A stretch of 64,000 bases of DNA from Craspedostauros australis (lineage: Eukaryota). The position numbers and the translations under genes are program-made. This document shows positions 1 to 64,000 of this stretch, piece by piece. Under the pieces are notes generated by a model. It did not search any database, had not been told where the DNA came from, and saw nothing but the letters and a program-made list of their open reading frames with translations. Location: assembly GCA_030167865.1 (NCBI GenBank), contig JALAGF010004003.1, positions 1 to 64,000 of the forward strand. The letters are read 5' to 3'. Position 1 is the stretch's first letter; each line of letters begins with the position of its first letter.

Positions 1-64
1 TCGATCCGAGTCGATCCGATTCGAGCAAAGTAGAGCAGAGCAGAGCAAAGCAGGCAGTACCAAC

Positions 65-2141
65 ATGCGCTTCAATGGATTTGGAAAGCTCGCGTTCGGC
101 CTTGCGGTCAGCACGCTGCACTGCGCGACCAACGTCAACCTCAACGTGAATGCAGAAAGCCGGTTGCAAGCCACGGTGAGTGCACCATCGAACATCGTGC
201 TCTACTCTCGAAGAGTGCACGGATGTGATGTGCTTGTACTTGTACTGGGACGATGCCTTGCCGCGCATCTTGATAGCATCTCCAGTGTCTGGAGCTCGTG
301 TCTGCATATGTCACCGCATGGATGAATGCGCAGCTCTGCACTCCATGGGTAGGGTGCCTATTGCCCTACCCGTACGACTATGCAGCTCGTATGCCATGTG
401 CGGTTACGCCAGAGCAGGGCAGGGGCGGCATCATCTGGCTCTACCTGGAGTACTTGTGCGTACGTATCCTCAGTGCGACCCTAATCCATATGAGCACATC
501 GTACTATATCATGCAACAACGCCATATCATCCTCATCCTCTTCGTCTTATTACTATTTTCAACATGCATGTCGACACGCCAATCGTTGCATAGTATCCCG
601 AAAACTTGAGGATGTCAGGTGGATACAACCACACGGATGCCCAATTCGGCTGGACCCCAACCATCGGATCCATGGAGCAGCCCGTGTACTACACTGATGA
701 TCCCATGTGCGATCGCAGCATCAATCGTGACGCACGTATTTGGCCAAGCCCAGACGATGATGGACATGGATCACTTCCTACCAGAACCTCTTTCATCCTC
801 ATGGTTGACCGGGGTGGCTGTTCCTTCGTGAGGAAGGTGCGGAATGCCCAGTATTCAGGTGCCAGTGCCGTGCTGATCGCCGACAACATCTGCCAGTGCT
901 CCTCAGGAAGCAGCTGCTTCTCAGATGATGTCGGGTGCGAAGCACACGAGCCAGACATGGGGGATGATGGTTCCGGTGGGGACGTTGGGATCCCGTCTTT
1001 CATGATGCTGAAGGAAGACGCCGATCAGTGGAAGCGCCTTCTCACTGAGGATTTCCCCGTCCGAGCCAAGATGTCGTGGTCCGCACCGGACGTTCATGAC
1101 CATGTGGACGTTGAGTTCTGGACAATTCCAACCCTTGGCGGCATGGGCAATGTGCCTCCCGAACCTTTACTCGGCAGCCTTGTCAATGCGTTGGGTGAGT
1201 CCGCAACCTTTACCCCGCACATGTCGGTGACTAGTGGGACCAAGTTCTTATGCGACCGCGCCTCCGACAGCGATCCCGAATGCAGTACCATGTGCACAAA
1301 CCATGGTCGATACTGCTCCCTGGAGGCATACTACTACTATGAGAATGGGGTCATTCAGGGCGCCAGCATTATGGCTGAGACTCTCCGTCGGCTTTGTATC
1401 TGGAGGAACTATGGAAGCGTTGACAATGGCTTCCGATGGTGGAAGTATGTCAATGAATTCACCACAACGTGCACCGGGGAATCCTTCAAGGATGATGACT
1501 GCATCACCGGCGCTATGGAAATCGCTGGTGTTGACGGGAGAGCCATCGACGAATGCATGTCCCATTCTGGTGGACTTGATGCAAACATCGAAAATACAAT
1601 TCTCCAAGCCGAGATGGAGCTTGCCGAAAGGAAGAGCCTCGTTGCCATACCATCGTTGTATGTCAACAAGAGGATGTTCCAAGGAAGATTCATCGCGGAG
1701 GAGATCCTCGGGGACATCTGCTCACGATTCACCGCCGAATCACTCCCTCGTGTTTGCATTTATTGTCGTTACCGCACGAATGTAGAGCAATGCATCAATG
1801 AAGTAGATGGAGACGGTGGAGGAAACCCGAAGGGAGGAGACGCGTATGGCTACGCCGACGATGACGGAGTGCTGATCGTTGACCCCATCCCCGCATCGCA
1901 AAAGCCGATCTCCCACACCACTTTCTTCGTCTCCGTGATTGCTCTGATTGGCACACTGGGTGCAGCTGGAGTCGTCTACCACCAGCGAACCCGCCGCAAC
2001 ATGCAGACCCAAGTCCGCGGCATTCTATCGGAGTACATGCTGCTCGACAACAGCAACAACCAACACGATGCATCGCTCGAGGCCGTTACACTTCCGACAA
2101 GCGCAGGTGTTGGATCCGTGCCGCTCGGACAAATGGGTTAG
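65..2141 (+). CDS. Vacuolar sorting receptor (BP-80/VSR-like, PA domain, type I membrane); 2 exons 65-175, 594-2141
   Basis: Signal-peptide exon ends at GTGAG (176). Acceptor TAG at 591-593 joins in frame (...RLQAT|YPENLRMSGGYNH). PA-domain motifs MVDRGGCSFVRKVRNAQ..GASAVLIADN, then CTNHGRYC, a C-terminal TM and an EYMLL tail (YXXphi). Confidence 0.88.
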
Positions 2142-2529
2142 GATTGGGCAGAGCCAGAAGGGAGGGGGCGGAATAGAACATCCATCAGAAAGACTCGGAA
2201 TTCAACACGCTCTCACTCATTGACTCTCGCCAGCATCATTGCGGTCACGATGAATCGGCTGTACGAACACCACGGCACCGTCGACCGTAACACAAGCTCT
2301 TTGCATAATACACATCAAGCGCGATGCTTAATATTTTTATTTTATGATAGTATATATAATAATAGATAAATAGTAATCGAATATTCGTTCTACCGTATGT
2401 TGGTTTGAATAGAGTGGCAAACACGGAGGTTGCGATCGCGCCCGGCATGTTCGCACGAGCACGGTATTTGTTTCTGCATACGTTCTGGTCTCCACCGTCG
2501 CGCTACGAGGCTCGTGCCATGCGAAGCCA

Positions 2530-2539
2530 GTGACGTCAC
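2530..2539. promoter_or_regulatory. Palindromic CRE/bZIP-like site GTGACGTCAC
   Basis: Perfect palindrome ~280 nt upstream of the LCM-like methyltransferase. Confidence 0.35.
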
Positions 2540-2816
2540 AACGAATGTCCAGAAGTGACCCGATTCCTTCTCGATCGTTCTTGTTTTCGCCGGTTCTCAA
2601 ACAAACACAATCAAACGCACCGACGACGAGCACAATGACGGTCGCAGACCCTGCGCAGAGCTTGGCAACGATCATGGCGCAAGACCAACATCCAGCATAC
2701 TCGTAGTTCGTGCGAGTAGAGGACCCTGCAGGGAGTGCAGGAGGCATCACATGGATCATTGGGGACCGTTGATCCACATCACATCATATCCGACTCGGAG
2801 CAAAGCGCAGCCCATC

Positions 2817-3944
2817 ATGATCGAAGGCAGAGCAAGCTTGACCGCCGCAACCGTCGCTCTTGTAGTGGCGCTGGAGTCGTATGTGAGCCACGACAGTGCA
2901 ATCGCCGGTGACGAGCATCTATCCGAGACGGGACGATCCACCATCCACACAAGCTCACGTTTGCAGCGAGACATCCTGCTGTGCATGTCGCGGCAGCGCA
3001 TGTTCCTTCCGCTGTGGACACTGCTGCAGGCTGTGCTGTGCCATGCCATCCCCGCCAATTGGTTCCGCCGATTTTGGCAGTGGGCGATGGGCAAGACCAT
3101 GCAAGGTCCAAAACTTCGCAAGCTGTACATGGAACAGCAGGTGCGCACCTTCTTGCAGAAGCAGCATGCCAAAGCGCAAGTCCTCATTCTGGCTGCCGGA
3201 TACGACACGATGGCATACCGGCTTGCGCACGAATATCCCGACGTCAACTTTGTGGAGGTGGATCATCCGTCGACGGGCGCCACGAAGATTGAGATGTTCC
3301 AGCGATACTTTGCTCACAAGCGAAGGGCGATCGGCGACGAGTTGCACTTTCCCGGAAATTTGTACTTTTGCCACATCAAATTGGGTGGGGATGCGCCGAC
3401 GACCTTGAAGGGTGCATTGACCGAAGGGTACATGATACATCATCTGCCGTCGCCGTCGAGGACAGCATCTCAGATGGTTCAGTCGTCCAGCAATCAAGTG
3501 TTCCATGCGAATACGCCGACGATGGTGGTGATGGAAGGGCTGTCATTCTACTTGAGCGAGGAGGAGAACCGTTCCATCTTCGAGCAGATCGACAGCGTCG
3601 TTGGCTGTCCTGGCACGGTGATGGCATTTGACTACTTCCACTTGGACGAGTACAAGCGGCCGCAGACCAAGGACACGAAGAAGACCCTGACTGCCTTGGG
3701 ATCGACATTCCTCAAGTACAAGGTCAAGCTATTCGGCGAGCCGTTCGTTTGGGGCACGGATCCGAAGGAACTGCCTGGCTTCTTCCGAGGTACGAATTGG
3801 AGGTTGATGAAGAATGCAGAAACGGTGCAAGAGGCCGGTCTCCTGTCATCGACGACCTTCGATTGCGGCCCTCAATCGACATCGTTGCAGCTCGGCATTG
3901 AGTATGAAGCCACGGTTGCTTGGGATAGCAAGAAGGATCAATAG
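2817..3944 (+). CDS. Class I SAM-dependent methyltransferase, leucine-carboxyl-methyltransferase (LCM)-like
   Basis: Motifs QVLILAAGYDT, FVEVDHP, VVMEGLSFYL and GEPFVWG. Start could be 2751 or 2817. Confidence 0.82.
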   Translation: MIEGRASLTAATVALVVALESYVSHDSAIAGDEHLSETGRSTIHTSSRLQRDILLCMSRQRMFLPLWTLLQAVLCHAIPANWFRRFWQWAMGKTMQGPKLRKLYMEQQVRTFLQKQHAKAQVLILAAGYDTMAYRLAHEYPDVNFVEVDHPSTGATKIEMFQRYFAHKRRAIGDELHFPGNLYFCHIKLGGDAPTTLKGALTEGYMIHHLPSPSRTASQMVQSSSNQVFHANTPTMVVMEGLSFYLSEEENRSIFEQIDSVVGCPGTVMAFDYFHLDEYKRPQTKDTKKTLTALGSTFLKYKVKLFGEPFVWGTDPKELPGFFRGTNWRLMKNAETVQEAGLLSSTTFDCGPQSTSLQLGIEYEATVAWDSKKDQ

Positions 3945-4513
3945 CCAATCTCAACGTATCTATTCTATTACGTGTTAATGTTGTGGCGTATGAGTGGAGT
4001 AGATATGGTATGATACCGACGTGTACTCTTCTGTACTCGCAGAGTGTCTTGAAGGCACGTTGGAAGGCTCTGCCGACTGTTTCCGTCTCTACATTCGATT
4101 GCATGCTATCGAAACCGTTCCCACGAAAGGAAAGTTCGCATCGCTCGATGAATCTCGCGTATCTTTGGGTCACAAAACAAGGTTTCTTGTTGTCTTCTTT
4201 CGGATCTTTTTTGTCGACCACGCGTGTTGGTGAGAAGAAAGCACACGGAACCGCACCCACATGGGTCTCCGAATGTCCACGAACCAACTCCGCTGTTCTC
4301 ACCAAGAAGGAGGAAGACCGCCTGGTTGCGCGAGAGAAGGAAGGAATGGCCTCTCTCTCTCTCCGCGTGAAAATCACACACACCAACGGCGCAGAGAGAG
4401 CCAGAACAACGGTCACAAAAAGAAAGGGAGACGGATCAATCAATCGATCGATCAATCATCACCAGCGACAGCAATAGCAATTGCAACAGCATACCCAAAC
4501 ACAACCAACCAAG

Positions 4514-6162
4514 ATGCCAGAGGAACGAATTTCGTGGAAGGAGAGCAACCTCGCTCTGATCGGGTCGGACCTCGACAAGAAGATCAAGCAGGCCGCCGCA
4601 GAAGGCGAGGAGAGCTGGGCTGTGATCGGAGAAGCCCCCGGCGTGAAGGTCTGGCGCATCGAGCAGTTCCATGTCGTGGCATGGCCCGAGGACAAGACCG
4701 GCACCTTCCACGTCGGCGACTCCTACATCGTCCTCAACTCCTGGACGGCGCCAGACGAGGACAAGCTCAACCACGATCTCTACATCTGGATCGGCAGCGA
4801 GTCGTCGCAGGATGAGTACGGCACGGCCGCCTACAAGATGGTCGAGGCCGATGACTACACGGGCGGCATCGCCGTGCAGCACCGCGAAGTGCAGGGCAAC
4901 GAATCCTCCAAGTTCAAGGCCCTCTTCGATGGTGCGCTGACCTACCTCGCGGGCGGCGTCGAGAGCGGGTTCAACCACGTCGAGCCCACCGTCGAGACGC
5001 CCTTCATGTACAAGGTCAAGGGCACGGAGAAGAAGATGTCCCTGACCCAGGTCGAGCTCTCCAAGGGATCCCTCAACAAGGGCGACTCCTTCATCATCTA
5101 CGCCGACGCCTCCAAGGTTTGGCTGTGGAACGGAGAAAGCGTACGTTCGTTCGATCGATCTGGTCACTGTCGTGTGGTCGTGGTTGTTGCTGTTGCTGTT
5201 TCTTGGTCAGATCATTTTATTCCTGTTTCTGTGTTGTGCTGCGTTGGCATTGCATTGCATCGCTTTTCTTGCTCTCCATCCTGTGCTTGTGCAGTGCATT
5301 GGTATTGGAATTGGTGTTGTAATACCTTGTCTATTCTCTCGCAATCGCTGCTGCTGCTGCTGCTGTGCTTGGACATAACCACAAGAACGAAAGGATCTCT
5401 GACTGAGCAATGCCAGAGGTCATAAGACGTGGTGGGCATGATGTTCCGTTGCGCGCGCAAATCGTATGTTGCATGCATCCTGATCCACAAAATGACGATG
5501 ATCCCAACTCACTTCTATCTCACGACACTCCGATCCTCGTTCTGTCTTCAATCCTTGCCGTACGTACGTTGATCGTTGCTTTACATACCGTACAAACTCG
5601 TGCCGCGACTTCCAATGTGACGGCGCTATCTACATGCCGCAACACAACGCTTGACAACGGACGCGTGCAGGCCAACCCAGACGAGAAGGCCCGCGCCAAC
5701 TCGGTGGCCGAGACCATGTGCACCGAAGGCACCGTCATCACGCTCGACCAGGGAGACGGAGACGAGGCCGACGAAGGCTTCTGGTCTTACCTTGGCGAAG
5801 GCGAGATCCAGGAGGCCGACGAGGAGGACAGCGCCGTGGAAGAGTTCACACCGCTCGTGTTCAAGCTCCCAGCCGACGGCGAGGCTGAGCAGGTGGCGAA
5901 GGGCGAGAAGGTCAAGATCGGATTCGGACCGGCCCAGTGCAAGCTTCCCAAGGACTGCCTCTCGGAGTCCGACGTCATGCTTCTCGACTCCGGCTGGGAG
6001 GTGTACCTGTGGGTTGGTAAGGATGCCGACCGCTCCGAGAAGCTCAGCGCCTTCTCCAAGGCCGATGCCTACTGCAAGGACGACCCGCGCACGATGAACC
6101 TGCCAGTGACCTTCGTCAAGTCGGGATACGAGAGCTCCGAGTTCAACGCCTACTTCGTGTAA
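4514..6162 (+). CDS. Severin/fragmin-like gelsolin-family actin-severing protein (3 gelsolin repeats, ~372 aa); exons 4514-5140, 5671-6162
   Basis: VWRIEQF, GDSYIVL, WIGSESSQDEYGTAAYKMVE, QHREVQGNES, GGVESGF. GTACGT...GTGCAG intron 5141-5670 joins WNGES|ANPDEK in frame. Confidence 0.93.
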
Positions 6163-6911
6163 GGCTCGACGGCTGGACGATTGTCTCTTCCTTCCGCGCA
6201 AGCCTTGTTCCGATCCGCCATTCTGCGGCAGGTGGCCGTGCGGTGATCGAGAGCAGTGGTGCTGTCCAAGTTCGCCGTGAACGACGACCAACGACAGCAT
6301 CATTGCAACACATCTCACGTGCACCTTCCCATCAATCATCGATTGATAAAGCATGGTAGAATACCCTCAATAGCAGTGATGTTCAATTTCATGTCGATAC
6401 ATAACGTTTATTTCTAGAGAGAGGGAGGGAGGATGGATGAGTGTACATGTTTGCATGGTGACTAAGATGTGAATAGTGTTGTATTGGTATCGGTAGCTTA
6501 TTGTATCGTCAGGTAAAGCATGTTTGCTGCTCCTGCTCAGAATGGAGAAACATGAGAGGTGCCGTGGCTGCTTCCCAATGGAGCGCAAAGATGTTCCCAA
6601 CATGCATGGATCTGTTCTGTCTATGCGAATGGGCAATGCCTTCTACATTGTCATGCTGCCTTACACAATCTTGCGTTCGTTCAGACCCGATCAGATGTTG
6701 CCCCACTCGTTCTTCACCACTCGCATGTCATCAGCAATTGCTTTGATCAATCTCTCACTCGCACTCTCCGCCAATCTAGCATCGGTATCGCTGCTGCCGT
6801 TTTATAATACATAATCTCTCTGTTTGTTATGGTGTCGAGTGGAGTGAAGTGAAGTGGAGTGTTGCTTGACTCTCACATACTCCAACATACGAGCACGTCT
6901 GGCACCACCCT

Positions 6912-7754
6912 CTACAAGGCTCCCGAGAAAAATTGATCGCGTGCCTTGAGCAATGCCTGCGCCAGTCCCATCTCACCGGAAACACCCGATGGCATGCCCT
7001 GTGTCTGCGCCATGCCGGGCTGCGCGGCATCCTCCATGGCACCATCATCGTCGCGCAGAAGCACGGCGGATGAGAGCTTCGTCGGGTCCGTCTCCAGAAT
7101 GATGCCGCCATCGCAATGCTCATCAATCAGCAGGAACACAAGCTCGAGATTGTCCAGCACCATCGTCCGGTCCGTGTTGCCGCCCATGAGCTGGGACAGG
7201 GCCTCGTACATGCCCTCGCAGAGATGCGCCAGCACCAATTCGCTTTCGTTGGAGGCACCGACGTGGACGATGCGGACGTCGCCGCCTCCGGCACCGCCCT
7301 GGTTGGCACCGCCGCAGAAGACCGCCGTCTTGCCCATGACCGTGACGACCTCGGCGGCATCCATGCGCGCCACGACGCCACCGAATTTGATCTGCAGCTG
7401 CTTTTCGAAGTCTGATCTCAGATCCTCCGATGACTTGGCGGCGGTTTCCGGTGCCTTCAAGAAGTCGCCGTAGTATTTGCCGGCCAGTCGGGAACCTTCT
7501 CCATCCAGCACGAGGATGGCGTCGATTGTGGGGAGTAGTGGAGCCAAAGTCTGGAAACAGAGAGAAACCAAGAGAGACAGACAGGTTGATCAGGAAGGTT
7601 GGTTGGACAGCATGGCATGCAGAGTGTGAGAGAAAGCTATGATCAAAGACGACGATCGTTGCCAGTCGTGTATGCCGTAACGCCGCCGTGTCTGTTGCGG
7701 TTGGCGCAGGGCGCACACACAGGTACATCCACAACGTTGGAGGCGACGTACCAT
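6912..7754 (-). CDS. COPZ: Coatomer zeta subunit (longin/clathrin-adaptor small-chain fold); exons 7752-7754 (ATG only) and 6912-7550
   Basis: AILVLDGEGSRLAGKYY, NESELVL, LDNLELVFLLIDE..DGGIILETDP, LAQALLKARDQF. The minus strand reads ATG|GTACGT...TTTCCAG|ACTTTG. Confidence 0.88.
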
Positions 7755-8639
7755 GATCGCAGTTGCTTATGTTTGTATGCGTGCGTGCGTGTTTGCTATT
7801 GAACTACTGCCGTTGTTATTGGGTTGCTGCCGTGAAGTGTGAATCCGTTCCGATGCCTCTCGCTGTCTTGCTGCCGTCGTGGAGAGTTGTGTGACTGTTG
7901 CCGTTGTGTCGTGTCGTGTCGTGCCTTTCGCATCGCGCCATTGTCCCTGTCTGCCGTTGCGGATTCGGTGTTGGTTGTTCCAATGATCGAGCACGATGAC
8001 CTGTTTGTGCCACTGGAGAAGCACACGCACCGAATCTTGTATAATTACGACTGGACGAAATGACGCTTTGGCGAATCGAAATCATGGTGGCGAAGCTACA
8101 TGCCACCATCCTCGACGAGTGTAGGAACAGGATAGGAGCCCGCATCTCTCCATCCGATCATCTCGAAGATTGAGCAGCGTGACTACACACTGTGCGAAAT
8201 CGCTGATATATAATATTGTACGCTATACCATCCGCGTGCGCAGCTCATCAATGGTTCAACACGTGTTACGCAGAGTTAAGATATTGGCAAATGTCTGCTG
8301 TTTCGATGGAAGTGAGATTGTAGTAAACGTTCCATAGGGGTACGCCACGAGTATTACATTGCGTACATGCTTGTACCGCCGCGCGAGTAGATGAGAATGG
8401 CGTGGCCGCGTCCATGACACAAATCGACATTCTCTGCCAAGCTCTACCATACTCGTAGGTACGGACATCCGATGCGCACCGATGCTTCGCTCCGTCATTC
8501 TACTCTTCCAAAGGATGATTGACTGGACTACTACGGCGCCATGCATCTGGTATGGTATCCTGGACTACTCCTTTGCTGTGCTGCGCACGGAGAAAACAAG
8601 CGTTTTGGAACAATTGCGACACATATGCGCACGAGTACG

Positions 8640-9743
8640 CTAGTTTGGATTCTTGAGCTGCTCCTCGAGGGATTTGACGTCGCCCAGCTCCCACACCTTG
8701 AGGATCTTGCCATTCTTGCACGTGAATTCGGAGGCGCCCATCCACGCCACGGTCTTGCCGGTGGGCGGGAATCCGAGCAGCACGCCTGTGTGCTTGCCGG
8801 TGAAACGCAGCCGGCAGAATGCCTTGTTGGTTTCGACGACCATGGAATGAATTTCGCAGTGATAATCCGTGAGGGCGTCTCGCACCGTCGTGACCATTCT
8901 CGCAAATCCGTCGTGTCCCACTCTGTCCATGCCGACGTGGCCGTTGAACCGCAGGGATGGGTGGCACACCTCGGGGATGAGCTCGATTTCTCCGCGATTC
9001 CAAATGTCTGATATGAAGCGCTTGACTAGGTCGCGCGTGATTTCAATGGTGGCCAGAGCCTGGTTGCCGACCGGCATGTTGGTGACGGAACTTCCCGTGG
9101 CGTTGCTGCTGCTGCCGTTCATGTTGTTGCTGTTGTTGTTGTTGCTGTTGGCGGTGGACGCCGAGGCGAGGCCCGACATGGGCTGTCCGTTGGGGTGATG
9201 CATGTGGGCCTGATGCTGCGGCATGCCGCCTCCCGGAGCCGACTGCGACATCGTCGGTGGTTTCATGTGCTCCATGGAGGCCGGTGGCATCATCGGCGGC
9301 TGCTCCTGCTGCATGGGAGGCTGGTGGGGTTGGTAGACATTCGGCGGCGGCGCCTTTTGCGGTGCCGGTGGCTGGGTGTTGTGCTGATGCTGGAGCCGTT
9401 CCGTGGGGGTGAGCTTGGTGATGGTGGTCTCGTTGACCAGGCGCCCTTGGGCATCCGTGGTGGTTGTGGTCACATGCTTCTCGTCGCCGATGATCTTGAT
9501 GACCTTCTGCTGCGTCGTGGGTGGCTTGGGTGGGGTCGGAGTGGCGGCAGCTTTGGGTGGTGCGGCCTTGCGCTGCCTCGACGGGTTGTTCGTTCCTGCC
9601 GCTGGCGTTTTCTTCTTCGCGATCTTCGAAGCTGCACCTGCATTCGCCGAAGCAGAACTGGTCGCTGCGTTGCCACTGCTGCTGCCCGCCTTCTTCGACG
9701 AATCCTTCTTTCCCGCCTTGTTCTTCTTTCCAAAGAATCCCAT
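8640..9743 (-). CDS. SnoaL-like ester cyclase / NTF2-fold domain with long N-terminal low-complexity region
   Basis: C-terminal ~130 aa: LVKRFISDIWNRG...RLRFTGKHTGVLLGFPPTGKTVAWMG...NGKILKVW. N-terminus is K/P/Q/N-rich. Confidence 0.85.
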   Translation of the reverse strand: MGFFGKKNKAGKKDSSKKAGSSSGNAATSSASANAGAASKIAKKKTPAAGTNNPSRQRKAAPPKAAATPTPPKPPTTQQKVIKIIGDEKHVTTTTTDAQGRLVNETTITKLTPTERLQHQHNTQPPAPQKAPPPNVYQPHQPPMQQEQPPMMPPASMEHMKPPTMSQSAPGGGMPQHQAHMHHPNGQPMSGLASASTANSNNNNSNNMNGSSSNATGSSVTNMPVGNQALATIEITRDLVKRFISDIWNRGEIELIPEVCHPSLRFNGHVGMDRVGHDGFARMVTTVRDALTDYHCEIHSMVVETNKAFCRLRFTGKHTGVLLGFPPTGKTVAWMGASEFTCKNGKILKVWELGDVKSLEEQLKNPN

Positions 9744-11656
9744 GTTGTTGCTGTTGCTGCTGCGACTGCTGCTCGTATGCTATTCTGGCTTGTGCTGTGC
9801 TGGCTGTTTCGCGGGCTGCTTGCTCTCCGCTCTCCACTGTTGCCTTTGCCTTCGCCTTCTGCGTTGCGAGGATTATGAGGGCAGATACCAATGCCAATGC
9901 CAACGCCAGTGGGGTATGCTTTGTGCGACTGAGCGTGAATGACCAAGACAATCGATTGGATTGGGCTTCGTCGGTCTCCACTTGTGTTCGATTGGTGCAA
10001 CTGCTTGTCGCCGGGACTCTTGCGGATACGGATGACCAATAGTGTATAGAATCCTAGACACGCAGAGCAGGAAAGTGCCCAACGTACAGTACTCTCTTCG
10101 AGTATATAATGTGTGCGACGATGATGGATGTCTCCAGTCACTGTTCACCTCACCAGGATGGCAACAAATAACGCAGTTCCGCGTTGATTTCACTCGTGCA
10201 AGGGCGTGGTATTGCAGAGTGTGGCGTCGTGTCTTGTCCTATCGTGTCGCGTTGTCACGTCTCTTAGATCGTACGAGCTTTGTAATACGATGGTGCTTGA
10301 GCAGCGCAGACTTGAGTATGGTATGGTATGTCACTTTGGGATGGTGGTCCGACTGATGATTGTGATGCGAGCCTCACGAGAACCCAAACCTTGGTGTGCT
10401 TCAGAATGCTTCTGGGTTGTCACTTCTTGTTGACTTCTTGTGTGTGCGGAGGTTTCGGCTCTTGCGTCGTGACTGGTTCCTCCGCTCCAATTCTGATCTG
10501 CGCAGTCTTCTTGCTTCGTCTTTGTTTGTTGTTGCAAGATGTCTGTGTCCGTGCTGACTCTTGTCGTTGTTGATTCTTGGTTGGACCTCTGTTGCTGCGG
10601 ATGTTGTGGCTTCGCCCCTGATGTCTGTGTGTGCGCTGGTGAGTCACGTTGGATCGTGCGTGTGGGAGTCTTCGTCCGTTCTCCAATTTCCGAAAAATTT
10701 GGCAATTCGAATCAAGAGGTCGTTCGAGTCAACCAAGATAGCTGATTCGACCCGTTTGACCACATGCACAAAACCATTTCCACATTGAAGCACATCGAGG
10801 CGAACTGGAAGATGGGAGATCTTGTGAGAGGAAAAACCATTCCAACGACATTGCGGCGAACGCAGTCTTGGTGTCTTGGATGATGTGAAATCAGGCATGA
10901 TGTGAAATCAGGGAGGATGCATCCGTCGAATGCTCTTGGATACTTATCGAGTGGAAGGAGTTGGCGTGGTATTCCAATCCAAAGTAGTCGCTCCTTTCAC
11001 TCGTGGTGTTGTTGTCGTTTTCGCCCCGGCGACCCCGTTACGTTCGTCGGTCCAAGATGTTCGGGACGACGAACAACGCGGCCCCCAAATGACAAAGATC
11101 GTTCTTGGTTGGTGAGGAAGGGCAAAGTGTGTGAAGATTCCTCGCCAGCTGCCGAGGGCGGCGTAATTTGTTCGCGCGCCTGCGGCTGAAGGCAAGATTG
11201 GTGCAGACCCACACAGACGCGAATGATCGGTCGAATGGAAGAACATCTAGCTCAAGACATGATTCATGCGTGATCTTGGAGATTCGTTGATACGCAGAGC
11301 ACGGAGTAGAATGCAACAAGAGCAGAGCAGAGTGCTATGAACATGATGTGATGTGCTGGTACGATCGTATGGATTGGAAGTGGAGTAATTGCTTCTATTT
11401 GTAAAATTTACTCCGCTTGGTCTTGAATTGTTCTCTGTGGTTCTTGTCTCTATGGGTTGTTGCTGTGGCGCGCATCTGTGCGCATCCCAGCGTGTTCGTC
11501 TTGGTCTATCTATGGTGTTGTGTGTTTGGTATGTTCGTGTTGATTGCTCTCTCGCAATCGTTGTCTCTTGTCTTGTTCTTGTTGTTTGTTTCTTTCTTTG
11601 TGCCTCTATGGTGGTGTTGTATCGTGCTTGGTTGTGGTTGTTCCACGTTTGCATGT

Positions 11657-12247
11657 TTACTTGGTGAGGAGTGGCTGTCTGCAGCATGGGCAGCTGCAGC
11701 TCTTCTGGAGCCAGTGGTGCAGGCAGTCCTTGTGGAAGACGTGCTTGCAGGTGTCCTTGGAGACGCTGACGATCTCATCTTCCTCGAAGTCGCTGAGGCA
11801 GATGGAGCACATGAGGTCCTCCTTGCAGTATGCGGCGGTGGTTGGTGGCTGCTGTGGCGCGTGAGCGGTTGGGTTGTACTTGGATTCCTTCCAGGTCTCC
11901 TGCACGAGCTGCTCGTCCATGAGCTTCTCAACGAAGGCTGGGAGGTTCTCGGCGTCGGTGCCGTAGATGGAGTAGGCGAAAGAATCGCTGCCATCATCGT
12001 ACTCGCCGTCCATGTCGAGGCCATCGGCGCCATCGGCCGGGGTGCGGACCTGCTTGACGACGGAGAAGCAGCTGCGGATGACGGTCTGCACGGCATCAGC
12101 CACGAGAAGAACCATGATGAGTCCGAGAAGGCCGAGCAGTCTCAGCGGTGACTGGTCCTTGCGGAAGATGACATAGCAGATCTTGGTGGGTGTGAGGTAC
12201 GAACTCTGGGAGAACGATGTGAGTCGGTCGATGCCTGGGAAGAACAT
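11657..12247 (-). CDS. RING-H2 E3 ubiquitin ligase with N-terminal TM (ATL-like)
   Basis: CSICLSDF...CKHVFHKDCLHHWL...CPCCR and hydrophobic LLGLLGLIMVLLVA. ATG at 12247 follows an A/C-rich leader. Confidence 0.88.
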   Translation of the reverse strand: MFFPGIDRLTSFSQSSYLTPTKICYVIFRKDQSPLRLLGLLGLIMVLLVADAVQTVIRSCFSVVKQVRTPADGADGLDMDGEYDDGSDSFAYSIYGTDAENLPAFVEKLMDEQLVQETWKESKYNPTAHAPQQPPTTAAYCKEDLMCSICLSDFEEDEIVSVSKDTCKHVFHKDCLHHWLQKSCSCPCCRQPLLTK

Positions 12248-14571
12248 TGTGTATGTGTTTGTTTGGGTTGGAGAGTGGTGTGGTGTGGTTGTGATTGTGT
12301 TGAGGCGATTGTGTTGCTCAGGATTTGATTTTATGAGAGGAAGGAGGATGGTTGTTGGCGAATGCGCGGTGTTCCGCACAACAGCCATGATCACGAACGA
12401 AGCGCACGCACATCCACCACGACGTGTACGCGGTGGCAATGCGCGCTGGCGACAAAACAAAAACGCTTCTATCATCCACCACGGCTCGCACGAGCGCAAA
12501 AACCACAAAGACCAACTGACAACGAACGAAAACCAAAAGACTAAACGCGGCAACCGCCCAGATACCAGCGAGAAGTACGCGAAAGGAGGGAGGAAGAAGA
12601 AGGAAGAGAAGGCGGAGTCACCACGCTTCTACCCAACCACAACCAAGGACGTAACTCTTCTTCGTGCATTACTACGCAGAGACGTTGGCGAGATGTATCC
12701 GGCGCCACTTTCCGAAACGTCGTGGGCCACCATCAGCACCAAAAAGTCAATACCACGAACACGACCGCCCACAGAATAAGCGGAACCACGCGCACGAACT
12801 TCCACCTTCGCACACCGAAGACAATCGCACACGGCTGAAAACAAGGCCAAAAAAGCACCAACGGAACGAATGCAATCGAGAATTCAGGCGAAAGCCAACA
12901 CAACACAGGCGGGTCATGACGCCAAAACCGAACGACAAAGAGAAATGCGCCACCTCTGATGCGAAAGACTCACTGCGATACAACCTCGCGAAAAGTCAAG
13001 GACGAACAACCGACAAGTGGGAAAACCGGTGGACGGAAGGCTAAGTGTCGGGTTACAATACATGTAATAAGTGCAGCAATCGTGGGCGGACACCTGCCAC
13101 AAGATGTGGCAAGAGTGCGCATACTGCGCGCGACGGGCAGTTGCTCGAGATTGACACTCACCATCTTGTTTTGGTAGCCTTTGTCACTTCGACATCGGGC
13201 CCAACTGGAATGTCAAGCTGAGGAACAAGGCATGGGGCTCTTTGTCAATTAGAGCCTGTTGTGGGGCCGTTGAAGCACAGTGCCTGTCATGCCGTTTCGA
13301 CCAGCATACCAAGGGACAGAATGTCATCCCCGAAGATGGATTCGTCCCCTCTATGTGTTTTTCCGTGAGGGTGCAATGGGCCTGATGACACAAGATCCAT
13401 GCCCCTTCAACAATGTCAACTCGCACTTGTTCGTGGAAGTTGAAACCAACCCAAGACAAACTGCATGAACTATGAGCGAGTGAGAACCAGACCCGGTTTT
13501 GATGCAAGTCATGCATGTTGCGTTCAAAGTTCGCAACACCAGACGTGTGATAAAAATTCGGGGGTGTCCATGCCCCCTCATCTACGTCCGAGAATTCTGT
13601 TGTGGACTACTCCACTCTACTTATTGAAAGACACGTCATCACGAATCATCATGGACTGATTCGTGGTTGGATGAAAGGGGCCTGAAGAAGTCCTATTTTG
13701 TGGTTGTCTCTCCAATCCCGCCATGACTTCTGAGGTATCACAGTGTGGACGAGAATACCATCATTGGTACCAGTGCTTGTGGTGAAGCCGTTTGTTCGAG
13801 TGGACCGTTTTCATTCCCACCACAAGTCGTCACGAATTATCGAACACAAATGCACTAACGAACACCGAAGTTCGAAGAAGTGTGAGCCAAACGGGACCAA
13901 GAATGGTTGGAGTGCTTGCGGGATCCAGATTCAAATCCCGCCAAGTAACACAACAAGAAACAACGCGTGAGACTTTTTCTGCACCACCGAACAGCGCCGA
14001 ACGCAAGCACAGTTCCGCTTGCAACCATGGCGGTCACAACGAACGGCACAGAGATCAGCTGAAGCGATCACCAGTGAGCACGGCAACATCGCAAACAGCA
14101 CGAGCCAAAGTCGAGTTGCGCACAAGCACTTGTGTCCGTAGTCGTACCAATAGAATCTGTCAGTAGTTCGTACGGCCAACTCCATCTGAAGCTGTGACCA
14201 AAACTCTGCTGAGAGCATCATTGCATCAGGAGACACATCGCACATCATCACCCCGTCCGTATCCAAAGACTCACAGGTATTTGCCACCACAACAACGGCA
14301 ACGACAGCAACGACAGCAACAGAGAATAGCACGAACGCAAACGGGAACTAGAGCACAGCACAGCATTGCGTAGCGTAGCGTTTGCCGAGCAGTCCCAGCA
14401 ACAGTCTCAGCAACAGCATCAAATACTCTAACGGAGTCTACACACTAGAGACCAGAAAAGAAGCAAGAGGAGCAACCGACTCCAATCATACGCCGTTCAT
14501 ACGCCAATCATAGGTCGTACGCCCTTTATATTCTACCATTCTAATATTTTACTCATATCAGCGCGCACAAG

Positions 14572-16986
14572 ATGGACGCCACCGGCTACCCATTGAAGGA
14601 CATCCCACAACCCCATGCCCACGATGTGCTGTGCGGCAGAGGCGGAGGCACCAACAACCACATCGGCAACTCCCACTGGAGGATGCTGGTGGCCGCCAAC
14701 AAGCAGCTGTACATCACTCTGCCCAAGCGGCAGAAGATGCTGCTGTCCAGGAGCATAGTCAACGCGGTGCGCAGCCAGAACCCTCCGGGACGCTTCCTGC
14801 AGAAGGACGCCAAGTCCAGCCTCTGGTTCGACGTCGGGGATCAGAGGGCGCAGGAGAAGACGTCGCAGGCGCTGCGCGAGGGCGCTCCGGACATCCGCAA
14901 CAAGCTGGCGCAGCAGAAGAAGGTCCCCGCGGACGCACCTGCGGATACCGTCAATTCGGCCTCCAAGCCTGCGCCAGCTGACGCGAAGGAGGCGTCCGTC
15001 AGCCCCTCCCCGACGGCAGCGACGAGCAGGCAGCAGAGCAAGAGCGGTTCCGTCAGCGCCAACAGCGTCGGCAACACCAGCACGGCCAGCACCAACGTCC
15101 ATCCGCCGGCGGCAGTCTCGGCGCAAGTCTCCGCTGCTTCCAACCAGGGTGGGTACAGCCAGATGAATGGCGGGCACGGCATGCCGCCCATGGCACCGCC
15201 AGCTCAGATGCAGGCCATGGCGGCAATGCAGCAGCAACAACAGCAGCAACACAACAATAACAACACGAACAACAACAATGGCAACGGCAACATGTTCATG
15301 GATCCAAACATGATGGGACAGGCACAGCAGCAGCAAGGGCAATTCATGACCGGTGGTGCAAACAATGCCATGGGCATGCAATCCACCCAGCTCAACAACC
15401 CGCAGGTGTCCGGAACCGTGGTCAGGGGTGCACCGGGCACGCCCAACGCTGGTCAGATGATGTACTACGCGGGTCCCAACATGGCGCCGATGCCCGTCTA
15501 TCCGACCATGATCCTCAACGAACAAGGTCAGATGGTCCCCGCCATGTCCGTCGTGCCACCCATGATGACGGGGCAGATGATGCAACAACAACAACAGAAC
15601 GCCGGTGGATCTGCCATGGCATCGAACAACAACAACAACACCACCATTGATCCCATCGCGTTAAATTCTGCAGAATCGGCGTCGTCCGTTGCAACGCCGA
15701 AGCACCAGTCCAACCTCAGCCATCCGCACTCGCAGAACGCAATGCAGCAACAACAGCAATTGCAGCAGCTGTACCAAAAGAGCCGAGTATCCAACAGAAC
15801 CTCCATGAACCAAGGCCAGCAAGGACAAGGCAACAACAACAGCAACAACAACAACGGTACATACGCTGGCGCGCAGGGCGGCAAATCGGATGGTGTCATG
15901 AACTTTGAAGATTACATAGCGATGCTGCCACCGGATGCCCTGGAACCGGCCGGTCTGTCATTCGGTTCCGTCACAATGACAGATGCGGAGCAATCCAAGC
16001 TCGAGTCCACGGGCACTTCCTTCGGTTCCATCATGTCTTACAAGCCCATTAACTTTGGAGGATCCAACGCAAACAACCGACAAGAACAGGTCGCATTCTT
16101 CAACCAACAAAGGCAGCAACAACAGCAGCAGCAGCAGCAGGGAGGCAAACCACAACATGGCGACAACAGCAACAACAACAATGCGCCTGCCGCACCCGGG
16201 GAAGCGGGTGTGCCGCAGGCGCTGGATGGTCTGGAACCGACCGGCATTTCGTTCGGCGACATGTCGATGATGAGCGTTGGAACGAACAAAAAGCTGGAAG
16301 ACACGGGGACCTCCTTCGGTTCCATGATGAGTTACAACACGATCCGTGCAGACGCGGTCGACGGCGGGTTGGAGGCCATCGGCGCGTCCTTCGGCGAGCT
16401 ATCCATCGACACGACCTCCAAGGAGAAGCTCTTCCAATCCCTCGAACTGGCGGCGGCAGGACCAGAAGTCCCACCCATGTTCCCAGAAACGCAGGCCAGA
16501 TCCACAGCCAACCTCCTCGAATGCTCCGACACGGAATCCGAAACATCGCAGGACAAGCAGGTCCTGCAGGCGCAGAAAAGTGCGGCATGGGAGAAGCTGC
16601 AGGAAAAGTTCGCCCTGCAGACGACGCAGCCAGAAACGGGCGACGAAATGCCGCCACCGCCTGGTGGCATGCCCAGCAACGGACCCACCTTCGTCATGAC
16701 GGGCATGCCGGGACAGTTGGCCATCCCGTCCGCCGCCAACTTTGGACGCAACTTTTCGCAGCTCTCTGCGTTCAGCGTCGGCAACAATGCGGCAGCGAAC
16801 GGCCAGGAACAATATCCCGGAGAATCGAGGCCAGCGGACGATGACGAGGATGAAATTGCGGCCGTGCCTCCACCGCCGCCGCCCATGGCGAAGCATGATG
16901 ATGAAGGTGAACAATTGGAACGGTATTATTTGCAGCGTGGCAATTCGTTGGGTGAAGAATTCGAGGGTAATCGAGCAAGTGTATAG
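14572..16986 (+). CDS. DUF6824-domain protein with Q/N-rich disordered tail (putative regulator)
   Basis: N-terminal HDVLCGRGGGTNNHIGN...IVNAVRSQNPPGRFL...WFDVGD..A.EKTSQALRE is the diatom-expanded DUF6824 signature. ORF is 804 aa and uninterrupted. Confidence 0.85.
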   Translation: MDATGYPLKDIPQPHAHDVLCGRGGGTNNHIGNSHWRMLVAANKQLYITLPKRQKMLLSRSIVNAVRSQNPPGRFLQKDAKSSLWFDVGDQRAQEKTSQALREGAPDIRNKLAQQKKVPADAPADTVNSASKPAPADAKEASVSPSPTAATSRQQSKSGSVSANSVGNTSTASTNVHPPAAVSAQVSAASNQGGYSQMNGGHGMPPMAPPAQMQAMAAMQQQQQQQHNNNNTNNNNGNGNMFMDPNMMGQAQQQQGQFMTGGANNAMGMQSTQLNNPQVSGTVVRGAPGTPNAGQMMYYAGPNMAPMPVYPTMILNEQGQMVPAMSVVPPMMTGQMMQQQQQNAGGSAMASNNNNNTTIDPIALNSAESASSVATPKHQSNLSHPHSQNAMQQQQQLQQLYQKSRVSNRTSMNQGQQGQGNNNSNNNNGTYAGAQGGKSDGVMNFEDYIAMLPPDALEPAGLSFGSVTMTDAEQSKLESTGTSFGSIMSYKPINFGGSNANNRQEQVAFFNQQRQQQQQQQQQGGKPQHGDNSNNNNAPAAPGEAGVPQALDGLEPTGISFGDMSMMSVGTNKKLEDTGTSFGSMMSYNTIRADAVDGGLEAIGASFGELSIDTTSKEKLFQSLELAAAGPEVPPMFPETQARSTANLLECSDTESETSQDKQVLQAQKSAAWEKLQEKFALQTTQPETGDEMPPPPGGMPSNGPTFVMTGMPGQLAIPSAANFGRNFSQLSAFSVGNNAAANGQEQYPGESRPADDDEDEIAAVPPPPPPMAKHDDEGEQLERYYLQRGNSLGEEFEGNRASV

Positions 16987-17322
16987 AGACAATTATGTAG
17001 GCATGATATCGCGAAAGCACCCGCACAGTACCATTCTAGTATCTGTAGCGAGTAACACGAAGACGCAAGCATTGATCGCTGTTGCTGTTGTACCAAACGA
17101 TACAATTGCATGTATTATACGTTCTTTACTTTGCCATTCATGTTTGTTTGAATGTGGAATAGAATGATGAGCGTTACCTGCAATACTATTAGTACTTTAC
17201 TTGGGACATGACTCGACTCTCAGCTCTTGCAGAATACACTACCATACTCCACGATATATAATGACAACCAAAGCACGCTCTTTGGTATGGTACTTGCATT
17301 GTATGGCACTAGCACGACCCTG

Positions 17323-19701
17323 CTATGACGTTTCTTTCGTCTCGGCACCGTCCTGCACCACCCGCTCCTGTTCCGTGGAGATGACGTTGAGCATTTCGTC
17401 CATCTCTTGATCCTTGAGAACGACGGAATTGTACAAACTGCTCTTCGAGATCTCGGTGCCCACCGACGAGGCAAAATTGGAGCACTCCGCCATCATCTCG
17501 TTGACGTACGTGTAGAGGTAGGTGATGAAGCTGTCGTTCGTGGTTGCTCTGCTCGTCGTTGTTGTGGGCGTCGTGTACTGGCACATCTTGATGCATTGTT
17601 CCATGAAATCGTCGGGCAGGACGGATCGCTCCGTCGACGATGATATCGATGAGGCATCGGAAGATGCCATGTCGGTCAATGTTCGGACGTCATCCGCGTT
17701 GTTGTTGGTGTTGATGTTGCTGCGTGTGGGTGTCAGGATTTCTTCCTTTTCTTCTCCTTCCGATGGCGCCTTGATGACGAGGGCAGCGTCGTTGCTTTCG
17801 GCCGTCTCCGGCGTGCCAATGTCCACCTCTTCCATGTCTGCTGCCTGCTCCATGTCGGCTGCCTGTTCTGTAGGTGGCTCTGCGTCTACATCCGGTTCCG
17901 TGATATTGGCCGCTGCTTCCTTCGATGCAACCTGTTGCTGTTGCTGCCGCGCGGGTGACGCGAAGACGCTGTTGGTGAGCTCGCTGGTGGGACTTTGGCT
18001 GCGCTGCACGGCGACATCGACGAAGGGCGTCGCACCGGGGTTGTTGGTGACGAAGGCGTCCAATCCCGCAAAGATATCGTCGTCTTCGTCGTGGCCCATA
18101 TCCTTGTTGTACTTGTCGTGCTTTGAGTTGAGGATGCTGCTGAGCATCTGCGGCAGGTACTTGACGGCGCCCGATTCGTCGGGGGAGAATTGCGTGCCGA
18201 AGAGCATGGAGTCTGTGGAGTCGCTGTTGCCGGAGAGTTTGGATTCGCCGAATATGGTGCTGCCGGCCAGCGTGCTTCTGTCGGTTGCGGCGTTATTATT
18301 GTGAGCGTTGTTGTGAGGAGCATCCTTTGTTGGTGACACGACAGGAACGCCATTGGTGTTGGATGCCGCCTGCGGCTGATCGTTGGATGATTCATCGAAG
18401 GGCGTTGCGTCCGTATCCACCCTGCGAGCATCCACATCCGCGATATTGCCATAATCATCATTCTGATTCTGGATCATATTGGGCGTAGTGCTGTTGCCAT
18501 TGCTGTTGCCATTGCTGTTGCTGGTCTTATGTTGTTGACGATGAGTAGTGGATTCCACCGAATCGGAATCGATGGACAAGACATCGAAGAGCTCATTGGG
18601 ATTGCTGCTCTTCTTGTTCTTTCTGCTGGCTCTCCTGGAAGCCTTGTCGTTGCTTTTGCCTTTGGCATTGTTGGTATCATTGTTGGCGGTGGGATCGTTG
18701 TTGTCGTCGTTGTTGTCGTTGGTGTCCTGAGTCCTGCTGCCATCCACACTGCCGATACTGCTGGAGATGGAATTTGACGCAAGCGACAGAACGCCGTCGA
18801 TACTGGCCTCAAGCTCGTCAAAGATGTCATTGACGAAGTACTGGCTGGCCTGCTCATCGAGCTTCTCGAGCTGCTGATTGAGCGGCGTCGACGATTCGAT
18901 GATCTTGGACCTCTTCTTCTTCTTGCGCTTCTTGGAGACCTCCTTGGCGTAGACCAGCTCCTCTACTTGATCGTGCCATCGCACGTGGTTGGAAGCCGCC
19001 GGCAACGAGGCCGCGTCGATATCCGCCTCGCTGAAGGGCGCGCCAAAGGCATCGGCGTGCAGATCGTCGTTGCGCATGGCGGTGTCGCGGCGCAAGCCAT
19101 GCTGGTGGTACTCGTCGCGCCAATCGTCATCGGATATGATCTCGTAGGCCATGCTGACGGCCTGGAACCGCGTCTTGGTGAGGGAGGAGACGTCGTCGCC
19201 GACGCTGCGGCTGCTCTGCAGGACGACGTCGCCGCCATTGCAATTGGACTCGGCCAGGACCTCCCTGCCGCGCTTGAAGTAGGCGATGCGCACTTGGCGC
19301 TGCGTGGCCGTCTCGGGCAGATGCAGCACGTCGGTGTAGAGGTTGACGTTGCTTCCGAAGCCCTTGACGATGGTGCGGATGTAGCTTTGGGGGATGCTGC
19401 TCATTGTGTTGCTGTTGCCATTGCTGTTCTTGCCATTGCTGTTCTTGCCATTGCCATTGCCTTTATTAGCATTGTCAGGAGTGATGACGGATGGCTTGAG
19501 GATGCCCTTGCTGACGGTGCTGTTGCTGGAGGAGGAGATGCCTGTGTTCACGCTCAAGTTGCTGCTCAAGTTGCTGCTGAAGTGGGCTCCTCCATTGAAC
19601 GCAGTCTTGCCACCCATGTGAGCGCTGCTGATGCAGCTCACGTCGTCTGCGTCGGCTGGTTCCGCAACGGCCGGCTTGGTTACTTGTGGCGCGTCCACCA
19701 T
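17323..19701 (-). CDS. J-domain-like protein (no HPD motif) with long acidic/low-complexity region
   Basis: LYTDVLHL...ATQRQVRIAY...TRFQAVSMAYEIISDDDWRDEY matches DnaJ helices, but HPD is absent. ORF is ~790 aa. Confidence 0.7.
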   Translation of the reverse strand: MVDAPQVTKPAVAEPADADDVSCISSAHMGGKTAFNGGAHFSSNLSSNLSVNTGISSSSNSTVSKGILKPSVITPDNANKGNGNGKNSNGKNSNGNSNTMSSIPQSYIRTIVKGFGSNVNLYTDVLHLPETATQRQVRIAYFKRGREVLAESNCNGGDVVLQSSRSVGDDVSSLTKTRFQAVSMAYEIISDDDWRDEYHQHGLRRDTAMRNDDLHADAFGAPFSEADIDAASLPAASNHVRWHDQVEELVYAKEVSKKRKKKKRSKIIESSTPLNQQLEKLDEQASQYFVNDIFDELEASIDGVLSLASNSISSSIGSVDGSRTQDTNDNNDDNNDPTANNDTNNAKGKSNDKASRRASRKNKKSSNPNELFDVLSIDSDSVESTTHRQQHKTSNSNGNSNGNSTTPNMIQNQNDDYGNIADVDARRVDTDATPFDESSNDQPQAASNTNGVPVVSPTKDAPHNNAHNNNAATDRSTLAGSTIFGESKLSGNSDSTDSMLFGTQFSPDESGAVKYLPQMLSSILNSKHDKYNKDMGHDEDDDIFAGLDAFVTNNPGATPFVDVAVQRSQSPTSELTNSVFASPARQQQQQVASKEAAANITEPDVDAEPPTEQAADMEQAADMEEVDIGTPETAESNDAALVIKAPSEGEEKEEILTPTRSNINTNNNADDVRTLTDMASSDASSISSSTERSVLPDDFMEQCIKMCQYTTPTTTTSRATTNDSFITYLYTYVNEMMAECSNFASSVGTEISKSSLYNSVVLKDQEMDEMLNVISTEQERVVQDGAETKETS

Positions 19702-20673
19702 TGCAACAATCATCTTGTTCTGTGTGTTTCTGTGTGTTGTTGTGTTGTTGTGTTGTGCTGCTGGATGAGGTGATGATCAATGATCAATGATCAATCAGCA
19801 GAGCGCGATGCAGATGCAGTGCTATGAAACGACCTATTACACGCACTACCAGTGATGCTTCTCTTGCTACTATATCAACTTGTCGTCTTGTCTTGTCTTG
19901 TCTTGGCTCGACCTTCGTTCCACTCTTGGCTTTGTCACTTCTTCCTCCGCTCTCCTGTTTGTCATATAATATTGTAGTAATAGTAATAGTAATAGCAATA
20001 GTACTATACTACTGCAGTTCACGAGTCCAAGAACAAGTACAACCACAAGTGCCTCTTGTCACCCTCTCCTCTCTTGTGATTGCCCAATGCTTCTCGCTTC
20101 CTCTCTCTCCCTCTCCCTCTTTCTGCACGAGCACCTCGAACGTCTTCTCCTCTTCTTCGACTCCTCCACAACCGTTTCTCCCTCTTTTTCCATTCCTTGT
20201 TCCCTTGCCTCACCCTTGTGCTCTCGCGATGATCATCACCAACCGCACCAGTTTTGTTTCCAAAATGTGTCATGCCCGCCCACTCGCGACTTCCGCGGCG
20301 CGCACCTCCATTTTTTATCTAACGGAGACGTTATCGCAGGGCCAATGGCACGCACGAGAACGGAAACAGAAGACAAGCGGGACACACCACTTTTTGGCGC
20401 CAATTTTTGGTGTGGTTCGTAAATTCACACACAGGCGCGTGCCAGTGGCGGGAAGTACTGGGCTTGGTGATGGTGTTGGCCTTCACTCATTCTTCACTCT
20501 GTCATCAATTGCATCGGTTGTTCTAGGTTTGGTGCTTCAACTTGGAATGTAATTCTTAAATATAGTATTCTAGCTCTTACCAAAGAATAAAATAGAGGAT
20601 GTGAAATGACAAGGTATGGCACTCCACTCTGTTCACTCTTAGCTCTGTCTCTTGCTTATCGCATGCCACACCT

Positions 20674-21750
20674 TCACACGCGATCGCGTGGCGTCGAGAG
20701 ATCACCGAAGACACCATCGTACAGCTGGATCTCACCGTTGGCCGAGTACGCCTTCATCATCAGAGGTTGGAAGTAGTCCTCGCCCTTCGACATGCCCAAC
20801 CCGCGCCCGCGATGCACGATGACGCCGCCCAGAACGGTGATCTCGCTCACCGTGTTCCAGATGTTGGGTTGCGACAGAATCTCGTCCTTCATCTGCTGCT
20901 GCACACTCTCGGCGCAGACATCGTACATGCCCAACACGGCGGATGCCACGACGTCGTTGTGGTTGCCGTTCGTCTTGGCCACGATCTTGCCGACGTCACC
21001 GCTCTTCGTGCCTGCCACGACATCCGACAGCAACCGCGACGACGGCGATGGCGCGGATTGTCCGAACCGTTCCACCTGTCCCAGCACGCCGTTCGTATCG
21101 ATGCCGACATCGGGCGCCACGATGATCAGAAGCTTGTCGTTGCCATTGCCGGGACAATGCGAAATGAATTCGGACACACCGGGCGCCGCGATGTCCATAG
21201 CAAATACGCCGGTATCGACATTGAGCAACTTGCTCTGCAAACTGGGAATCAAACTGCCCGGCGTGTCGTTCAGTTCGTTGCCAGTCAGCGCCGCCGCGAT
21301 CATGGTGTTGTACGGGAAGTACCCGCGCTTGCGCAACGTCCCCGCCACGCGCAGGTTGATGACAGAGCTCGTGAGGGATCCGCCGTAGTACTGGCCACGC
21401 GATGCTTCGAAGGCCTGCGGGATGGATTGCAGGGCCATGGCGGACTGCGGCGCGGTCATGGCGAGCAGCGGCAGCAGGATGCGGGCTTGGCGCGGTGTCA
21501 TTTGTCCGTGCGCGGGTTCGAAGGGTGTGATGTTGTTGCTATTGTTGTCATTATCGTGATTATTGCTGTTGTCGTCGTTGGAAACGGCCGAGCATCGGCT
21601 GGTGGATGACTGTGCCCATTTCGCAACGCGGTTTGTTGAGAATGCTTGCACCGTCCACGAGTTCGATGGAGAAGGAACAATTCCGATCAATGCAAGCAAA
21701 GCAAAGGTCAGCATCGCAAGTGCGGATCGATTGGAACGATGGTGCACCAT
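20674..21750 (-). CDS. LCIB / theta-carbonic-anhydrase-like protein, plastid and probably thylakoid-lumen targeted, degenerate active site
   Basis: Signal peptide ending VQA-F, then a transit region, then the hydrophobic RQARILLPLLAMTAPQSAMA. Collinear LCIB-like blocks follow: GY.PYNTMIA..L..NELN, SHCP..., APDVGID..G..G.VERFG, ITVLGGVIV, EDYFQPL. Confidence 0.7.
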   Translation of the reverse strand: MVHHRSNRSALAMLTFALLALIGIVPSPSNSWTVQAFSTNRVAKWAQSSTSRCSAVSNDDNSNNHDNDNNSNNITPFEPAHGQMTPRQARILLPLLAMTAPQSAMALQSIPQAFEASRGQYYGGSLTSSVINLRVAGTLRKRGYFPYNTMIAAALTGNELNDTPGSLIPSLQSKLLNVDTGVFAMDIAAPGVSEFISHCPGNGNDKLLIIVAPDVGIDTNGVLGQVERFGQSAPSPSSRLLSDVVAGTKSGDVGKIVAKTNGNHNDVVASAVLGMYDVCAESVQQQMKDEILSQPNIWNTVSEITVLGGVIVHRGRGLGMSKGEDYFQPLMMKAYSANGEIQLYDGVFGDLSTPRDRV

Positions 21751-21790
21751 GATGGGAATATGGGATGGTGGATTGCAACTGTAGTTGTGA

Positions 21791-21833
21791 GTGCATAGGT
21801 GCATAGGTGCATGAGTGCATGAGTGCATGGGTG
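21791..21833. repeat. Imperfect 8-mer tandem repeat (GTGCATRR) x5
   Basis: gtgcatag gtgcatag gtgcatga gtgcatga gtgcatgg gtg, 40-80 nt upstream of the LCIB-like start codon. Confidence 0.85.
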
Positions 21834-22825
21834 TTGCCAATGATGTTCTTGACACCCACATCATCGGTTTGGATCTATGCCTTGAATTCGAGAAAGATAC
21901 GTTGGGTGTACCAACAGAAGTACTACCCATGAGGTATCTGGATGTTCTTCCGATACGGATGTGTTTGTGGAGAAAGTTGTTCTGTTGCTGACGTTGGTGT
22001 CACCAAGTGGTGGAGTTGGGTGTGCAAACTTGTGCGTGTCTATCCCTCCGGAGAGTATTACCCATCTCGAGAGAGAGAGAGAGAGCAAGAATGGCTTGAT
22101 CGCCTCTACCATCCGCCCCATCTGCAATCTCATGTCCTCCGACAATGATTATGGAAAGATCCGAAACGATTCTCTACAAGCACGAGTATTAGAATGAGTA
22201 ACCTCATTCAATGAGCGTGCAACGATCTTGAGAGACCACCGCGGCTTGGGATCTTTCACTCCTGATGTTGCTCCAGCCCAAATGATGGTGGCGACCTGAT
22301 ACATACAAATACATCATTCTGGAGAGAAATAGCAATCAAAGAAGAGTTATGGTGTTTGCTCATGGAATCTGTAGTTTTAGTTGATGTTAAATCACGCTTG
22401 GTTCCTGTACAAAAAGGAGGAAACAAGATGGAGATGACTTGGAGTGTTCCAATCAAGTCCACTCCACTTCGTTTGCTCCAACAGCAGAGCAGAGGCAGGT
22501 CCCCTCTCGAGCTTCCAGCTGTGCCCGTCGTTGGAGGCATTGCTTGAGGGCCCCGAAAGGGATTGTTGCCCTATCTCCCTGAGTGCGTTTGTTTGTTTGT
22601 TTGCTTTGGTTGGTTCCGCGTCCGAATCGCGTTGTCTGTACACGCTCACGAAGGCGCTGGTTGTGGACATGCGCGCTGCTGTCCACCACGAAGTATCCGT
22701 ATGTTGCCGCATGAACCAATGGGAACGTGAGTGCGTTGTGTCTGTCTGTGTGCAGATGCACGCGATCGTCCGCGGCGATGGTCGGTGATGCGAACACCAC
22801 GTCCCATCACACCAAATCAAGGCGC

Positions 22826-23702
22826 TTAGTCAAGGGAGATGGATCCGGACAGGCATCCGACAAGGGTGAAGAGGCCGAAGGCAGAGATGAAGAGGAGCTG
22901 GAAGCGGTCGGCATCGAGTCCGAATGGGTAGTCTGAGACCTCGATATCGTCGCGGATGCTGGATTGATCGATGTTGGACTTGGCGGATCCAGTCAAGAAG
23001 GCTGGGATTGTGGACTTTTGCTTGCGCTCGAGGACGGTGAGGCCATCATCGTAGGCGAAGTCGGAGGACTTCTTAGCGAGGCGCTGCTTGCCGAGCTCGA
23101 CGTAGTCGAAGTCTGGGACTGGCTCGTTGTTGATGGTTGGGTGGACGAACACCGGGGAGATGGCCTTGTTGCCTCCTCCGCTGATGCTTCCGAGGCTGAA
23201 CTTCTGGGCGTCCGCAGCGAAGGATGGGTATCCCTGGCTGGCTGGTGGGGCCTGCGCATGCGTCCATGAGTTGAATCAATGGTCAATCAATCCATCAATC
23301 AATCAGTTGGATTTGGTGATCGGAACCCCACGCATGATCGTCAGATCAGACCAGCCGAGCGCATGGTGAACGATGATGGGAGGGAATCGGGCAGTTGCAA
23401 GATGGCGGTGAGATGCGATTCCACAGAGCGCTTCAAAGGTGCTTCGATGGAACTACAGCGGGACTTCAACGGAACAACGAACGATGGACCAGTTGCGTCA
23501 CAAATCGCGCACGGGACAGGGACAGCCGCTGACTTACAGATGGGGCTGGGGCGGCCTTGGCTGGAGCAGCCTTCTTTCCGAAGAGACCTCCGGCCTTCTT
23601 TGGGGCGGCCTTCTTGGCGCCGACGGCACGGGTGGCGAATTGTGGGGCGTTGAAGGCGGCGGCGGTGGCCAGGAAGAGGGTAAGGACGGTGGCAGTCTTC
23701 AT
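22826..23702 (-). CDS. Plastid-targeted protein with single C-terminal TM (~196 aa), unknown function; exons 23538-23702, 22826-23251
   Basis: MKTATVLTLFLATAAA-FNAP bipartite signal and K/A-rich N-terminus. GTAAGT...CGCAG intron joins PAPS|APPASQGYPSF in frame. TM is FQLLFISAFGLFTLVGCL. Confidence 0.82.
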
Positions 23703-24816
23703 GGTGATGGATTGGACAGGAACTACGGAGGAGTGGACTTGTTGTGGGTTTGTGAATTGTGCGTGGCTTCAACTTGCGTTGTGTTGCGATTGCCGCAACA
23801 GCCACAGCTGCTACAGCGATGGCGACACGAGCGATCCGTGGCCGCGCAAAGGAAAGGAAGAGAGAGAGAGACAACCAAACACAGAAACAAAGAAACAAAC
23901 AAGAGCAGACAGGACACAGACGATCCAAAGGATCGGCACCTTCCCACGCTATTTCTTGCTGCTTCGACTGCAACAGCAACTGCGACACCACCAATCTTTC
24001 GTGGTAGTCGAACTCACACGCAGAGAGAGGGGACAACACACACAGGAACGCCGATCCTGACATCAACTGCCGCAACAAGGGCGACTGCACCACCCCATCA
24101 AATCCACCACAAACGGCAACGATCGACAGACGGCGTTTTTGCTTGGCTCCGGTCGTTGGTTTCCGCTTGAAGGGAAATCTTTGGTACGGTTAAACCCTCC
24201 GTACCTTTGTACGTTGGCTGGGAAGCAAGTGTCACGAAATACGATTCCTTCGACCCAACATATATGCACGCTGATTGGACGAGGACGTTGAATATGAATC
24301 ACTCCGCATCAATGACAGCTAATTTCGTCGATCGCGATCCTTTTGGAGCAACCCATCTTCATCCTCAACCTCTCGTGCTGGCAGTTGCGGTTGATGTTGG
24401 TTTTGTGTTTGGGTATCTTGTATCTTGTCGTGTTGTGTCGCGTTGTGTGTCGCATTTATGTGCCTTCTTGGCTTTCACCGGATACTTCTGGTGTCTTTCC
24501 TGATGTCTTGTTTTGGGTGTGATGTGTGTGCGTGCGGAGTCTCCTCGTCTCTCTCCCTCTGTTGTGTGTGTGTTGGGTCGACCACCTTGAGTTGGCGTTG
24601 CATTGTGGATCGCAGTTGATGACAGCGCTCTGTGTGTGTGTGCGGTTGACACGGCTGTTGGTTCTGCCTCCTTTGTGCTGTGTCTTTTGCGTTCTGTCAA
24701 CACCACCAACGGCACCGCCAGCAGCAATGAAACGTCTGACGTGAAGGCCCTCCGCCCACACACCACGTCAAGTTATAAAACTTTCCGCAGAAACAAACTC
24801 CACACCAACGTCCACC

Positions 24817-25873
24817 ATGAAGTTCGCCGCCACCGTCTCCGCCCTCCTCATCGCCTCTGCCGCTGCCTTCTCCCCGGCTGCCCCAGAGGTGTGTTCCTAA
24901 ATCGTTCTGCCGCCACGGATTGGCAAATGGACAGTTTGATTGATCGATTGATTGATGAATCCATCTTTCTTGGTCTTCGCTTGTGCTTTGATGCCACTGC
25001 GAAACGTCACATGCTGATGGAGGCCTTCTCAAGAACACGATGGTTGTCATGGATCATCATTGGCGACCCTATTGATGCATTCCAGTCCTTGTCGATTTTG
25101 GTGTCAAGAGCACGGCGAGAAAGGGCCGTAAGGAATCGATGGGCGTCAATCAGTTATCATGCCATGTCCACCATGAGACGATGAGAGCAGCAGCAGACAG
25201 ACAAACACGAATGCGCGCCACCGCCCTTTCTTGCCCACATGCCGATGGTGATGCTCTCCATTCCTCGAAATGACCATCTCACCCGAACCCTCCTCTTTCC
25301 TTCCTTCCTTGCTTCTCTTCTGTGCCATTTGCACTCAAACGCATGTGCCAACGCAAATCACAACTGCAACCATCCGATTACTCGTGCTTCACACTCCAGC
25401 GCGCCAGCACCGCCCTGAACATGGACCGCCGTGCCGCCATGGGTGCCATCGGAGCCGCCGCCCTCGTCGGTGTCCCAGCCATGGCCTCTGCCGATGGTGC
25501 CATCTCCACCGCCTCCATCCAGCGCGCCAAGTTCACCTACGGAAGCCGAATTGCCGCCCTCAAGAGCGCCGTCGCTGCCGGAGACTTCGCCGCTGTCGCC
25601 GCCGAGAAGAACGCCTTCATCCTCTTCAACTCCGGTGTCTACCCAGCCGTCAAGGACAAGTCCTCCAAGGCCAGCGCCATCGCCGGAACCAACGCCATCT
25701 TCGCCGCCATCCGATCCAAGGACTCCGGTGCCCTCAAGTCCGCCTACGATTCCTACATCGCCGCCAACGACATCAGAGAGCCAGAAGAGCTCGATGCTGC
25801 TGAGGGTCAGGGATACTGCGGTGACTTCGATTACCGTGTCCGCACCAAGCAGGCCGCCATCTACGTCCGATAA
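24817..25873 (+). CDS. psb31: Photosystem II extrinsic lumenal protein Psb31; exons 24817-24888, 25400-25873
   Basis: MKFAA..ASAAA-FSP signal, DRRAAMG...AMASA lumen peptide. Mature DGAIS...YGSRIAALK...EKNAFILFNSG.YP...GQGY..DFDYR.RT...IYVR is recognised as diatom Psb31. The intron joins in frame. Confidence 0.93.
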
Positions 25874-26682
25874 GTCGCTTGGATGGGTCTGATTATCTCA
25901 GAGACCCAGCCAACCAAGTTTCCACCCGATGCCGTGATCGATGGATGCATGGCGGATTCTTCGTTCGCTCATTCATTCATTTGATCCAACCCACCACCAC
26001 CACATCGGCTATTGTGTTTCCAGTCCCTTCTCTCCTTTTCACCCAAAACACTTTGGACGAGGAAGCGGGGATGGAAACAACGTGTTCCCTCTTGGAACGA
26101 GCACGATGGCACAGCCTGCTGCTTCCGCACAGCTCTGTGTCTTTGGTCGTTCGAATGGGACGATGATGAAAACCAACCAACCCAACAATGCCTGACTGTT
26201 GTTTTCGTAGAGCACAAAGGAGCGCGATGGTCAGCCAGGTTGGAGGATGGTATAATACCATACTTGTACCAAAAAATGCACACAGAAGTATAATAAGCCA
26301 ACCGACTTTCATCATCAAACACAACGAAGAGTACAACAGAGTACTAGAGTCCTGCACTGTTCCCTTGTTCAGTCTGTGTGTGGTGCTCGATGGCTGGTGA
26401 CGCCGATGAACCATGTCTCCATCGTGGTAAGTGTGCACTAAGATTCATCCCAACATCAGAACTAACTTCTGGGGACATTTGTGACAAGGGCATCTCATCA
26501 CGCAGCTACTGCCATAGTACCACCAACATGATAAATACAACATTCTTCTCTACCCGTACGGAGAGTTATCGTTATCCTCATTCGCTATTGTACAGTGTCC
26601 TCGTTCTCTCTCGGGGGTAAAGTTGAGGAAGCTCTGGTTCTTCTGACACAAAACATCAATCAAGGAAGGCCACGGAGACGTC

Positions 26683-28560
26683 CTACTTCTTCTGCTGGTT
26701 CTTCTTGTTCTTGTTCTTCCTGCGCTTGCGGAACAGGAACTTGCTGATCTTGGCAAGGAGGGGTCGCTTGTACTTCTTCTTGCCCTTCGCTGCGCCCGGC
26801 GTCGTGCCTGCAGCTGCTGCGCCACCTTCCACCCGGTTGTCTGCGAGCATGGCATTGGCAACTTCCTCGTTCGGGATGACGACGGCTTCATCGTCCTTAC
26901 CACCGGTGGTGCTTCGGGATTGGGCCACTGCGAGTGCTGCCGCATCCGTCCCGCTGACGTCGCTCTTGGTGGGGTCCTTCATGAGATCCTCTTCCTGGGT
27001 CATCGCGGCGCGCAGTTCGGCCGTGGTCATGCTCATGATGGACTCCTCCTCGGCGTACGAGATCAGCATCTCCTTGTAGCTGCGGGTACGATCGGCGACG
27101 AAGGACACGGCGCGCATCACGGCGTCCTGCTCCTCGAGCTCATCCAGCTTGCGTCCCATCTCGATGCCGGTCTCGATGGTCTTCTGACGGACGCTGTTGG
27201 CCTTGAACAGCATGACGACTCCCGCGATGAACAGGATGCTGGAGAGGATGGACATGTGGAATGGGATGCGGCGTTGGCTGGTCTTGGCTTTGTTGTAGAC
27301 GCGCTTGGAACGTGCGGCGGTCTTGCCATTGGGGTTGGGGCATCGGTCCGGGTATTCCGCGTAACTGCAGGCAGACGAAGCGGACAGCAGTTCCATGGCG
27401 TACGCGTCTTCGTCGTCACCATTTTCGTTGCTGTTGTTGTCGTCGTTTCCGCCCGCATTTTCGTTGGCGCCGCCATTGACGTCGTAAATCTTGTAGCAAC
27501 CCATGGCACTGAGCTCGGTGTTGAAGTCATCGAGACTGTCGCTGACTCCTTGGAAGCGATGGCCGTTGCAGGTTTCGCCGCCAAATGTGGCCATCACGAA
27601 TTCACCATCTGCGGAACAGCCCAAGCCGAGGCTCTGCGCGTTGACGCCGATCACCTGGTTGTGCAAGTAGTCGTCGTACCCATTTCCGTTGTAGTTATTG
27701 TTGTTGTTGTTTCCATTGTTGTTGTTGTTGTTGCCCTCCTGGACGACTTGACAAATTCCGTCGATACCGTAGTCAGCCGTGTCCACGCCAAACAAACCCG
27801 TGAATGTGTCCACACCGGATGTTGTGAGGAATGAGTTGATGTAGTGTCTCTTGTCGCACCCGCTGCTGCTGCCGCCGCCAAATCGCGATGACGATGATGA
27901 AGATGACTGCGACGCCTTCACTCCGTACAGCGAATACCCAACGTTGGCACGGAAGCATTGGGTCTTGCCGCTGAACCATTGAGCTTCGTAGTCGCCGCAG
28001 TTGGCATCGTCGCCGTCGCCATTGTTGTCTCCATCTCCTCCGTTGTTTCCGTTTGAGTACTCAGACCAGCTGCAGGTCCGGGAAGCCAAGCCAAGCGATG
28101 CGGAAGGTTGTGAACGTTCGTGGTATTGGATGAAGTTGTAGTTGAGAGAATGCACAGAGTGCGACGGAATAATTGGTGAGTGGGGAATTGCATTGCATTG
28201 CATTGCATTGCATTGCATCATATTCTGTTGTATCGCTTCGTCTCATACTGTATCCGTTCAGGATACGATAGCATCTTGCATGATCCATCGCGCCACGAAA
28301 GGCATGCAATGCACAAGATCAAAAATGCCCCATTCTTCTATTCCAATCGAGTGGACTTACACGCATCCATGATACTGAATGTACAGCGAGGTGAACTCGC
28401 CATCCTCAATGCCTTGCTTGACATTGGCGGCCTCCTTGAAGTACATCTCATCTGCGTTCACGTTGGGATTACTCCATCCCGAGTAGTACGATCCATCTTG
28501 CGTTGCCATTGCCGCGGACGGCATCAGCAAGGCCAGGACGGCATTTCTCATGAAGTTCAT
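26683..28560 (-). CDS. Cys-rich, N/G/D-rich type I membrane protein (silicanin-like architecture, ~528 aa); exons 28361-28560, 26683-28069
   Basis: Signal peptide, MYFKEAANV..LYIQYHGCV|WSEY across a phase-2 GTAAGT...CTGCAG intron, FRANVGYSLYG, YINSFLTT, poly-N inserts, TM ILSSILFIAGVVMLF and a basic C-terminal tail. Confidence 0.8.
28187..28218. repeat. (CATTG)n pentanucleotide microsatellite in intron
   Basis: About 6 tandem ATTGC units seen directly. Confidence 0.9.
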
Positions 28561-29467
28561 TGTCAATCCGTTTGGTGTTTCCTTTGAGCTCTGTGCTCTT
28601 TGCTCTTTGCTCAATGGTCTTGGACGTCTCTCCTTTCGTTTGTTCTTGTTCTGTCTTCGTCGTCGTCGTTGTCTTCAAATGAGCAGCGGCGATACTCGAA
28701 GCCAGTCAACTCTTATGTTTCGCTCCGCAAGTTCGGGACAGAGGAATGTGCCGCGCTATTGGAAATGATGTTGGCGATGATGTTGGGAATGGCAGTGTCG
28801 ATGTGTCTGCGTGCGCGTCTGCGTCGAAATGTTTATCCAATGCTTGTGTCGTTCAGTTTGCTGTTCGCGATTTGCTCGCTTTGCCTGTCTTTGTTGGTTG
28901 CGGCCAACGCAAAATGTGGCGGAATCTTGCAGAATCGAGCCGTTAAACAAATGATGGGAGTGTTTCGCGATGCACATGGCGTGCTTTCATGGGTATTGGC
29001 GAAACTGAGCGAGAAAACTTAAATATTCATGTATTCATGGATTAATAAATAAATATTCTATTTTATCCGCAAATGCATGTGTATCACTCGCCTCACTAAT
29101 CTCGCAGAAGACTGGACGAGGAGGAATCACACGAAACTCGTGCGAAGCAGAAAAGCGATGATGGAAGGAGCACAGTTGCGCCGAAACCAAAACAGAGAGT
29201 GTCTCACCTCATCGTCATCATCGACAGAAGCATCAACTGCATCAAGTGACACCTGTATCATCCTCACAACTAACTGTATTCTGAAGACACCCATTTACTC
29301 TGCTGTCGTACATTCTTCGCTCCAACTTACTCCACTCAGACTTCCAGCGCATCTGCAAACACAGCCAACACAACAACGTCCTCGACTCTGGAAGAGAATA
29401 ATTCCACTGAAGAGAAAGATCCAGCAACAGCAACATCACCAGCAATAGCATCAGCATCAGCATCAAC

Positions 29468-31428
29468 ATGAAGCTCACAGCCGCAGCCGTACTGCTGCCA
29501 TTCGTGGCGGCCGCTGACATGACGGTCGAAATGGAAGGCATGCTGCAGAAGGGCGACCTGCCACAAACCGGAAAGGACTGGGTGACGCTGGATAACGGCG
29601 TCGAATTTCTGCCCGGATCGGACGCAGACACACGAGTCGCCAACGTCCGCAAGCTGTGGAGCGGCAACCAGGTTGGAGCGTCGTCACCGTACGATTCCAT
29701 CTTTGCGGACGGATCCGAGACGTACTACGACGAATACGCACAGGCGTGGAGAGTGCTGGGCTGGTACATCGATTGTGATTTTTGCAACGGAGACAACGGT
29801 GACGGCAACGACTTCTGCCAAGGTGACAGGAATCGTCGTTTGGAGAATGGCGATGGTGACGAGGATGCGGCACCAACCGGCTGTCCTCGATTCCTCCTTT
29901 GGGCGGCTGTAAGTGCATCGAAGTCGTCGTGGCTCCATTCATTCCTGTTCGACGAGTGTGGAGATTGTGACGAAGCGTTGGCAGACAGGACTGGTGCAGA
30001 TGTTGCTCGTCTCTGAAATCCAGGGAAGCGTCGTCAACGCTATCTCCATTTTGTGCACCATGCCATCTTTGTGCTTAAACCAACAAACCCACTCACTCGC
30101 CCAACTAATCCACTGCTTGACATGTATCGCACTACTCCACACATATCAACAACGGCACCTACAGTACGTCGATGTTGACTACGAAGGAAACGGCGGCAAT
30201 GAATACTCGCACTTCAACCGCAACACAGGACGCTGGAACAGAAGAAACTGCAAGAGCGGCGCGAGATGTGTCAAGATGGATTGCCACATGCCTGACACCA
30301 ACTTCAAGCTGATCGGATTCTTCAAGGAGCCACGGTACGACGAATGGATGGAGCAGCTCATCAACTACCAGGGTGACTGCATGTGGAACGACAGCGAGTA
30401 CAAGCTCATGCACAACATCAGCCCCATGGGGCTCGTGAACACCTGCACCAAGACCACGTCGAGGGACGAGTACTCCGGGAGGTACCTCTACTACAATCTC
30501 CAACCAAATGAGCACGCCACCGTCACCATCGGCCTTTACACTGAAGACACGTGCACGGAGGTGTACAAGGGATCAACCGCTGCGTCAACCGTCCTCACCA
30601 AGCTGATATCCAAATACCAAGACGACAACGCAAATGGCGACGACGGTAACGGTGACGGTTCCGCGGATGAAGAGGTGCAGATCCATTCGTACGCGCTGGA
30701 TCTCGTGGAGAGCATCAACTCGTGGAACAGTGCATTCGCTGCCTTCCGAACCTGCCAACCGTGCAAGGCCTACGACCTCACCAAGAGCGTCGCCTTCACC
30801 CCACGTGGCGACAAGACTCTCAATGCCAACGGAGATCGTTACCCCGTCGAATACGTCTGCGACGACGACAGCGGCGAATGTGAAGCGGTCGTTGATGAAG
30901 ACACCTTCATTTGCTCGGACGAATACAACCAGATCAACCAGGTGAGTCTATCTTTCGTACAATCGAGAATTGTGCAAGAACTGAACCCATCCATCAACAT
31001 TTGATGCACTGCGTCCAATGAAACCTCACAGTCCCATCTATCTATTTATTCATTCGCCTCCTTCGTATCAACCAATTCTCAACATGTCATCAATATTCCA
31101 CCAACGTAACAAACAACAAAAAAACGACGACGAACAGTGTGGTATGTTCCGTGATAACACAGACCTCATGACCGGAAGCTTCAAGGATGTGGAGCTGGCG
31201 GGACAGCAAGGCAGCATCACGAGCTTCTCGCTTCATGGCTTCACATACGGACAGACTGAAAAGATGAGGGCCACACGTCAAACTCGCGCCGTCTTCGCCT
31301 GGATGTACCTGTTCGCCTCGGCGGCTCTCTTCGGATACGCAGGCGCCGGCTTGATCAAGGCACGCCGGCGGGCACACGAGCAGCAACTTGCTCAGCCACT
31401 GATGGCATCTGACGGCGAAGTCGCTTAG
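29468..31428 (+). CDS. Cys-rich acidic type I membrane protein (silicanin-like architecture, ~502 aa); exons 29468-29908, 30165-30941, 31138-31428
   Basis: Signal peptide, RKL/RRL motifs, YAQAWRVLGWYIDC, RFLLWAA|YVD, CVKMDCH, WMEQL, CQPCKAYDL, NQ|CGMF and a C-terminal TM. Both GT-AG introns join in frame. Confidence 0.82.
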
Positions 31429-32026
31429 AGTCAAGCACGATCTATCCACAACAACAGCAACAACAACAACAACAACAATGCCTCGAGAGCACAAGAGGAG
31501 AGCAGCGTTCAGTTTGTGATATGATTCAGCTCAATGTAGAAGATGAGAAAAAGAGACAAAGACACTTCTGTATAGTATGGTTTTAAGAATGAAGTATGAT
31601 ATTATACTATTAACTTTTCATAGAGGTCTCCTTTGCTTTGACAATCGTATGCGCTCTTCTTCGGAGAGACATGTGGGTATCGATCACGCGAGCACGAATA
31701 GCGATCGGTTTCTGTGGCTAGCACCGACACTGAGAATAGGTAGAGTGCTCCACGGATACTTCCGTCGATTCCACTTCAGTCGTATTCCACGTGGAACTTT
31801 GTGAGACCAACGACCATGTTGTGACACTTGTTGTCAATTTTTTCGTTTCGCCATCCGCAACAAAACCCAGATGCGCCAACCAACATGGAACAGCCACAGA
31901 CACTGTTCATGTTCGTGCTTGTGCATCGTCAGGATCACAGCTTCGGACAGGAGGATCGCCATCACCATCATTGCCAACATCGCTACCACAGCTATCGCCA
32001 ACGCCGCCATCATCAACAACAGTGCC

Positions 32027-33793
32027 ATGATATCACGGCACATCGTCTTCGTTGCTGCGGGCGTGTCAGTCGCGTTGCTCATCACGAGTACACCATCTGC
32101 CGCCTTTTGTGCACAATGGAAGTCCACACGTGATTGTCGGGGATTGGCACGGTGGGGACAACCGCACCAGGGCAACTGCGCTCCAGCTTCAACCCTGCTG
32201 CTGGCATCGTCTTCATCTCCATCATCATCATCATCATCGGCGAGCGCGAAATCAAGCGTGCAACCGAAGTCAACAGCAAAGCCAAGAACAACACAAACAA
32301 AAACAGAGAGAAGGACACCAGCGGCATCAACTGGAAACAAAGATACATCGACAAGTGCTGCTCCAATACGAAGAAAACCAAACATGCATTTGCGCAATGT
32401 GATGCACACTATTCGATCCCATTTCGAGGATACGAACAACCGTGGTGTCTCGTCCACCAAAGCCTGGGCAAGAACAAGAAAATACCTGTACGCCACAGCG
32501 GATCCCGTATCCCTCAAGCAAGTGCAAGAAGTCCTTGACTTCCTTTCATCCATCTGTCCTGCATCGACCGCAAAGAAAGTCGTTCAGGTAGCAGCCCCAG
32601 TTCTAACAAAGGATGTGTCCAAGTTCCTTGCACCAGCATCGGAGCATTTCATCAATGTATTAGGAAATGAGGCATTCCAGAAAGAGATCGATGACGATCC
32701 TCAGTGCTGGCTGTCGAATGTGAAATCCTACCACTCCGAGGTGGCCTGGAACAAACTGGTGAGACATCTCTGCGATGACTGGGGCATATCTTCGAGAGCC
32801 ATCAACAAGCTCAAAGCTTCGAGGGTGGCCATATCAACCGAATCGACAGCTAGAATCAACGCATCTATGACCTACTTGGATTCAGTGATGGATACAGAAT
32901 GGTTGGAGAAACGAAAGAAGACGACATCCACTATCGCCGAACAGATGATCATTCATTGGCCAACTACAATCTTGTTGGACACCAATACAGCGTTGAAGCC
33001 ACGCGCTGAGTATCTGATGCGAAGACTGAACATGACTGAAACAGATTTCACGGCGTTCATGAACCGAGGTGGTGGAGTCACATTGACTTATTCGTCGGAA
33101 GACAAGATCAGACCAATGTTGGAATACCTGCAAACCATGTTGAATCAGCAGGAACTGAAGAACTGTGTGATGAAGATGCCACATATACTGAATTTGGCGA
33201 TAGAGACTTTGCAATCCAGGGTTGAGTTCTTCGATGACATCGAACGACGCCACTTCGAACGTTGGTCTTCTCACACGCCGAACGTACAACAAGGAGTGGA
33301 AGAGCGATCGCTAGCAGTGCGCACACTCACCATTGCACCAGGTGTCTTTGGCCTCGACTTCTCAACAAATGTTCAAGCCAAAATCGATTTCATCAGCAAA
33401 GTGTGGGGTGAAGCCTCATTGGTTCGGAACTTGCGCCAGTTTCCCATGCTTATCACGACGAGTGTAGAAAGCAACCTCAAACCTACGCTCGACTTTTACA
33501 ACCGAACTGGCTACGTGCTCCTGTCGGACGATTGGGAAATATGCCAACAAGAGACGGCACTGTCGGTTGCGTATGTGGCTACATCGCTGAAAAGTCGATT
33601 ATTGCCACGATGGTACTTCGTTCGATCGCAGAACCCTTCGTATCGCCCATCACTGAGTTCCATTTGCAAGAACACAGATGCTGACTTTTGTAAGCACGCA
33701 GGTCTTGATCTGGAGCAGTATTTGGAGTTCAAGAAGGAGCATGGGCCAGACCTTGAACTCCCAGATCCGTCAGATCTTCAACTCGACGAGTAG
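32027..33793 (+). CDS. mTERF-repeat protein, probably plastid-targeted
   Basis: Signal with SAA-F. Repeated mTERF-like units LKPRAEYL, KIRPMLEYL, MPHILNL, NLKPTLDFY, SLKSRLLPRW. Confidence 0.8.
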   Translation: MISRHIVFVAAGVSVALLITSTPSAAFCAQWKSTRDCRGLARWGQPHQGNCAPASTLLLASSSSPSSSSSSASAKSSVQPKSTAKPRTTQTKTERRTPAASTGNKDTSTSAAPIRRKPNMHLRNVMHTIRSHFEDTNNRGVSSTKAWARTRKYLYATADPVSLKQVQEVLDFLSSICPASTAKKVVQVAAPVLTKDVSKFLAPASEHFINVLGNEAFQKEIDDDPQCWLSNVKSYHSEVAWNKLVRHLCDDWGISSRAINKLKASRVAISTESTARINASMTYLDSVMDTEWLEKRKKTTSTIAEQMIIHWPTTILLDTNTALKPRAEYLMRRLNMTETDFTAFMNRGGGVTLTYSSEDKIRPMLEYLQTMLNQQELKNCVMKMPHILNLAIETLQSRVEFFDDIERRHFERWSSHTPNVQQGVEERSLAVRTLTIAPGVFGLDFSTNVQAKIDFISKVWGEASLVRNLRQFPMLITTSVESNLKPTLDFYNRTGYVLLSDDWEICQQETALSVAYVATSLKSRLLPRWYFVRSQNPSYRPSLSSICKNTDADFCKHAGLDLEQYLEFKKEHGPDLELPDPSDLQLDE

Positions 33794-35114
33794 AAAGAGC
33801 ATTCACTGCGATATCTCCCCCTACCAATATGAAGGCTATATCTCATAATGTAACGCCATTCGACGAGTGCGAGTACGAGAATGACAACCATCCGAGTGCT
33901 GTGCTGCATGAGGAGACTGCAGAGTGCACCGCTTCGTCCAACGTTTCGTCACTCTCTGACTATCAGATGCGCACTCTATTGTTTATTACTACGTGCTACT
34001 TCGCCGTAGAGAGCAACGGTGCTCATACGTACGAGTACATGGTATGGTATGTACTTGTATGGTACCACACATATGTATCATTGCCCCCATTGTCAAACAT
34101 GTACAAGTAACTACGGAAGACGTATTGGCCCGTTGTTGCGTGCCCTGGTCGGAGCTCTTGTTGTTTATTTGTGAGTGTTGTCCGAAGACAACCTCCGACC
34201 AGTATTTGACTAGTACGATTAGTAAAGAAGTATAATATAATAGAATATGAAATATAACATGTTGGAATACAAGTACTCAAACTTTGAAAGGAGTTCGAGC
34301 ACAGAAACAGATTGAATATTGTACCAACCAAAACGTGCATCACGTCATATCCTTGGCTTGGTTGATCTTCGTTGAACAGTGGCAAGGTCGACTGTGAGGA
34401 AGGCAGATTTTGGCACGGGTACACGTAGCGCCGGAAGATCTTCCACAACCTGGAGCCGCAGCCATCGGCCCGCAGCCTCGAGCCAAACGGAAGCCGCCGA
34501 CGGCCGCAGCATCGACGTCGTTTGCGACAGGCAAGAAGTACAAGTACGAGTACGAGTGCATTATCAGATAATAACTATTATATTATATTATACGCGTACG
34601 TACCTTTGGTGATGCAGCGAGATGGTGCAGGAGATTGAGAAATTGCGGCCAAGTGAGAATCGCGCGGAAGGGAGGGGTGGGCTCTGAGATGTTGAAAACT
34701 ACCGACAAACTGACGATAAGAGGCAACAATAGAACAGGACCAACCTTTTCACGAATTAGAAACTCAGATGACACTATTTTGGCACAATGAGGACACCAAG
34801 TTGCATCTTCGTCATCATTTCAGCGACTTCTACTTCGCCATCTCTCCAAATGCCTGCTTTTAGTCTTGTTTAGGATCACGACTTGAATTAGCGATCACTT
34901 TTGAATCGTGACCTTGGTTTTGCGAAATTGGAAACTGTCAAAATCACAGTTTTGTTGGAGGGAGGTGGATCACAACTCTCCTCACAAAATCGATCTTCTC
35001 CACAACTCGAGCAACGACATTCACACAAACATTCGCAACAAATCCATCACCAATCAAATCACAAACATCTCATCAAGATCCCCCATCATACTCAACATCA
35101 CTTCACCAGCAACC

Positions 35115-35405
35115 ATGAACACTCAACCAACCTTCGCCTCTGCCTACGCTTCGACCATGTCCGAGCACTGCGCACATGCTGCTTCCGTCAGCGAGGCCAT
35201 CCCGAAGAGGCAGAGACTGAACTCTGACGAATCCTTCGAAAGACCGACCAAGAGAAACCGATCGGCGGCAGGAGCCAATGTCGCAGGGTTCTTGGCGCAA
35301 CAACAAGCCTTCGTGTATCCGTCCACAATGAGTACGACCACCACATCACCGCCTTCAGCTGCAGCAACCACACCATTCGCGTGGGCAAACACGCAGGCAA
35401 GCTGA
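35115..35405 (+). CDS. Small protein (96 aa) with PKR.R.NS...R..KRNR motif
   Basis: ATG follows an A/C-rich leader (cagcaaccATG). The motif is shared with the ORF at 38301-38540. Confidence 0.5.
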   Translation: MNTQPTFASAYASTMSEHCAHAASVSEAIPKRQRLNSDESFERPTKRNRSAAGANVAGFLAQQQAFVYPSTMSTTTTSPPSAAATTPFAWANTQAS

Positions 35406-35868
35406 GCAACGGCATGGAAACGCTGAACCCTTGACAGTAAATCATCGACGATGACAACCGATCATGGTGCAAGCACCTCATCACTTCCAGCAAGTGCAGT
35501 CAATCAAAGCGCATGAACCACATTATACATACCCACAGATCCCGTCAAAAAGAAAAGCAGAGGCATTCCCACCGCTATTTGCCATGAACATCCACTTACT
35601 CATTCATAATGCGATGATACAATTATTATATATTGTGACAACAACCAACGGAGAACCCAATGATGAATACACACTAATAGAATATCATATCAATACGACG
35701 CAATCGCACCTACATACTCCACTCTTACAAGTAGCTACAGTTGTTGTCATCTCCAACGAGGCCAATCCATCGTTCCTCTGGTTCGGATTGTTGTGTGTTG
35801 GTTTTGTGATTGGATAATCAATCCAGTTAGTCAAACATCACTAAAATCGTCGTTTTGACCACAACAAG

Positions 35869-37941
35869 ATGCCCAAACGAGATCCCAACTCACGCCGAGG
35901 AGCCTTGCCATGTCTGTGCCGACCACCATGCTCGCACTCTCTCGGAGAATCCGAAGCAGCAAGGATCGGTGAATTGGGTTGCTCCACTCTACTCGACTTC
36001 ACTCTGCTCTACTCTAATACTCTTCATTACGCAATGACGTACAGTTATCAAGAACGCGTGGTGCTGATCCCAAGTGAAGACCAGAGCTCCCTCGACGCTT
36101 CATCTCCGCCATCGTCGCCTTTGCCATCTGCGCTGCCATGGACCGTGAGACTGGAGGCCAGCGCTGGATGGGATGCGGGCGCATGGTTGCATCCCTTCTC
36201 CAAGCACCTCTCGCAGCTGTTGCAACAATCCGAGTTCTCAAACGTCCGACGGATACGGTTTCAATCGTCGAGCTCAGCGCTTTCCGCGCATGCATCCAGC
36301 CAGCGAGATGCATTTGCCAACTCCAGCCCGTCCGGCATTTCGCTCATCATCGACGTCGACGAGGCCAATCCGGATTTGAACTGGCAGGCGTTGCGCCCCC
36401 AGCTGCTGCGGTACTTCGTCGCGCCCAGCCTGACGCATCCATCGACGCGGCCGCATTACTTTGGAGACCGACATCGATACGTTCTGTCGTTGCCCACGAG
36501 CGGCGCCGCCGTCGCGTCGGACGCGATCCTGCGCTTCTTCCAAATGACGGCGTTGCCGTGCAGCAACCAACCGGACAGCATGGGGCTGTTCGCCAATCCA
36601 ACTGCGCTGTCCAACATCCTGGTGGGAAATCGAAATCACGCGGTGGCGGAAACCACAACAGCCAGCATTCAGTCTCATTCATTCCAGATCGATCATGGAC
36701 GCCGCTCCATGTGGTGGGATTTGCAACGCCGTGCAACCAATTCCACACGAATGCACCATCCATTTGTATTTTCGCAGGGTGTGCAGTACGTGGTGGCGCA
36801 TGCTGCACAGCCGCGACAACGCAAGCCGACTGCCGATATTTTGCGAAGTTGGAAGGATTGGATCATTCCGACAGATGGCCGGAGCTCCAAAACCAAAGGA
36901 GATCCTGGCAACTACGAATGTCTATGGACGGATAAACCACTCGAGGTGATGGTTGCCACAGCGCAATCATCACGCGATGTGGCGTCCTCTGATCGTCATG
37001 ATGATCATCGTCACATCCAGGCGGAACCCAAAATGGTGCCCATCGATGAGTACATTCGCAGCGTCGAGGACAATGCTCAACCATCCAACAACGCACCAAG
37101 CGTGACGGCGATGACGGCAACCAGGCAAGACTGGTCAATTAGCAAATCCATACGGCGCCACAACGGCATGGCCAATGGAGGGCGTCTCGAGACCATCGTA
37201 TCGAATGGTGACGATTCGTGCATGGCGCAGCTCGTTATGAGGGATGTGCTGCCAGCCAAACTTGTGCAAATCAAGTGGCAGACACTTCAAGCAAACTTGG
37301 AAGCTCATCAATATCACGACTACCACGATGGCGACGACATCAGCATGACCCTGAACTTCGACGAGAGCGCCTTCCATGGTTCCATCGGCGCCTTTGTCAC
37401 GGCACGACTCTCACCTGGATCGTCCCTGGTATTCTCCTTCGAATACGACCCAGCGTTCCTACCCTTCCAAAGCTTCCCAGGCGATCCCAACCGAGGAGTG
37501 GAGATCTTTCCAGCACAAGTCGACCTGCGATGTGTAGACGACGTTGTTGCAGACAACGCGACGGGCACCAGCTGGGCCACGGTTGAAGCCACGACGCTGT
37601 ACTCCAACACGGTTCTGTTGCTACCTCCCGTCCCTGATATGTCCATGCCATTCAACGTCACATCATTGACATGCAGCCTGTACGCGTATGTCGTCGGTTC
37701 CATCATCGCCTTGATCGTCAAGAAATCATCCGAACGAATGCGATACAAACTGTACCCGCACGAAAAGCCAAAGTCGGTGCGCGACAAAATCAAGGCCAAG
37801 ATCAGATCGCTGATGCGAAAGAAGGCGAAGGCTGGGAGTGCAGCAGAATCAGATGACAGTGGGGAAGCTGAAAACAAGGGTGATGTTGCCCCTGGTGTGG
37901 CCAATCCTGCTACTGGAGAAGAACACTCCAAAACGGAATGA
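35869..37941 (+). CDS. PIGT: GPI transamidase subunit PIG-T/Gpi16-like
   Basis: FPGDPNRGVEIF and LPPVPDMSMPFNVTSLTC followed by a TM (PIG-T C-terminal signature). True start is uncertain. Confidence 0.75.
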   Translation: MPKRDPNSRRGALPCLCRPPCSHSLGESEAARIGELGCSTLLDFTLLYSNTLHYAMTYSYQERVVLIPSEDQSSLDASSPPSSPLPSALPWTVRLEASAGWDAGAWLHPFSKHLSQLLQQSEFSNVRRIRFQSSSSALSAHASSQRDAFANSSPSGISLIIDVDEANPDLNWQALRPQLLRYFVAPSLTHPSTRPHYFGDRHRYVLSLPTSGAAVASDAILRFFQMTALPCSNQPDSMGLFANPTALSNILVGNRNHAVAETTTASIQSHSFQIDHGRRSMWWDLQRRATNSTRMHHPFVFSQGVQYVVAHAAQPRQRKPTADILRSWKDWIIPTDGRSSKTKGDPGNYECLWTDKPLEVMVATAQSSRDVASSDRHDDHRHIQAEPKMVPIDEYIRSVEDNAQPSNNAPSVTAMTATRQDWSISKSIRRHNGMANGGRLETIVSNGDDSCMAQLVMRDVLPAKLVQIKWQTLQANLEAHQYHDYHDGDDISMTLNFDESAFHGSIGAFVTARLSPGSSLVFSFEYDPAFLPFQSFPGDPNRGVEIFPAQVDLRCVDDVVADNATGTSWATVEATTLYSNTVLLLPPVPDMSMPFNVTSLTCSLYAYVVGSIIALIVKKSSERMRYKLYPHEKPKSVRDKIKAKIRSLMRKKAKAGSAAESDDSGEAENKGDVAPGVANPATGEEHSKTE

Positions 37942-38300
37942 GGCGGCTGGGAGAAAGATTGGATTGTCCTGCTCTCATTTCATAGAATTTTAGAATGTGC
38001 CAGAAGCGTTCGACTCGAACGATTCATTGATTCGTGGTGGAAACGGTCACGACCCAGTTGGCGATTGTTGGAGGCAGAATGGCGATTTGCCATGTCTGCA
38101 GAACCAAACACGCAAAAACGATGATGGCTGATGTCTCCATCATCACCATCTCACAAATCAACTCGAACCTCAGACAACACACAACCACAGCCTCACCACA
38201 ATCACAACAACAACAGCTCAATCGCACGACATTCCATCATCTCACAAGAATATATATCACAGCATTCACCGCAGAACAGCACCAATACTAGCACTTTAGC

Positions 38301-38540
38301 ATGACACCGCTGCCAACATTCATCGAAATCAACACACCCTCCGCAATGCATCCATCATCATCCCCATCTCCATTCGGCCCGGTCGATCCAGCACCCAAGC
38401 GCGAGCGCGTGAATTCCGAAGACACAATGGATCGAGCGATGAAGAGGAATCGACCCAACGCCGGCACCCACTCGTCATCATCCATCGCGAATCAATGGAC
38501 GCAGCTCTACGACACGTCGAGCTTTTCGTTTTCGGAATGA
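38301..38540 (+). CDS. Small protein (79 aa) with PKR.R.NS...R..KRNR motif
   Basis: A/C-rich leader, and apparent paralogy with 35115-35405. Confidence 0.5.
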   Translation: MTPLPTFIEINTPSAMHPSSSPSPFGPVDPAPKRERVNSEDTMDRAMKRNRPNAGTHSSSSIANQWTQLYDTSSFSFSE

Positions 38541-38787
38541 ACGGACGGTTCAAGCCAGAGACCGCAAAACACACGACCGCCACAAGCATCGTGTGGACAC
38601 TTCCTGGCACTCTACAGAGCAGGTCTGTGAGGAGTATTATTCCATGAAAGTGGACGCACTTGGCGGCTGCAACACCATCTAATACAACATTCACAGACTT
38701 AAAGAACTAAACAGGCTATACAAACACATCACAGTCAATCAGCCAGTAGGAAGTGTACTTGATTAGTGGCATTTCCATGCGATCCCC

Positions 38788-38799
38788 TGTGACGTCACA
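38788..38799. promoter_or_regulatory. Palindromic CRE/bZIP-like site TGTGACGTCACA
   Basis: 12-bp perfect palindrome ~170 nt upstream of the plastid methyltransferase. Confidence 0.4.
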
Positions 38800-38967
38800 T
38801 GGCGCAAAAACAAACGTTTGAGTTCAACAAGAGAACTTCATCCATCGGCACCAACGAGAGAAGGATCAGATACGGGCACCCTCTTTGTGCATCCGCTTCA
38901 GAATCATTGCACAATCATCATCAGCCAACATCGAGCAACACCCATTGGAATCAACAACAGCAACGTG

Positions 38968-39996
38968 ATGAAGGCTGCAATGATTGCACTCGCAGTGCCA
39001 TTGGCTCAGCTGCTGCCGTTGGCATCGTTGTGCGCCTTGCTGGGCGGAGGCGAACAAGCGATTCGAGAACGAGGACTTGCAGCGACAGCCTTCACGTTGG
39101 CACCGGCCACGCAGAGTCCAATCCACACAAGGACCGTCGATCTCTTTGCTTCTGCAGGTTCGGGGTTGCATGCTCATGAACGCAACCATGCCGATGACAG
39201 CAGTGAGAATGGTGATGATGATGACATGGCCACAAACCGAAGGAATTTCCTGAGCCAGTCCATCCTTCTTTCATCATCGCCATTCCTCCTGCAGCAACCT
39301 GCCAACGCCGCAGCTCCACAAGACAATGGCAGCACCACCACTACCAACAACAACAACAAACAAGGAAACGCCTTCGAATCACTGGGCTACACCAAACGGG
39401 AGTATACCAACTCCATCACGGCCTCCCGCGACACCAACATCTCACCATTCGAGGTCTACGACACCATCGCATCGCGACTGGCCGTCAACTCGACCGACAC
39501 GAACAAACGCGCTCTGGATGTCGGTGCCGGTGCGGGCGTTTCGACGCAGGTCATCTACGACCAGCTGGGATACCAGACCATCGACGCCGTGGATTGGAGC
39601 GGCGATGCCTGGTACTCCAACGTCGTGCAGTGTCCGGACTCCGTCAATTTCTACGAGATGGACGACGAACGATTCGTCAAGTCCGTGTGGCAGAAGCAGC
39701 TGCAGCAGCCCAAGTACGACATGGTCGTGTTCAATTTCGCCATCAATGCCGACAAGGCCAAGTACTTTTGTCAGAACCTGTTGAAGGACGAATCGGCGCT
39801 GCTGCTGGCGCCCATCAACGTGCAGAAGGATTACTGGTTGCGGCAGACGTATTACTTGCTGGATCGGGATTGCAAGATCCTGTGGTCCGCCAACGATGTC
39901 GGTGCCTGGTCGGTGCTCTTTCAGCCTGACGTGACGCAAGATACGTGCCAAGGGATCTGGTGCGCTCCGTACAATGGATTCAAGAAGATGAAGTGA
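38968..39996 (+). CDS. Class I SAM-dependent methyltransferase with plastid + twin-arginine-type presequence
   Basis: RALDVGAGAG motif I, AVDWS, YDMVVFNF. N-terminal signal, ATA-F, and NRRNFL...PANA. Confidence 0.78.
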   Translation: MKAAMIALAVPLAQLLPLASLCALLGGGEQAIRERGLAATAFTLAPATQSPIHTRTVDLFASAGSGLHAHERNHADDSSENGDDDDMATNRRNFLSQSILLSSSPFLLQQPANAAAPQDNGSTTTTNNNNKQGNAFESLGYTKREYTNSITASRDTNISPFEVYDTIASRLAVNSTDTNKRALDVGAGAGVSTQVIYDQLGYQTIDAVDWSGDAWYSNVVQCPDSVNFYEMDDERFVKSVWQKQLQQPKYDMVVFNFAINADKAKYFCQNLLKDESALLLAPINVQKDYWLRQTYYLLDRDCKILWSANDVGAWSVLFQPDVTQDTCQGIWCAPYNGFKKMK

Positions 39997-40073
39997 GCCG
40001 GGCTCAACCAAACTGTCCTTTCATGCGATTTGATTTCGTCAAAGTTCGCAAGATAAGTCCGTGTCTCTATTCC

Positions 40074-43000
40074 TTAACAAGTATAGGTGTGTGCATCATC
40101 AATGGAGCCATCATCCTTGCCTCCATTTTCGGTGTCGTCGCCAACCGGATCATCGTTCTGAGTCGGTTGCGCATCGACGGTGTCAACCTGCATTTGCAGA
40201 TCATGTAGCGGATCATTTGGCGCCATGATCTCAATTGATAGTGGAGTCTGCTGCTGCTGGTAGTGGTGGTGCTGATGTTGCTGTTGTTCTGGAATTTCGG
40301 CATGACTATTGGGGTCGGATTCTTCTTCCTCCTCGGACGGCGCCCCACAATGCACATCCTGTGGAGACTCTTGTGGTTGATTGAGTTGATTGGAATGTCC
40401 AGGGACATTGTCCTGTTGCGGATATGATTCAGAAGCCTGCATGCTGTCATCCGCGTCTGGTTGCGACTGGCATGCCTGTACCATGCTGCCATCATATCCG
40501 TTCAACAACTCTTCCTGAGCTTGGTACTGTTGCTGCGGATACGCGCGCGCGACGCCGTTTTGCTGTGCATACTCGTCGGAATCAATGGCTTGATGCCCTT
40601 GCCCTTGCTCGTACTCCTGATATTGGACATCCATCTGATCACCATACTCCTGCCCCTGTCCCTGCTGATACTGGTGCTGCGAATCATGAACAAATTCTTG
40701 CTCATTCTGATCCTCCGCGTTGTCACCATCGAATGACCCGCGCTGCAATGGTTTGTCGGAATCCATCTCACGCATCGACTCCACCAGCTCCTCCAATTCC
40801 TCAATACGCCGTTCGCAATCGATAATGTCCGTATGCGCGGCCTGCAATTCATTGCGCAACCCGCTCGTGTCCGATATCTCCAGGCTCTGCAACCACCGCT
40901 GTCCGGCCTCGCGCGTCTTGGCATCGATGACGACGCGCCGATCCTGCGACGCGATGGCGAAACGGAATCGTCCATCGGAATAACCGACGTTATCCGAGAT
41001 CATGACCGTGACGTCTCCGAACGTGTGCGTCATTTGGCTGTGCGAAGTGTTGTTGTTGTTATCGAGGTTGGGATGAGAATCGACGGCGGCGTCCGCGAAC
41101 CAGTTGCTGGATTCGTAGGCGTAGGAGTCGTGGATTTCATCTTGGATGGTGATGTCCCATCCCTTGGCGGCATTGACGAAGAGGGCGGTGGCGGCGATCA
41201 TGCAGTAGGCCGTGACGAACATCCATTGCTGGCCGAAGTCCCAGCAGTCGCCCGTGTTGCTGTCGCATTGTTCCCAAACGGTGCTGCTGAAATTGTCCAC
41301 GCCGGCGATGGGGAAGTGGATGATGCCCGTGAGGGAGAGGACGCCGCCCACCATGGCCCACGACGCGACGTGCTTCCACTTGCGATCGATGATGGAGACG
41401 ATCATGGACGTCCAGACCATGGAGATGAGCAAGGATCCGCGTTTCCATGCCAGAACGCCGACGAAGGATGTGGATCCAGGGAGGTTGGTGTTGAAGGAGG
41501 TTTCGGCATCTTCGATGGGTGTGCGCGCGCCGATGTTGACGACCCAGTCGTAAATGGCGGGAAAGATGCCCAACAGGTATGCCGGGAAGTGACGCGGGGA
41601 CATGAAATTAAGAATCTCTTCATTGACGAGAAGACCGATGGTGAAGACGATGGGCCCCGTCGTGGCCTGGTTGACAATGGCCTGGAAGATGGCGAGAAAT
41701 CCAAACAGCGACAGGATGAGATAGATGAACCCGTTGGCGATGGAATATCCGACCGTGGCGCCAGACCGCTTGTGCGCCGGATGGCCAATGTACACGACCG
41801 TTCCAAAGGGCGATCCGAAGAAGGATGCGATCATGGTGCCCACGCCATCCATGATCAACGTCTCGCGCACGGGATACGGATCGCCGGCCTCCTTGGCGCA
41901 CATGAGGCACATGAGCGAGTTGATGGGCCCGCTGATTCCGAGCGGGATGATGATGCCGAGGTATTCCCGCGTCATGCGGAAGTTCTGGAATATCTCGTGT
42001 CCCGTGAACTTGGGCCACGTCGCCGTGACGAATTTGGACGCATCACGCACGGTGGCGGCCTTGTTGAGGCCCGTGGCCCAACCCAAGGCGACGCCGACGA
42101 GGATGACCATCAAGGCTTCCGGTATGCGGCGCTTTCCGATGCCCACCTTGACGCCCGCGTACCAGCCCAGGAAGACCCAGAGGATGGTGTTGTAGCCCAC
42201 GATGGGAGCCGCCAAACAGTTGGTGAGCTGCTCCAGACCGAGAAATGCCAGACCGATTCCTGCCACGGGAACGAGCAAGGCCACGGGCTGAATGTACCGC
42301 AGCAACACAGGACCGACGATGCCCACGAGGACCGATATCATGCCCTGCACGAAATTGGATGCCAACGCGACGCGGTATGCCAGCATGAAGGCCTCATCCG
42401 GCGAATAGACCTCGTCGGTATCTCCCTCCTTCTGACTTCCCACCGTCGCAAAGAACACGGGATAGATGATGTTGTACACAAAGGCGAATGCCGAGTAGGT
42501 GTTGATGCCGTAGGGTTGCGCCGTGTACTGGCGCTTCCAGAAATTGGACAACCGAATGGCCACCCAGGCGTAGTACAGATTGCCGATGGCCAAGGTGACG
42601 CCGAGTCCGGGTGCGATTTGCTGGAAGAGGAGCGAGTTCATGGTGTGGGACGTGACGCCTCCCAAGCGACAGAGCTCTTGCGTGGCAAAGAGGACGCCGA
42701 GGATGGTGGAGAGGTTGTCAAAGAATAGCTGGCACAGACTGCCCGTGTCTCCCGGTGTCATGCGCAGGCCAGCATAGATGTTGCGGAGTTCCTGCAGACA
42801 ACGTTGTGCGAAGTTGCGTTTGTCGGTTGAGGAGCGGCTGAAGCCGCCGTTGTTGTTGTTGTTGTTGTTGTTGTTATGGTGGTGGTGGTGAAGATTGGTG
42901 CTTCTGGTACTGTTGCTGTTGCTGTTGTGCGAATGTTCATACTCGTAGTCGAGGGAGTTGCGAAGCAGTTCTTCCTGCTGCTGCTGCTGTTGCTGCTGCT

Positions 43001-43469
43001 GCTGATGATATGAGTGTTCATGTTGGCCCTCGTGCTGATATCCATACCCGTGCTGGTCGTATTCACAGTCACCATGCGGTTGCTGCTGTGGGGGATGTTG
43101 TTCATGCAAAGGCTGGTGATACGGTTGCTGTTGCTCCAGTTGTTGCTCCAGTTGTTGTTCTTGTTGCTGGTGGAGATAGGAGTGCTGGCGATGATGGCCA
43201 TTGCCATGGAGATTGTAAAGTTCCTGTTGCTGCAACTGTTCCTGCTGTGGATGACGAGGAACTGGTTGACCATCATGTTGATGATCATCATGAGCATCGA
43301 ACTGCTGCGACAAGGCAGCCGAAGCACGCAGCTCCGCGGGAACATCTGCGCAGAAGAAGGACGAGATGATTTCGGAGGCAGTGATCTGCGCCGACAGAGC
43401 AGACGGTCGTTCTTCCTGATACGACCGTCTGGTGGGACTGTGCGTGCTGGAAGCGTTGTCGTTCGTCAT
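40074..43469 (-). CDS. NCS2/AzgA-like nucleobase (xanthine/uracil/ascorbate) permease with Q/H-rich N-terminus and PH-like/coiled-coil C-terminus
   Basis: LFFDNL, PYGINT, AGDPYPVRE, GSPFGTVVYIGHPAHKRSGA and many TM segments. Confidence 0.82.
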   Translation of the reverse strand: MTNDNASSTHSPTRRSYQEERPSALSAQITASEIISSFFCADVPAELRASAALSQQFDAHDDHQHDGQPVPRHPQQEQLQQQELYNLHGNGHHRQHSYLHQQQEQQLEQQLEQQQPYHQPLHEQHPPQQQPHGDCEYDQHGYGYQHEGQHEHSYHQQQQQQQQQQEELLRNSLDYEYEHSHNSNSNSTRSTNLHHHHHNNNNNNNNNGGFSRSSTDKRNFAQRCLQELRNIYAGLRMTPGDTGSLCQLFFDNLSTILGVLFATQELCRLGGVTSHTMNSLLFQQIAPGLGVTLAIGNLYYAWVAIRLSNFWKRQYTAQPYGINTYSAFAFVYNIIYPVFFATVGSQKEGDTDEVYSPDEAFMLAYRVALASNFVQGMISVLVGIVGPVLLRYIQPVALLVPVAGIGLAFLGLEQLTNCLAAPIVGYNTILWVFLGWYAGVKVGIGKRRIPEALMVILVGVALGWATGLNKAATVRDASKFVTATWPKFTGHEIFQNFRMTREYLGIIIPLGISGPINSLMCLMCAKEAGDPYPVRETLIMDGVGTMIASFFGSPFGTVVYIGHPAHKRSGATVGYSIANGFIYLILSLFGFLAIFQAIVNQATTGPIVFTIGLLVNEEILNFMSPRHFPAYLLGIFPAIYDWVVNIGARTPIEDAETSFNTNLPGSTSFVGVLAWKRGSLLISMVWTSMIVSIIDRKWKHVASWAMVGGVLSLTGIIHFPIAGVDNFSSTVWEQCDSNTGDCWDFGQQWMFVTAYCMIAATALFVNAAKGWDITIQDEIHDSYAYESSNWFADAAVDSHPNLDNNNNTSHSQMTHTFGDVTVMISDNVGYSDGRFRFAIASQDRRVVIDAKTREAGQRWLQSLEISDTSGLRNELQAAHTDIIDCERRIEELEELVESMREMDSDKPLQRGSFDGDNAEDQNEQEFVHDSQHQYQQGQGQEYGDQMDVQYQEYEQGQGHQAIDSDEYAQQNGVARAYPQQQYQAQEELLNGYDGSMVQACQSQPDADDSMQASESYPQQDNVPGHSNQLNQPQESPQDVHCGAPSEEEEESDPNSHAEIPEQQQHQHHHYQQQQTPLSIEIMAPNDPLHDLQMQVDTVDAQPTQNDDPVGDDTENGGKDDGSIDDAHTYTC

Positions 43470-44301
43470 GGTCGCAGTGTCTCCAACAGCAGCAATAGCA
43501 GCAGCAGTTGTGGATGTAGCTGTGGATGTAGCACTAGCACGACCATTAGCATGGGTGCAGTGGTCGGCGATGTTATGGTATGCTCAGCGGCACTTTGTTC
43601 CCCAGAGTGCTTTATCCCTTTGGGGCGCCCTTGCCACCAACAGCAACAAGCCTCAACGGCGCACACTCCCAATGGTCGCCCCCACGAGTGATGATGCACC
43701 ACAGGGTACCTGGAGCCTCTCTCTCTTCGGTATTGTATGATGCGATCTATGAACACCAACGTCCTCCCTAACCGCAGTGAAGGTACAATGCCACTTTGGT
43801 TAGCCACGCGGGCAAAGAGGAGTTGTTGTTCTGCCTTTCCTCCTGTGTTTTCGTTCGCCTTCTTGTTCCGTGCCACACACTGGTTCCTTGCTTCTCTTTC
43901 GTGCCATTTACAAGATGGTTGGGACGGGACATTGCTTGTCCCGCCAGCGTAAGTGATAAAAAGCATATCTATAGATGACTTCTGTCACAGTTAAGTGTCC
44001 TCACTGAATCATCACTCACAAGTTCTGTTGCCAAAACCGAAGGAATTTTGTCTCTCATCACCACAAAGGCGAAACGATCACCAACGATCGTGGTTTTATC
44101 GTCGTGTGGTCGTCTTAATCTGCTACTACGACTCTAGAGAGACTGCAAGCTACGGTTTGACCGTCCTCGTCACTAGCTGAACGGACACTCCAACCAAACA
44201 TCAAATCCATTCTCATTCTTCTCCAGAGAGTGGATGTAGATACCATGGTCGTGCTCGTCCATCGTACGACCTACGAGTAGCATGATCCTATTGCACGTCG
44301 C

Positions 44302-47300
44302 TTACCCATACCGCACCCCGCTCTCGTATGGATTCGAGATCCGGATTGGCTTGGGTGGACTGGTCACGTCCGGCATGTCGCTGCCATCTCCGGACATGGG
44401 CGTGCCGCTGCGATCGAACAGCATCGAGGTGCCATGCGATGGAACGACGGATCGCGGGCTGCGGGATGCAGCGCGTCGCAGACGGGCCTCGCGCACCGAC
44501 TTCAATCGTTGGAACAGCGACGCGTTCTTCGTGGCCAGCGAGTTCGTCAGCTTTTGGTAGACGTTCGACATGCTGTACGAATTGCCGCTGTTGGATGGCG
44601 GTCCGCCGGAAGAGCCAGACGAAGGTGCGGAATGGCCCTGGTGATTGCTCCTCTCGTTGCGTCTCGATCCTCTCGATTTCGCCTTGTAGTCATTGCCACC
44701 CATGTAAGCACCGGAATCGCCCCGTCCATCAGAATGGAACAGCGGCTCTGGCGGCGTCGCATGAGACTTCGGCAACGATGAGGACTTCTTCGCCTTCTTG
44801 TTCCTTCCTGCGTTGGACGACGACAGCGGCTCCGGTGCGCGGCTTGGGTGCGTGCGGCCGAAGTACCCGCCAGGTTTGGCAGAGCTCAATGAAGCGGCGC
44901 TGGAACGCGCGGGGCTCTGTTCTCGCCGAGCCGCCTTCCTGCTCTTTATTTGCTGCTGTCTCTGCATCAGCTGCTGCGTCCTGGCATCCATACCCGAGTG
45001 TGCCGAGTACTTTCCGGAGAAGTCGGATTTGCTCGTCACTCGACCCACGGCTCCGGGCGCTGACGTCGAGCTTCTTGGATGCTGTTCTGGACGTTGACCT
45101 TCGGAATTCGATGAAGCTGCGCGAGTAGGCACATTGTCATTGACATTGACATTCCTCATGTTGCTGGTGCCGACACCATGACTATCCCCAGGGCGGCCTC
45201 CATTCATCATTTCCTGCGCCGGTCCAGAGTTTGTCACAAGCTGACGCATCTTCCGTTCTTGAGTGGTGCCAGCTACTTCCACCGTTGCCGAAGTGGTCAT
45301 GCTGCTGGCATCGTACTTCTTGCCACCTGCACTAACATGATCGTCTGTCATCACAACTGTGCTCTTCGGACGTCCACCAAGGGACTTCGTGTGCGATGCA
45401 TTCGGCAACAGTGACGACATATCCATGGTCGGTCCGGAATGATCAGAAGTCAATGCCACCTTCTCCAAGTCAGTGGCCAACGCCCTTTGATGGTGCGTGT
45501 CGATGTTCGATGATGCGGACGCCGTCGAGCCTGGACCTATGCGTTCCTTCCCTGCTGACACATCCTCCATGGGCCAGCTGTCGGTGGTCGAATCAAGTCG
45601 GATACGGACACGAGAACCGTCGCGTTGGTTCTTGCCTTGGTTCTTGCCAAGCAAGCCTATGGGTTTGGCCATCTTGTAGGCACTTCGCAACAATCGCGAT
45701 GTGCGCTTCGATGCAGAAGTGTTGCTTCCATTGTGCGATGCGGCACCGGATGTTTGACTGCCTAACTTGCGTCGTGCATCCTGTGAACTCCTGTGACCGC
45801 TGTACCTGTGACCACCCAACAAATGCCTGTTGTCATCATCATTTTCGTTGCTGGGAGTGCCGGTGTTCGCAGCTGCCTCTTCCTCTTGATCGAATGGCTG
45901 CCAATCCGACAGCGGGAAGCTCCCGTCTGTGTCATGCGAGTTTTCTGACACCGCCTTCCTGGAGCCCAGGAATGACCCATCGAGCTGACCAATGTCCCAT
46001 CCGAACGCACGCCCATCCGTAGCTGTGGGCTTCTTCACTTGGAATGGGCTTGGTGTGCCGCCGGAAGATCTGGATACATTCGTCAAGCGTTCTTCTGGCT
46101 GGCTGTGGAGTGCCTCCGTCTGATGATGCGGTTGCTGCGAGAAATGACGTTGTCCTCCTGTCGCACCTGCCCCTGTTGCTGCTGTTTGCGGTGTGCGATT
46201 GGGCGCACCTTGCTCTTCGTCCATCTCGTTGATTCCCCTGAATCCTGCTCCTTCCTCCTCTTCGTTGTCGCTGGAGGATATCGCGCTCAGCTGCGGATTA
46301 TGCTGAGGGCTCCGCAACGCGGTTGGATTTGTCAGATTGGAGACCTCGGCGATCGACAAGTCCAACGTCACTCCATCCGAAGATTCGGTATCCCCAGACC
46401 CCCCTCTGCCATCGCCACTTTGCAATTGGTTCTGTAGTAGACTCAGTGGTTGCCGATGCCACCGCTGTGGTCGTTGCTGCTGCGATTGCCGATGTGGAAC
46501 ATGGTTTGTGGATGGTCTCGACATTTGGAAACTACGCGCGTGATCGTCGGGTTGATGTTGAGATGGCCAGCTTACCCCTGCAGGTTTCGCATCTTGTATT
46601 TGTACATGTCGTTGCACGTTCGTCGGATTGGTGTTATCGAGCTGCGCTCCATCATCGAATGATCGGCTTGACGTTCGCTGAACGTCGTGTGGTGATTCCA
46701 TATCGTCATCACCATCATCGCCCTGAACCGAAGTCAAATCGTACGATCCGGATCGTTGCAAATTGCCATTCTCATCGTACCGTCCAATCAATGCCTCAGA
46801 CTCTTCACGCACCTCATGGTGTTTCTGCTTGTTCTTGGACCGGAAGAATTTGCTCTTGGTGGTGGTGGTGTTGCTGACGTTGCTCTGATACTTTGCAAGA
46901 CCATCCTTTCGTGGCCGTGATAGTGCATTCAACCGATCTTTCATCGCCTGGAATGGTGAAATGGCTGGCACGGAATTCTTCTCAGATACGGCGTTGTAGT
47001 AGTTACCCGTCTTCTTGAAAGCTTTGGTGGTTGCAATTGGCTTGATGCTGTTGTTGCTCTTAGAATCCACACGGCGAGTATTGCCGATGGCCCCATCCTT
47101 CTGGCTGTGAATTGCTTTGCCAACTTCTTGTTTTGGCGCTACCGATGTCTGCATCCCAGCTACTTTCGGCTTCGTGTTCGGGAGGATAACAACTGGCAGT
47201 TTTACTGCAGCAGCCGGTGGATCAGGTGCGTCCGACCTGTTAATGATCGGTCGATGCTCTTCTGTCCATATTGGTTCTTTCGCGACACTTTCTTCAACAA

Positions 47301-48976
47301 CTTCGGTGGTCCCAGGTTTGTCCGAAACAATTATCCCCATGTGAGGACTGAGCACCGCTTGTTCGCTGGATGTAGATCCAGACTCCACAACGGAAGGAGC
47401 GGCAACGGGTATTGGCAACGTCGGCAACATCGCTGGTCTGACATTGACGGTTTCTTTGTGCGGCATGGTGGGAGACGTTCCGGAATACGCTTGCGCACGT
47501 TCTCGAATGTTGTTGGAAACCCCGGGCTTTGTGACGGTTCGATCGAACTTGGCTGTCAATTTCGAGATGGAGGAACTTCGGGTCGGTGATGGCACGTGCT
47601 TGATGCCGCTGCTGTTCCCGAACCGACGCACGCTGGTGGTGGATTCGAATCTCCCGCGCAGGCCCCGCACGCTGTTGTCATCGTCGTCGTAGCCGCCGAA
47701 TGGAGAAATCCTCTGCTTCGATGGTTTGGGCTCGAATTGCTTGCGCAGCGATCGGACGCTATTGTCGTCATCATCATCCGTGACAACGCTTTCAGTTTGT
47801 GGTGGACGCGGTGGCTTTGATTCGAATCGTTGGCGCAAACTCCTCACACTCATGTCATCGTCGTCGTCGTTCTGATGTTGCGGATGATTCGCAACGTGCT
47901 GAGGCTGACTCGATGGTTCGAATCGTTCCCGCAGACTTCGAACGCTGTTGCTGTCATCATCGACGCCAACAGTGTTGTCGTCGTATCTGTGGTACGGCTT
48001 GGGCCTTGGAGGGTGTTGCTGCTGCCTTGGTTCATAACTCTTGATGCTCATGTCATCATCGTACGCGGAACGCAACGTGCTGACATCCATGCTCATGTCA
48101 TCCTCCTTCTTCTCTTCGCCCCCACCATGACGCAAGATGTTGTGCGGAATCCCTGTGATGATCGATTGCTGCTGTGGTTGGCTGAGTTGACGAATGCGAT
48201 CTTTGACAGATCCGGTGGGCGTGCCGATCCGTTGGAAGGTGGGTGCCATACGGCCGCTGGCCACGACCCCATTTTCGTGCGGGGCCTTGCGCTGCGCATT
48301 CATGATGTTGACCAATTCCGTTTCATTCGAGACTTCCTCCTGACCGATGATCGGATCCGGCTGGTGCTTGGTCAACTTGTTGCGCAAACGAGACACGTTG
48401 GTAGTCGTACCACCACCGACCGAATTGGAACGCTGCTGCTGCTGATTGAGACGATGGATGTTCTGGTTCATGGATCGCGATCTGCCTCTTTGCGTGGGTC
48501 GATCTGGTGAGCTTCCCACCGAGATATCCAATCGATCCATGGAAAAGACCGGCTGAATTTGCGAGGCCGGGTCATTGGGAGGCAGGTTGGGTGGCAACCC
48601 GGCAGGCGGCCAGCTGCCGGACGAATCTGAGAGCATGAGGCTGTTGTCGTAGGGATTGCGACGCGCCGGCTTGGGCGGTTCCTGCGTCGCCATGGAATAG
48701 ACCACCTTGCTGGGCTGCGGCGTCGCGTAGACCGGCTTGGGTCGGATGGCCGGTTGCTGCAACGCCCGGATCGTGGAGTGTATCCGCTTCGTTCCCGGTT
48801 TGGTGATGGGACGCCCCCCGAAGACTGCTTTCAATGCAGGATCGCTCTGTTCTACCGCATCCTTCCCCGTTTCCACGCCGATGGATGAGATGCCGACGGA
48901 TCCCGTTTGGTCTGTGGAGTTTTGTTCTAACGTCGGTGGTTCATGATTGAGAATCTGATGGTTCTGAGTTGGTTGT

Positions 48977-49041
<65 letters not shown>

Positions 49042-50199
49042 TTGCTGTTGTTGCTGCTGTTGCTGTTGTTGCTGTTCCATATGAAGCCCCAATCGCCCCT
49101 TAGATTGTGATGCATCGGCAGACGGTGGATTCGATCTCCTCGCATCATCCAAACTCCTCCCATTCGAACTGGATTCATTGGACGTGTCATCCATCAAACA
49201 ATGAATGGATTCCACTTGCGGCGTCGGCCTGTACAATGACGCTGTGGATGATGGTTTCTGTTTCTGCTGCCAAAATTCGCGCGCGCTGCGTGGTTCCGGC
49301 GACCGTGTCTGTTCGACTGCGGCATCGATCTTGGCTGCGATCCCAGCAAATTTGACCGCGACATCGTGGGTGCGATTGGTCATGACTTCCGTGAGTGCAT
49401 CGTCGTTGTTGGAGGCCATCAAATGCAAGGGCATACGCGATAGATTGGCCATGACTTCCGTGGGCGCCGATGTGCCGTGGTCGCTTGCAGCGCTTTTGGG
49501 CGTGGATGGCTTTTGCCTGCGAGGCGTCCGCAGCGTCGGAGTGAGAGGCGACGTCCTCGGAAACATGGAGAGCGGCGTCGTGGGGGTGCGGCTCCTAGCG
49601 TTGCTGGCATGCGATTTGTGGCTGTGATTGCTGTGACTTGGCTGTCTCGCGAGCATGGAATTGTTGCGCTGCACGTTGTCGGCCGTGAGATGGGCCGGTG
49701 AATGTTGGGGACGCTTGGCGGGCTCCATGGAGGACTTGGATGCGATGGAGGAGCAGTCGTCTTCGATGCCCAGGTGCACCTGCTGCTGCTTGGGGGTGGA
49801 ACGAGTGGCATTGCGAGCCGCACTGCGAGCGTCCATCTGGCGCTCCCTCTGGCGCCATTTGGCAGCGTTGGAGGCCGAGTTGGTGCCCGTGCGGACGGTG
49901 GAGGAGCGCGATCTGGTGTGCGACTGCCTGGTCTCCATCGTCGTCCAGCTGGACAGCGACTTGTTCAAGCTCGAGGACTGATCCATGAGGTGGGTGGCGG
50001 CGGTCGCGTTGCCCAGGGAGTCGCCGCAGTTGTACTTGGACAGCATGGAGGTGTCGTTTGCGTCGTCGCCTTGCCTCCGTTTGAGGGGAGACTCCATCGT
50101 CAGCGTCGAGACGTCCTGCGGCGTGCAGGAGATGGCCTGCAGGTACCTGCTTGCGATGCTCCCGCGCGCCACATTGGCCAATGGATTGGAAGATTCCAT
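44302..50199 (-). CDS. Very large (~1965 aa) intrinsically disordered protein with poly-Q and SVRSLRxxFE repeats
   Basis: Uninterrupted 5.9-kb S/Q/P-rich ORF with internal peptide repeats and no recognisable globular domain. Confidence 0.8.
48973..49074. repeat. CAG/CAA coding microsatellite (poly-Q, ~34 residues)
   Basis: Run of TGC/TGT units on the + strand within the 44302-50199 ORF. Confidence 0.95.
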
Positions 50200-50220
50200 C
50201 GTTCCTGTCAATGCGTATTA

Positions 50221-50356
50221 TATGAATGCGTATGAATGCGTATGAATGCGTGGCAGTACTACTATGGATGCAACAGTCGGAACACCTTCTTGCCCCAACC
50301 CCCGAGACAGTCCAGCTTTCAGTGCAGCCTTCAGTGCAGCTTTCAGTGCAGCCTTC
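50221..50356. repeat. Two short tandem arrays: (TATGAATGCG)x3 and (CAGCYTTCAGTG)x3
   Basis: Seen directly, just upstream of the large disordered-protein gene. Confidence 0.85.
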
Positions 50357-51446
50357 GGAAGGGCAGTCCAATCCAATCGAATCCGATCCAATTTAGGTTC
50401 CGTTTGTGCTCAATGGCTGCTGCACCTGCTGGATCAACCAACGAAGGCGGCCAAGGAAGGAGACCAAGCAAGATGATCGATGATGAATGGGCGAGGGCAG
50501 TGATGCGCTTCGGCGGAGTGATTGGGCCGTTCCTCCCACTCACTCTATTGGCCTCAACTTGTCTCTTGTTGTCCCTGTGGTGCTTCCGCTCTACTCCAAC
50601 TCAACTCGTCCGAATACAACCACCCTCCGAACACGACCCACTCTTGCTCCACTCACAGAATAGAGCGGCCCTTTCCTGAACGATGGTGGTGCAATCAACA
50701 TGAGTCTACAGATCATACTGTACCAACACACATTCACCATTTTCCACTCACTGCTTCCGCATCGCGGTTGTCGGAAGCAGATGACACGCGCAAAGGCGCG
50801 AAGGTGCGCGCGAGGTGCGCCTGCATTGGATGTGTATCGCGTAGAATGCTTTGTTGCGCGCACACTACTTTTCCGTTAGGTTTAAAATTGGTCACAGGAC
50901 ATGCAGATGTAAATTTACCGCAATTTGAGAAGTCAGTTGGGTCCAAAATAGTCACAGACTTGAATCAACGAGAATAATGTACCAACGTTTGCGTACTCAA
51001 ACTAGGTATCGTACCTGTCTTCTGAGGTACCATCATGTTCCAAGTCACAGTTGCGAAACCATGCGACACAATCGTATCTTTTTTGACACGATCAGCGCCC
51101 CACACGAAATCGTTCCTTTGTTCGTCAAGGATTTTGGTCGTGGACTGGCTACTGCCGGAGTGAGAAGAAGGATACGTTGCGATGGACGAAGACGAAAGCT
51201 CCAACACAAACATCAACATCTTCGTCGTTCTTTCGCAATCGAAAGTCCTCATTGCTTTGCCGAGCGCATACTCTCACTCAAAGTCCGTCGCACCACATGA
51301 TCCTTGCCGTGCCATTCGTTGCGCTGCATTACATCGCTCTGCTTTGCATTGGATCTCATAAAAACAGCAATCCCAACCTCTCCATCCCACCACAGCCGCA
51401 CATCACCAAATCCACACCCCACAACAACACAACACACAACAACACA

Positions 51447-52139
51447 ATGAATACAATCAACGCAGCCAACACCGCCAAATTCCAAAAGCCAAAGTTCATC
51501 CCCAAGGAGACGAACGACTACGTCTTGAAGGTCGGTTTCAAGGAGACCAAACCGGCCGAAAAGCTGCGCCTCGAAACCGCTAAACACCGCGCCGGCGTCA
51601 TGATGGGCGACCCCATCGAGGCGGCCATGTTCAAGGTCATGCTGCCGGCCATGGCGGCCAAGAACATCATCGAGGTCGGCGTCTTCACGGGATACACGAC
51701 GCTCGTCATGGCGCAGGCTGCCGGACCCGGCGCCAAGGTCGTGGCCCTCGATGTCACGGATGCATATCCAAGCATCGGCAAGCCATTTTGGAAGGAGGCC
51801 GGTGTCGAGGATCGCATCGATTTGCGGATCGCGCCGGCGAAAGAATCCTTGCAGAAAATGCTGGATCAAGGATTGCAAGGCACGTTCGATTTCGCCTTCA
51901 TCGATGCGGATAAGGTCGGCTACATGGACTACTACGAGCTATTGTTGCAGCTCCTGCGCAAGGATGGCATCATCGCCATCGACAACGTCCTGTGGTCCGG
52001 CAAGGTGTACGATGAATCCATCACGGACGACGATACCGTCGCCTTGCGGAAGTTGGCCGAGTTCGTGCAGGCCGATGACCGCGTGGAGCATGCCATGCTG
52101 CCGTTCGCGGATGGCATCACGATGGTCCGAAAGAAGTAG
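51447..52139 (+). CDS. Caffeoyl-CoA-type O-methyltransferase (Methyltransf_3)
   Basis: IIEVGVFTGY, FDFAFIDADK, GIIAIDNVLWSG, LPFADGITMVRK. Confidence 0.92.
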   Translation: MNTINAANTAKFQKPKFIPKETNDYVLKVGFKETKPAEKLRLETAKHRAGVMMGDPIEAAMFKVMLPAMAAKNIIEVGVFTGYTTLVMAQAAGPGAKVVALDVTDAYPSIGKPFWKEAGVEDRIDLRIAPAKESLQKMLDQGLQGTFDFAFIDADKVGYMDYYELLLQLLRKDGIIAIDNVLWSGKVYDESITDDDTVALRKLAEFVQADDRVEHAMLPFADGITMVRKK

Positions 52140-52758
52140 GGGCGGACGGTATCATATAATACGATGCACCATTGAGAAGAATGAATGAACGAATGGCATA
52201 CTGAAACATCACATCGAGATGGAGACGATTTCGTAGAGTTGCTGTGGCAGGAACGACGAAGCACTCGCGACGAGGCTGCCGGTATAGTACTCGGCTGATT
52301 CCTCAGTTGCATCCATTATATATGCAAAGTAATCGAGTAATGTATAGCAATGAGATTCGAGAATAAGAACGTATAATAGCTCGCATTGTACTGGTAGTGG
52401 CAAAGGAGTAGCTCTGCCTCTCGATCTGCTGTCGATGGCGAGCAAGATCTTGGTGGACGGAGCGTGGAGGTGCTTGGCCAGCGACCTCATGGCCGTGGTA
52501 TCTCTGCACGATCTGGTATACTGCCAATGATGCGTGCCTCCGAGGGACAAAATCTGCCTGACAAGGAAAGATGATGGGTTTCGGCACAAACGCCAAGAAA
52601 CCCAACACAAACACAGCCACTGACACCCTTGTCCTCATTCATCACACTCGCTTGCCAGTCGGAACACGCCCGCAACCATCCGATCTGCACCTTGACGGGC
52701 GTTGCCAAATAGAACACTCGATGATCGACTCGTGCGACGCTAGCACCAATTCAGCATC

Positions 52759-53736
52759 ATGACATCGCGGTACGCAGCGCGGCAGTGGCAACGCTTTACG
52801 CATAGATGGAATGTCACGATCTCTCGCTATCCACAGGAAATGGTCGCCACCTTTCTAGCAGCTCAGGGGACAACGTGGTTTGGACTATACACCGCCATCT
52901 CCTCCACGGCGTTGATCGCAGTGCCGCCCTCCATGGCCGTTGGATGGATATGCTCACGCTTCAGCCGCAGACTGCGCCAACCAGTCAACCTGTTGCTGGC
53001 AGCGCAACTCCAACGCATGGCACCGGCACTGAGCCAGCTCAAGATCTCGCCGCTGCTCTCCGGTTTCGCCGCGGACGAACGAACCACGCAGGAGTTGCAG
53101 CAGCAGCGCGAACGTATTGAACAACGCTATCCCATCACGCAGACGATCTTTCGCAATGCATCGAAAGGCGTCAACTGGCTGGGCGGTTCCATCGATCGGT
53201 ACGGTCTCGCCTACTTCCTCTCCGCCAAAGGCACCGCGCTGGTCACGATCTGCACGACGGCCACGATGGTGCAATACGGGGTGGATGTGGAGTCCATTCT
53301 ATCCGGTTGGGGCGCGGCGGACAGCTTTGGTGACAACGTCGGGGCGTTGGCAGCGGCCGCTGCAACGAATGTCATCTTCGTGCCGTCCCACTTCTATCTC
53401 GCCGTGCGGGGTGTGGAGTGGATCGAGCAATTCGCCAAAGGTGCCAGTCCGCACATTCGAGAAGGGTACGTGGAAGGATCGCGGAAGCAGCAGAAAGGTG
53501 ATGTCGCAACGCAAGAGTCCAGCACGATTCCAACGGAAGAAGAGATCCAGACCATGGTGATGAAAGGCATCATGTTCACGCTGCTGCTCTTCAGCGTCAC
53601 CATCAGCTCCGTCGCATTGATATCGACGGTGCAATCTCAGGACGTCGTTGGTGTTGCGATATCGGATGACGGCAACGGTGAAGATGCTGGAGCTGTGGAC
53701 GATGGCAGATTGCAGGTGAAGGATACATCATCGTGA
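52759..53736 (+). CDS. Multi-TM membrane protein, possibly DUF1279/FAM210-like
   Basis: 325-aa ORF with several hydrophobic segments. RYGLAYF...YGVDV..IL and GALAAAAATNVIFVP loosely resemble DUF1279. Confidence 0.5.
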   Translation: MTSRYAARQWQRFTHRWNVTISRYPQEMVATFLAAQGTTWFGLYTAISSTALIAVPPSMAVGWICSRFSRRLRQPVNLLLAAQLQRMAPALSQLKISPLLSGFAADERTTQELQQQRERIEQRYPITQTIFRNASKGVNWLGGSIDRYGLAYFLSAKGTALVTICTTATMVQYGVDVESILSGWGAADSFGDNVGALAAAAATNVIFVPSHFYLAVRGVEWIEQFAKGASPHIREGYVEGSRKQQKGDVATQESSTIPTEEEIQTMVMKGIMFTLLLFSVTISSVALISTVQSQDVVGVAISDDGNGEDAGAVDDGRLQVKDTSS

Positions 53737-54233
53737 TGATCTATCTGCGTTGGATGCGGTTGATCACGTTCGACGCAATCAACATCGCGAGAATGGAATC
53801 ACACTGTAGGAGTATGCCGTAGTGTTTCAAAATGTATTCTCGTCCTAAAATATGGAATATTACTCTGCTATGCACACGTGGCAGATCATGTTTGACGGTG
53901 TTCTTGCTTGCATTGAACGTCACAGAGATGATTCTTGGAGTTGGAAGCGACTTGTTCCTGTATTCTGTCCTGTGCTGTTCTCTTGTGTCGTGCCATACCG
54001 TGCTGTAATGATTGTCTCTTGTGTTGCTCAGTTTGGTTGCTGGCTAAACGAATACAGTACAGAGAGAGAGGGAACGAATGATGCCAAGTGTCGCAAACCA
54101 GCCACCCGACAGGCCAACTCGAAACAGGCAAAGTATTGTTTGGTGCAGCTGATCACACAGCTTGATTCGCTGTGTCCTGTCTCCTATCGCATCTCGTCAT
54201 CCTCTCGTCTCATCATTAGATCATGCCAACTGA

Positions 54234-54977
54234 TCAACGCAAGATACCTCTTCCGAAAAACCGTCGTCGTCGCCGACGACTTGTGGTGGTGGACTGCGAT
54301 TGCGATGTCAGACTGCTGTCACTGCTCATGATCTTGTTCCTGTCCTTGCCGCTGCTAGCAGTTAGTGGATGGGGCTGTTGATTCTCGTTGTTCGTCCTTT
54401 CCCTGTTGGGTCGCAGATTGATGACGCTGGGCGGTTCCACTGTATCGGACAGATCCGATCGGTATTCGTAGATGCTGAGCGGACCCCACAGCTTTTGGCG
54501 GTACTCCTTGCAAAGGCGCAGGAGGTTTCGCTTGCCCCAATCGGGATTGTTGGGATCGCTCTTGTAGGTGTCCTTGGCGTAGTTGGCAAGCTCCTGCAAT
54601 CCCCAGACCTGACGGAACGACAAGGGTGCCTGCCCGTCGGCAAGAACGACGTAGGCGATGCCCCTGACGTTGTACTGCGCGCAACCTGTGTTGGGGTCCA
54701 TGGTCAGCAAGGCCGCAGCGCGATTGAGGTCGGGTCCCGAGATGGAGGAGTTGGAGGCTGCCTTCTCATCGGGCTTGGCAAGGGTGCTCTTGTGAAAGTA
54801 GATGGTCATGTTGAGACCGCAGAGCTCCGCGATGATGCTCTTGACGCCGATGCAGTCGACATGGCCCACGATGCTCTTGCTGAAGAATTGCTTGGAGCAG
54901 AGATGCTCCTCGTAGCCCGAGATGTCGGACGAGGACTTGCCTCTGGTATCGACGGAGACGACGTACAGATCGGTCAT
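54234..54977 (-). CDS. Hypothetical protein (247 aa)
   Basis: C/G-ending codon bias, CT-rich leader, globular-looking N-terminal two-thirds. No family recognised. Confidence 0.65.
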   Translation of the reverse strand: MTDLYVVSVDTRGKSSSDISGYEEHLCSKQFFSKSIVGHVDCIGVKSIIAELCGLNMTIYFHKSTLAKPDEKAASNSSISGPDLNRAAALLTMDPNTGCAQYNVRGIAYVVLADGQAPLSFRQVWGLQELANYAKDTYKSDPNNPDWGKRNLLRLCKEYRQKLWGPLSIYEYRSDLSDTVEPPSVINLRPNRERTNNENQQPHPLTASSGKDRNKIMSSDSSLTSQSQSTTTSRRRRRRFFGRGILR

Positions 54978-55615
54978 GGTGGTTGAAGAGAGAGAGAGAG
55001 AGAGGACGGGATAGGAGCGGTCTGATGCTTCTTCGTTGGGGGTGTATGGTATTTTATGTAATTGTGGACGGAGACGAGGATGTAGTTTGTGGAATGTTGT
55101 CAGAGGGGTGAGTTTGTCGATGCAGGAAAGAAAATGAGCATGTGGAAAAAATTGATGTCGTTCATTTTGTGAACGTGAGAAGAGTGGCGAGGGAATCGTC
55201 TTCGGCGATTGGGCTCGCTTTGGCGACTTCCCAAGAATGGCAACGTCATTAAGTATCTGTTTATTATTGTATACAAATATGAGTAAAATTAATGATCGGC
55301 TTCGAGCTTCTTCTTGATGGTATCACGAATCACACGAAATGGTATCCTTTCGGAAGTCTAGAGAAATCGTTTTCTAGATCGCAAAGAAGAAAGAAATCCC
55401 ACGAAAGGGCGATGGACGTATCTCTCCGACAGGACTCCACGAAGCTCGCGATCTAACCTTAACCAACAACCAGCTGCACTTCTATCGCGAGTGCGCAAAC
55501 AATACTCTCGCATGCAGACATTAGGAATCGGGTATAGCATCAGTACTTCTCTACAAGAATGGCGGACTTTATTCCTGTGTCGCAATCAAATCTCATTGTT
55601 TCCGCCACACCTTGC

Positions 55616-56233
55616 TCATGGATTAGGATTGCCCTTGCCCAACCGATCGGCGATGGGAACCCATGCATCGCCATCTCGTGGCGTTGGAAGATCGCCGTTA
55701 ATGACATACGCCAACGTATCGACGACCTGCTCCGGCTCTTCGCACACCACGTTGGCGCTCGCATTGACCTCCTTGAGCATGTGAGAGATGGCCGGTGGAT
55801 GCAGCGTGATAACGGGCTTGCCCAACGCCGACGCATATCCCGCATCGAACGCGGCGTTCCATTGGCGGTACTTCTCACCGAATCGCACCACGACGACATC
55901 GGCCTCGCTGAGCAAGGTCTTCGTGCGCACGGCGTTCATGTTGGCGCCGATCTTGTCCCAGTTGGGTCGTTCCTCCTGCATGCCCAGGATGATGGCACCG
56001 CAGTCGTCGCTGTCCTCGTGGCTCGTGTTGGGCGACGTCAGCGCGACGGGGAGCTGTTTCTTGGCGACGCCATCGGCGATGACTTCGCGCCAGTCCGAGT
56101 GGATCTCGCCGGAGAGGTAGACCTTCCAGACCTTCTCCGCTGCCACCGTTGTGGAGGAGAAGTTCAGACGGGAGGTTCGGGCAACGCCTGTTCGTGCGGC
56201 GCCGATCAGCGACTTTGCGGTGGCATGCATCAT
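55616..56233 (-). CDS. ytoQ: YtoQ-family (nucleoside 2-deoxyribosyltransferase-like) protein with mitochondrial-type presequence
   Basis: VYLSGEIHSDWRE, VVVRFGEKYRQWNAAFDAGYA.ALGKP, H.LKEV. N-terminal ~30 aa is R/A/S/T-rich and lacks acidic residues. Confidence 0.88.
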   Translation of the reverse strand: MMHATAKSLIGAARTGVARTSRLNFSSTTVAAEKVWKVYLSGEIHSDWREVIADGVAKKQLPVALTSPNTSHEDSDDCGAIILGMQEERPNWDKIGANMNAVRTKTLLSEADVVVVRFGEKYRQWNAAFDAGYASALGKPVITLHPPAISHMLKEVNASANVVCEEPEQVVDTLAYVINGDLPTPRDGDAWVPIADRLGKGNPNP

Positions 56234-56360
56234 GGTTTGGAGTAGTGGTGTATTCGTACAATTACAGTTGTTGTTGTTGTTGTTGTTGTTGTTTGTGCGT
56301 GAGTTGCTGTTTTGTGATCTTTCGCGCCACACTGATGTGTGTGGATGACTTTTGGTGTGC

Positions 56361-56380
56361 GTGACGTCGGATGACGTCAT
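56361..56380. promoter_or_regulatory. Tandem TGACGT sites (GTGACGTCGG ATGACGTCAT) in the ytoQ/ICT1 divergent promoter
   Basis: Two cores 10 bp apart, one of them a perfect palindrome. Confidence 0.4.
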
Positions 56381-56632
56381 CTGTGTGGAAACCAAACACT
56401 ACCACAAAACAGCCAACACAAGTGAAACACGAACCATCAAATGTTGTTTTCTCTTTTGGCTCTGCACCATCCGTCCATCTTCATCGAAGCGCAACGGACG
56501 TCCGCCCAGCAACGACACTGTTGATGGTGACGGCAACGGCGATGACGATGCTCTAACAAGGGCTGCTCGAGAGCACGATCGAGAGAGAGATAGCCATTCA
56601 GATTGCAACAAGAACGGAGTGCTCGTCACACC

Positions 56633-57319
56633 ATGTTGCCTTTATTTGGCATCATTCCGCACCATGTCCGGAGCAGAGGATCATCGATCATGAATGCCAA
56701 AATGGTGCAACGAGTCAGCCATCAGACTCCACCCATCAGTAGCATGATCGCAACCACAGATCCGCTCCGGCTTCAACGGCCGATCTCGGCATCTTGTGTA
56801 CATACAATGCAGCATCAGCATCAGAACCTTGCAACTCGGCAATGGCAACAAGGATGGCAACATCGATGGCAGCAGCAACATCGCCACTGCTCCGATTGGA
56901 AGGTCCCTCAGAAGGTCACCATCCCGGAAGACCAATTGGACATCACCTTCCAACGATCCTCCGGCGCCGGCGGACAGAACGTCAACAAGGTCAACACCAA
57001 GGCCGAAATCAGATTCCACGTCCCCACGGCGCAGTGGATCCCGCGCGAAGTGCGCGATCGCCTTCTGCAGCAGCAATCCAATCGCATCAACAAGGACGGG
57101 TACCTCTCGTTGAACAGCCAAGAGCATCGCACGCAGCTGCACAACCGACGCGAGGCGATACAGAAGCTGCAGGATCTCGTCCTGCAGGCTTACCCGCGTC
57201 CCAAGGAACGCAAGCAGCGTGTGGGGATCAGCAAGGAGGGCAAGCAGCGCAACATCGAACGCAAACGGCGGCGCAGTGAGACCAAGAAGGGCCGTCGCAG
57301 GTCGCGGGCGGATTGGTGA
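56633..57319 (+). CDS. ICT1: Peptidyl-tRNA hydrolase ICT1/ArfB (ribosome rescue factor), organellar
   Basis: RSSGAGGQNVNKVNTK, RINKDG, RTQ..NR..A, and basic tail KRRRSETKKGRR. Start codon is uncertain. Confidence 0.9.
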   Translation: MLPLFGIIPHHVRSRGSSIMNAKMVQRVSHQTPPISSMIATTDPLRLQRPISASCVHTMQHQHQNLATRQWQQGWQHRWQQQHRHCSDWKVPQKVTIPEDQLDITFQRSSGAGGQNVNKVNTKAEIRFHVPTAQWIPREVRDRLLQQQSNRINKDGYLSLNSQEHRTQLHNRREAIQKLQDLVLQAYPRPKERKQRVGISKEGKQRNIERKRRRSETKKGRRRSRADW

Positions 57320-57500
57320 ATTTGGTAGAGTACAGCATGCTTGATCTACTCTATTTAGGCCCATTCACCCCCAATTAACGTGTGCCATGCACTTCAACAA
57401 CGACTGTCGTCTTCGCAGGAGAATTGCCCAACAACAACAACAACACACACACATACTATACCAGGACTAGAGTACGGATATTCCATACATCAATCATCAC

Positions 57501-60500
57501 CTACTGCTTGGCAGCAAGGTCATTCTGCAGCTCTTCCGGAATGATCATCTCCGGCGGTTCCAAGTCTTCGGGAACACCAGCGACATTCGTCCACGTGCAA
57601 TTCTTGGCGATTTCATGTTTCTGGTAATGCCGCACGGAACACTTGGAATCGTAGCTCAGCAGTTGCCCGAAGGATCCGTACCCACCGTTCGAGTACGTCA
57701 CGCATCGGCTGTTCCCCAGCATGTACAGATCGATGAAGGTGTCATCGTACTCGGACGGCTCGCGTTCGGCCCACTCTTTGTCCTTGTCGAAGTGCAACGG
57801 ATCATCATTGAAATCCAACGACGCCACGCCGATGGATCGTTGCTTGCCATATTCTTGCGCGACGTCGACGGCAAACTTGATATCACCCGCGAAGTAAACT
57901 GGACCGCCGTGGTACAGTTCCGAGGCACAGTTGATGGCGTTCACCGTCAGATGGATCGTCTCGTTGGCAGGACGGAATTTGCGGCCTCCGTACATGACGC
58001 GGAAATGCGCGGCAGCGTACTTGCCCGGCCGCAACCCGTACGTCTCCATATTCGCATCGATCTTGCGTTGCAATCGTTCGGATGGCTCAAAGAAGTAACG
58101 GAATAGCTGATGAAAGACGGACTCGAAGGTAGAATCGACCTCGTCCTGCGCGTTGTAGTAGTCTTCCCCTCCACCGGGAGTTTGGATGCGTGTTCGGATC
58201 GTCAGCTGCTGTGTGTGATACTTCAATCGATGCACTGTGATCGTGATGCTCTTGTCATACAGCTGCTTCTCATTCACGTGAGGCTGCAGCCACTCTGGAA
58301 CACTCCAATCCACGCCACCCTTGGGAGGGACCAGAAATTCCTCCAGACCGCACGGCCTCGTCCACCAGATAAGCAGCAGCCGTTTGGACCGGTGCGCGAG
58401 CAACACCAGCAGCGGCAATGGTTTCAGACGATCGGATACCCCGCCGCAGGCGTGCTGATTCGTTTGGCATTCCAAGATGAGATACTTGGTAGAATTCCAA
58501 TCCCTCGTTTCATCCAGCCGTCGACGTTCCTCCTTGTGCCACGACAGGTACTCTTGCATCCACTGCGGCAACTTGTCCTTCGGTAAACCTTCCTCGACGA
58601 GACGCCGATTCTCGTCACCGACAAAGCTTACGGCTGCATCATCCGTATGATCGCGTGGTGGATCATCTTGCTGCTGTGCCGCTGTTACGATATGTGGCGC
58701 TGCAACGATCTTGGCTACCTGCGGTTTCCACGTCAATGCCGGCACCTGCGGTGGCATGGCATCCACGAAGAGCGGTGCGCCTGTCGGTTTGGGCGCTTTT
58801 GCATCCCTGTCGAACGTCCAATCACACTTGACGGCGTAGCCATGCATCGTCGTCTTTTGGTTGATCGAACAGGACGAGTCATAACCAATCAGCAACCCCC
58901 ACGTGCCGTACCCGCCACGGTTGTAGCTGACGCATCTGCCGTATCCCATCATGTACAAATCGATGAAAGTGTCGTAAAAGACTGCGGGATCGCGGATGCG
59001 CCCAGCCTCCTTGTCCAGATGCAGCGGTTGCTTGTCGCGATGCCGCACAACGACCTTGATCGAATTCTGGAATGCCAACCGCGATGCCGATAGAATGGCG
59101 TGATTGTGATCCGACGTGAAGTAGATGGGACCGTTGGGACGCAGCACCGTGGCGCACCGCAAGGCATTGTGCGTCCAATCCTGCACGGTCAACTCGTCTC
59201 TCGTATCCATCTTGTTGTATCCGTACAGTGCTCTCAAATGCGACGCGGAATACTCACCAGGGACGAGATGGGATGTCTTAAATAAGCGTTGGACGCCATC
59301 CACGATGGGTTTGGACGGCGTGAAGAATATCCTCCAGATATCATGGTAGATCTGCTCGAATGTGTACGTATCCGTGGCCTTGGTCTTGTTGTTGTAGTGA
59401 TCAGCACCTCCCGTCTGAGACTGCAGCCGCGTCCGCAGGATGAAATTGATGATGGGATCTGCTTTCTCGATGAATATCAACTTTCGCATCTTGTCGCCTT
59501 CTGTTTTGTTTTGAATCTGCAACACACACAGAGAGAGAGAGAGATAGAGAGATCGACGCAAAGATGAAAGACGGGTGTGGTCAGAGATACATTTCACCAT
59601 TGTGCATGCTGTTCATTGCTGTTGGCGTTGCGTTGGCGTTGACATTGACACGGATGACACCGATTCACTCGTTCATTAGCATCGACGTGCAGCACGCAGA
59701 CACGCATTTAGAGTAATGACATATCACACCACAAACACAATCATCCAACAAACACAACTCACAATCGGTTCCAACACCGGCGGCAATCGCCAATCTATCC
59801 CACCTTGCGGCGGCAACAAGAAATCTTCCAAATGAGCAGGCAACGTCCAATAGATGAAGAGCAGCCGCTCCTGTTCCTGCGCAATCCTCGTGAGCGTTGG
59901 GAATGACTTCAACCGATCCGCCGTCCCGCCACAGTGATTGTCCTGTCCGTCAATGCATTGCACGATGAGGTAGCTGTGCTGATCCCAGTTTTCGGATGTC
60001 AACCGCGCCCTCGTCTTGCGGTGCCATTCGAAGTATTCTGTTCGTTGCGTATGTTCGTTGATGTATCGCATTGGACAAAGAACGTTTTGCATGTTGCGAT
60101 GGTGCGCGAAAACGAAATCATGATGGATTGTCGTGAGGTTGATGCATGATCTGTCGAGTTTGGAGCTTGTGCAGTGGATCTCCCATCCACGCAATCAACG
60201 CCACTAGAGCATTCCAATATTCGCACCGAGTACTTGGACGATGATACTGGATCAAACTGGACACTGCCATCGCCTACCTTTCATCCACTGCGGAATGTAA
60301 TTGGATATCTTCCACAGATCACCGCGGTACGGTCGCTTGTGCTGCACGTAGTACTCGTCGAGAACCTCCTGCAGCAACGGTGGCATATGTGCGCTGCGTC
60401 GTTGCAACCTTGGTTTCTGCCAATGCTTTTCTTCCGGTTCCTGATGCTCCATGTCTTCAGCAGCATCTTCGTGATCTTCATCGTTCGAATCGTGCTGTTG

Positions 60501-60716
60501 CTTCGCCGGCACATCCTTCGCATGCCTTTGTGCATCGCCTTTGTATTGGGCCAGCGCCTGCAACCGAACATCCACATGCTGCGTGTCATTCGGGCTGTGC
60601 ATGCATATCTGTAGGAACAGCAGTATGAAGTAGACGACCGCGAGGCAGGCCAGAAGCGATCGAGGATTGATGGACTTCTGGAATGACCTTGCTCTCGTCG
60701 GTCTCCTCACAATCAT
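57501..60716 (-). CDS. Type II membrane glycosyltransferase with two tandem fucosyltransferase-like (GT-B) domains (~909 aa); exons 60278-60716, 59763-60037, 57501-59516
   Basis: N-terminal TM. Duplicated blocks PQWM.EY..WH, CGG..DRLK, L..FL.PP.GG.DW, HLR/HFR, PLH.DK, YDTFIDLYM.G..RCV.Y..GGYG. Both introns join in frame. Confidence 0.75.
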
Positions 60717-60861
60717 CGTGCTTGTGCGTGTGCCTTGTGAGGGAAGTCGTCCTTCGATCGTTCGATTGCTCGATTGTGCGAATGAGGTTCTGGAAGGGTG
60801 GCACACAGATCTCTTGCCCTCTTCTCCAATACTTGTACAATAATAATGGTGCAAACCATGT

Positions 60862-60863
<2 letters not shown>

Positions 60864-60902
<39 letters not shown>
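60864..60902. repeat. (GA)n dinucleotide microsatellite
   Basis: About 19 GA units in the divergent intergenic region. Confidence 0.95.
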
Positions 60903-60907
<5 letters not shown>

Positions 60908-61307
60908 AGCCCACGACGGCGAGGGATTGGTCATCATCATGGTCGTCAACTCACATTTTCGCCAAATTTCTTGATTCCGATGACCCGTTTCTGAAATGGA
61001 TACATGATTGACTCGTGACTCACAACCACGCTGACGAACCCGCAGAACTTGCCACCAGTTCAGACACCAAAAATCACACCGAGAGAAGTACCGCCCAACA
61101 CGAAGCACAACGCACAAAGAGGAACCCACCAAGAAAGACAAGATCGTCCAAGCCGTTCTCCGTTGCCACCATTGCCATCGAATGAATCGCGAGAGCATCC
61201 AGACAACACCATCCTCCTCTGCGAATAATCGTGATCGAAAATCCATCATACGCGGTCATACTGGATCATATTAGAGTAGTGGGTCGGCACAGTGCAGGCA
61301 AGACGAG

Positions 61308-63047
61308 ATGAATCCACCCACAACAAAGCAGTCACTGCCCCATTTCCGTCCTCGCTCTCCACCATCCACGCCAGCTGAATCCGTCTCTTCCGCCATGTCG
61401 GTGGCAATTGGGAGGACCGCCACGGCAACACCGTCATCGTCGACGCCAGCGACGTCCCACACCATGGGGAAAACGCCCATCCAGAATCCATACCGCAAGA
61501 GGCCGTTGTCGCAGATGCAATCGCAAGCTACTCACAGCCAGCAACAGCAACAGCAGCAGAAAGTGACCCAAGTAGGCTCTGCAAAGCGTTCCTTGATTCC
61601 AGCCATGCAACCCAACATCCAATCTTTCTTGCATCCAAGAAGGAGAAGCACCGCCAGCAACAGCAATCGCAACAGCAACAGCAACAGCAATGGCCTGGCG
61701 AAGTTGAGTCAATCGCATGCTTCCTCTCAAAGATCCATCACGACGACGACACCACACTCCCAACTGACGCCGTCCACGACCACCGCGCTGTCGCCACCAA
61801 CGCCATTGTCAGCCTCCACATCGCAAACTCGTCGAACACCAAGATCTGCCATGCAGAATCCATATGCCTCAAAGCGCAGAACGAATACGCAAGCACAGTC
61901 GTCACATTCCAGCCACAAGCCTGCCTCTCAGCTCAGTTTCACGCAAAACAGCCAGCGTTCGCACCAATCAACCACCAGGACATCTCAGCATCGAATGAAC
62001 TTGTCCCAAGCCAGTCCGAGCCGATCTCAATCAGTTCGCAGTGGAATTGTATCCAATCACCCACGACCTGTCGCATCTGCGGAGGAAAAGCAGGCGTCGG
62101 TGCAACCAACCTGTGGTGAAGAATCTCTGTACCAGCTCCCATCGCAGAATCTGTCCTTTGGATCGGCCGAAATTCTCACCATGGCGGAGTACTTTGAACA
62201 TGCCGAGCTGTACGTTGGCAAGGCAGTGCGCATATCCGGCAAGCTGCATTCGAGGCAATCCAGACCAGGTGGCGGCGAAGATCGCAACATCGTTGTCGAA
62301 TTCATGCTATCTGATCCGTTCGAAACGATGCGGCAGCAACAGAATGGATTGCGTGGACACACTTCGCACTCAACCACGTCACACCAAGGTGGTAGTGGAA
62401 GCGCAATGCAGTCGTTGACACCAGATACACCAGCTCCTCAAGCAGCGCCAAAAACACCAGCCGCATCATTTCCGAAACGACGCGCCTTCCGTTCACCAAT
62501 GGCATCGTCATCCAGTCCGTTGCGTACTCCAATGGCCGGATTGAGGAGGCCACATTCATCGTCACGTCTTGGCCAACCAACTGGGTCGCTGCTGCGATCA
62601 CGCCCAAGGTCCGGTGGCGGACTGCAAAGACCCACGCGCCGATCGATCGCTCCGATTTCTGCCACAGCTGTGGCATCCCCGCGTCCGCCAACAACACAAC
62701 CAGAACGCGTGGACAAACCGCAGCAACTCGCTCGGGTGCACGTCAATCCGGACCACATTCCAGGCCCGCTTCGCGGCATCTCAACACATGATCTCGTCAT
62801 GATCATTGGCACCGTGCATCGCGCAGATGACGATTCATCGCAAGTCAGCTGCATCCTCAAGGCGCGTATCGTGCGCGATATATCATTGACCAATCTGAGT
62901 CTGCACGAGCATATCCTGAAGCAGCGCAGGAAGTCCGTCCTGCAACAACACCGTCTCAAGCAGCAAATCCAGAAGCGGCTGGGTCAGCCAGCCATGAACA
63001 ATCCAAATATCCCATTGCAAGGTTGCGGCCCTCCGCCGTATCCCTGA
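61308..63047 (+). CDS. Ten1-like (CST complex) OB-fold protein with large disordered N-terminus and insertion
   Basis: GKAVRISGKL ... LVMIIGTV ... ILKARIVRDISLTNLSLHEHILKQRR resembles Ten1 beta-strands and C-terminal helix. Confidence 0.55.
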   Translation: MNPPTTKQSLPHFRPRSPPSTPAESVSSAMSVAIGRTATATPSSSTPATSHTMGKTPIQNPYRKRPLSQMQSQATHSQQQQQQQKVTQVGSAKRSLIPAMQPNIQSFLHPRRRSTASNSNRNSNSNSNGLAKLSQSHASSQRSITTTTPHSQLTPSTTTALSPPTPLSASTSQTRRTPRSAMQNPYASKRRTNTQAQSSHSSHKPASQLSFTQNSQRSHQSTTRTSQHRMNLSQASPSRSQSVRSGIVSNHPRPVASAEEKQASVQPTCGEESLYQLPSQNLSFGSAEILTMAEYFEHAELYVGKAVRISGKLHSRQSRPGGGEDRNIVVEFMLSDPFETMRQQQNGLRGHTSHSTTSHQGGSGSAMQSLTPDTPAPQAAPKTPAASFPKRRAFRSPMASSSSPLRTPMAGLRRPHSSSRLGQPTGSLLRSRPRSGGGLQRPTRRSIAPISATAVASPRPPTTQPERVDKPQQLARVHVNPDHIPGPLRGISTHDLVMIIGTVHRADDDSSQVSCILKARIVRDISLTNLSLHEHILKQRRKSVLQQHRLKQQIQKRLGQPAMNNPNIPLQGCGPPPYP

Positions 63048-63531
63048 TAGAATAGAGTATAGAATCGTAGAATGAATACGAGAGGATGCATGCTGCTAGT
63101 GTGGTAGTGGTTGACATATCGTTATTTGTGAGTATGGTAAAGAGCCAAGAGCACCACCTCCTGCGTTGCGTTGGTTGTGATGATTGACTCTCGATAGCAT
63201 TGGACGTTAATGAAACGTGAAAATGTTGTTTTTCAAAATACGCACGTTTTTTGTTGGCTTTTCGACGCGTCTTGTGTTCGTTGTGGAGGGAGGACATGTC
63301 CACGACTTCGTCTGGTTCGTGTTTGTCAGATCGAGTGAGATGGGGGAACAAGATCTTTAGACGACAACGAGCAACGGCACCAACAATCCCTTGCCATCCG
63401 TCAAATTATTCTTTACGAGTATAATACGACCTATGGTATCATACATGCATACATGCATACATGCACATCCAACCACCAATAATCGTGCCAACACGATCAG
63501 AGGATTAGCAACGTGCAAACACTGTAGAACG

Positions 63532-64000
63532 ATGAATGTCACGTCGCCGTTCGCGACCACGAAATCAAGATCCAGGCTGAAGCCGAGGCAGAGGCGGTGG
63601 AGGAGGGCCAAGACGCAAGGCGTCCTCATCGCATCGATCATCTGCGGCGTCACGCTCCTCCTCCGCCTGCATTCCAGATTGACAGAGCCCACGGGTGAAA
63701 TATTCGGCGTCAACCATCCACGGTTCCTGCAGCGGTACGATCTCAATGGCATCGGTTGGGAGTCTGTGCCTGGCAATGCCGATCCATCCCGTGGTCTCCC
63801 GCGGACAGTCAACCACTACGAGCCGAAGAATGGCGTTGACGAAATGAAATCGAGGATGGTATCCGTGGAGGACGTGTACAAGTACTACTTCGACAATCCC
63901 AGCTCCGTGCATTACATGAATCAGGACAAGCCGATCGTCTTCGTCATCACGCCGACGTACCATCGACCAACGCAGCTCGTGGATCTGCTGCGGATACAGC
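63532..64000 (+). CDS. GT43-family glycosyltransferase (glucuronosyltransferase-like), 5' part, runs off window
   Basis: Not in the ORF track. Reads MNVTSP..., a basic stretch, TM VLIASIICGVTLLL, then PIVFVITPTYHRPTQLVDLLR, which matches the GT43 start motif (ITPTYxRxxQ). Confidence 0.75.
   Translation, partial: MNVTSPFATTKSRSRLKPRQRRWRRAKTQGVLIASIICGVTLLLRLHSRLTEPTGEIFGVNHPRFLQRYDLNGIGWESVPGNADPSRGLPRTVNHYEPKNGVDEMKSRMVSVEDVYKYYFDNPSSVHYMNQDKPIVFVITPTYHRPTQLVDLLRIQ

Follow-up and report, generated by a model that had tools for sequence, protein, structure and literature searches.

The locus and its presequence

The window, by which we mean the whole stretch of 64,000 nucleotides analysed, carries on its minus strand a single-exon gene for a protein (P0001, hereafter the query) that joins a presequence in three parts to a domain of the LCIB/theta-carbonic anhydrase (theta-CA) family. 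Its features are as follows.

20674..21750, minus strand: whole coding sequence, single exon, 358 codons plus a TGA stop at 20674-20676
21643..21750, minus strand: ER-type signal peptide, residues 1-36; core residues 9-29, ending in VQA, with Phe37 at +1
21499..21642, minus strand: transit-peptide-like spacer, residues 37-84, rich in Ser, Thr and Asn, with an N/D-rich low-complexity run; role suggested by composition
21433..21498, minus strand: lumen-type targeting domain, residues 85-106; R87-Q-A-R90-I, hydrophobic 91-101, A-M-A↓L
20677..21432, minus strand: mature LCIB/theta-CA-fold domain, residues 107-358; 26.7 kDa, pI 5.2
21274..21288, minus strand: LTGNE in place of L-C-S-D-E, residues 155-159; ligand Cys1 replaced by T156, catalytic Asp by N158, E159 kept
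21175..21219, minus strand: degenerate GGL(A/G)G loop, residues 178-192; F183 and D186 in place of Gly, 7-9 residues deleted relative to relatives
21154..21159, minus strand: H198-C199; H198 corresponds to H88 of PtLCIB4 and does not vary in either zinc-less clade
21103..21117, minus strand: APDVG in place of GPHVG, residues 212-216; second zinc ligand, His, replaced by D214
21031..21051, minus strand: PSPSSRL in place of PS(T)SCGA, residues 234-240; third ligand, Cys, replaced by S238, and Gly-Ala by R239-L240
20773..20814, minus strand: HRGRGLGMSKGEDY, residues 313-326, where the lumen clade has the loop NRGHGSGxxKGEDY; near-invariant His replaced by R316

The open frame extends from 21930 to 20674 (418 codons), and we prefer the ATG at 21750, which yields 358 residues, because it places the hydrophobic signal segment at residues 9-29, because the N-termini of relatives start alike, and because the 60 in-frame codons upstream cross an 8-bp tandem repeat (21791-21833) and have no Pfam match. 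An earlier note on this DNA, made from the letters, had called the frame intact; it is uninterrupted over its 358 codons, the presequence is complete, and tblastn with 16 relatives covered 21513..20677 without a break. The same searches found no second LCIB-type gene within the 64-kb window. Two opposite-strand ORFs (20792-21388 and 20812-21609), the 60 upstream codons and an ORF at 19824-20552 belong to no Pfam family and were treated as non-coding; the neighbouring genes (DUF6824, a sub-threshold DnaJ match, RING, SnoaL and mTERF) suggest no functional link to the carbonic anhydrase (CA) homologue.

The earlier note had also read a signal peptide followed by A-F and then a hydrophobic peptide ending in A-M-A, and both segments are present, with VQA↓F at residues 34-37 and AMA↓L at 104-107. 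The signal core reaches Kyte-Doolittle means of up to 2.7 and leads into an ASAFAP-like A↓F site; [GAS][FY] follows the first hydrophobic segment in 13 of the 15 other N-termini of the homologue alignment, and Phe at +1 is a determinant of plastid import. Beyond the spacer (pLDDT <50 over residues 23-84 of the AF2 model), the second hydrophobic segment spans residues 89-101. The arginine motif at its start, RxAR followed by I, L or V, recurs in 15/15 members of clade A and 12/12 of clade B (both defined below) and in 15/17 intact relatives, including theta-CA2 of Thalassiosira pseudonana; the BLASTP alignment of the query with theta-CA2 begins within this domain, and an A-x-A end after the hydrophobic segment is found in the query and most relatives. 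The query has each element of a theta-CA2-type presequence (RxAR(I/L/V), hydrophobic segment, A-x-A), and its presequence suggests a lumenal protein, which would be imported via the ER and the plastid envelope, pass into the thylakoid lumen and, after cleavage behind A-M-A, remain as a 27-kDa protein.

That the following domain is collinear with LCIB and theta-CA, as the earlier note had proposed, is borne out by the HMM and structure searches it had called for. Pfam assigns the query to PF18599 LCIB_C_CA (E 1.7e-14; 54.1 bits against a gathering cut-off of 25). The top Foldseek match of the AF2 model is PtLCIB4 (5b5y, E 5.2e-11), and VIA-align superposes the predicted model on PtLCIB4 over 215 residues with Z 23.8 and an rmsd of 2.3 Å; Z falls to 18.0 for LCIB, 17.2 for LCIC, 7.5-9.6 for classical beta-CAs and only 6.0 for CsoSCA. 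The core of the model is well folded, with pLDDT 80-94 across most of residues 110-358. In the ESM Atlas the best feature scores for PF18599 clusters were 0.84, under the 0.9 level and hence a lead only; no NCBIfam family was matched by the query protein.

The former zinc site and a predicted dimer

The Cys, His and Cys that bind zinc in this family are present in 129 of 168 full-length family domains and in all 25 intact-type members of the ingroup described below, so that their triple replacement in the query is a real departure and not alignment noise. The loss of all zinc ligands, as first read from the letters, is upheld: T156, D214 and S238 stand in the LTGNE, APDVG and PSPSS blocks, and the catalytic Asp, which occupies position 158 in 98-100% of intact domains, has also gone (N158). 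LTGNE pairs with L/F-C-(C/S)-D-E, and APDVG with GPHVG, in phmmer alignments (9vzj, PtLCIB4) and in the BLASTP alignment with theta-CA2, in which PSPSS lies opposite PHTSC; the ligand loss is consistent in three independent alignments. Neither the Cys-His-Cys ligands nor the Asp of C-x-D-E, the marks of a theta-class CA enzyme, are found in the query, whose mature chain holds just 3 His and 2 Cys, with C199 not conserved. The GGLAG block had been described as missing, which is correct in part: 7-9 residues are deleted and Gly is replaced by F183 and D186, but the loop is not lost entirely. Here the GGLGG loop of theta-CA2 lies opposite a 7-residue gap in the query (BLASTP), and pLDDT in the model is 64-73. 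The equivalence of H198 to H88 of PtLCIB4 comes from the phmmer alignment, with an offset of 15 taken from the titles of PDB entries (S47R, H88A).

Homodimer prediction gave a median score of 0.35 (best of 3 controls, 0.00), a result that the solved LCIB-family dimers known to the model may account for and that bears on a homodimer, not a heterodimer. The mark for a dimer was reached by 21/30 solved same-chain pairs and 0/23 solved single chains from microbes, and by 17/29 pairs and 0/30 single chains from eukaryotes, including only 1/7 without an older solved relative. Between runs at least 75% of contacts are shared, the partner's pLDDT is 79 or higher, and the interface includes residues 157-159, 177-186, 197-202, 228-231, 235-239 and 316, as well as 322. 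The query is predicted, then, to form a homodimer via its former active-site face. Retained dimerisation through the former cleft may, we propose, account for the conservation of cleft residues with no part in zinc binding.

Relatives, ligand loss and selection

The closest named relative of the query is T. pseudonana theta-CA2 (P0247; 'theta carbonic anhydrase 2 [Thalassiosira pseudonana CCMP1335]' in nr), with 34% identity over 308 residues (BLASTP, E 4e-47). In a quick-search tree built from 60 rows after masking of the ligand columns, query and theta-CA2 fall within an ingroup of 54 rows (SH-aLRT 96). The query belongs to clade A (16 rows, support 99), of which 2 rows have an intact triad; clade B (13 rows, support 100) has none, and the triad is intact in 25/25 of the remaining ingroup rows. 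Support for grouping A with B is weak, at 82-89 in two quick trees and 95 in another. When the Cys-His-Cys positions were aligned across relatives, a check proposed at the outset, 27 of the 29 rows of these two theta-CA2-lineage clades proved to lack an intact triad: the zinc site has been lost piecemeal in otherwise conserved proteins. Cys1 is replaced by T, A, S, D, G or P; the His column reads D, N, S or H; and Cys2 is replaced by S, N, A, G, R or P. The minimum numbers of changes on the tree are 5 for Cys1, 8 for His and 3 for Cys2. With ligand positions so variable across both clades, an alternative conserved metal site was considered unlikely and rejected.

The idea of a separate partner family also has to be given up: the query is instead placed within the lumenal theta-CA2 lineage, as one of its derived members. 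Judged from these alignments, zinc-site loss is recurrent in two whole clades and not peculiar to the query gene. What the comparison adds is theta-CA2 as the closest named relative, and a query that, by sequence, is part of a conserved zinc-less group and not a one-off. One clade B cluster contains an MMETSP transcript (P0202). Among named clusters, Chaetoceros tenuissimus lies in clade B, and Ditylum, Cyclotella, Attheya, Arcocellulus and Thalassiosira are among the intact forms; no species in these named clusters had both a zinc-less and an intact copy. An intact and a degenerate domain are paired in 4 of 24 tandem theta-CAs.

Outside the ligands the constraint is plain. When clade A was compared column by column with 19 intact lumen-type and 117 broad intact domains, just 8 columns (156, 183, 186, 194, 214, 238, 239 and 240) were relaxed in the clade yet conserved in intact domains. 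Residues fixed in the zinc-less clades include N148, T149, E159, H198, P213, G216, R228, G308-G309, D325, F327 and P329. The invariance of E159, H198 and R228 would also suit a pocket that still binds a ligand or catalyses a reaction. Of 37 columns that do not vary among its 25 closest relatives, the query matches 33. None of the other 25 members deviates as much: the query has 4 changes at these columns (S154A, H316R, and a conserved Gly and a conserved Pro lost in the deleted loop), against 0-2 elsewhere, and D158N in addition. This excess of deviation could mean that it is further along a path of decay.

The dN/dS comparison likewise proposed at the outset points to purifying selection on zinc-less relatives (~0.2), with the qualification that the pairs come from clade B and not from the query's own clade, where the nearest relative is ~48-53% identical to the query and too distant for an own-branch estimate: L009-L003 gave 0.23 (dS 0.53), L003-L019 0.18 and L009-L019 0.22. 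Intact pairs with dS <1.3 gave 0.15-0.18. The query has lost its catalytic residues but preserves the fold and the remaining family positions, which is one of the marks of a pseudo-enzyme.

Interpretation and comparison with known systems

T. pseudonana theta-CA2 resembles the query in length (364 versus 358 residues), in its tripartite presequence (RxARI, hydrophobic segment, A-x-A), in its LCIB fold and in its NRGHG-type loop, SHCP motif and C-terminal block. Unlike the query, it keeps the Cys, Asp, His and Cys, the C-G-A motif and the GGLGG loop, where the query has T156, N158, D214, S238, S-R-L and a 7-residue gap. According to passages of PMC11142338, PMC13655443 and bioRxiv 10.1101/2023.10.26.564148, theta-CA2 lies in the pyrenoid-penetrating thylakoid, and CO2 release in the diatom CO2-concentrating mechanism is regarded as the task of lumenal theta-CA; the location of theta-CA2 is experimental, whereas that of the query is predicted from its presequence. 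PtLCIB4 of Phaeodactylum tricornutum (PDB 5b5y/5b5z/5b60), the best structural match, shares the equivalents of H88 and E49 (H198 and E159) but differs in having the zinc triad, in its ~18% identity, in a crystallised chain without a lumen-type presequence and in an RG(H/R)G loop shorter than that of the query. Chlamydomonas LCIB and LCIC (PDB 5k5w, 5b5x) have the same fold as the query. As portrayed in part of PMC5876011, they form a heteromultimer, are stromal or peri-pyrenoidal, share the beta-CA zinc-binding motif and show no CA activity as purified proteins, and a non-catalytic barrier has been proposed; the query, unlike them, has lost the ligands themselves and has a lumen-type presequence. 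Pt43233/Pt-theta-CA1 of P. tricornutum, a theta-class protein of 517 residues (PMC7215798), is reported in passages of PMC7215798 and PMC11142338 to lie in the pyrenoid-penetrating thylakoid lumen, and is described as an active CA.

We consider it reasonably probable that the query is a zinc-free, catalytically dead descendant of a diatom lumenal theta-CA of the T. pseudonana theta-CA2 type. From its sequence, the protein is probably non-catalytic: without a zinc-bound hydroxide, CO2 hydration by the beta/theta-CA mechanism would be impossible. The earlier note had proposed a scaffold or regulatory partner of lumenal theta-CA; the protein may indeed act structurally or in regulation within the lumen, whether by pairing with itself or with a catalytic theta-CA subunit. 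A pair of the latter kind would have one live site and one dead, as in the tandem theta-CAs with a degenerate domain. Other CA-derived pseudo-enzymes are the animal CA-related proteins VIII, X and XI, the zinc-less C-terminal domain of CsoSCA and the gamma-CA-like subunits of plant complex I, in all of which the CA fold outlived the metal ligands and was put to use in binding or scaffolding. In carboxysomal CsoSCA a live beta-CA domain is joined to a dead one, an arrangement that the 4 tandem theta-CAs resemble. These proteins belong to other CA classes and contexts, and to our knowledge none is theta-class or from the thylakoid lumen.

Three other accounts of the locus have to be weighed against a dead lumenal descendant. 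That the protein is non-catalytic but lies elsewhere (stroma, periplastidial space or ER), the second hydrophobic segment being an anchor or part of the mature chain, we hold to be unlikely. R-x-A-R is not a canonical twin-arginine motif and also occurs in 6/6 outgroup rows, of unknown location; with 5 D+E and 10 N among its 48 residues, the spacer is more acidic and richer in Asn than is usual in a transit peptide; and AF2 gives helices at residues 86-121. Against this stand the A-x-A end shared with most relatives and the alignable domain at the same position in theta-CA2, itself assigned to the pyrenoid-penetrating thylakoid in the passages cited above. That the query is still an enzyme seems quite unlikely. 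It would then work with a zinc-free pocket, or with a hard metal (Mn, Ca, Mg) on D214, E159 and H198 or H313, and would interconvert CO2 and HCO3- or carry out some other reaction, loss of Cys, His and Cys being a zinc-sparing adaptation. Invariance of E159, H198 and R228 in clades A and B and purifying selection on zinc-less relatives are what such an enzyme would lead one to expect; the depositors of PtLCIB4 mutated H88 (entry 5b5z), the corresponding His and Arg of LCIB/LCIC are called important for active-site integrity in a passage of PMC5876011, and a CA acting without metal cofactors is described in part of PMC8132391. Yet clades A and B have no conserved replacement ligand set, and some residues there cannot bind metal; the mature query offers few His and Cys; and the conserved cleft residues lie within the predicted dimer interface, which would explain their conservation without catalysis.

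We regard as very unlikely a dying copy, that is, a functionless relic of the zinc-less clade, recently inactivated or unexpressed. The query is the most deviant member of its group and sits on a long terminal branch (0.56), but the branch of P0007 is equally long (0.71), so that sparse sampling explains the length; moreover, frame and presequence are whole, the clade-invariant columns were largely retained despite a branch as long as 0.56 changes per column, and the model has a folded core.

If the dead-descendant reading is correct, the zinc-less clades would represent a component of the lumen that has gone unrecognised and is probably non-catalytic. A full-text literature search, beyond whose reach lay Kikutani 2016, Jin 2016 and Nawaly 2023 with their supplements, found no description of diatom theta-CA homologues without zinc ligands. 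A wider proposal, which we put forward as doubtful, is that selection maintains in many diatoms a zinc-free copy of the lumenal theta-CA as a working component of the apparatus that evolves CO2 in the pyrenoid-penetrating thylakoid. The copy would be an obligatory dead subunit, which pairs with catalytic theta-CA and positions or regulates it, or else a metal-independent, zinc-sparing enzyme for zinc-poor seas. It may even be the sole theta-CA2-type protein in some lineages, possibly this one, in which case the lumenal CO2-release step would be done differently there. The question raised is whether all diatoms use the same enzyme for this step. The degraded sites also form a series, with part- and fully degraded triads (C/N/C, S/H/C, P/H/S, T/N/S, D/S/N and others), that offers natural material on how a carbonic anhydrase becomes a pseudo-enzyme.

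The gene, its fold and its zinc site

The zinc-less LCIB/theta-CA homologue studied here, P0001, is encoded on the minus strand of the window, by an open frame in which we prefer the second of the following features as the coding start:

21930 to 20674, minus strand: open frame (ORF reading)
21750, minus strand: preferred start ATG, giving the 358-aa P0001
about 21788-21833: 8-bp tandem repeat GTGCATGG, 5.4 copies, in the stretch by which the ORF extends in frame beyond the preferred start; it lies 38 bases upstream of that start

This start is preferred because it puts the N-terminal hydrophobic stretch (residues 9-29) where a signal peptide is expected, because the N-termini of relatives start alike, and because the 60 in-frame codons upstream cross the tandem repeat and match no family in a Pfam search. 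The repeat can also be read with a 24-bp period, and a (GA)8.5 run occupies 22069-22085. In tblastn, 16 relatives cover 21513..20677 in a single block, which excludes an intron; the intact ORF of the earlier note stands. The same search detected no second LCIB-type copy in the window, and opposite-strand ORFs have no family match. Among the neighbouring genes in the window, no link to carbon concentration is evident:

14572-16986, plus strand: DUF6824 protein (104 bits)
17323-19713, minus strand: long Asn/Ser-rich protein with a sub-threshold DnaJ match (20 bits; cut-off 27.8)
11657-12475: RING-finger protein
8640-9743: SnoaL-domain protein
31871-33793: mTERF protein

The proposed collinearity with LCIB/theta-CA was borne out by HMM and structure searches. 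P0001 scores 54.1 bits against Pfam PF18599 (LCIB_C_CA; cut-off 25). Its AlphaFold2 model, built from a 17-sequence alignment (mean pLDDT 70.1), has pLDDT <50 in the presequence (residues 1-5, 23-84 and 100-108) and 80-94 over most of the core (110-358). Foldseek matches the model to PtLCIB4, a Phaeodactylum tricornutum LCIB-family protein of known structure (PDB 5b5y; E 5.2e-11, target TM 0.73); the remaining matches with E up to 0.001 are LCIB-family chains only, with unrelated folds appearing from E >1e-2. VIA-align returned Z scores of 23.8 for PtLCIB4 (rmsd 2.3 Å, 215 residues), 23.1 for 6kfs, 18.0 and 17.2 for Chlamydomonas LCIB and LCIC, and 7.5-9.6 for classical beta-CAs. These matches confirm the LCIB/theta-CA fold for the predicted structure.

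Three independent alignments (phmmer to PDB chains 9vzj and PtLCIB4; an HMM alignment covering every domain collected; BLASTP to theta-CA2 of Thalassiosira pseudonana) agree on the replacements in the zinc site:

Zinc-site blocks in the family and in P0001
L-C-S-D-E, in P0001 L-T-G-N-E: first Cys is T156 and catalytic Asp is N158; E159 retained
G-P-H-V-G, in P0001 A-P-D-V-G: His is D214
P-x-T-S-C-G-A, in P0001 P-S-P-S-S-R-L: second Cys is S238, and Gly-Ala is R239-L240

BLASTP also leaves a 7-residue gap in P0001 opposite the GGLGG loop of theta-CA2. The earlier note had reported an apparent loss of all zinc ligands (LTGNE, APDVG, SPSS) and of the GGLAG block, and its observation is right in all particulars. 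The mutations named in two PDB entries ('S47R', 'H88A') set a numbering offset of 15 for the phmmer alignment, which makes C46 and H102 ligands of PtLCIB4 and pairs H198 of P0001 with PtLCIB4 H88; Cys126 is the third ligand. As judged by alignment, P0001 lacks the Cys/His/Cys ligands and catalytic Asp that define a theta-CA enzyme, which makes a carbonic anhydrase annotation unsuitable.

Two zinc-less clades of the theta-CA2 type

By homology, P0001 is a member of both the LCIB_C_CA fold family and the theta-CA2-type clade. The initial search gave 16 relatives, all with PF18599 (top identity 48%); a profile run against 1.84 billion representatives brought in 1184 proteins with E up to 1e-3, 120 of them with E up to 1e-30, and a metagenome scan gave 22 further loci. 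Cys/His/Cys is present in 129 of 168 full-length domains from 163 collected proteins. We built a quick IQ-TREE tree of 60 rows with the four ligand columns masked and SH-aLRT support only:

Groups in the 60-row tree
Clade A, holding P0001: 16 rows, support 99, 2 intact triads (P0005, P0006)
Clade B: 13 rows, support 100, 0 intact triads
Rest of ingroup, including theta-CA2: 25 rows, 25 intact triads
Outgroup: 6 rows, 5 intact triads

The ingroup (54 rows) has support 96, theta-CA2 adjoins a Cyclotella-named cluster, and grouping clades A and B together has only weak support (82 to 89; 95 in an 80-row tree). Members with names are diatoms only: Chaetoceros tenuissimus in clade B, and Ditylum, Cyclotella, Attheya, Arcocellulus and Thalassiosira among intact forms; clade A has no named member. 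In full-text searches and the excerpts consulted, diatom theta-CA homologues that lack zinc ligands are not described, though primary papers and supplements may do so.

The nearest named relative, found from a clade B member, is P0247, 'theta carbonic anhydrase 2 [Thalassiosira pseudonana CCMP1335]' in NCBI nr (364 aa; 34% identity to P0001 over 308 residues, E 4e-47, BLASTP). It has the complete Cys/Asp/His/Cys set, whereas P0001 has T156/N158/D214/S238. Their alignment starts within the lumen-targeting domain (REARITTPL in theta-CA2, RQARILLPL in P0001). According to excerpts of three reports, theta-CA2 sits in the pyrenoid-penetrating thylakoid and is regarded as turning HCO3- into CO2 there (PMC11142338; PMC13655443; bioRxiv 10.1101/2023.10.26.564148); an excerpt of another gives a 1.40-fold rise in its abundance at low CO2 (bioRxiv 10.1101/2025.06.11.659125).

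The 60-row tree requires at least 5 changes at the first Cys, 8 at the His and 3 at the second Cys. Intermediate triads (first Cys/His/second Cys columns) occur as C/N/C, S/H/C, G/H/C, P/H/S and P/H/P, alongside T/N/S, A/N/S, S/N/A, D/S/S, D/S/N, G/S/N, P/N/N and S/N/R. Judging from these minimum changes and intermediates, the zinc site decayed stepwise and more than once in clades A and B, which suggests that zinc binding lost importance early in both. This clade-level pattern is of greater interest than the single gene. In a metagenome relative (L018:2830-4112) the domain is split over two reading frames, with S/Q in piece one and intact C-G-A in piece two, suggesting an intron or frameshift plus a further ligand state. 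In the clade B cluster of P0023, two adjacent short C. tenuissimus models, GFH60902.1 (87 aa) and GFH60903.1 (220 aa), are probably one split gene model; other members have 367-372 aa.

A column comparison set 15 clade A and 8 clade B rows against two intact sets, one of 19 lumen-type domains and one of 117 others. Only columns 156, 183, 186, 194, 214, 238, 239 and 240 are conserved in the intact sets and relaxed in clade A; they cover the ligand triad, the G-A that follows the second Cys, and the GGLAG region. Fixed in both clades, and family-wide, are N148, T149, E159, H198, P200, G203, P213, G216, G221, G224, R228, G230, G308, G309, D325, F327, P329, F348 and P354; lumen-clade-typical R134, T163, P164, D179, G181, E227, the R-G-H-G-x-G loop and D350 are fixed as well. 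The earlier note had asked for dN/dS, and Nei-Gojobori values over whole stop-to-stop ORFs are purifying in zinc-less clade B pairs (L009-L003 0.23, dS 0.53; L003-L019 0.18, dS 0.06; L009-L019 0.22), the branch of P0001 having no close relative for comparison. These are near the 0.15 to 0.18 of intact pairs with unsaturated dS, and one clade B cluster has an MMETSP transcript. The conserved columns, dN/dS and transcript indicate that the zinc-less proteins are maintained genes, the dN/dS coming from clade B pairs.

Presequence, predicted dimer and role

In diatoms, a Phe directly after the point of signal-peptide cleavage (position +1) directs import into the plastid, and A-x-A marks thylakoid processing. 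Both parts described earlier, the signal peptide with A|F and the second peptide ending in A-M-A, are there in P0001: one hydrophobic segment covers residues 9-29 and leads into V-Q-A|F, and another covers 89-101, with R87-Q-A-R90-I ahead of it and A-M-A|L behind it. At the place equivalent to A|F, 13 of the 15 other N-termini aligned have (G/A/S)(F/Y), P0007 and P0010 having VQA-L. R-x-A-R-(I/L/V) plus a hydrophobic stretch occurs in 15/15 clade A, 12/12 clade B, 15/17 intact and 6/6 outgroup proteins. By its presequence, homologous to that of theta-CA2, P0001 would be targeted to the thylakoid lumen. A longer form before the second segment, (S/T)(A/P)R-x-A-R-(I/L/V)-x-x-P, is conserved in 48 of 50 proteins, including 6 'outgroup' theta-CAs; it departs from the canonical twin-arginine consensus and is a candidate family-specific signal for thylakoid import.

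Homodimer prediction on paired copies of residues 107-358 reached a median score of 0.35 (best control 0.00), with contact agreement between runs of at least 75% and partner pLDDT of at least 79. The dimer mark is reached by 21/30 microbial proteins solved as one-chain pairs and 0/23 solved as single chains, and by 17/29 versus 0/30 for eukaryotes, only 1/7 among those without an older solved relative; LCIB-family dimers being solved, the pass may reflect mere likeness. The predicted interface (150, 152, 157-159, 162-164, 177-186, 191, 194, 197-202, 228-231, 235-236, 239, 316, 322) is the former active-site face, including E159, H198, R228, T163-P164, D179-G181 and, from the clade-specific loop, residue 316, which would give the cleft residues a non-catalytic reason for conservation. 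This interface is also consistent with a review's remark that an intersubunit cleft with His and Arg decides active-site integrity in LCIB/LCIC (PMC5876011, section 16).

We favour, with moderate confidence, a lumen-imported, zinc-free theta-CA2-type pseudo-enzyme, dimeric and with a structural or regulatory role. P0001 would do without zinc-hydroxide chemistry, be imported into the thylakoid lumen and cut after AMA, dimerise via its old cleft, and act alone or with a catalytic theta-CA. A non-lumenal location, which overlaps the other readings, appears unlikely beside the conserved presequence. That P0001 is a metal-free or differently metallated enzyme is quite unlikely, there being no conserved replacement ligand set; the mature protein has three His (198, 264, 313) and two Cys (199, 279). 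That P0001 is a dying copy in this genome is also quite unlikely. Of 37 columns without variation among the 25 other members it retains 33; its four deviations (S154A, H316R and, through the loop deletion, loss of one Gly and one Pro) are the most of any member, others having 0-2, and it has D158N besides.

The favoured pseudo-enzyme would be most akin in its working to other CA-derived pseudo-enzymes, such as CARPs of animals, the CsoSCA domain that is dead, and complex I subunits of gamma-CA-like type. The non-catalytic half of the earlier proposal, a scaffold or regulatory partner of lumenal theta-CA, is supported by the absence of ligands and catalytic Asp in the three alignments; within the favoured reading, a true theta-CA partner is rather doubtful. 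The collected set contains 24 tandem two-domain theta-CAs, five with a non-canonical domain. In four of these five (P0028, P0055, P0074 and P0116; states DHC, SHD, GNC and PRV) the other domain is intact, and in P0067 both are non-canonical (SQP, SHC). Pairing of a live with a dead domain thus occurs naturally in the family, and these four may be natural pseudo-dimers.

Follow-up and report, generated by a model that had tools for sequence, protein, structure and literature searches.

Tandem VxxLxxxFE motifs in a giant, probably disordered protein of Craspedostauros australis: a candidate multivalent F-actin-binding scaffold

Introduction

The DNA analysed here (the window) is a stretch of 64 000 nucleotides from Craspedostauros australis (GenBank assembly GCA_030167865.1, contig JALAGF010004003.1, positions 1 to 64 000 of the forward strand). 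It encodes a row of short SVxxLRxxFE-type motifs within a giant protein, and the question raised by this locus is whether these motifs are actin-binding peptides and what an array of them could do. An initial annotation of the window compared them with the SVGELRLLFE string of F-tractin, and this string is indeed the one printed in PMC11809415.

The definition of the SFM (VxxLxxxFE) dates from 2026; it was derived from ITPKA/F-tractin and Lifeact and came with a search of the human proteome (PMC13364712). Validated human cores, given in Supplementary Table 3, include VRTLRGNFE of ESPNL (Kd ~6 µM), VGELRLLFE of ITPKA, VRSLAEQFQ of USP54 (cryo-EM of an improved mutant) and VRNLREKFQ of PLEKHG3 (PMC13364712). 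The consensus is loose: a first SLiMFold pass took 539 matrix matches down to 59 accepted motifs. SLiMFold filters for disorder with IUPred and ANCHOR and asks of an AlphaFold2-Multimer model with actin that it reach an ipTM of at least 0.6 and reproduce the pose and polarity of ITPKA; the F-tractin structure cited there is PDB 9QGK. In the available text of the same paper, the phylogeny covers animals and yeast ABP140 only, and the spread of the SFM outside animals and yeast is not charted. In the limited collection of literature searched, no link of SFM or Lifeact-like motifs to diatom proteins was found, and the peptide strings of the array gave no text match.

Experimental procedures

Motif positions are numbered from the core V(P1)-x-x-L(P4)-x-x-x-F(P8)-E(P9). 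All 1956 ten-residue segments of the carrier protein, P0001, were scored with the position frequencies (P0 to P9) of eight known SFM families (Fig. 3d source data, PMC13364712). Artefact cells were set to 0 and the pseudocounts were chosen in this analysis. Residue counts per position in the family were taken over 67 acid-prefaced copies from 23 proteins.

Complexes with actin were predicted with ESMFold2 from a single actin chain and without family alignments, and the run delivers a score only, without a pose or contacts. The partner was a conventional actin translated from a metagenome contig, used as a stand-in for C. australis actin. In the calibration of the method, 51 of 78 solved complexes and 2 of 108 mismatched pairs reached the mark.

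Results

The array lies in P0001, a single open frame of 1965 aa obtained by minus-strand translation of 44305-50199 (stop to stop, the frame spans 44302-50217). The GC content at codon positions 1, 2 and 3 is 0.56, 0.51 and 0.63. No Pfam domain was detected across the entire 1965 aa, although the N-terminal part and internal islands can be aligned with five full-length relatives. No downstream exon that would supply a missing C-terminal end was seen in the three minus-strand frames of 43401-44420. Polar or small residues make up 81% of the protein and its mean Kyte-Doolittle value is -1.05. Together with the absence of Pfam domains and a pLDDT below 70 throughout aa 694-890, these proxies uphold the description of P0001 as a giant disordered protein. 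P0001 is of low complexity overall and includes a 34-residue polyglutamine run.

Two other readings of the region were set aside. Three plus-strand ORFs over the array (47821-48510, 46960-47589 and 47345-47692) have no Pfam match and were treated as shadows, because they are antisense to a coding frame that is conserved in 22 relatives. A SOCS N-terminal domain (PF12610) reached 24.1 bits on aa 694-890 against a cut-off of 23.7; this is a summed score, and no single stretch passes. The best stretch covers profile positions 32-42 only, of a 57-position profile, and was considered a short repeated word match rather than a domain.

P0001 contains four copies of the pattern D-rich-x-S-V-R-S/G-L-R-x-x-F-E, with degenerate copies on either side. 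The features of the array are as follows, in the order of the protein.

44302..50199, minus strand: P0001 ORF, 1965 aa plus stop codon, carrier of the array, without known domain
48181..48210, minus strand: upstream variant helix SVKDRIRQLS (aa 664-673), matrix score below the P0001 top 12
48100..48117, minus strand: EEKKED box (aa 695-700), conserved, acidic-basic, just before the array, aligned in 6 of 6 sequences of alignment A3
48058..48084, minus strand: degenerate copy VSTLRSAYD (aa 706-714), 6.0 bits, below the 9.5 shuffle threshold
47917-47961, minus strand: copy 1, DDDSNSVRSLRERFE (aa 747-761), 18.8 bits with the published SFM matrix
47821-47868, minus strand: copy 2, DDDDDMSVRSLRQRFE (aa 778-793), 20.9 bits with the published SFM matrix
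47731-47778, minus strand: copy 3, DDDDDNSVRSLRKQFE (aa 808-823), 22.9 bits, top of 1956 positions
47644-47688, minus strand: copy 4, DDDDNSVRGLRGRFE (aa 838-852), 13.9 bits with the published SFM matrix
47542..47571, minus strand: degenerate copy SISKLTAKFD (aa 877-886), 7.4 bits, below the 9.5 shuffle threshold

The four clear copies and the three degenerate ones reported by the initial annotation were thus all located in the P0001 translation. The exact VxxLxxxFE cores start at V753, V785, V815 and V844, giving V-to-V spacings of 32, 30 and 29 aa, in line with the ~30 aa that had been announced. The range 47540-48215 (aa 662-887) originally given for the array does enclose the whole of it; its start is out of frame. 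Tandem Repeats Finder detected no DNA-level repeat within the array, and six of the seven residues identical across all four copies are encoded by at least two synonymous codons. Since synonymous codons differ between copies, the array is not a recent DNA repeat, and its copies appear to be old and under selection.

The strict pattern VxxLxxxFE occurs four times in P0001 (mean of 0.004 in shuffled proteins; none of 2000 shuffles reached four) and 3, 4, 4, 2 and 3 times in the five closest relatives. Over these six proteins the shuffle means were 0.004-0.014, and the observed count was reached by none of 2000 shuffles in each case. These counts overstate independence, because the copies are duplicates of one another. 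Chance is nevertheless not a credible explanation for them, and their conservation in relatives is a stronger argument than the shuffle count. With the published matrix the four copies occupied ranks 1-4 of the 1956 P0001 segments (22.9, 20.9, 18.8 and 13.9 bits). The best score in 500 P0001 shuffles had a 95th percentile of 9.5 bits and a maximum of 14.3. Matches above 9.5 bits were found in all 23 family proteins (one to five each), and 17 neighbouring ORFs scored as a control (9428 positions) gave a single one, at 9.9 bits.

Loss of the repeats from related proteins had been set beforehand as a refuting outcome; the array is kept in 22 of 22 relatives, which are about 520-2100 aa long. Organism labels are available for two of the 22 (Nitzschia sp. 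Nitz4 and Bacillariaceae sp.), and both fit the earlier attribution to diatoms. Whole-protein identity is only 23-25% among six aligned family proteins, and therefore the relatives are not very recent copies of one another. When shorter relatives (<1080 aa) were sought with query aa 700-890, none was found at E <= 0.01 among 2421 candidates.

Across the family the linkers vary in sequence and length and the cores are fixed. Of the 67 copies counted, 64 have V at P1, 61 have L at P4 and 61 have E at P9; P8 is always hydrophobic (F 36, L 20, W 5, Y 3, I 3). Upstream of the helix, P-3 is D in 65 of 67 copies and P-2 is most often D (D 31, T 15, N 7, E 7, S 3, G 2); within it, S at P3 and R at P5 are each found in 63. 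The conservation of D(P-3), S(P3) and R(P5) goes beyond what an SFM needs and hints, from sequence, at an additional constraint or one of another kind.

The cores of copies 1, 3 and 4 fall in the 95th-98th conservation percentile (copy 1, 97th; copy 3, 95th). The full-length alignment is gapped at copy 2 because, among the six aligned proteins, P0001, P0004 and P0007 exceed the remaining three by one or two copies; in a sub-alignment, copy 2 pairs with the relatives' second copy. Copy 4 aligns with the relatives' terminal motif, V-[ST]-N-L-[RK]-x-x-F-E, in which the acidic preface is missing. The SISKLTAKFD copy is not conserved in relatives. A beta-TrCP-like degron (D-[ST]-G-x-x-x-S) was also considered and dropped, as it fits some relatives and not the copies of P0001.

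The AlphaFold2 model of aa 694-890 has a mean pLDDT of 52.7, and none of its 197 residues reaches 70. Its sole helices lie on copies 1-3 (model residues 58-67, 93-100 and 123-127), and copy 4 is not helical. When the 49-mer of aa 733-781 (copy 1) was predicted together with the stand-in actin, the ipSAE was 0.49, graded 'weak support', in a range (<=0.60) that held only 5 of the 78 solved complexes of the calibration, yet all four passing mismatches (of 180), and in which a pass is wrong more often than right unless the guess was likely beforehand. The individual runs gave 0.51, 0.49 and 0.43, with at least 36% contact agreement and a partner pLDDT of at least 44. The best control scored 0.05: an unrelated protein in place of actin gave 0.00, and replaced peptides gave 0.02 and 0.05. 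Memory of the solved Lifeact and F-tractin complexes may be the source of the score. An ESM Atlas search returned no usable match, and PDB sequence searches (E <= 10) gave 0 matches for the A3 profile and 0 for a 53-aa piece with copies 1-2, a 10-residue motif being below the size detectable in such searches.

Discussion

On its sequence features, the array of this diatom-type family is probably a member of the known SFM class. It shares with it the V(P1)-x-x-L(P4)-x-x-x-F(P8)-E(P9) core, a setting that is disordered by the proxies used, a predicted short helix and anchors kept in orthologues, and its copies are close to the validated cores of ESPNL, USP54, PLEKHG3 and ITPKA. The P0 Ser, the basic P2 and the K/R at P7 are all frequent in the published matrix; Ser is the commonest residue at P0 (0.27), and in USP54 M1 it hydrogen-bonds actin Asp25 (PMC13364712). 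What sets the family apart is its diatom-type origin, the proteins described in the available text of PMC13364712 being those of the human proteome, animals and yeast ABP140. Further differences are the near-invariant D(P-3), S(P3) and R(P5) and the stretch of acidic residues that precedes the helix. At P8, L or I is found in 23 of 67 family copies; the P8 mutants reported for the SFM and F-tractin in the available text are Phe-to-Ala or Phe-to-Glu only (PMC13364712, PMC11809415).

The resemblance to F-tractin noticed by the initial annotation stands for the helix and fails for its flank. S-V-x-x-L-R-x-x-F-E is common to both at 6 of 10 positions, and in F-tractin the actin pocket is filled by three residues, its Val, Leu and Phe (PMC11809415). 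F-tractin carries a basic loop (APRRS), its Arg-19 (P-2) forms salt bridges with actin Asp-25 and Glu-334 and is stressed as important for actin labelling, and its basic N-terminal region is blamed for unspecific bundling (PMC11809415). In the P0001 family, by contrast, the flank is acidic, P-2 is mostly D or T instead of Arg, and P-3 is D in almost every copy. Acidic residues in the published matrix are common at P-5 (E 0.27) and P-4 and rare at P-2 (about 0.003) (PMC13364712), so that the acidic residues found here may reduce affinity close to the acidic patch of actin. P0001 has no Pfam domain and hence no inositol-trisphosphate 3-kinase domain as in ITPKA, and there is no sign of common descent between the two. 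SFMs have been argued to arise de novo (PMC13364712).

More than one SFM in a disordered stretch, as in P0001, is also seen in human SORBS1, SORBS2, PLEKHG3, SSH2 and SHROOM3 (PMC13364712). These proteins, which contain folded domains (SH3, RhoGEF, phosphatase), are unrelated to P0001. In the available text they carry two copies each, except PLEKHG3, for which further copies are mentioned in a table comment; the human entries described there have one or two SFMs, whereas each protein here has three to six copies that score or nearly score. The pairs of SORBS1 (at 657 and 691) and SORBS2 (at 473 and 506) are 34 and 33 residues apart, close to the median of 31 found here, and additive or synergistic binding has been proposed for repeated SFMs (PMC13364712).

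The array can also be compared with longer repeat systems. Nebulin (repeats of about 35 aa) and tandem WH2 proteins present one short actin-binding unit per roughly 30-35 residues. The principle is alike, in that the spacing of the units lets successive units meet successive actin subunits. Unlike nebulin, the P0001 array has no SDxxYK and no Pfam match, and its linkers are disordered and acidic rather than helical. Unlike WH2, the sequence after P9 is P/S/K-rich, and Pfam gives no WH2 match in P0001.

The reading that we favour, with modest confidence, is that the array makes P0001 a multivalent F-actin-binding scaffold, as the initial annotation had proposed; its further suggestions of bundling and of a link to gliding or valve morphogenesis are conjectural. 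The match to the motif class argues for the scaffold, and the flank, opposite in charge to that of F-tractin, argues against it. Starting from the motif, its conservation, the matrix fit, the disordered context and the local helices, we infer the steps that involve actin. Each copy would fold on contact and, in the manner of F-tractin, Lifeact and USP54, insert its Val, Leu and Phe between actin subdomains 1 and 3, in the hydrophobic cleft beside the adjacent protomer's D-loop. One copy alone would be expected to bind in the micromolar range, and four exact and up to three looser copies within about 220 residues would then provide avidity. The period of ~31 aa, made of a 10-aa helix and ~21 linker residues, could reach the next site on the same strand, ~55 Å away (2 x 27.6 Å rise). 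P0001 might in this way lie alongside one filament or link several, acting as tether or bundler, and the other conserved islands of the 1965-aa chain could make contacts with other partners. The ladder D(P-3), S(P0), S(P3), E/D(P6), itself conserved, resembles a hierarchical cassette for acidophilic kinases of the CK1/CK2 type, whose consensus underlies this suggestion, and its phosphorylation could switch binding.

The main competitor of this F-actin scaffold is that the repeats serve to dock some other partner instead of actin, D-D-x-x-S-V-[RK]-S-L-R-[ED]-[KR]-hydrophobic-E being a separate, perhaps phosphorylation-dependent motif. We regard this as possible, though distinctly less probable. 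A match to VxxLxxxFE could be produced by any i, i+3, i+7 amphipathic helix that ends in Glu, and the consensus from which 59 of 539 matches were kept (PMC13364712) is loose enough for this to matter. The positions conserved most strongly (D(P-3), 65/67; S(P3), 63/67; R(P5), 63/67) are ones that an SFM does not need, the acidic flank is the opposite of the basic loop of F-tractin (PMC11809415), and the ESMFold2 score with actin (0.49) is low. Against this, the copies are the top 4 of 1956 under an SFM-only matrix that also scores non-anchor positions, the ESMFold2 controls fell to 0.00 when actin was replaced and to 0.02 and 0.05 when the peptide was, and the Pfam, PDB and ESM Atlas searches suggested no other partner. 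Another rival is a neutral low-complexity repeat without specific function. The low complexity of P0001 as a whole, with its polyglutamine run, speaks for it, but the motif is present in 23 of 23 family proteins at 23-25% identity (six aligned), the copies differ at synonymous sites, and the cores stay fixed while the linkers vary in sequence and length; of all the readings this one is scarcely credible.

Two further readings keep the helices as binding sites and change the ligand. With four to seven putative cleft-binding helices at about 30-aa spacing, the array might bind actin monomers and line up subunits to nucleate or sequester them, like the tandem WH2 of Spire and Cordon-bleu. WH2 helices do occupy the same cleft between subdomains 1 and 3 (PMC13364712), and a single-chain complex prediction cannot separate monomer from filament. 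We nonetheless hold monomer binding to be improbable: no LKK[TV]-type segment follows any copy, the polarity of the WH2 helix is opposite and SFM geometry suits filaments, and the nearest validated peptides, those of ESPNL and USP54, bind filaments (PMC13364712). We consider it very improbable that the ligand is calmodulin or another EF-hand protein, whether binding by itself or competing with actin. The helices are amphipathic with basic residues at P2, P5 and P7, but each unit has a net acidic flank, and none of the analyses run suggested this partner. The anchors of usual calmodulin targets are larger and more widely spaced, whereas V, L and F at 1-4-8 are small and close together. That calmodulin displaces the SFM of caldesmon from actin (PMC13364712) speaks for such competition.

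If the F-actin scaffold reading is right, the SFM would be convergent far outside opisthokonts, natural arrays of four or more copies would exist, and an acidic flank would be tolerated or used for regulation. If the array does not bind actin, a perfect and even conserved VxxLxxxFE would be insufficient to call a protein an actin binder. The P0001 family is a concrete candidate, with four motifs in a fragment of ~120 residues. The gliding of raphid diatoms uses raphe-associated actin bundles together with myosins specific to raphids (PMC11420354), and the available text of that paper names no bundle-organising protein. A broader proposal, which we consider unlikely as a whole, is that the diatom lineage evolved giant disordered scaffolds with tandem F-actin-binding helices, one per protomer, independently of animals and fungi, that an acid-Ser-Ser-acid phosphorylation ladder serves as their binding switch, and that they organise or anchor the long actin bundles found in pennate diatoms, for instance beneath the raphe or around the valve as it forms.

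The upstream variant helix, which resembles the V-x-x-R-I-x-x-[FY]-E cores of human SORBS1 and SORBS2 (PMC13364712), has a family consensus of its own, S-[VI]-[KR]-[DE]-x-[IV]-x-x-[FYL]-[NS]. One such helix was found by regular expression in 17 of the 23 family proteins.

Carrier protein and motif array

The motif array was located in the protein P0001, translated from a long open frame on the minus strand. The stop-to-stop extent of this frame is 44302-50217. The following features were distinguished:

44305-50199, minus strand: P0001 open frame, 1965 aa
aa 664-673 of P0001: degenerate motif copy
aa 706-714 of P0001: degenerate motif copy
aa 747-852 of P0001: four exact motif copies
aa 877-886 of P0001: degenerate motif copy
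48973-49074, minus strand (aa 376-409): polyglutamine run, 34 uninterrupted Gln, mixed CAG/CAA codons

No Pfam domain was found over the whole 1965 aa, and P0001 was absent from a 15-billion-protein collection. Polar or small residues make up 81% of the protein (Ser 13.6%, Gln 7.7%, Pro 7.7%), its Kyte-Doolittle mean is -1.05 and 18 of its 1945 21-aa windows exceed 0.5 on that scale. This composition points to a disordered chain.

Each exact copy consists of three to five Asp, one or two variable residues and then S-V-R-S/G-L-R-x-x-F-E. The initial annotation had described four copies spaced by about 30 aa and flanked by degenerate ones, at 47540-48215. All four were recovered with Val-to-Val distances of 32, 30 and 29 aa, and this interval also contains the three degenerate copies. 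The strict pattern VxxLxxxFE occurs four times in P0001 versus a mean of 0.004 in shuffled sequences (0 of 2000 shuffles reached four), a count that overstates the independence of the copies because they are duplicates. No DNA-level repeat was detected in the array by Tandem Repeats Finder, and six of the seven residues identical across the four copies use at least two synonymous codons. The copies are therefore old, and it is the peptide, not the DNA, that has been kept. These codon differences and the absence of a DNA repeat are more telling than the shuffle count.

Comparison with the published F-actin-binding motif

The array was compared with the SFM, the F-actin-binding helix motif VxxLxxxFE (P1 Val, P4 Leu, P8 Phe, P9 Glu) of Paraschiakos et al. 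(Nat Cell Biol 2026; PMC13364712). The SFM consists of one helix within a disordered region; this helix docks into the cleft that separates actin subdomains 1 and 3 and also contacts the D-loop of the next protomer. SFM peptides have apparent Kd values of 2-12 µM; P1/P8 mutation abolishes binding in cells, and P4 and P9 tune affinity (PMC13364712). Copies 1-4 are exact matches, and their non-anchor residues are typical of the published frequencies: the Ser at P0 is the most frequent residue there (0.27), the Arg at P2 the second most frequent (0.25), and the residues at P3 (Ser), P5 (Arg), P6 (Glu) and P7 (Lys/Arg) each account for 5-13% of known SFMs. The leading residues at P3 of known SFMs are Asp (0.29) and Glu (0.21). 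Several human cores among those in Supplementary Table 3 are very near the array copies: ESPNL (VRTLRGNFE, about 6 µM by co-sedimentation), USP54 (VRSLAEQFQ, about 6 µM, an improved mutant having been examined by cryo-EM), PLEKHG3 (VRNLREKFQ, listed), ARHGEF15 (VRRLAGRFE, listed) and the founding example ITPKA (VGELRLLFE). The string SVGELRLLFE, attributed to F-tractin (the actin-binding peptide of ITPKA) in the initial annotation, is indeed printed in the F-tractin structure paper (PMC11809415).

P0001 was then scanned with a log-odds matrix built from the published frequencies (PMC13364712). The four copies took the top four places among 1956 positions (22.9, 20.9, 18.8 and 13.9 bits); in 500 shuffles, the 95th percentile of the best score was 9.5 and the maximum 14.3. 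Seventeen neighbouring ORFs (9428 positions) gave one match, at 9.9 bits. The consensus is loose: the first pass of SLiMFold, the motif-discovery protocol of the same study, reduced 539 matrix matches to 59 (PMC13364712). By their defining sequence features the array copies are SFMs, with putative P1/P8-dependent filament binding, the property that decides membership.

Other known actin-binding repeats were considered. WH2 domains and nebulin repeats were ruled out, as neither a signature nor a Pfam match was present. Homology to the ITPKA domain was rejected as well, because the array protein has neither the basic loop nor the kinase of that domain. The SOCS N-terminal family PF12610 reached a borderline 24.1 bits (cut-off 23.7) on aa 694-890, a score due only to repeated 11-residue matches of the word S-V-R-S-L-R-Q-R-F to profile positions 32-42, and this family was rejected. 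SOCS proteins were absent from the searched parts of the SFM table (PMC13364712).

Conservation in relatives

Five relatives (1619-2096 aa) emerged from a HMMER search of all 1.84 billion cluster representatives, and a profile search with the array region retrieved 21 proteins, 17 of them new. For two of the 22 relatives an organism is given: Nitzschia sp. Nitz4 (P0007, EukProt) and a Bacillariaceae sp. MAG (P0077). Identity among six aligned full-length proteins is only 23-25%, conserved positions being limited to about a dozen short islands; in this alignment, conservation at the cores of copies 1, 3 and 4 falls in the 95th-98th percentile. The initial annotation had made its reading depend on conservation of the repeats in orthologs, and the array was found in 23/23 family proteins, all of which have matrix matches above 9.5 bits (one to five each).

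Family proteins contain one to five acid-prefaced copies, i.e. copies with an Asp-rich run before the helix, at a median of 31 aa from one to the next (range 25-42, n=43). In 22 of the 23, the last of these is followed by a terminal copy V-[ST]-N-L-[RK]-x-x-F-E without acidic preface, the median distance being 19 aa (n=23). The 67 acid-prefaced copies were chosen by Ser at P0, at least two upstream acidic residues and L/I/R at P4, so counts at P0 and P4 are partly circular.

Residues at the positions of the 67 acid-prefaced copies (P4 partly circular)
Position: residues (of 67)
P-4: D 52
P-3: D 65
P-2: D or E 38
P1: V 64
P2: R 27, K 27
P3: S 63
P4: L 61
P5: R 63
P6: E 40, D 15
P7: K 29, R 22
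P8: F 36, L 20, W 5, Y 3, I 3
P9: E 61

Leu or Ile at P8 in 23 of these copies is a weak point for assignment to the SFM.

Acidic preface and nature of the partner

The acidic flank is the main difference between the array copies and F-tractin. The preface is acidic in the former (P-3 Asp in 65/67), whereas in F-tractin the helix is preceded by a basic loop, whose Arg-19 (P-2) forms salt bridges with actin Asp-25 and Glu-334 (PMC11809415). The authors of that study stressed Arg-19 as important for actin labelling and attributed unspecific bundling of the filament, which is negatively charged, to the basic N-terminal region of F-tractin (PMC11809415). Acidic residues are frequent in the SFM matrix at P-5 (E 0.27) and P-4 (E 0.13) and almost absent at P-2 (PMC13364712). 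The acidic run may lower single-site affinity, hold the linkers away from the filament or have some other purpose.

D(P-3), S(P0), S(P3) and E/D(P6) form an i+3 ladder. From kinase consensus, this ladder reads as what we take to be a hierarchical CK1/CK2-type phosphorylation cassette. Ser/Thr are enriched at P-2 to P0 of SFMs, and P0 phosphorylation has been suggested to weaken binding, given the hydrogen bond of P0 Ser to Asp25 within an acidic patch (PMC13364712). The ladder positions, as extra invariants of the array copies, could equally indicate that the true partner of the repeats is something other than actin; we consider such a partner rather unlikely.

Structure predictions

An AlphaFold2 model of aa 694-890 was obtained from the six-sequence alignment. 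Mean pLDDT was 52.7 and no residue reached 70. Helices appeared only at model residues 58-67, 93-100 and 123-127, which correspond to copies 1, 2 and 3; copy 4 was non-helical.

For complex prediction, actin genes were pulled from metagenome contigs by matching a conserved actin peptide in degenerate form, and P0009, an intact 376-aa ORF from a large 90%-identity cluster of conventional actins, was used as a stand-in. Its I346, L350, I342, S351 and D26 correspond to Ile-345, Leu-349, Ile-341, Ser-350 and Asp-25 of the SFM pocket (PMC13364712), P0009 numbering being one ahead of that of the papers by our count. Among 23 aligned environmental actins I346 and L350 are invariant, and the other three are kept in at least 90%. 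P0009 was combined in ESMFold2 with aa 733-781 (copy 1 +/-20, the SLiMFold design).

This peptide-actin modelling, a kind of check proposed in the initial annotation, returned 'weak support'. Three runs scored 0.51, 0.49 and 0.43; control scores were 0.02 and 0.05 for substituted peptides and 0.00 for a substitute of actin. The runs shared at least 36% of contacts, with partner pLDDT of at least 44. Of 78 solved complexes, 51 attain the mark of this test, as do 2 of 108 mismatched pairs; scores up to 0.60 attain it in only 5 of the 78 solved complexes but include all four passing mismatches (of 180). The test ran without alignments and returned no contacts, and similar complexes have already been solved, so the pass may reflect likeness only.

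Proposed mode of action

Each copy would dock on actin as known SFMs do. Single copies would be weak, in the micromolar range, and the array would gain by avidity; additive binding has been suggested for repeated SFMs (PMC13364712). The filament rise is 27.6-28.4 Å in reconstructions (PMC13364712), and same-strand sites are therefore about 55 Å apart. The 31-aa period would comprise a 10-residue helix and about 21 linker residues, which when extended could span this gap; occupation of each protomer of a strand by one copy would thus be feasible. Bridging of two filaments would be feasible too. The 19-aa step to the terminal copy would leave only about nine linker residues, probably too few to reach the neighbouring same-strand site, and these two copies may take turns in binding or engage separate filaments. 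We infer these arrangements from geometry. The human SFM pairs of SORBS1 and SORBS2 are 34 and 33 aa apart (PMC13364712), close to the median of 31 aa in the array family.

The acid-prefaced, multi-copy form of the SFM is unusual. The published evolutionary analysis spans animals and yeast ABP140 (PMC13364712), and no paper linking SFM or Lifeact-like motifs to diatom proteins was found in the literature collection searched. Raphe-associated actin and raphid-specific myosins have been described in diatoms (PMC11420354); no bundle-organising protein was seen named in the parts of that gliding study consulted. A role of the array protein in raphe-associated actin bundles or valve formation is our guess.

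Other features of P0001 and neighbouring genes

The island SDGVTLD-x-SIAEVS-x-LTNPTA (46309-46380, minus strand, aa 1274-1297) is among the best conserved of the family, with 15 invariant columns across six proteins; it also occurs in the distant relatives P0090 and P0091 and has no Pfam match. Further conserved islands on the minus strand are:

49729-49767: IEDDCSSI
49363-49395: (GAP)TEVMTNRT
48508-48558: IQP[LV]FS[LM]DRLD
46921-46959: SPF-x-[AS]M[KR]-x-RL
44473-44517: C-terminal basic helix L-x-RLKSV[KR]-x-ARLRR

Together these islands suggest a disordered chain strung with short linear motifs.

The 34-Gln run was reported by Tandem Repeats Finder as a 6-27-nt repeat; pairwise alignment of the surrounding region showed no Gln run at this place in the relative P0002. 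A C-terminal [LIVM]-x-[LIVM]-D (e.g. ...LAVD) was seen in 14 of the 22 relatives, and P0001 ends in ...SGVRYG (44302-44320, minus strand). A search of the three minus-strand frames of 43401-44420 revealed no downstream exon coding for this ending. P0001 may have diverged at its C terminus, or its gene model may be in error at the 3' end.

Neighbouring genes in the window include those for an LCIB-like protein, DUF6824, mTERF, Gpi16 and an O-methyltransferase, a set consistent with origin from a photosynthetic stramenopile. Positions were recorded for:

14545-16983, plus strand: DUF6824 protein, E 4.8e-30
17326-19776, minus strand: long ORF, 817 aa, no Pfam match
20677-21999, minus strand: LCIB/C-like beta-carbonic-anhydrase-type domain, PF18599, E 3.6e-14
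40077-43583, minus strand: long ORF, 1169 aa, no Pfam match

The 1169-aa ORF adjoins the P0001 gene directly downstream on the same strand and contains the one marginal matrix match (9.9 bits). Directly upstream of the P0001 start codon, at 50221-50251/50308-50356, lie two short tandem repeats, one with a 10-nt unit (x3.1, 100%) and one with a 12/24-nt unit (x4.1, 89-96%).
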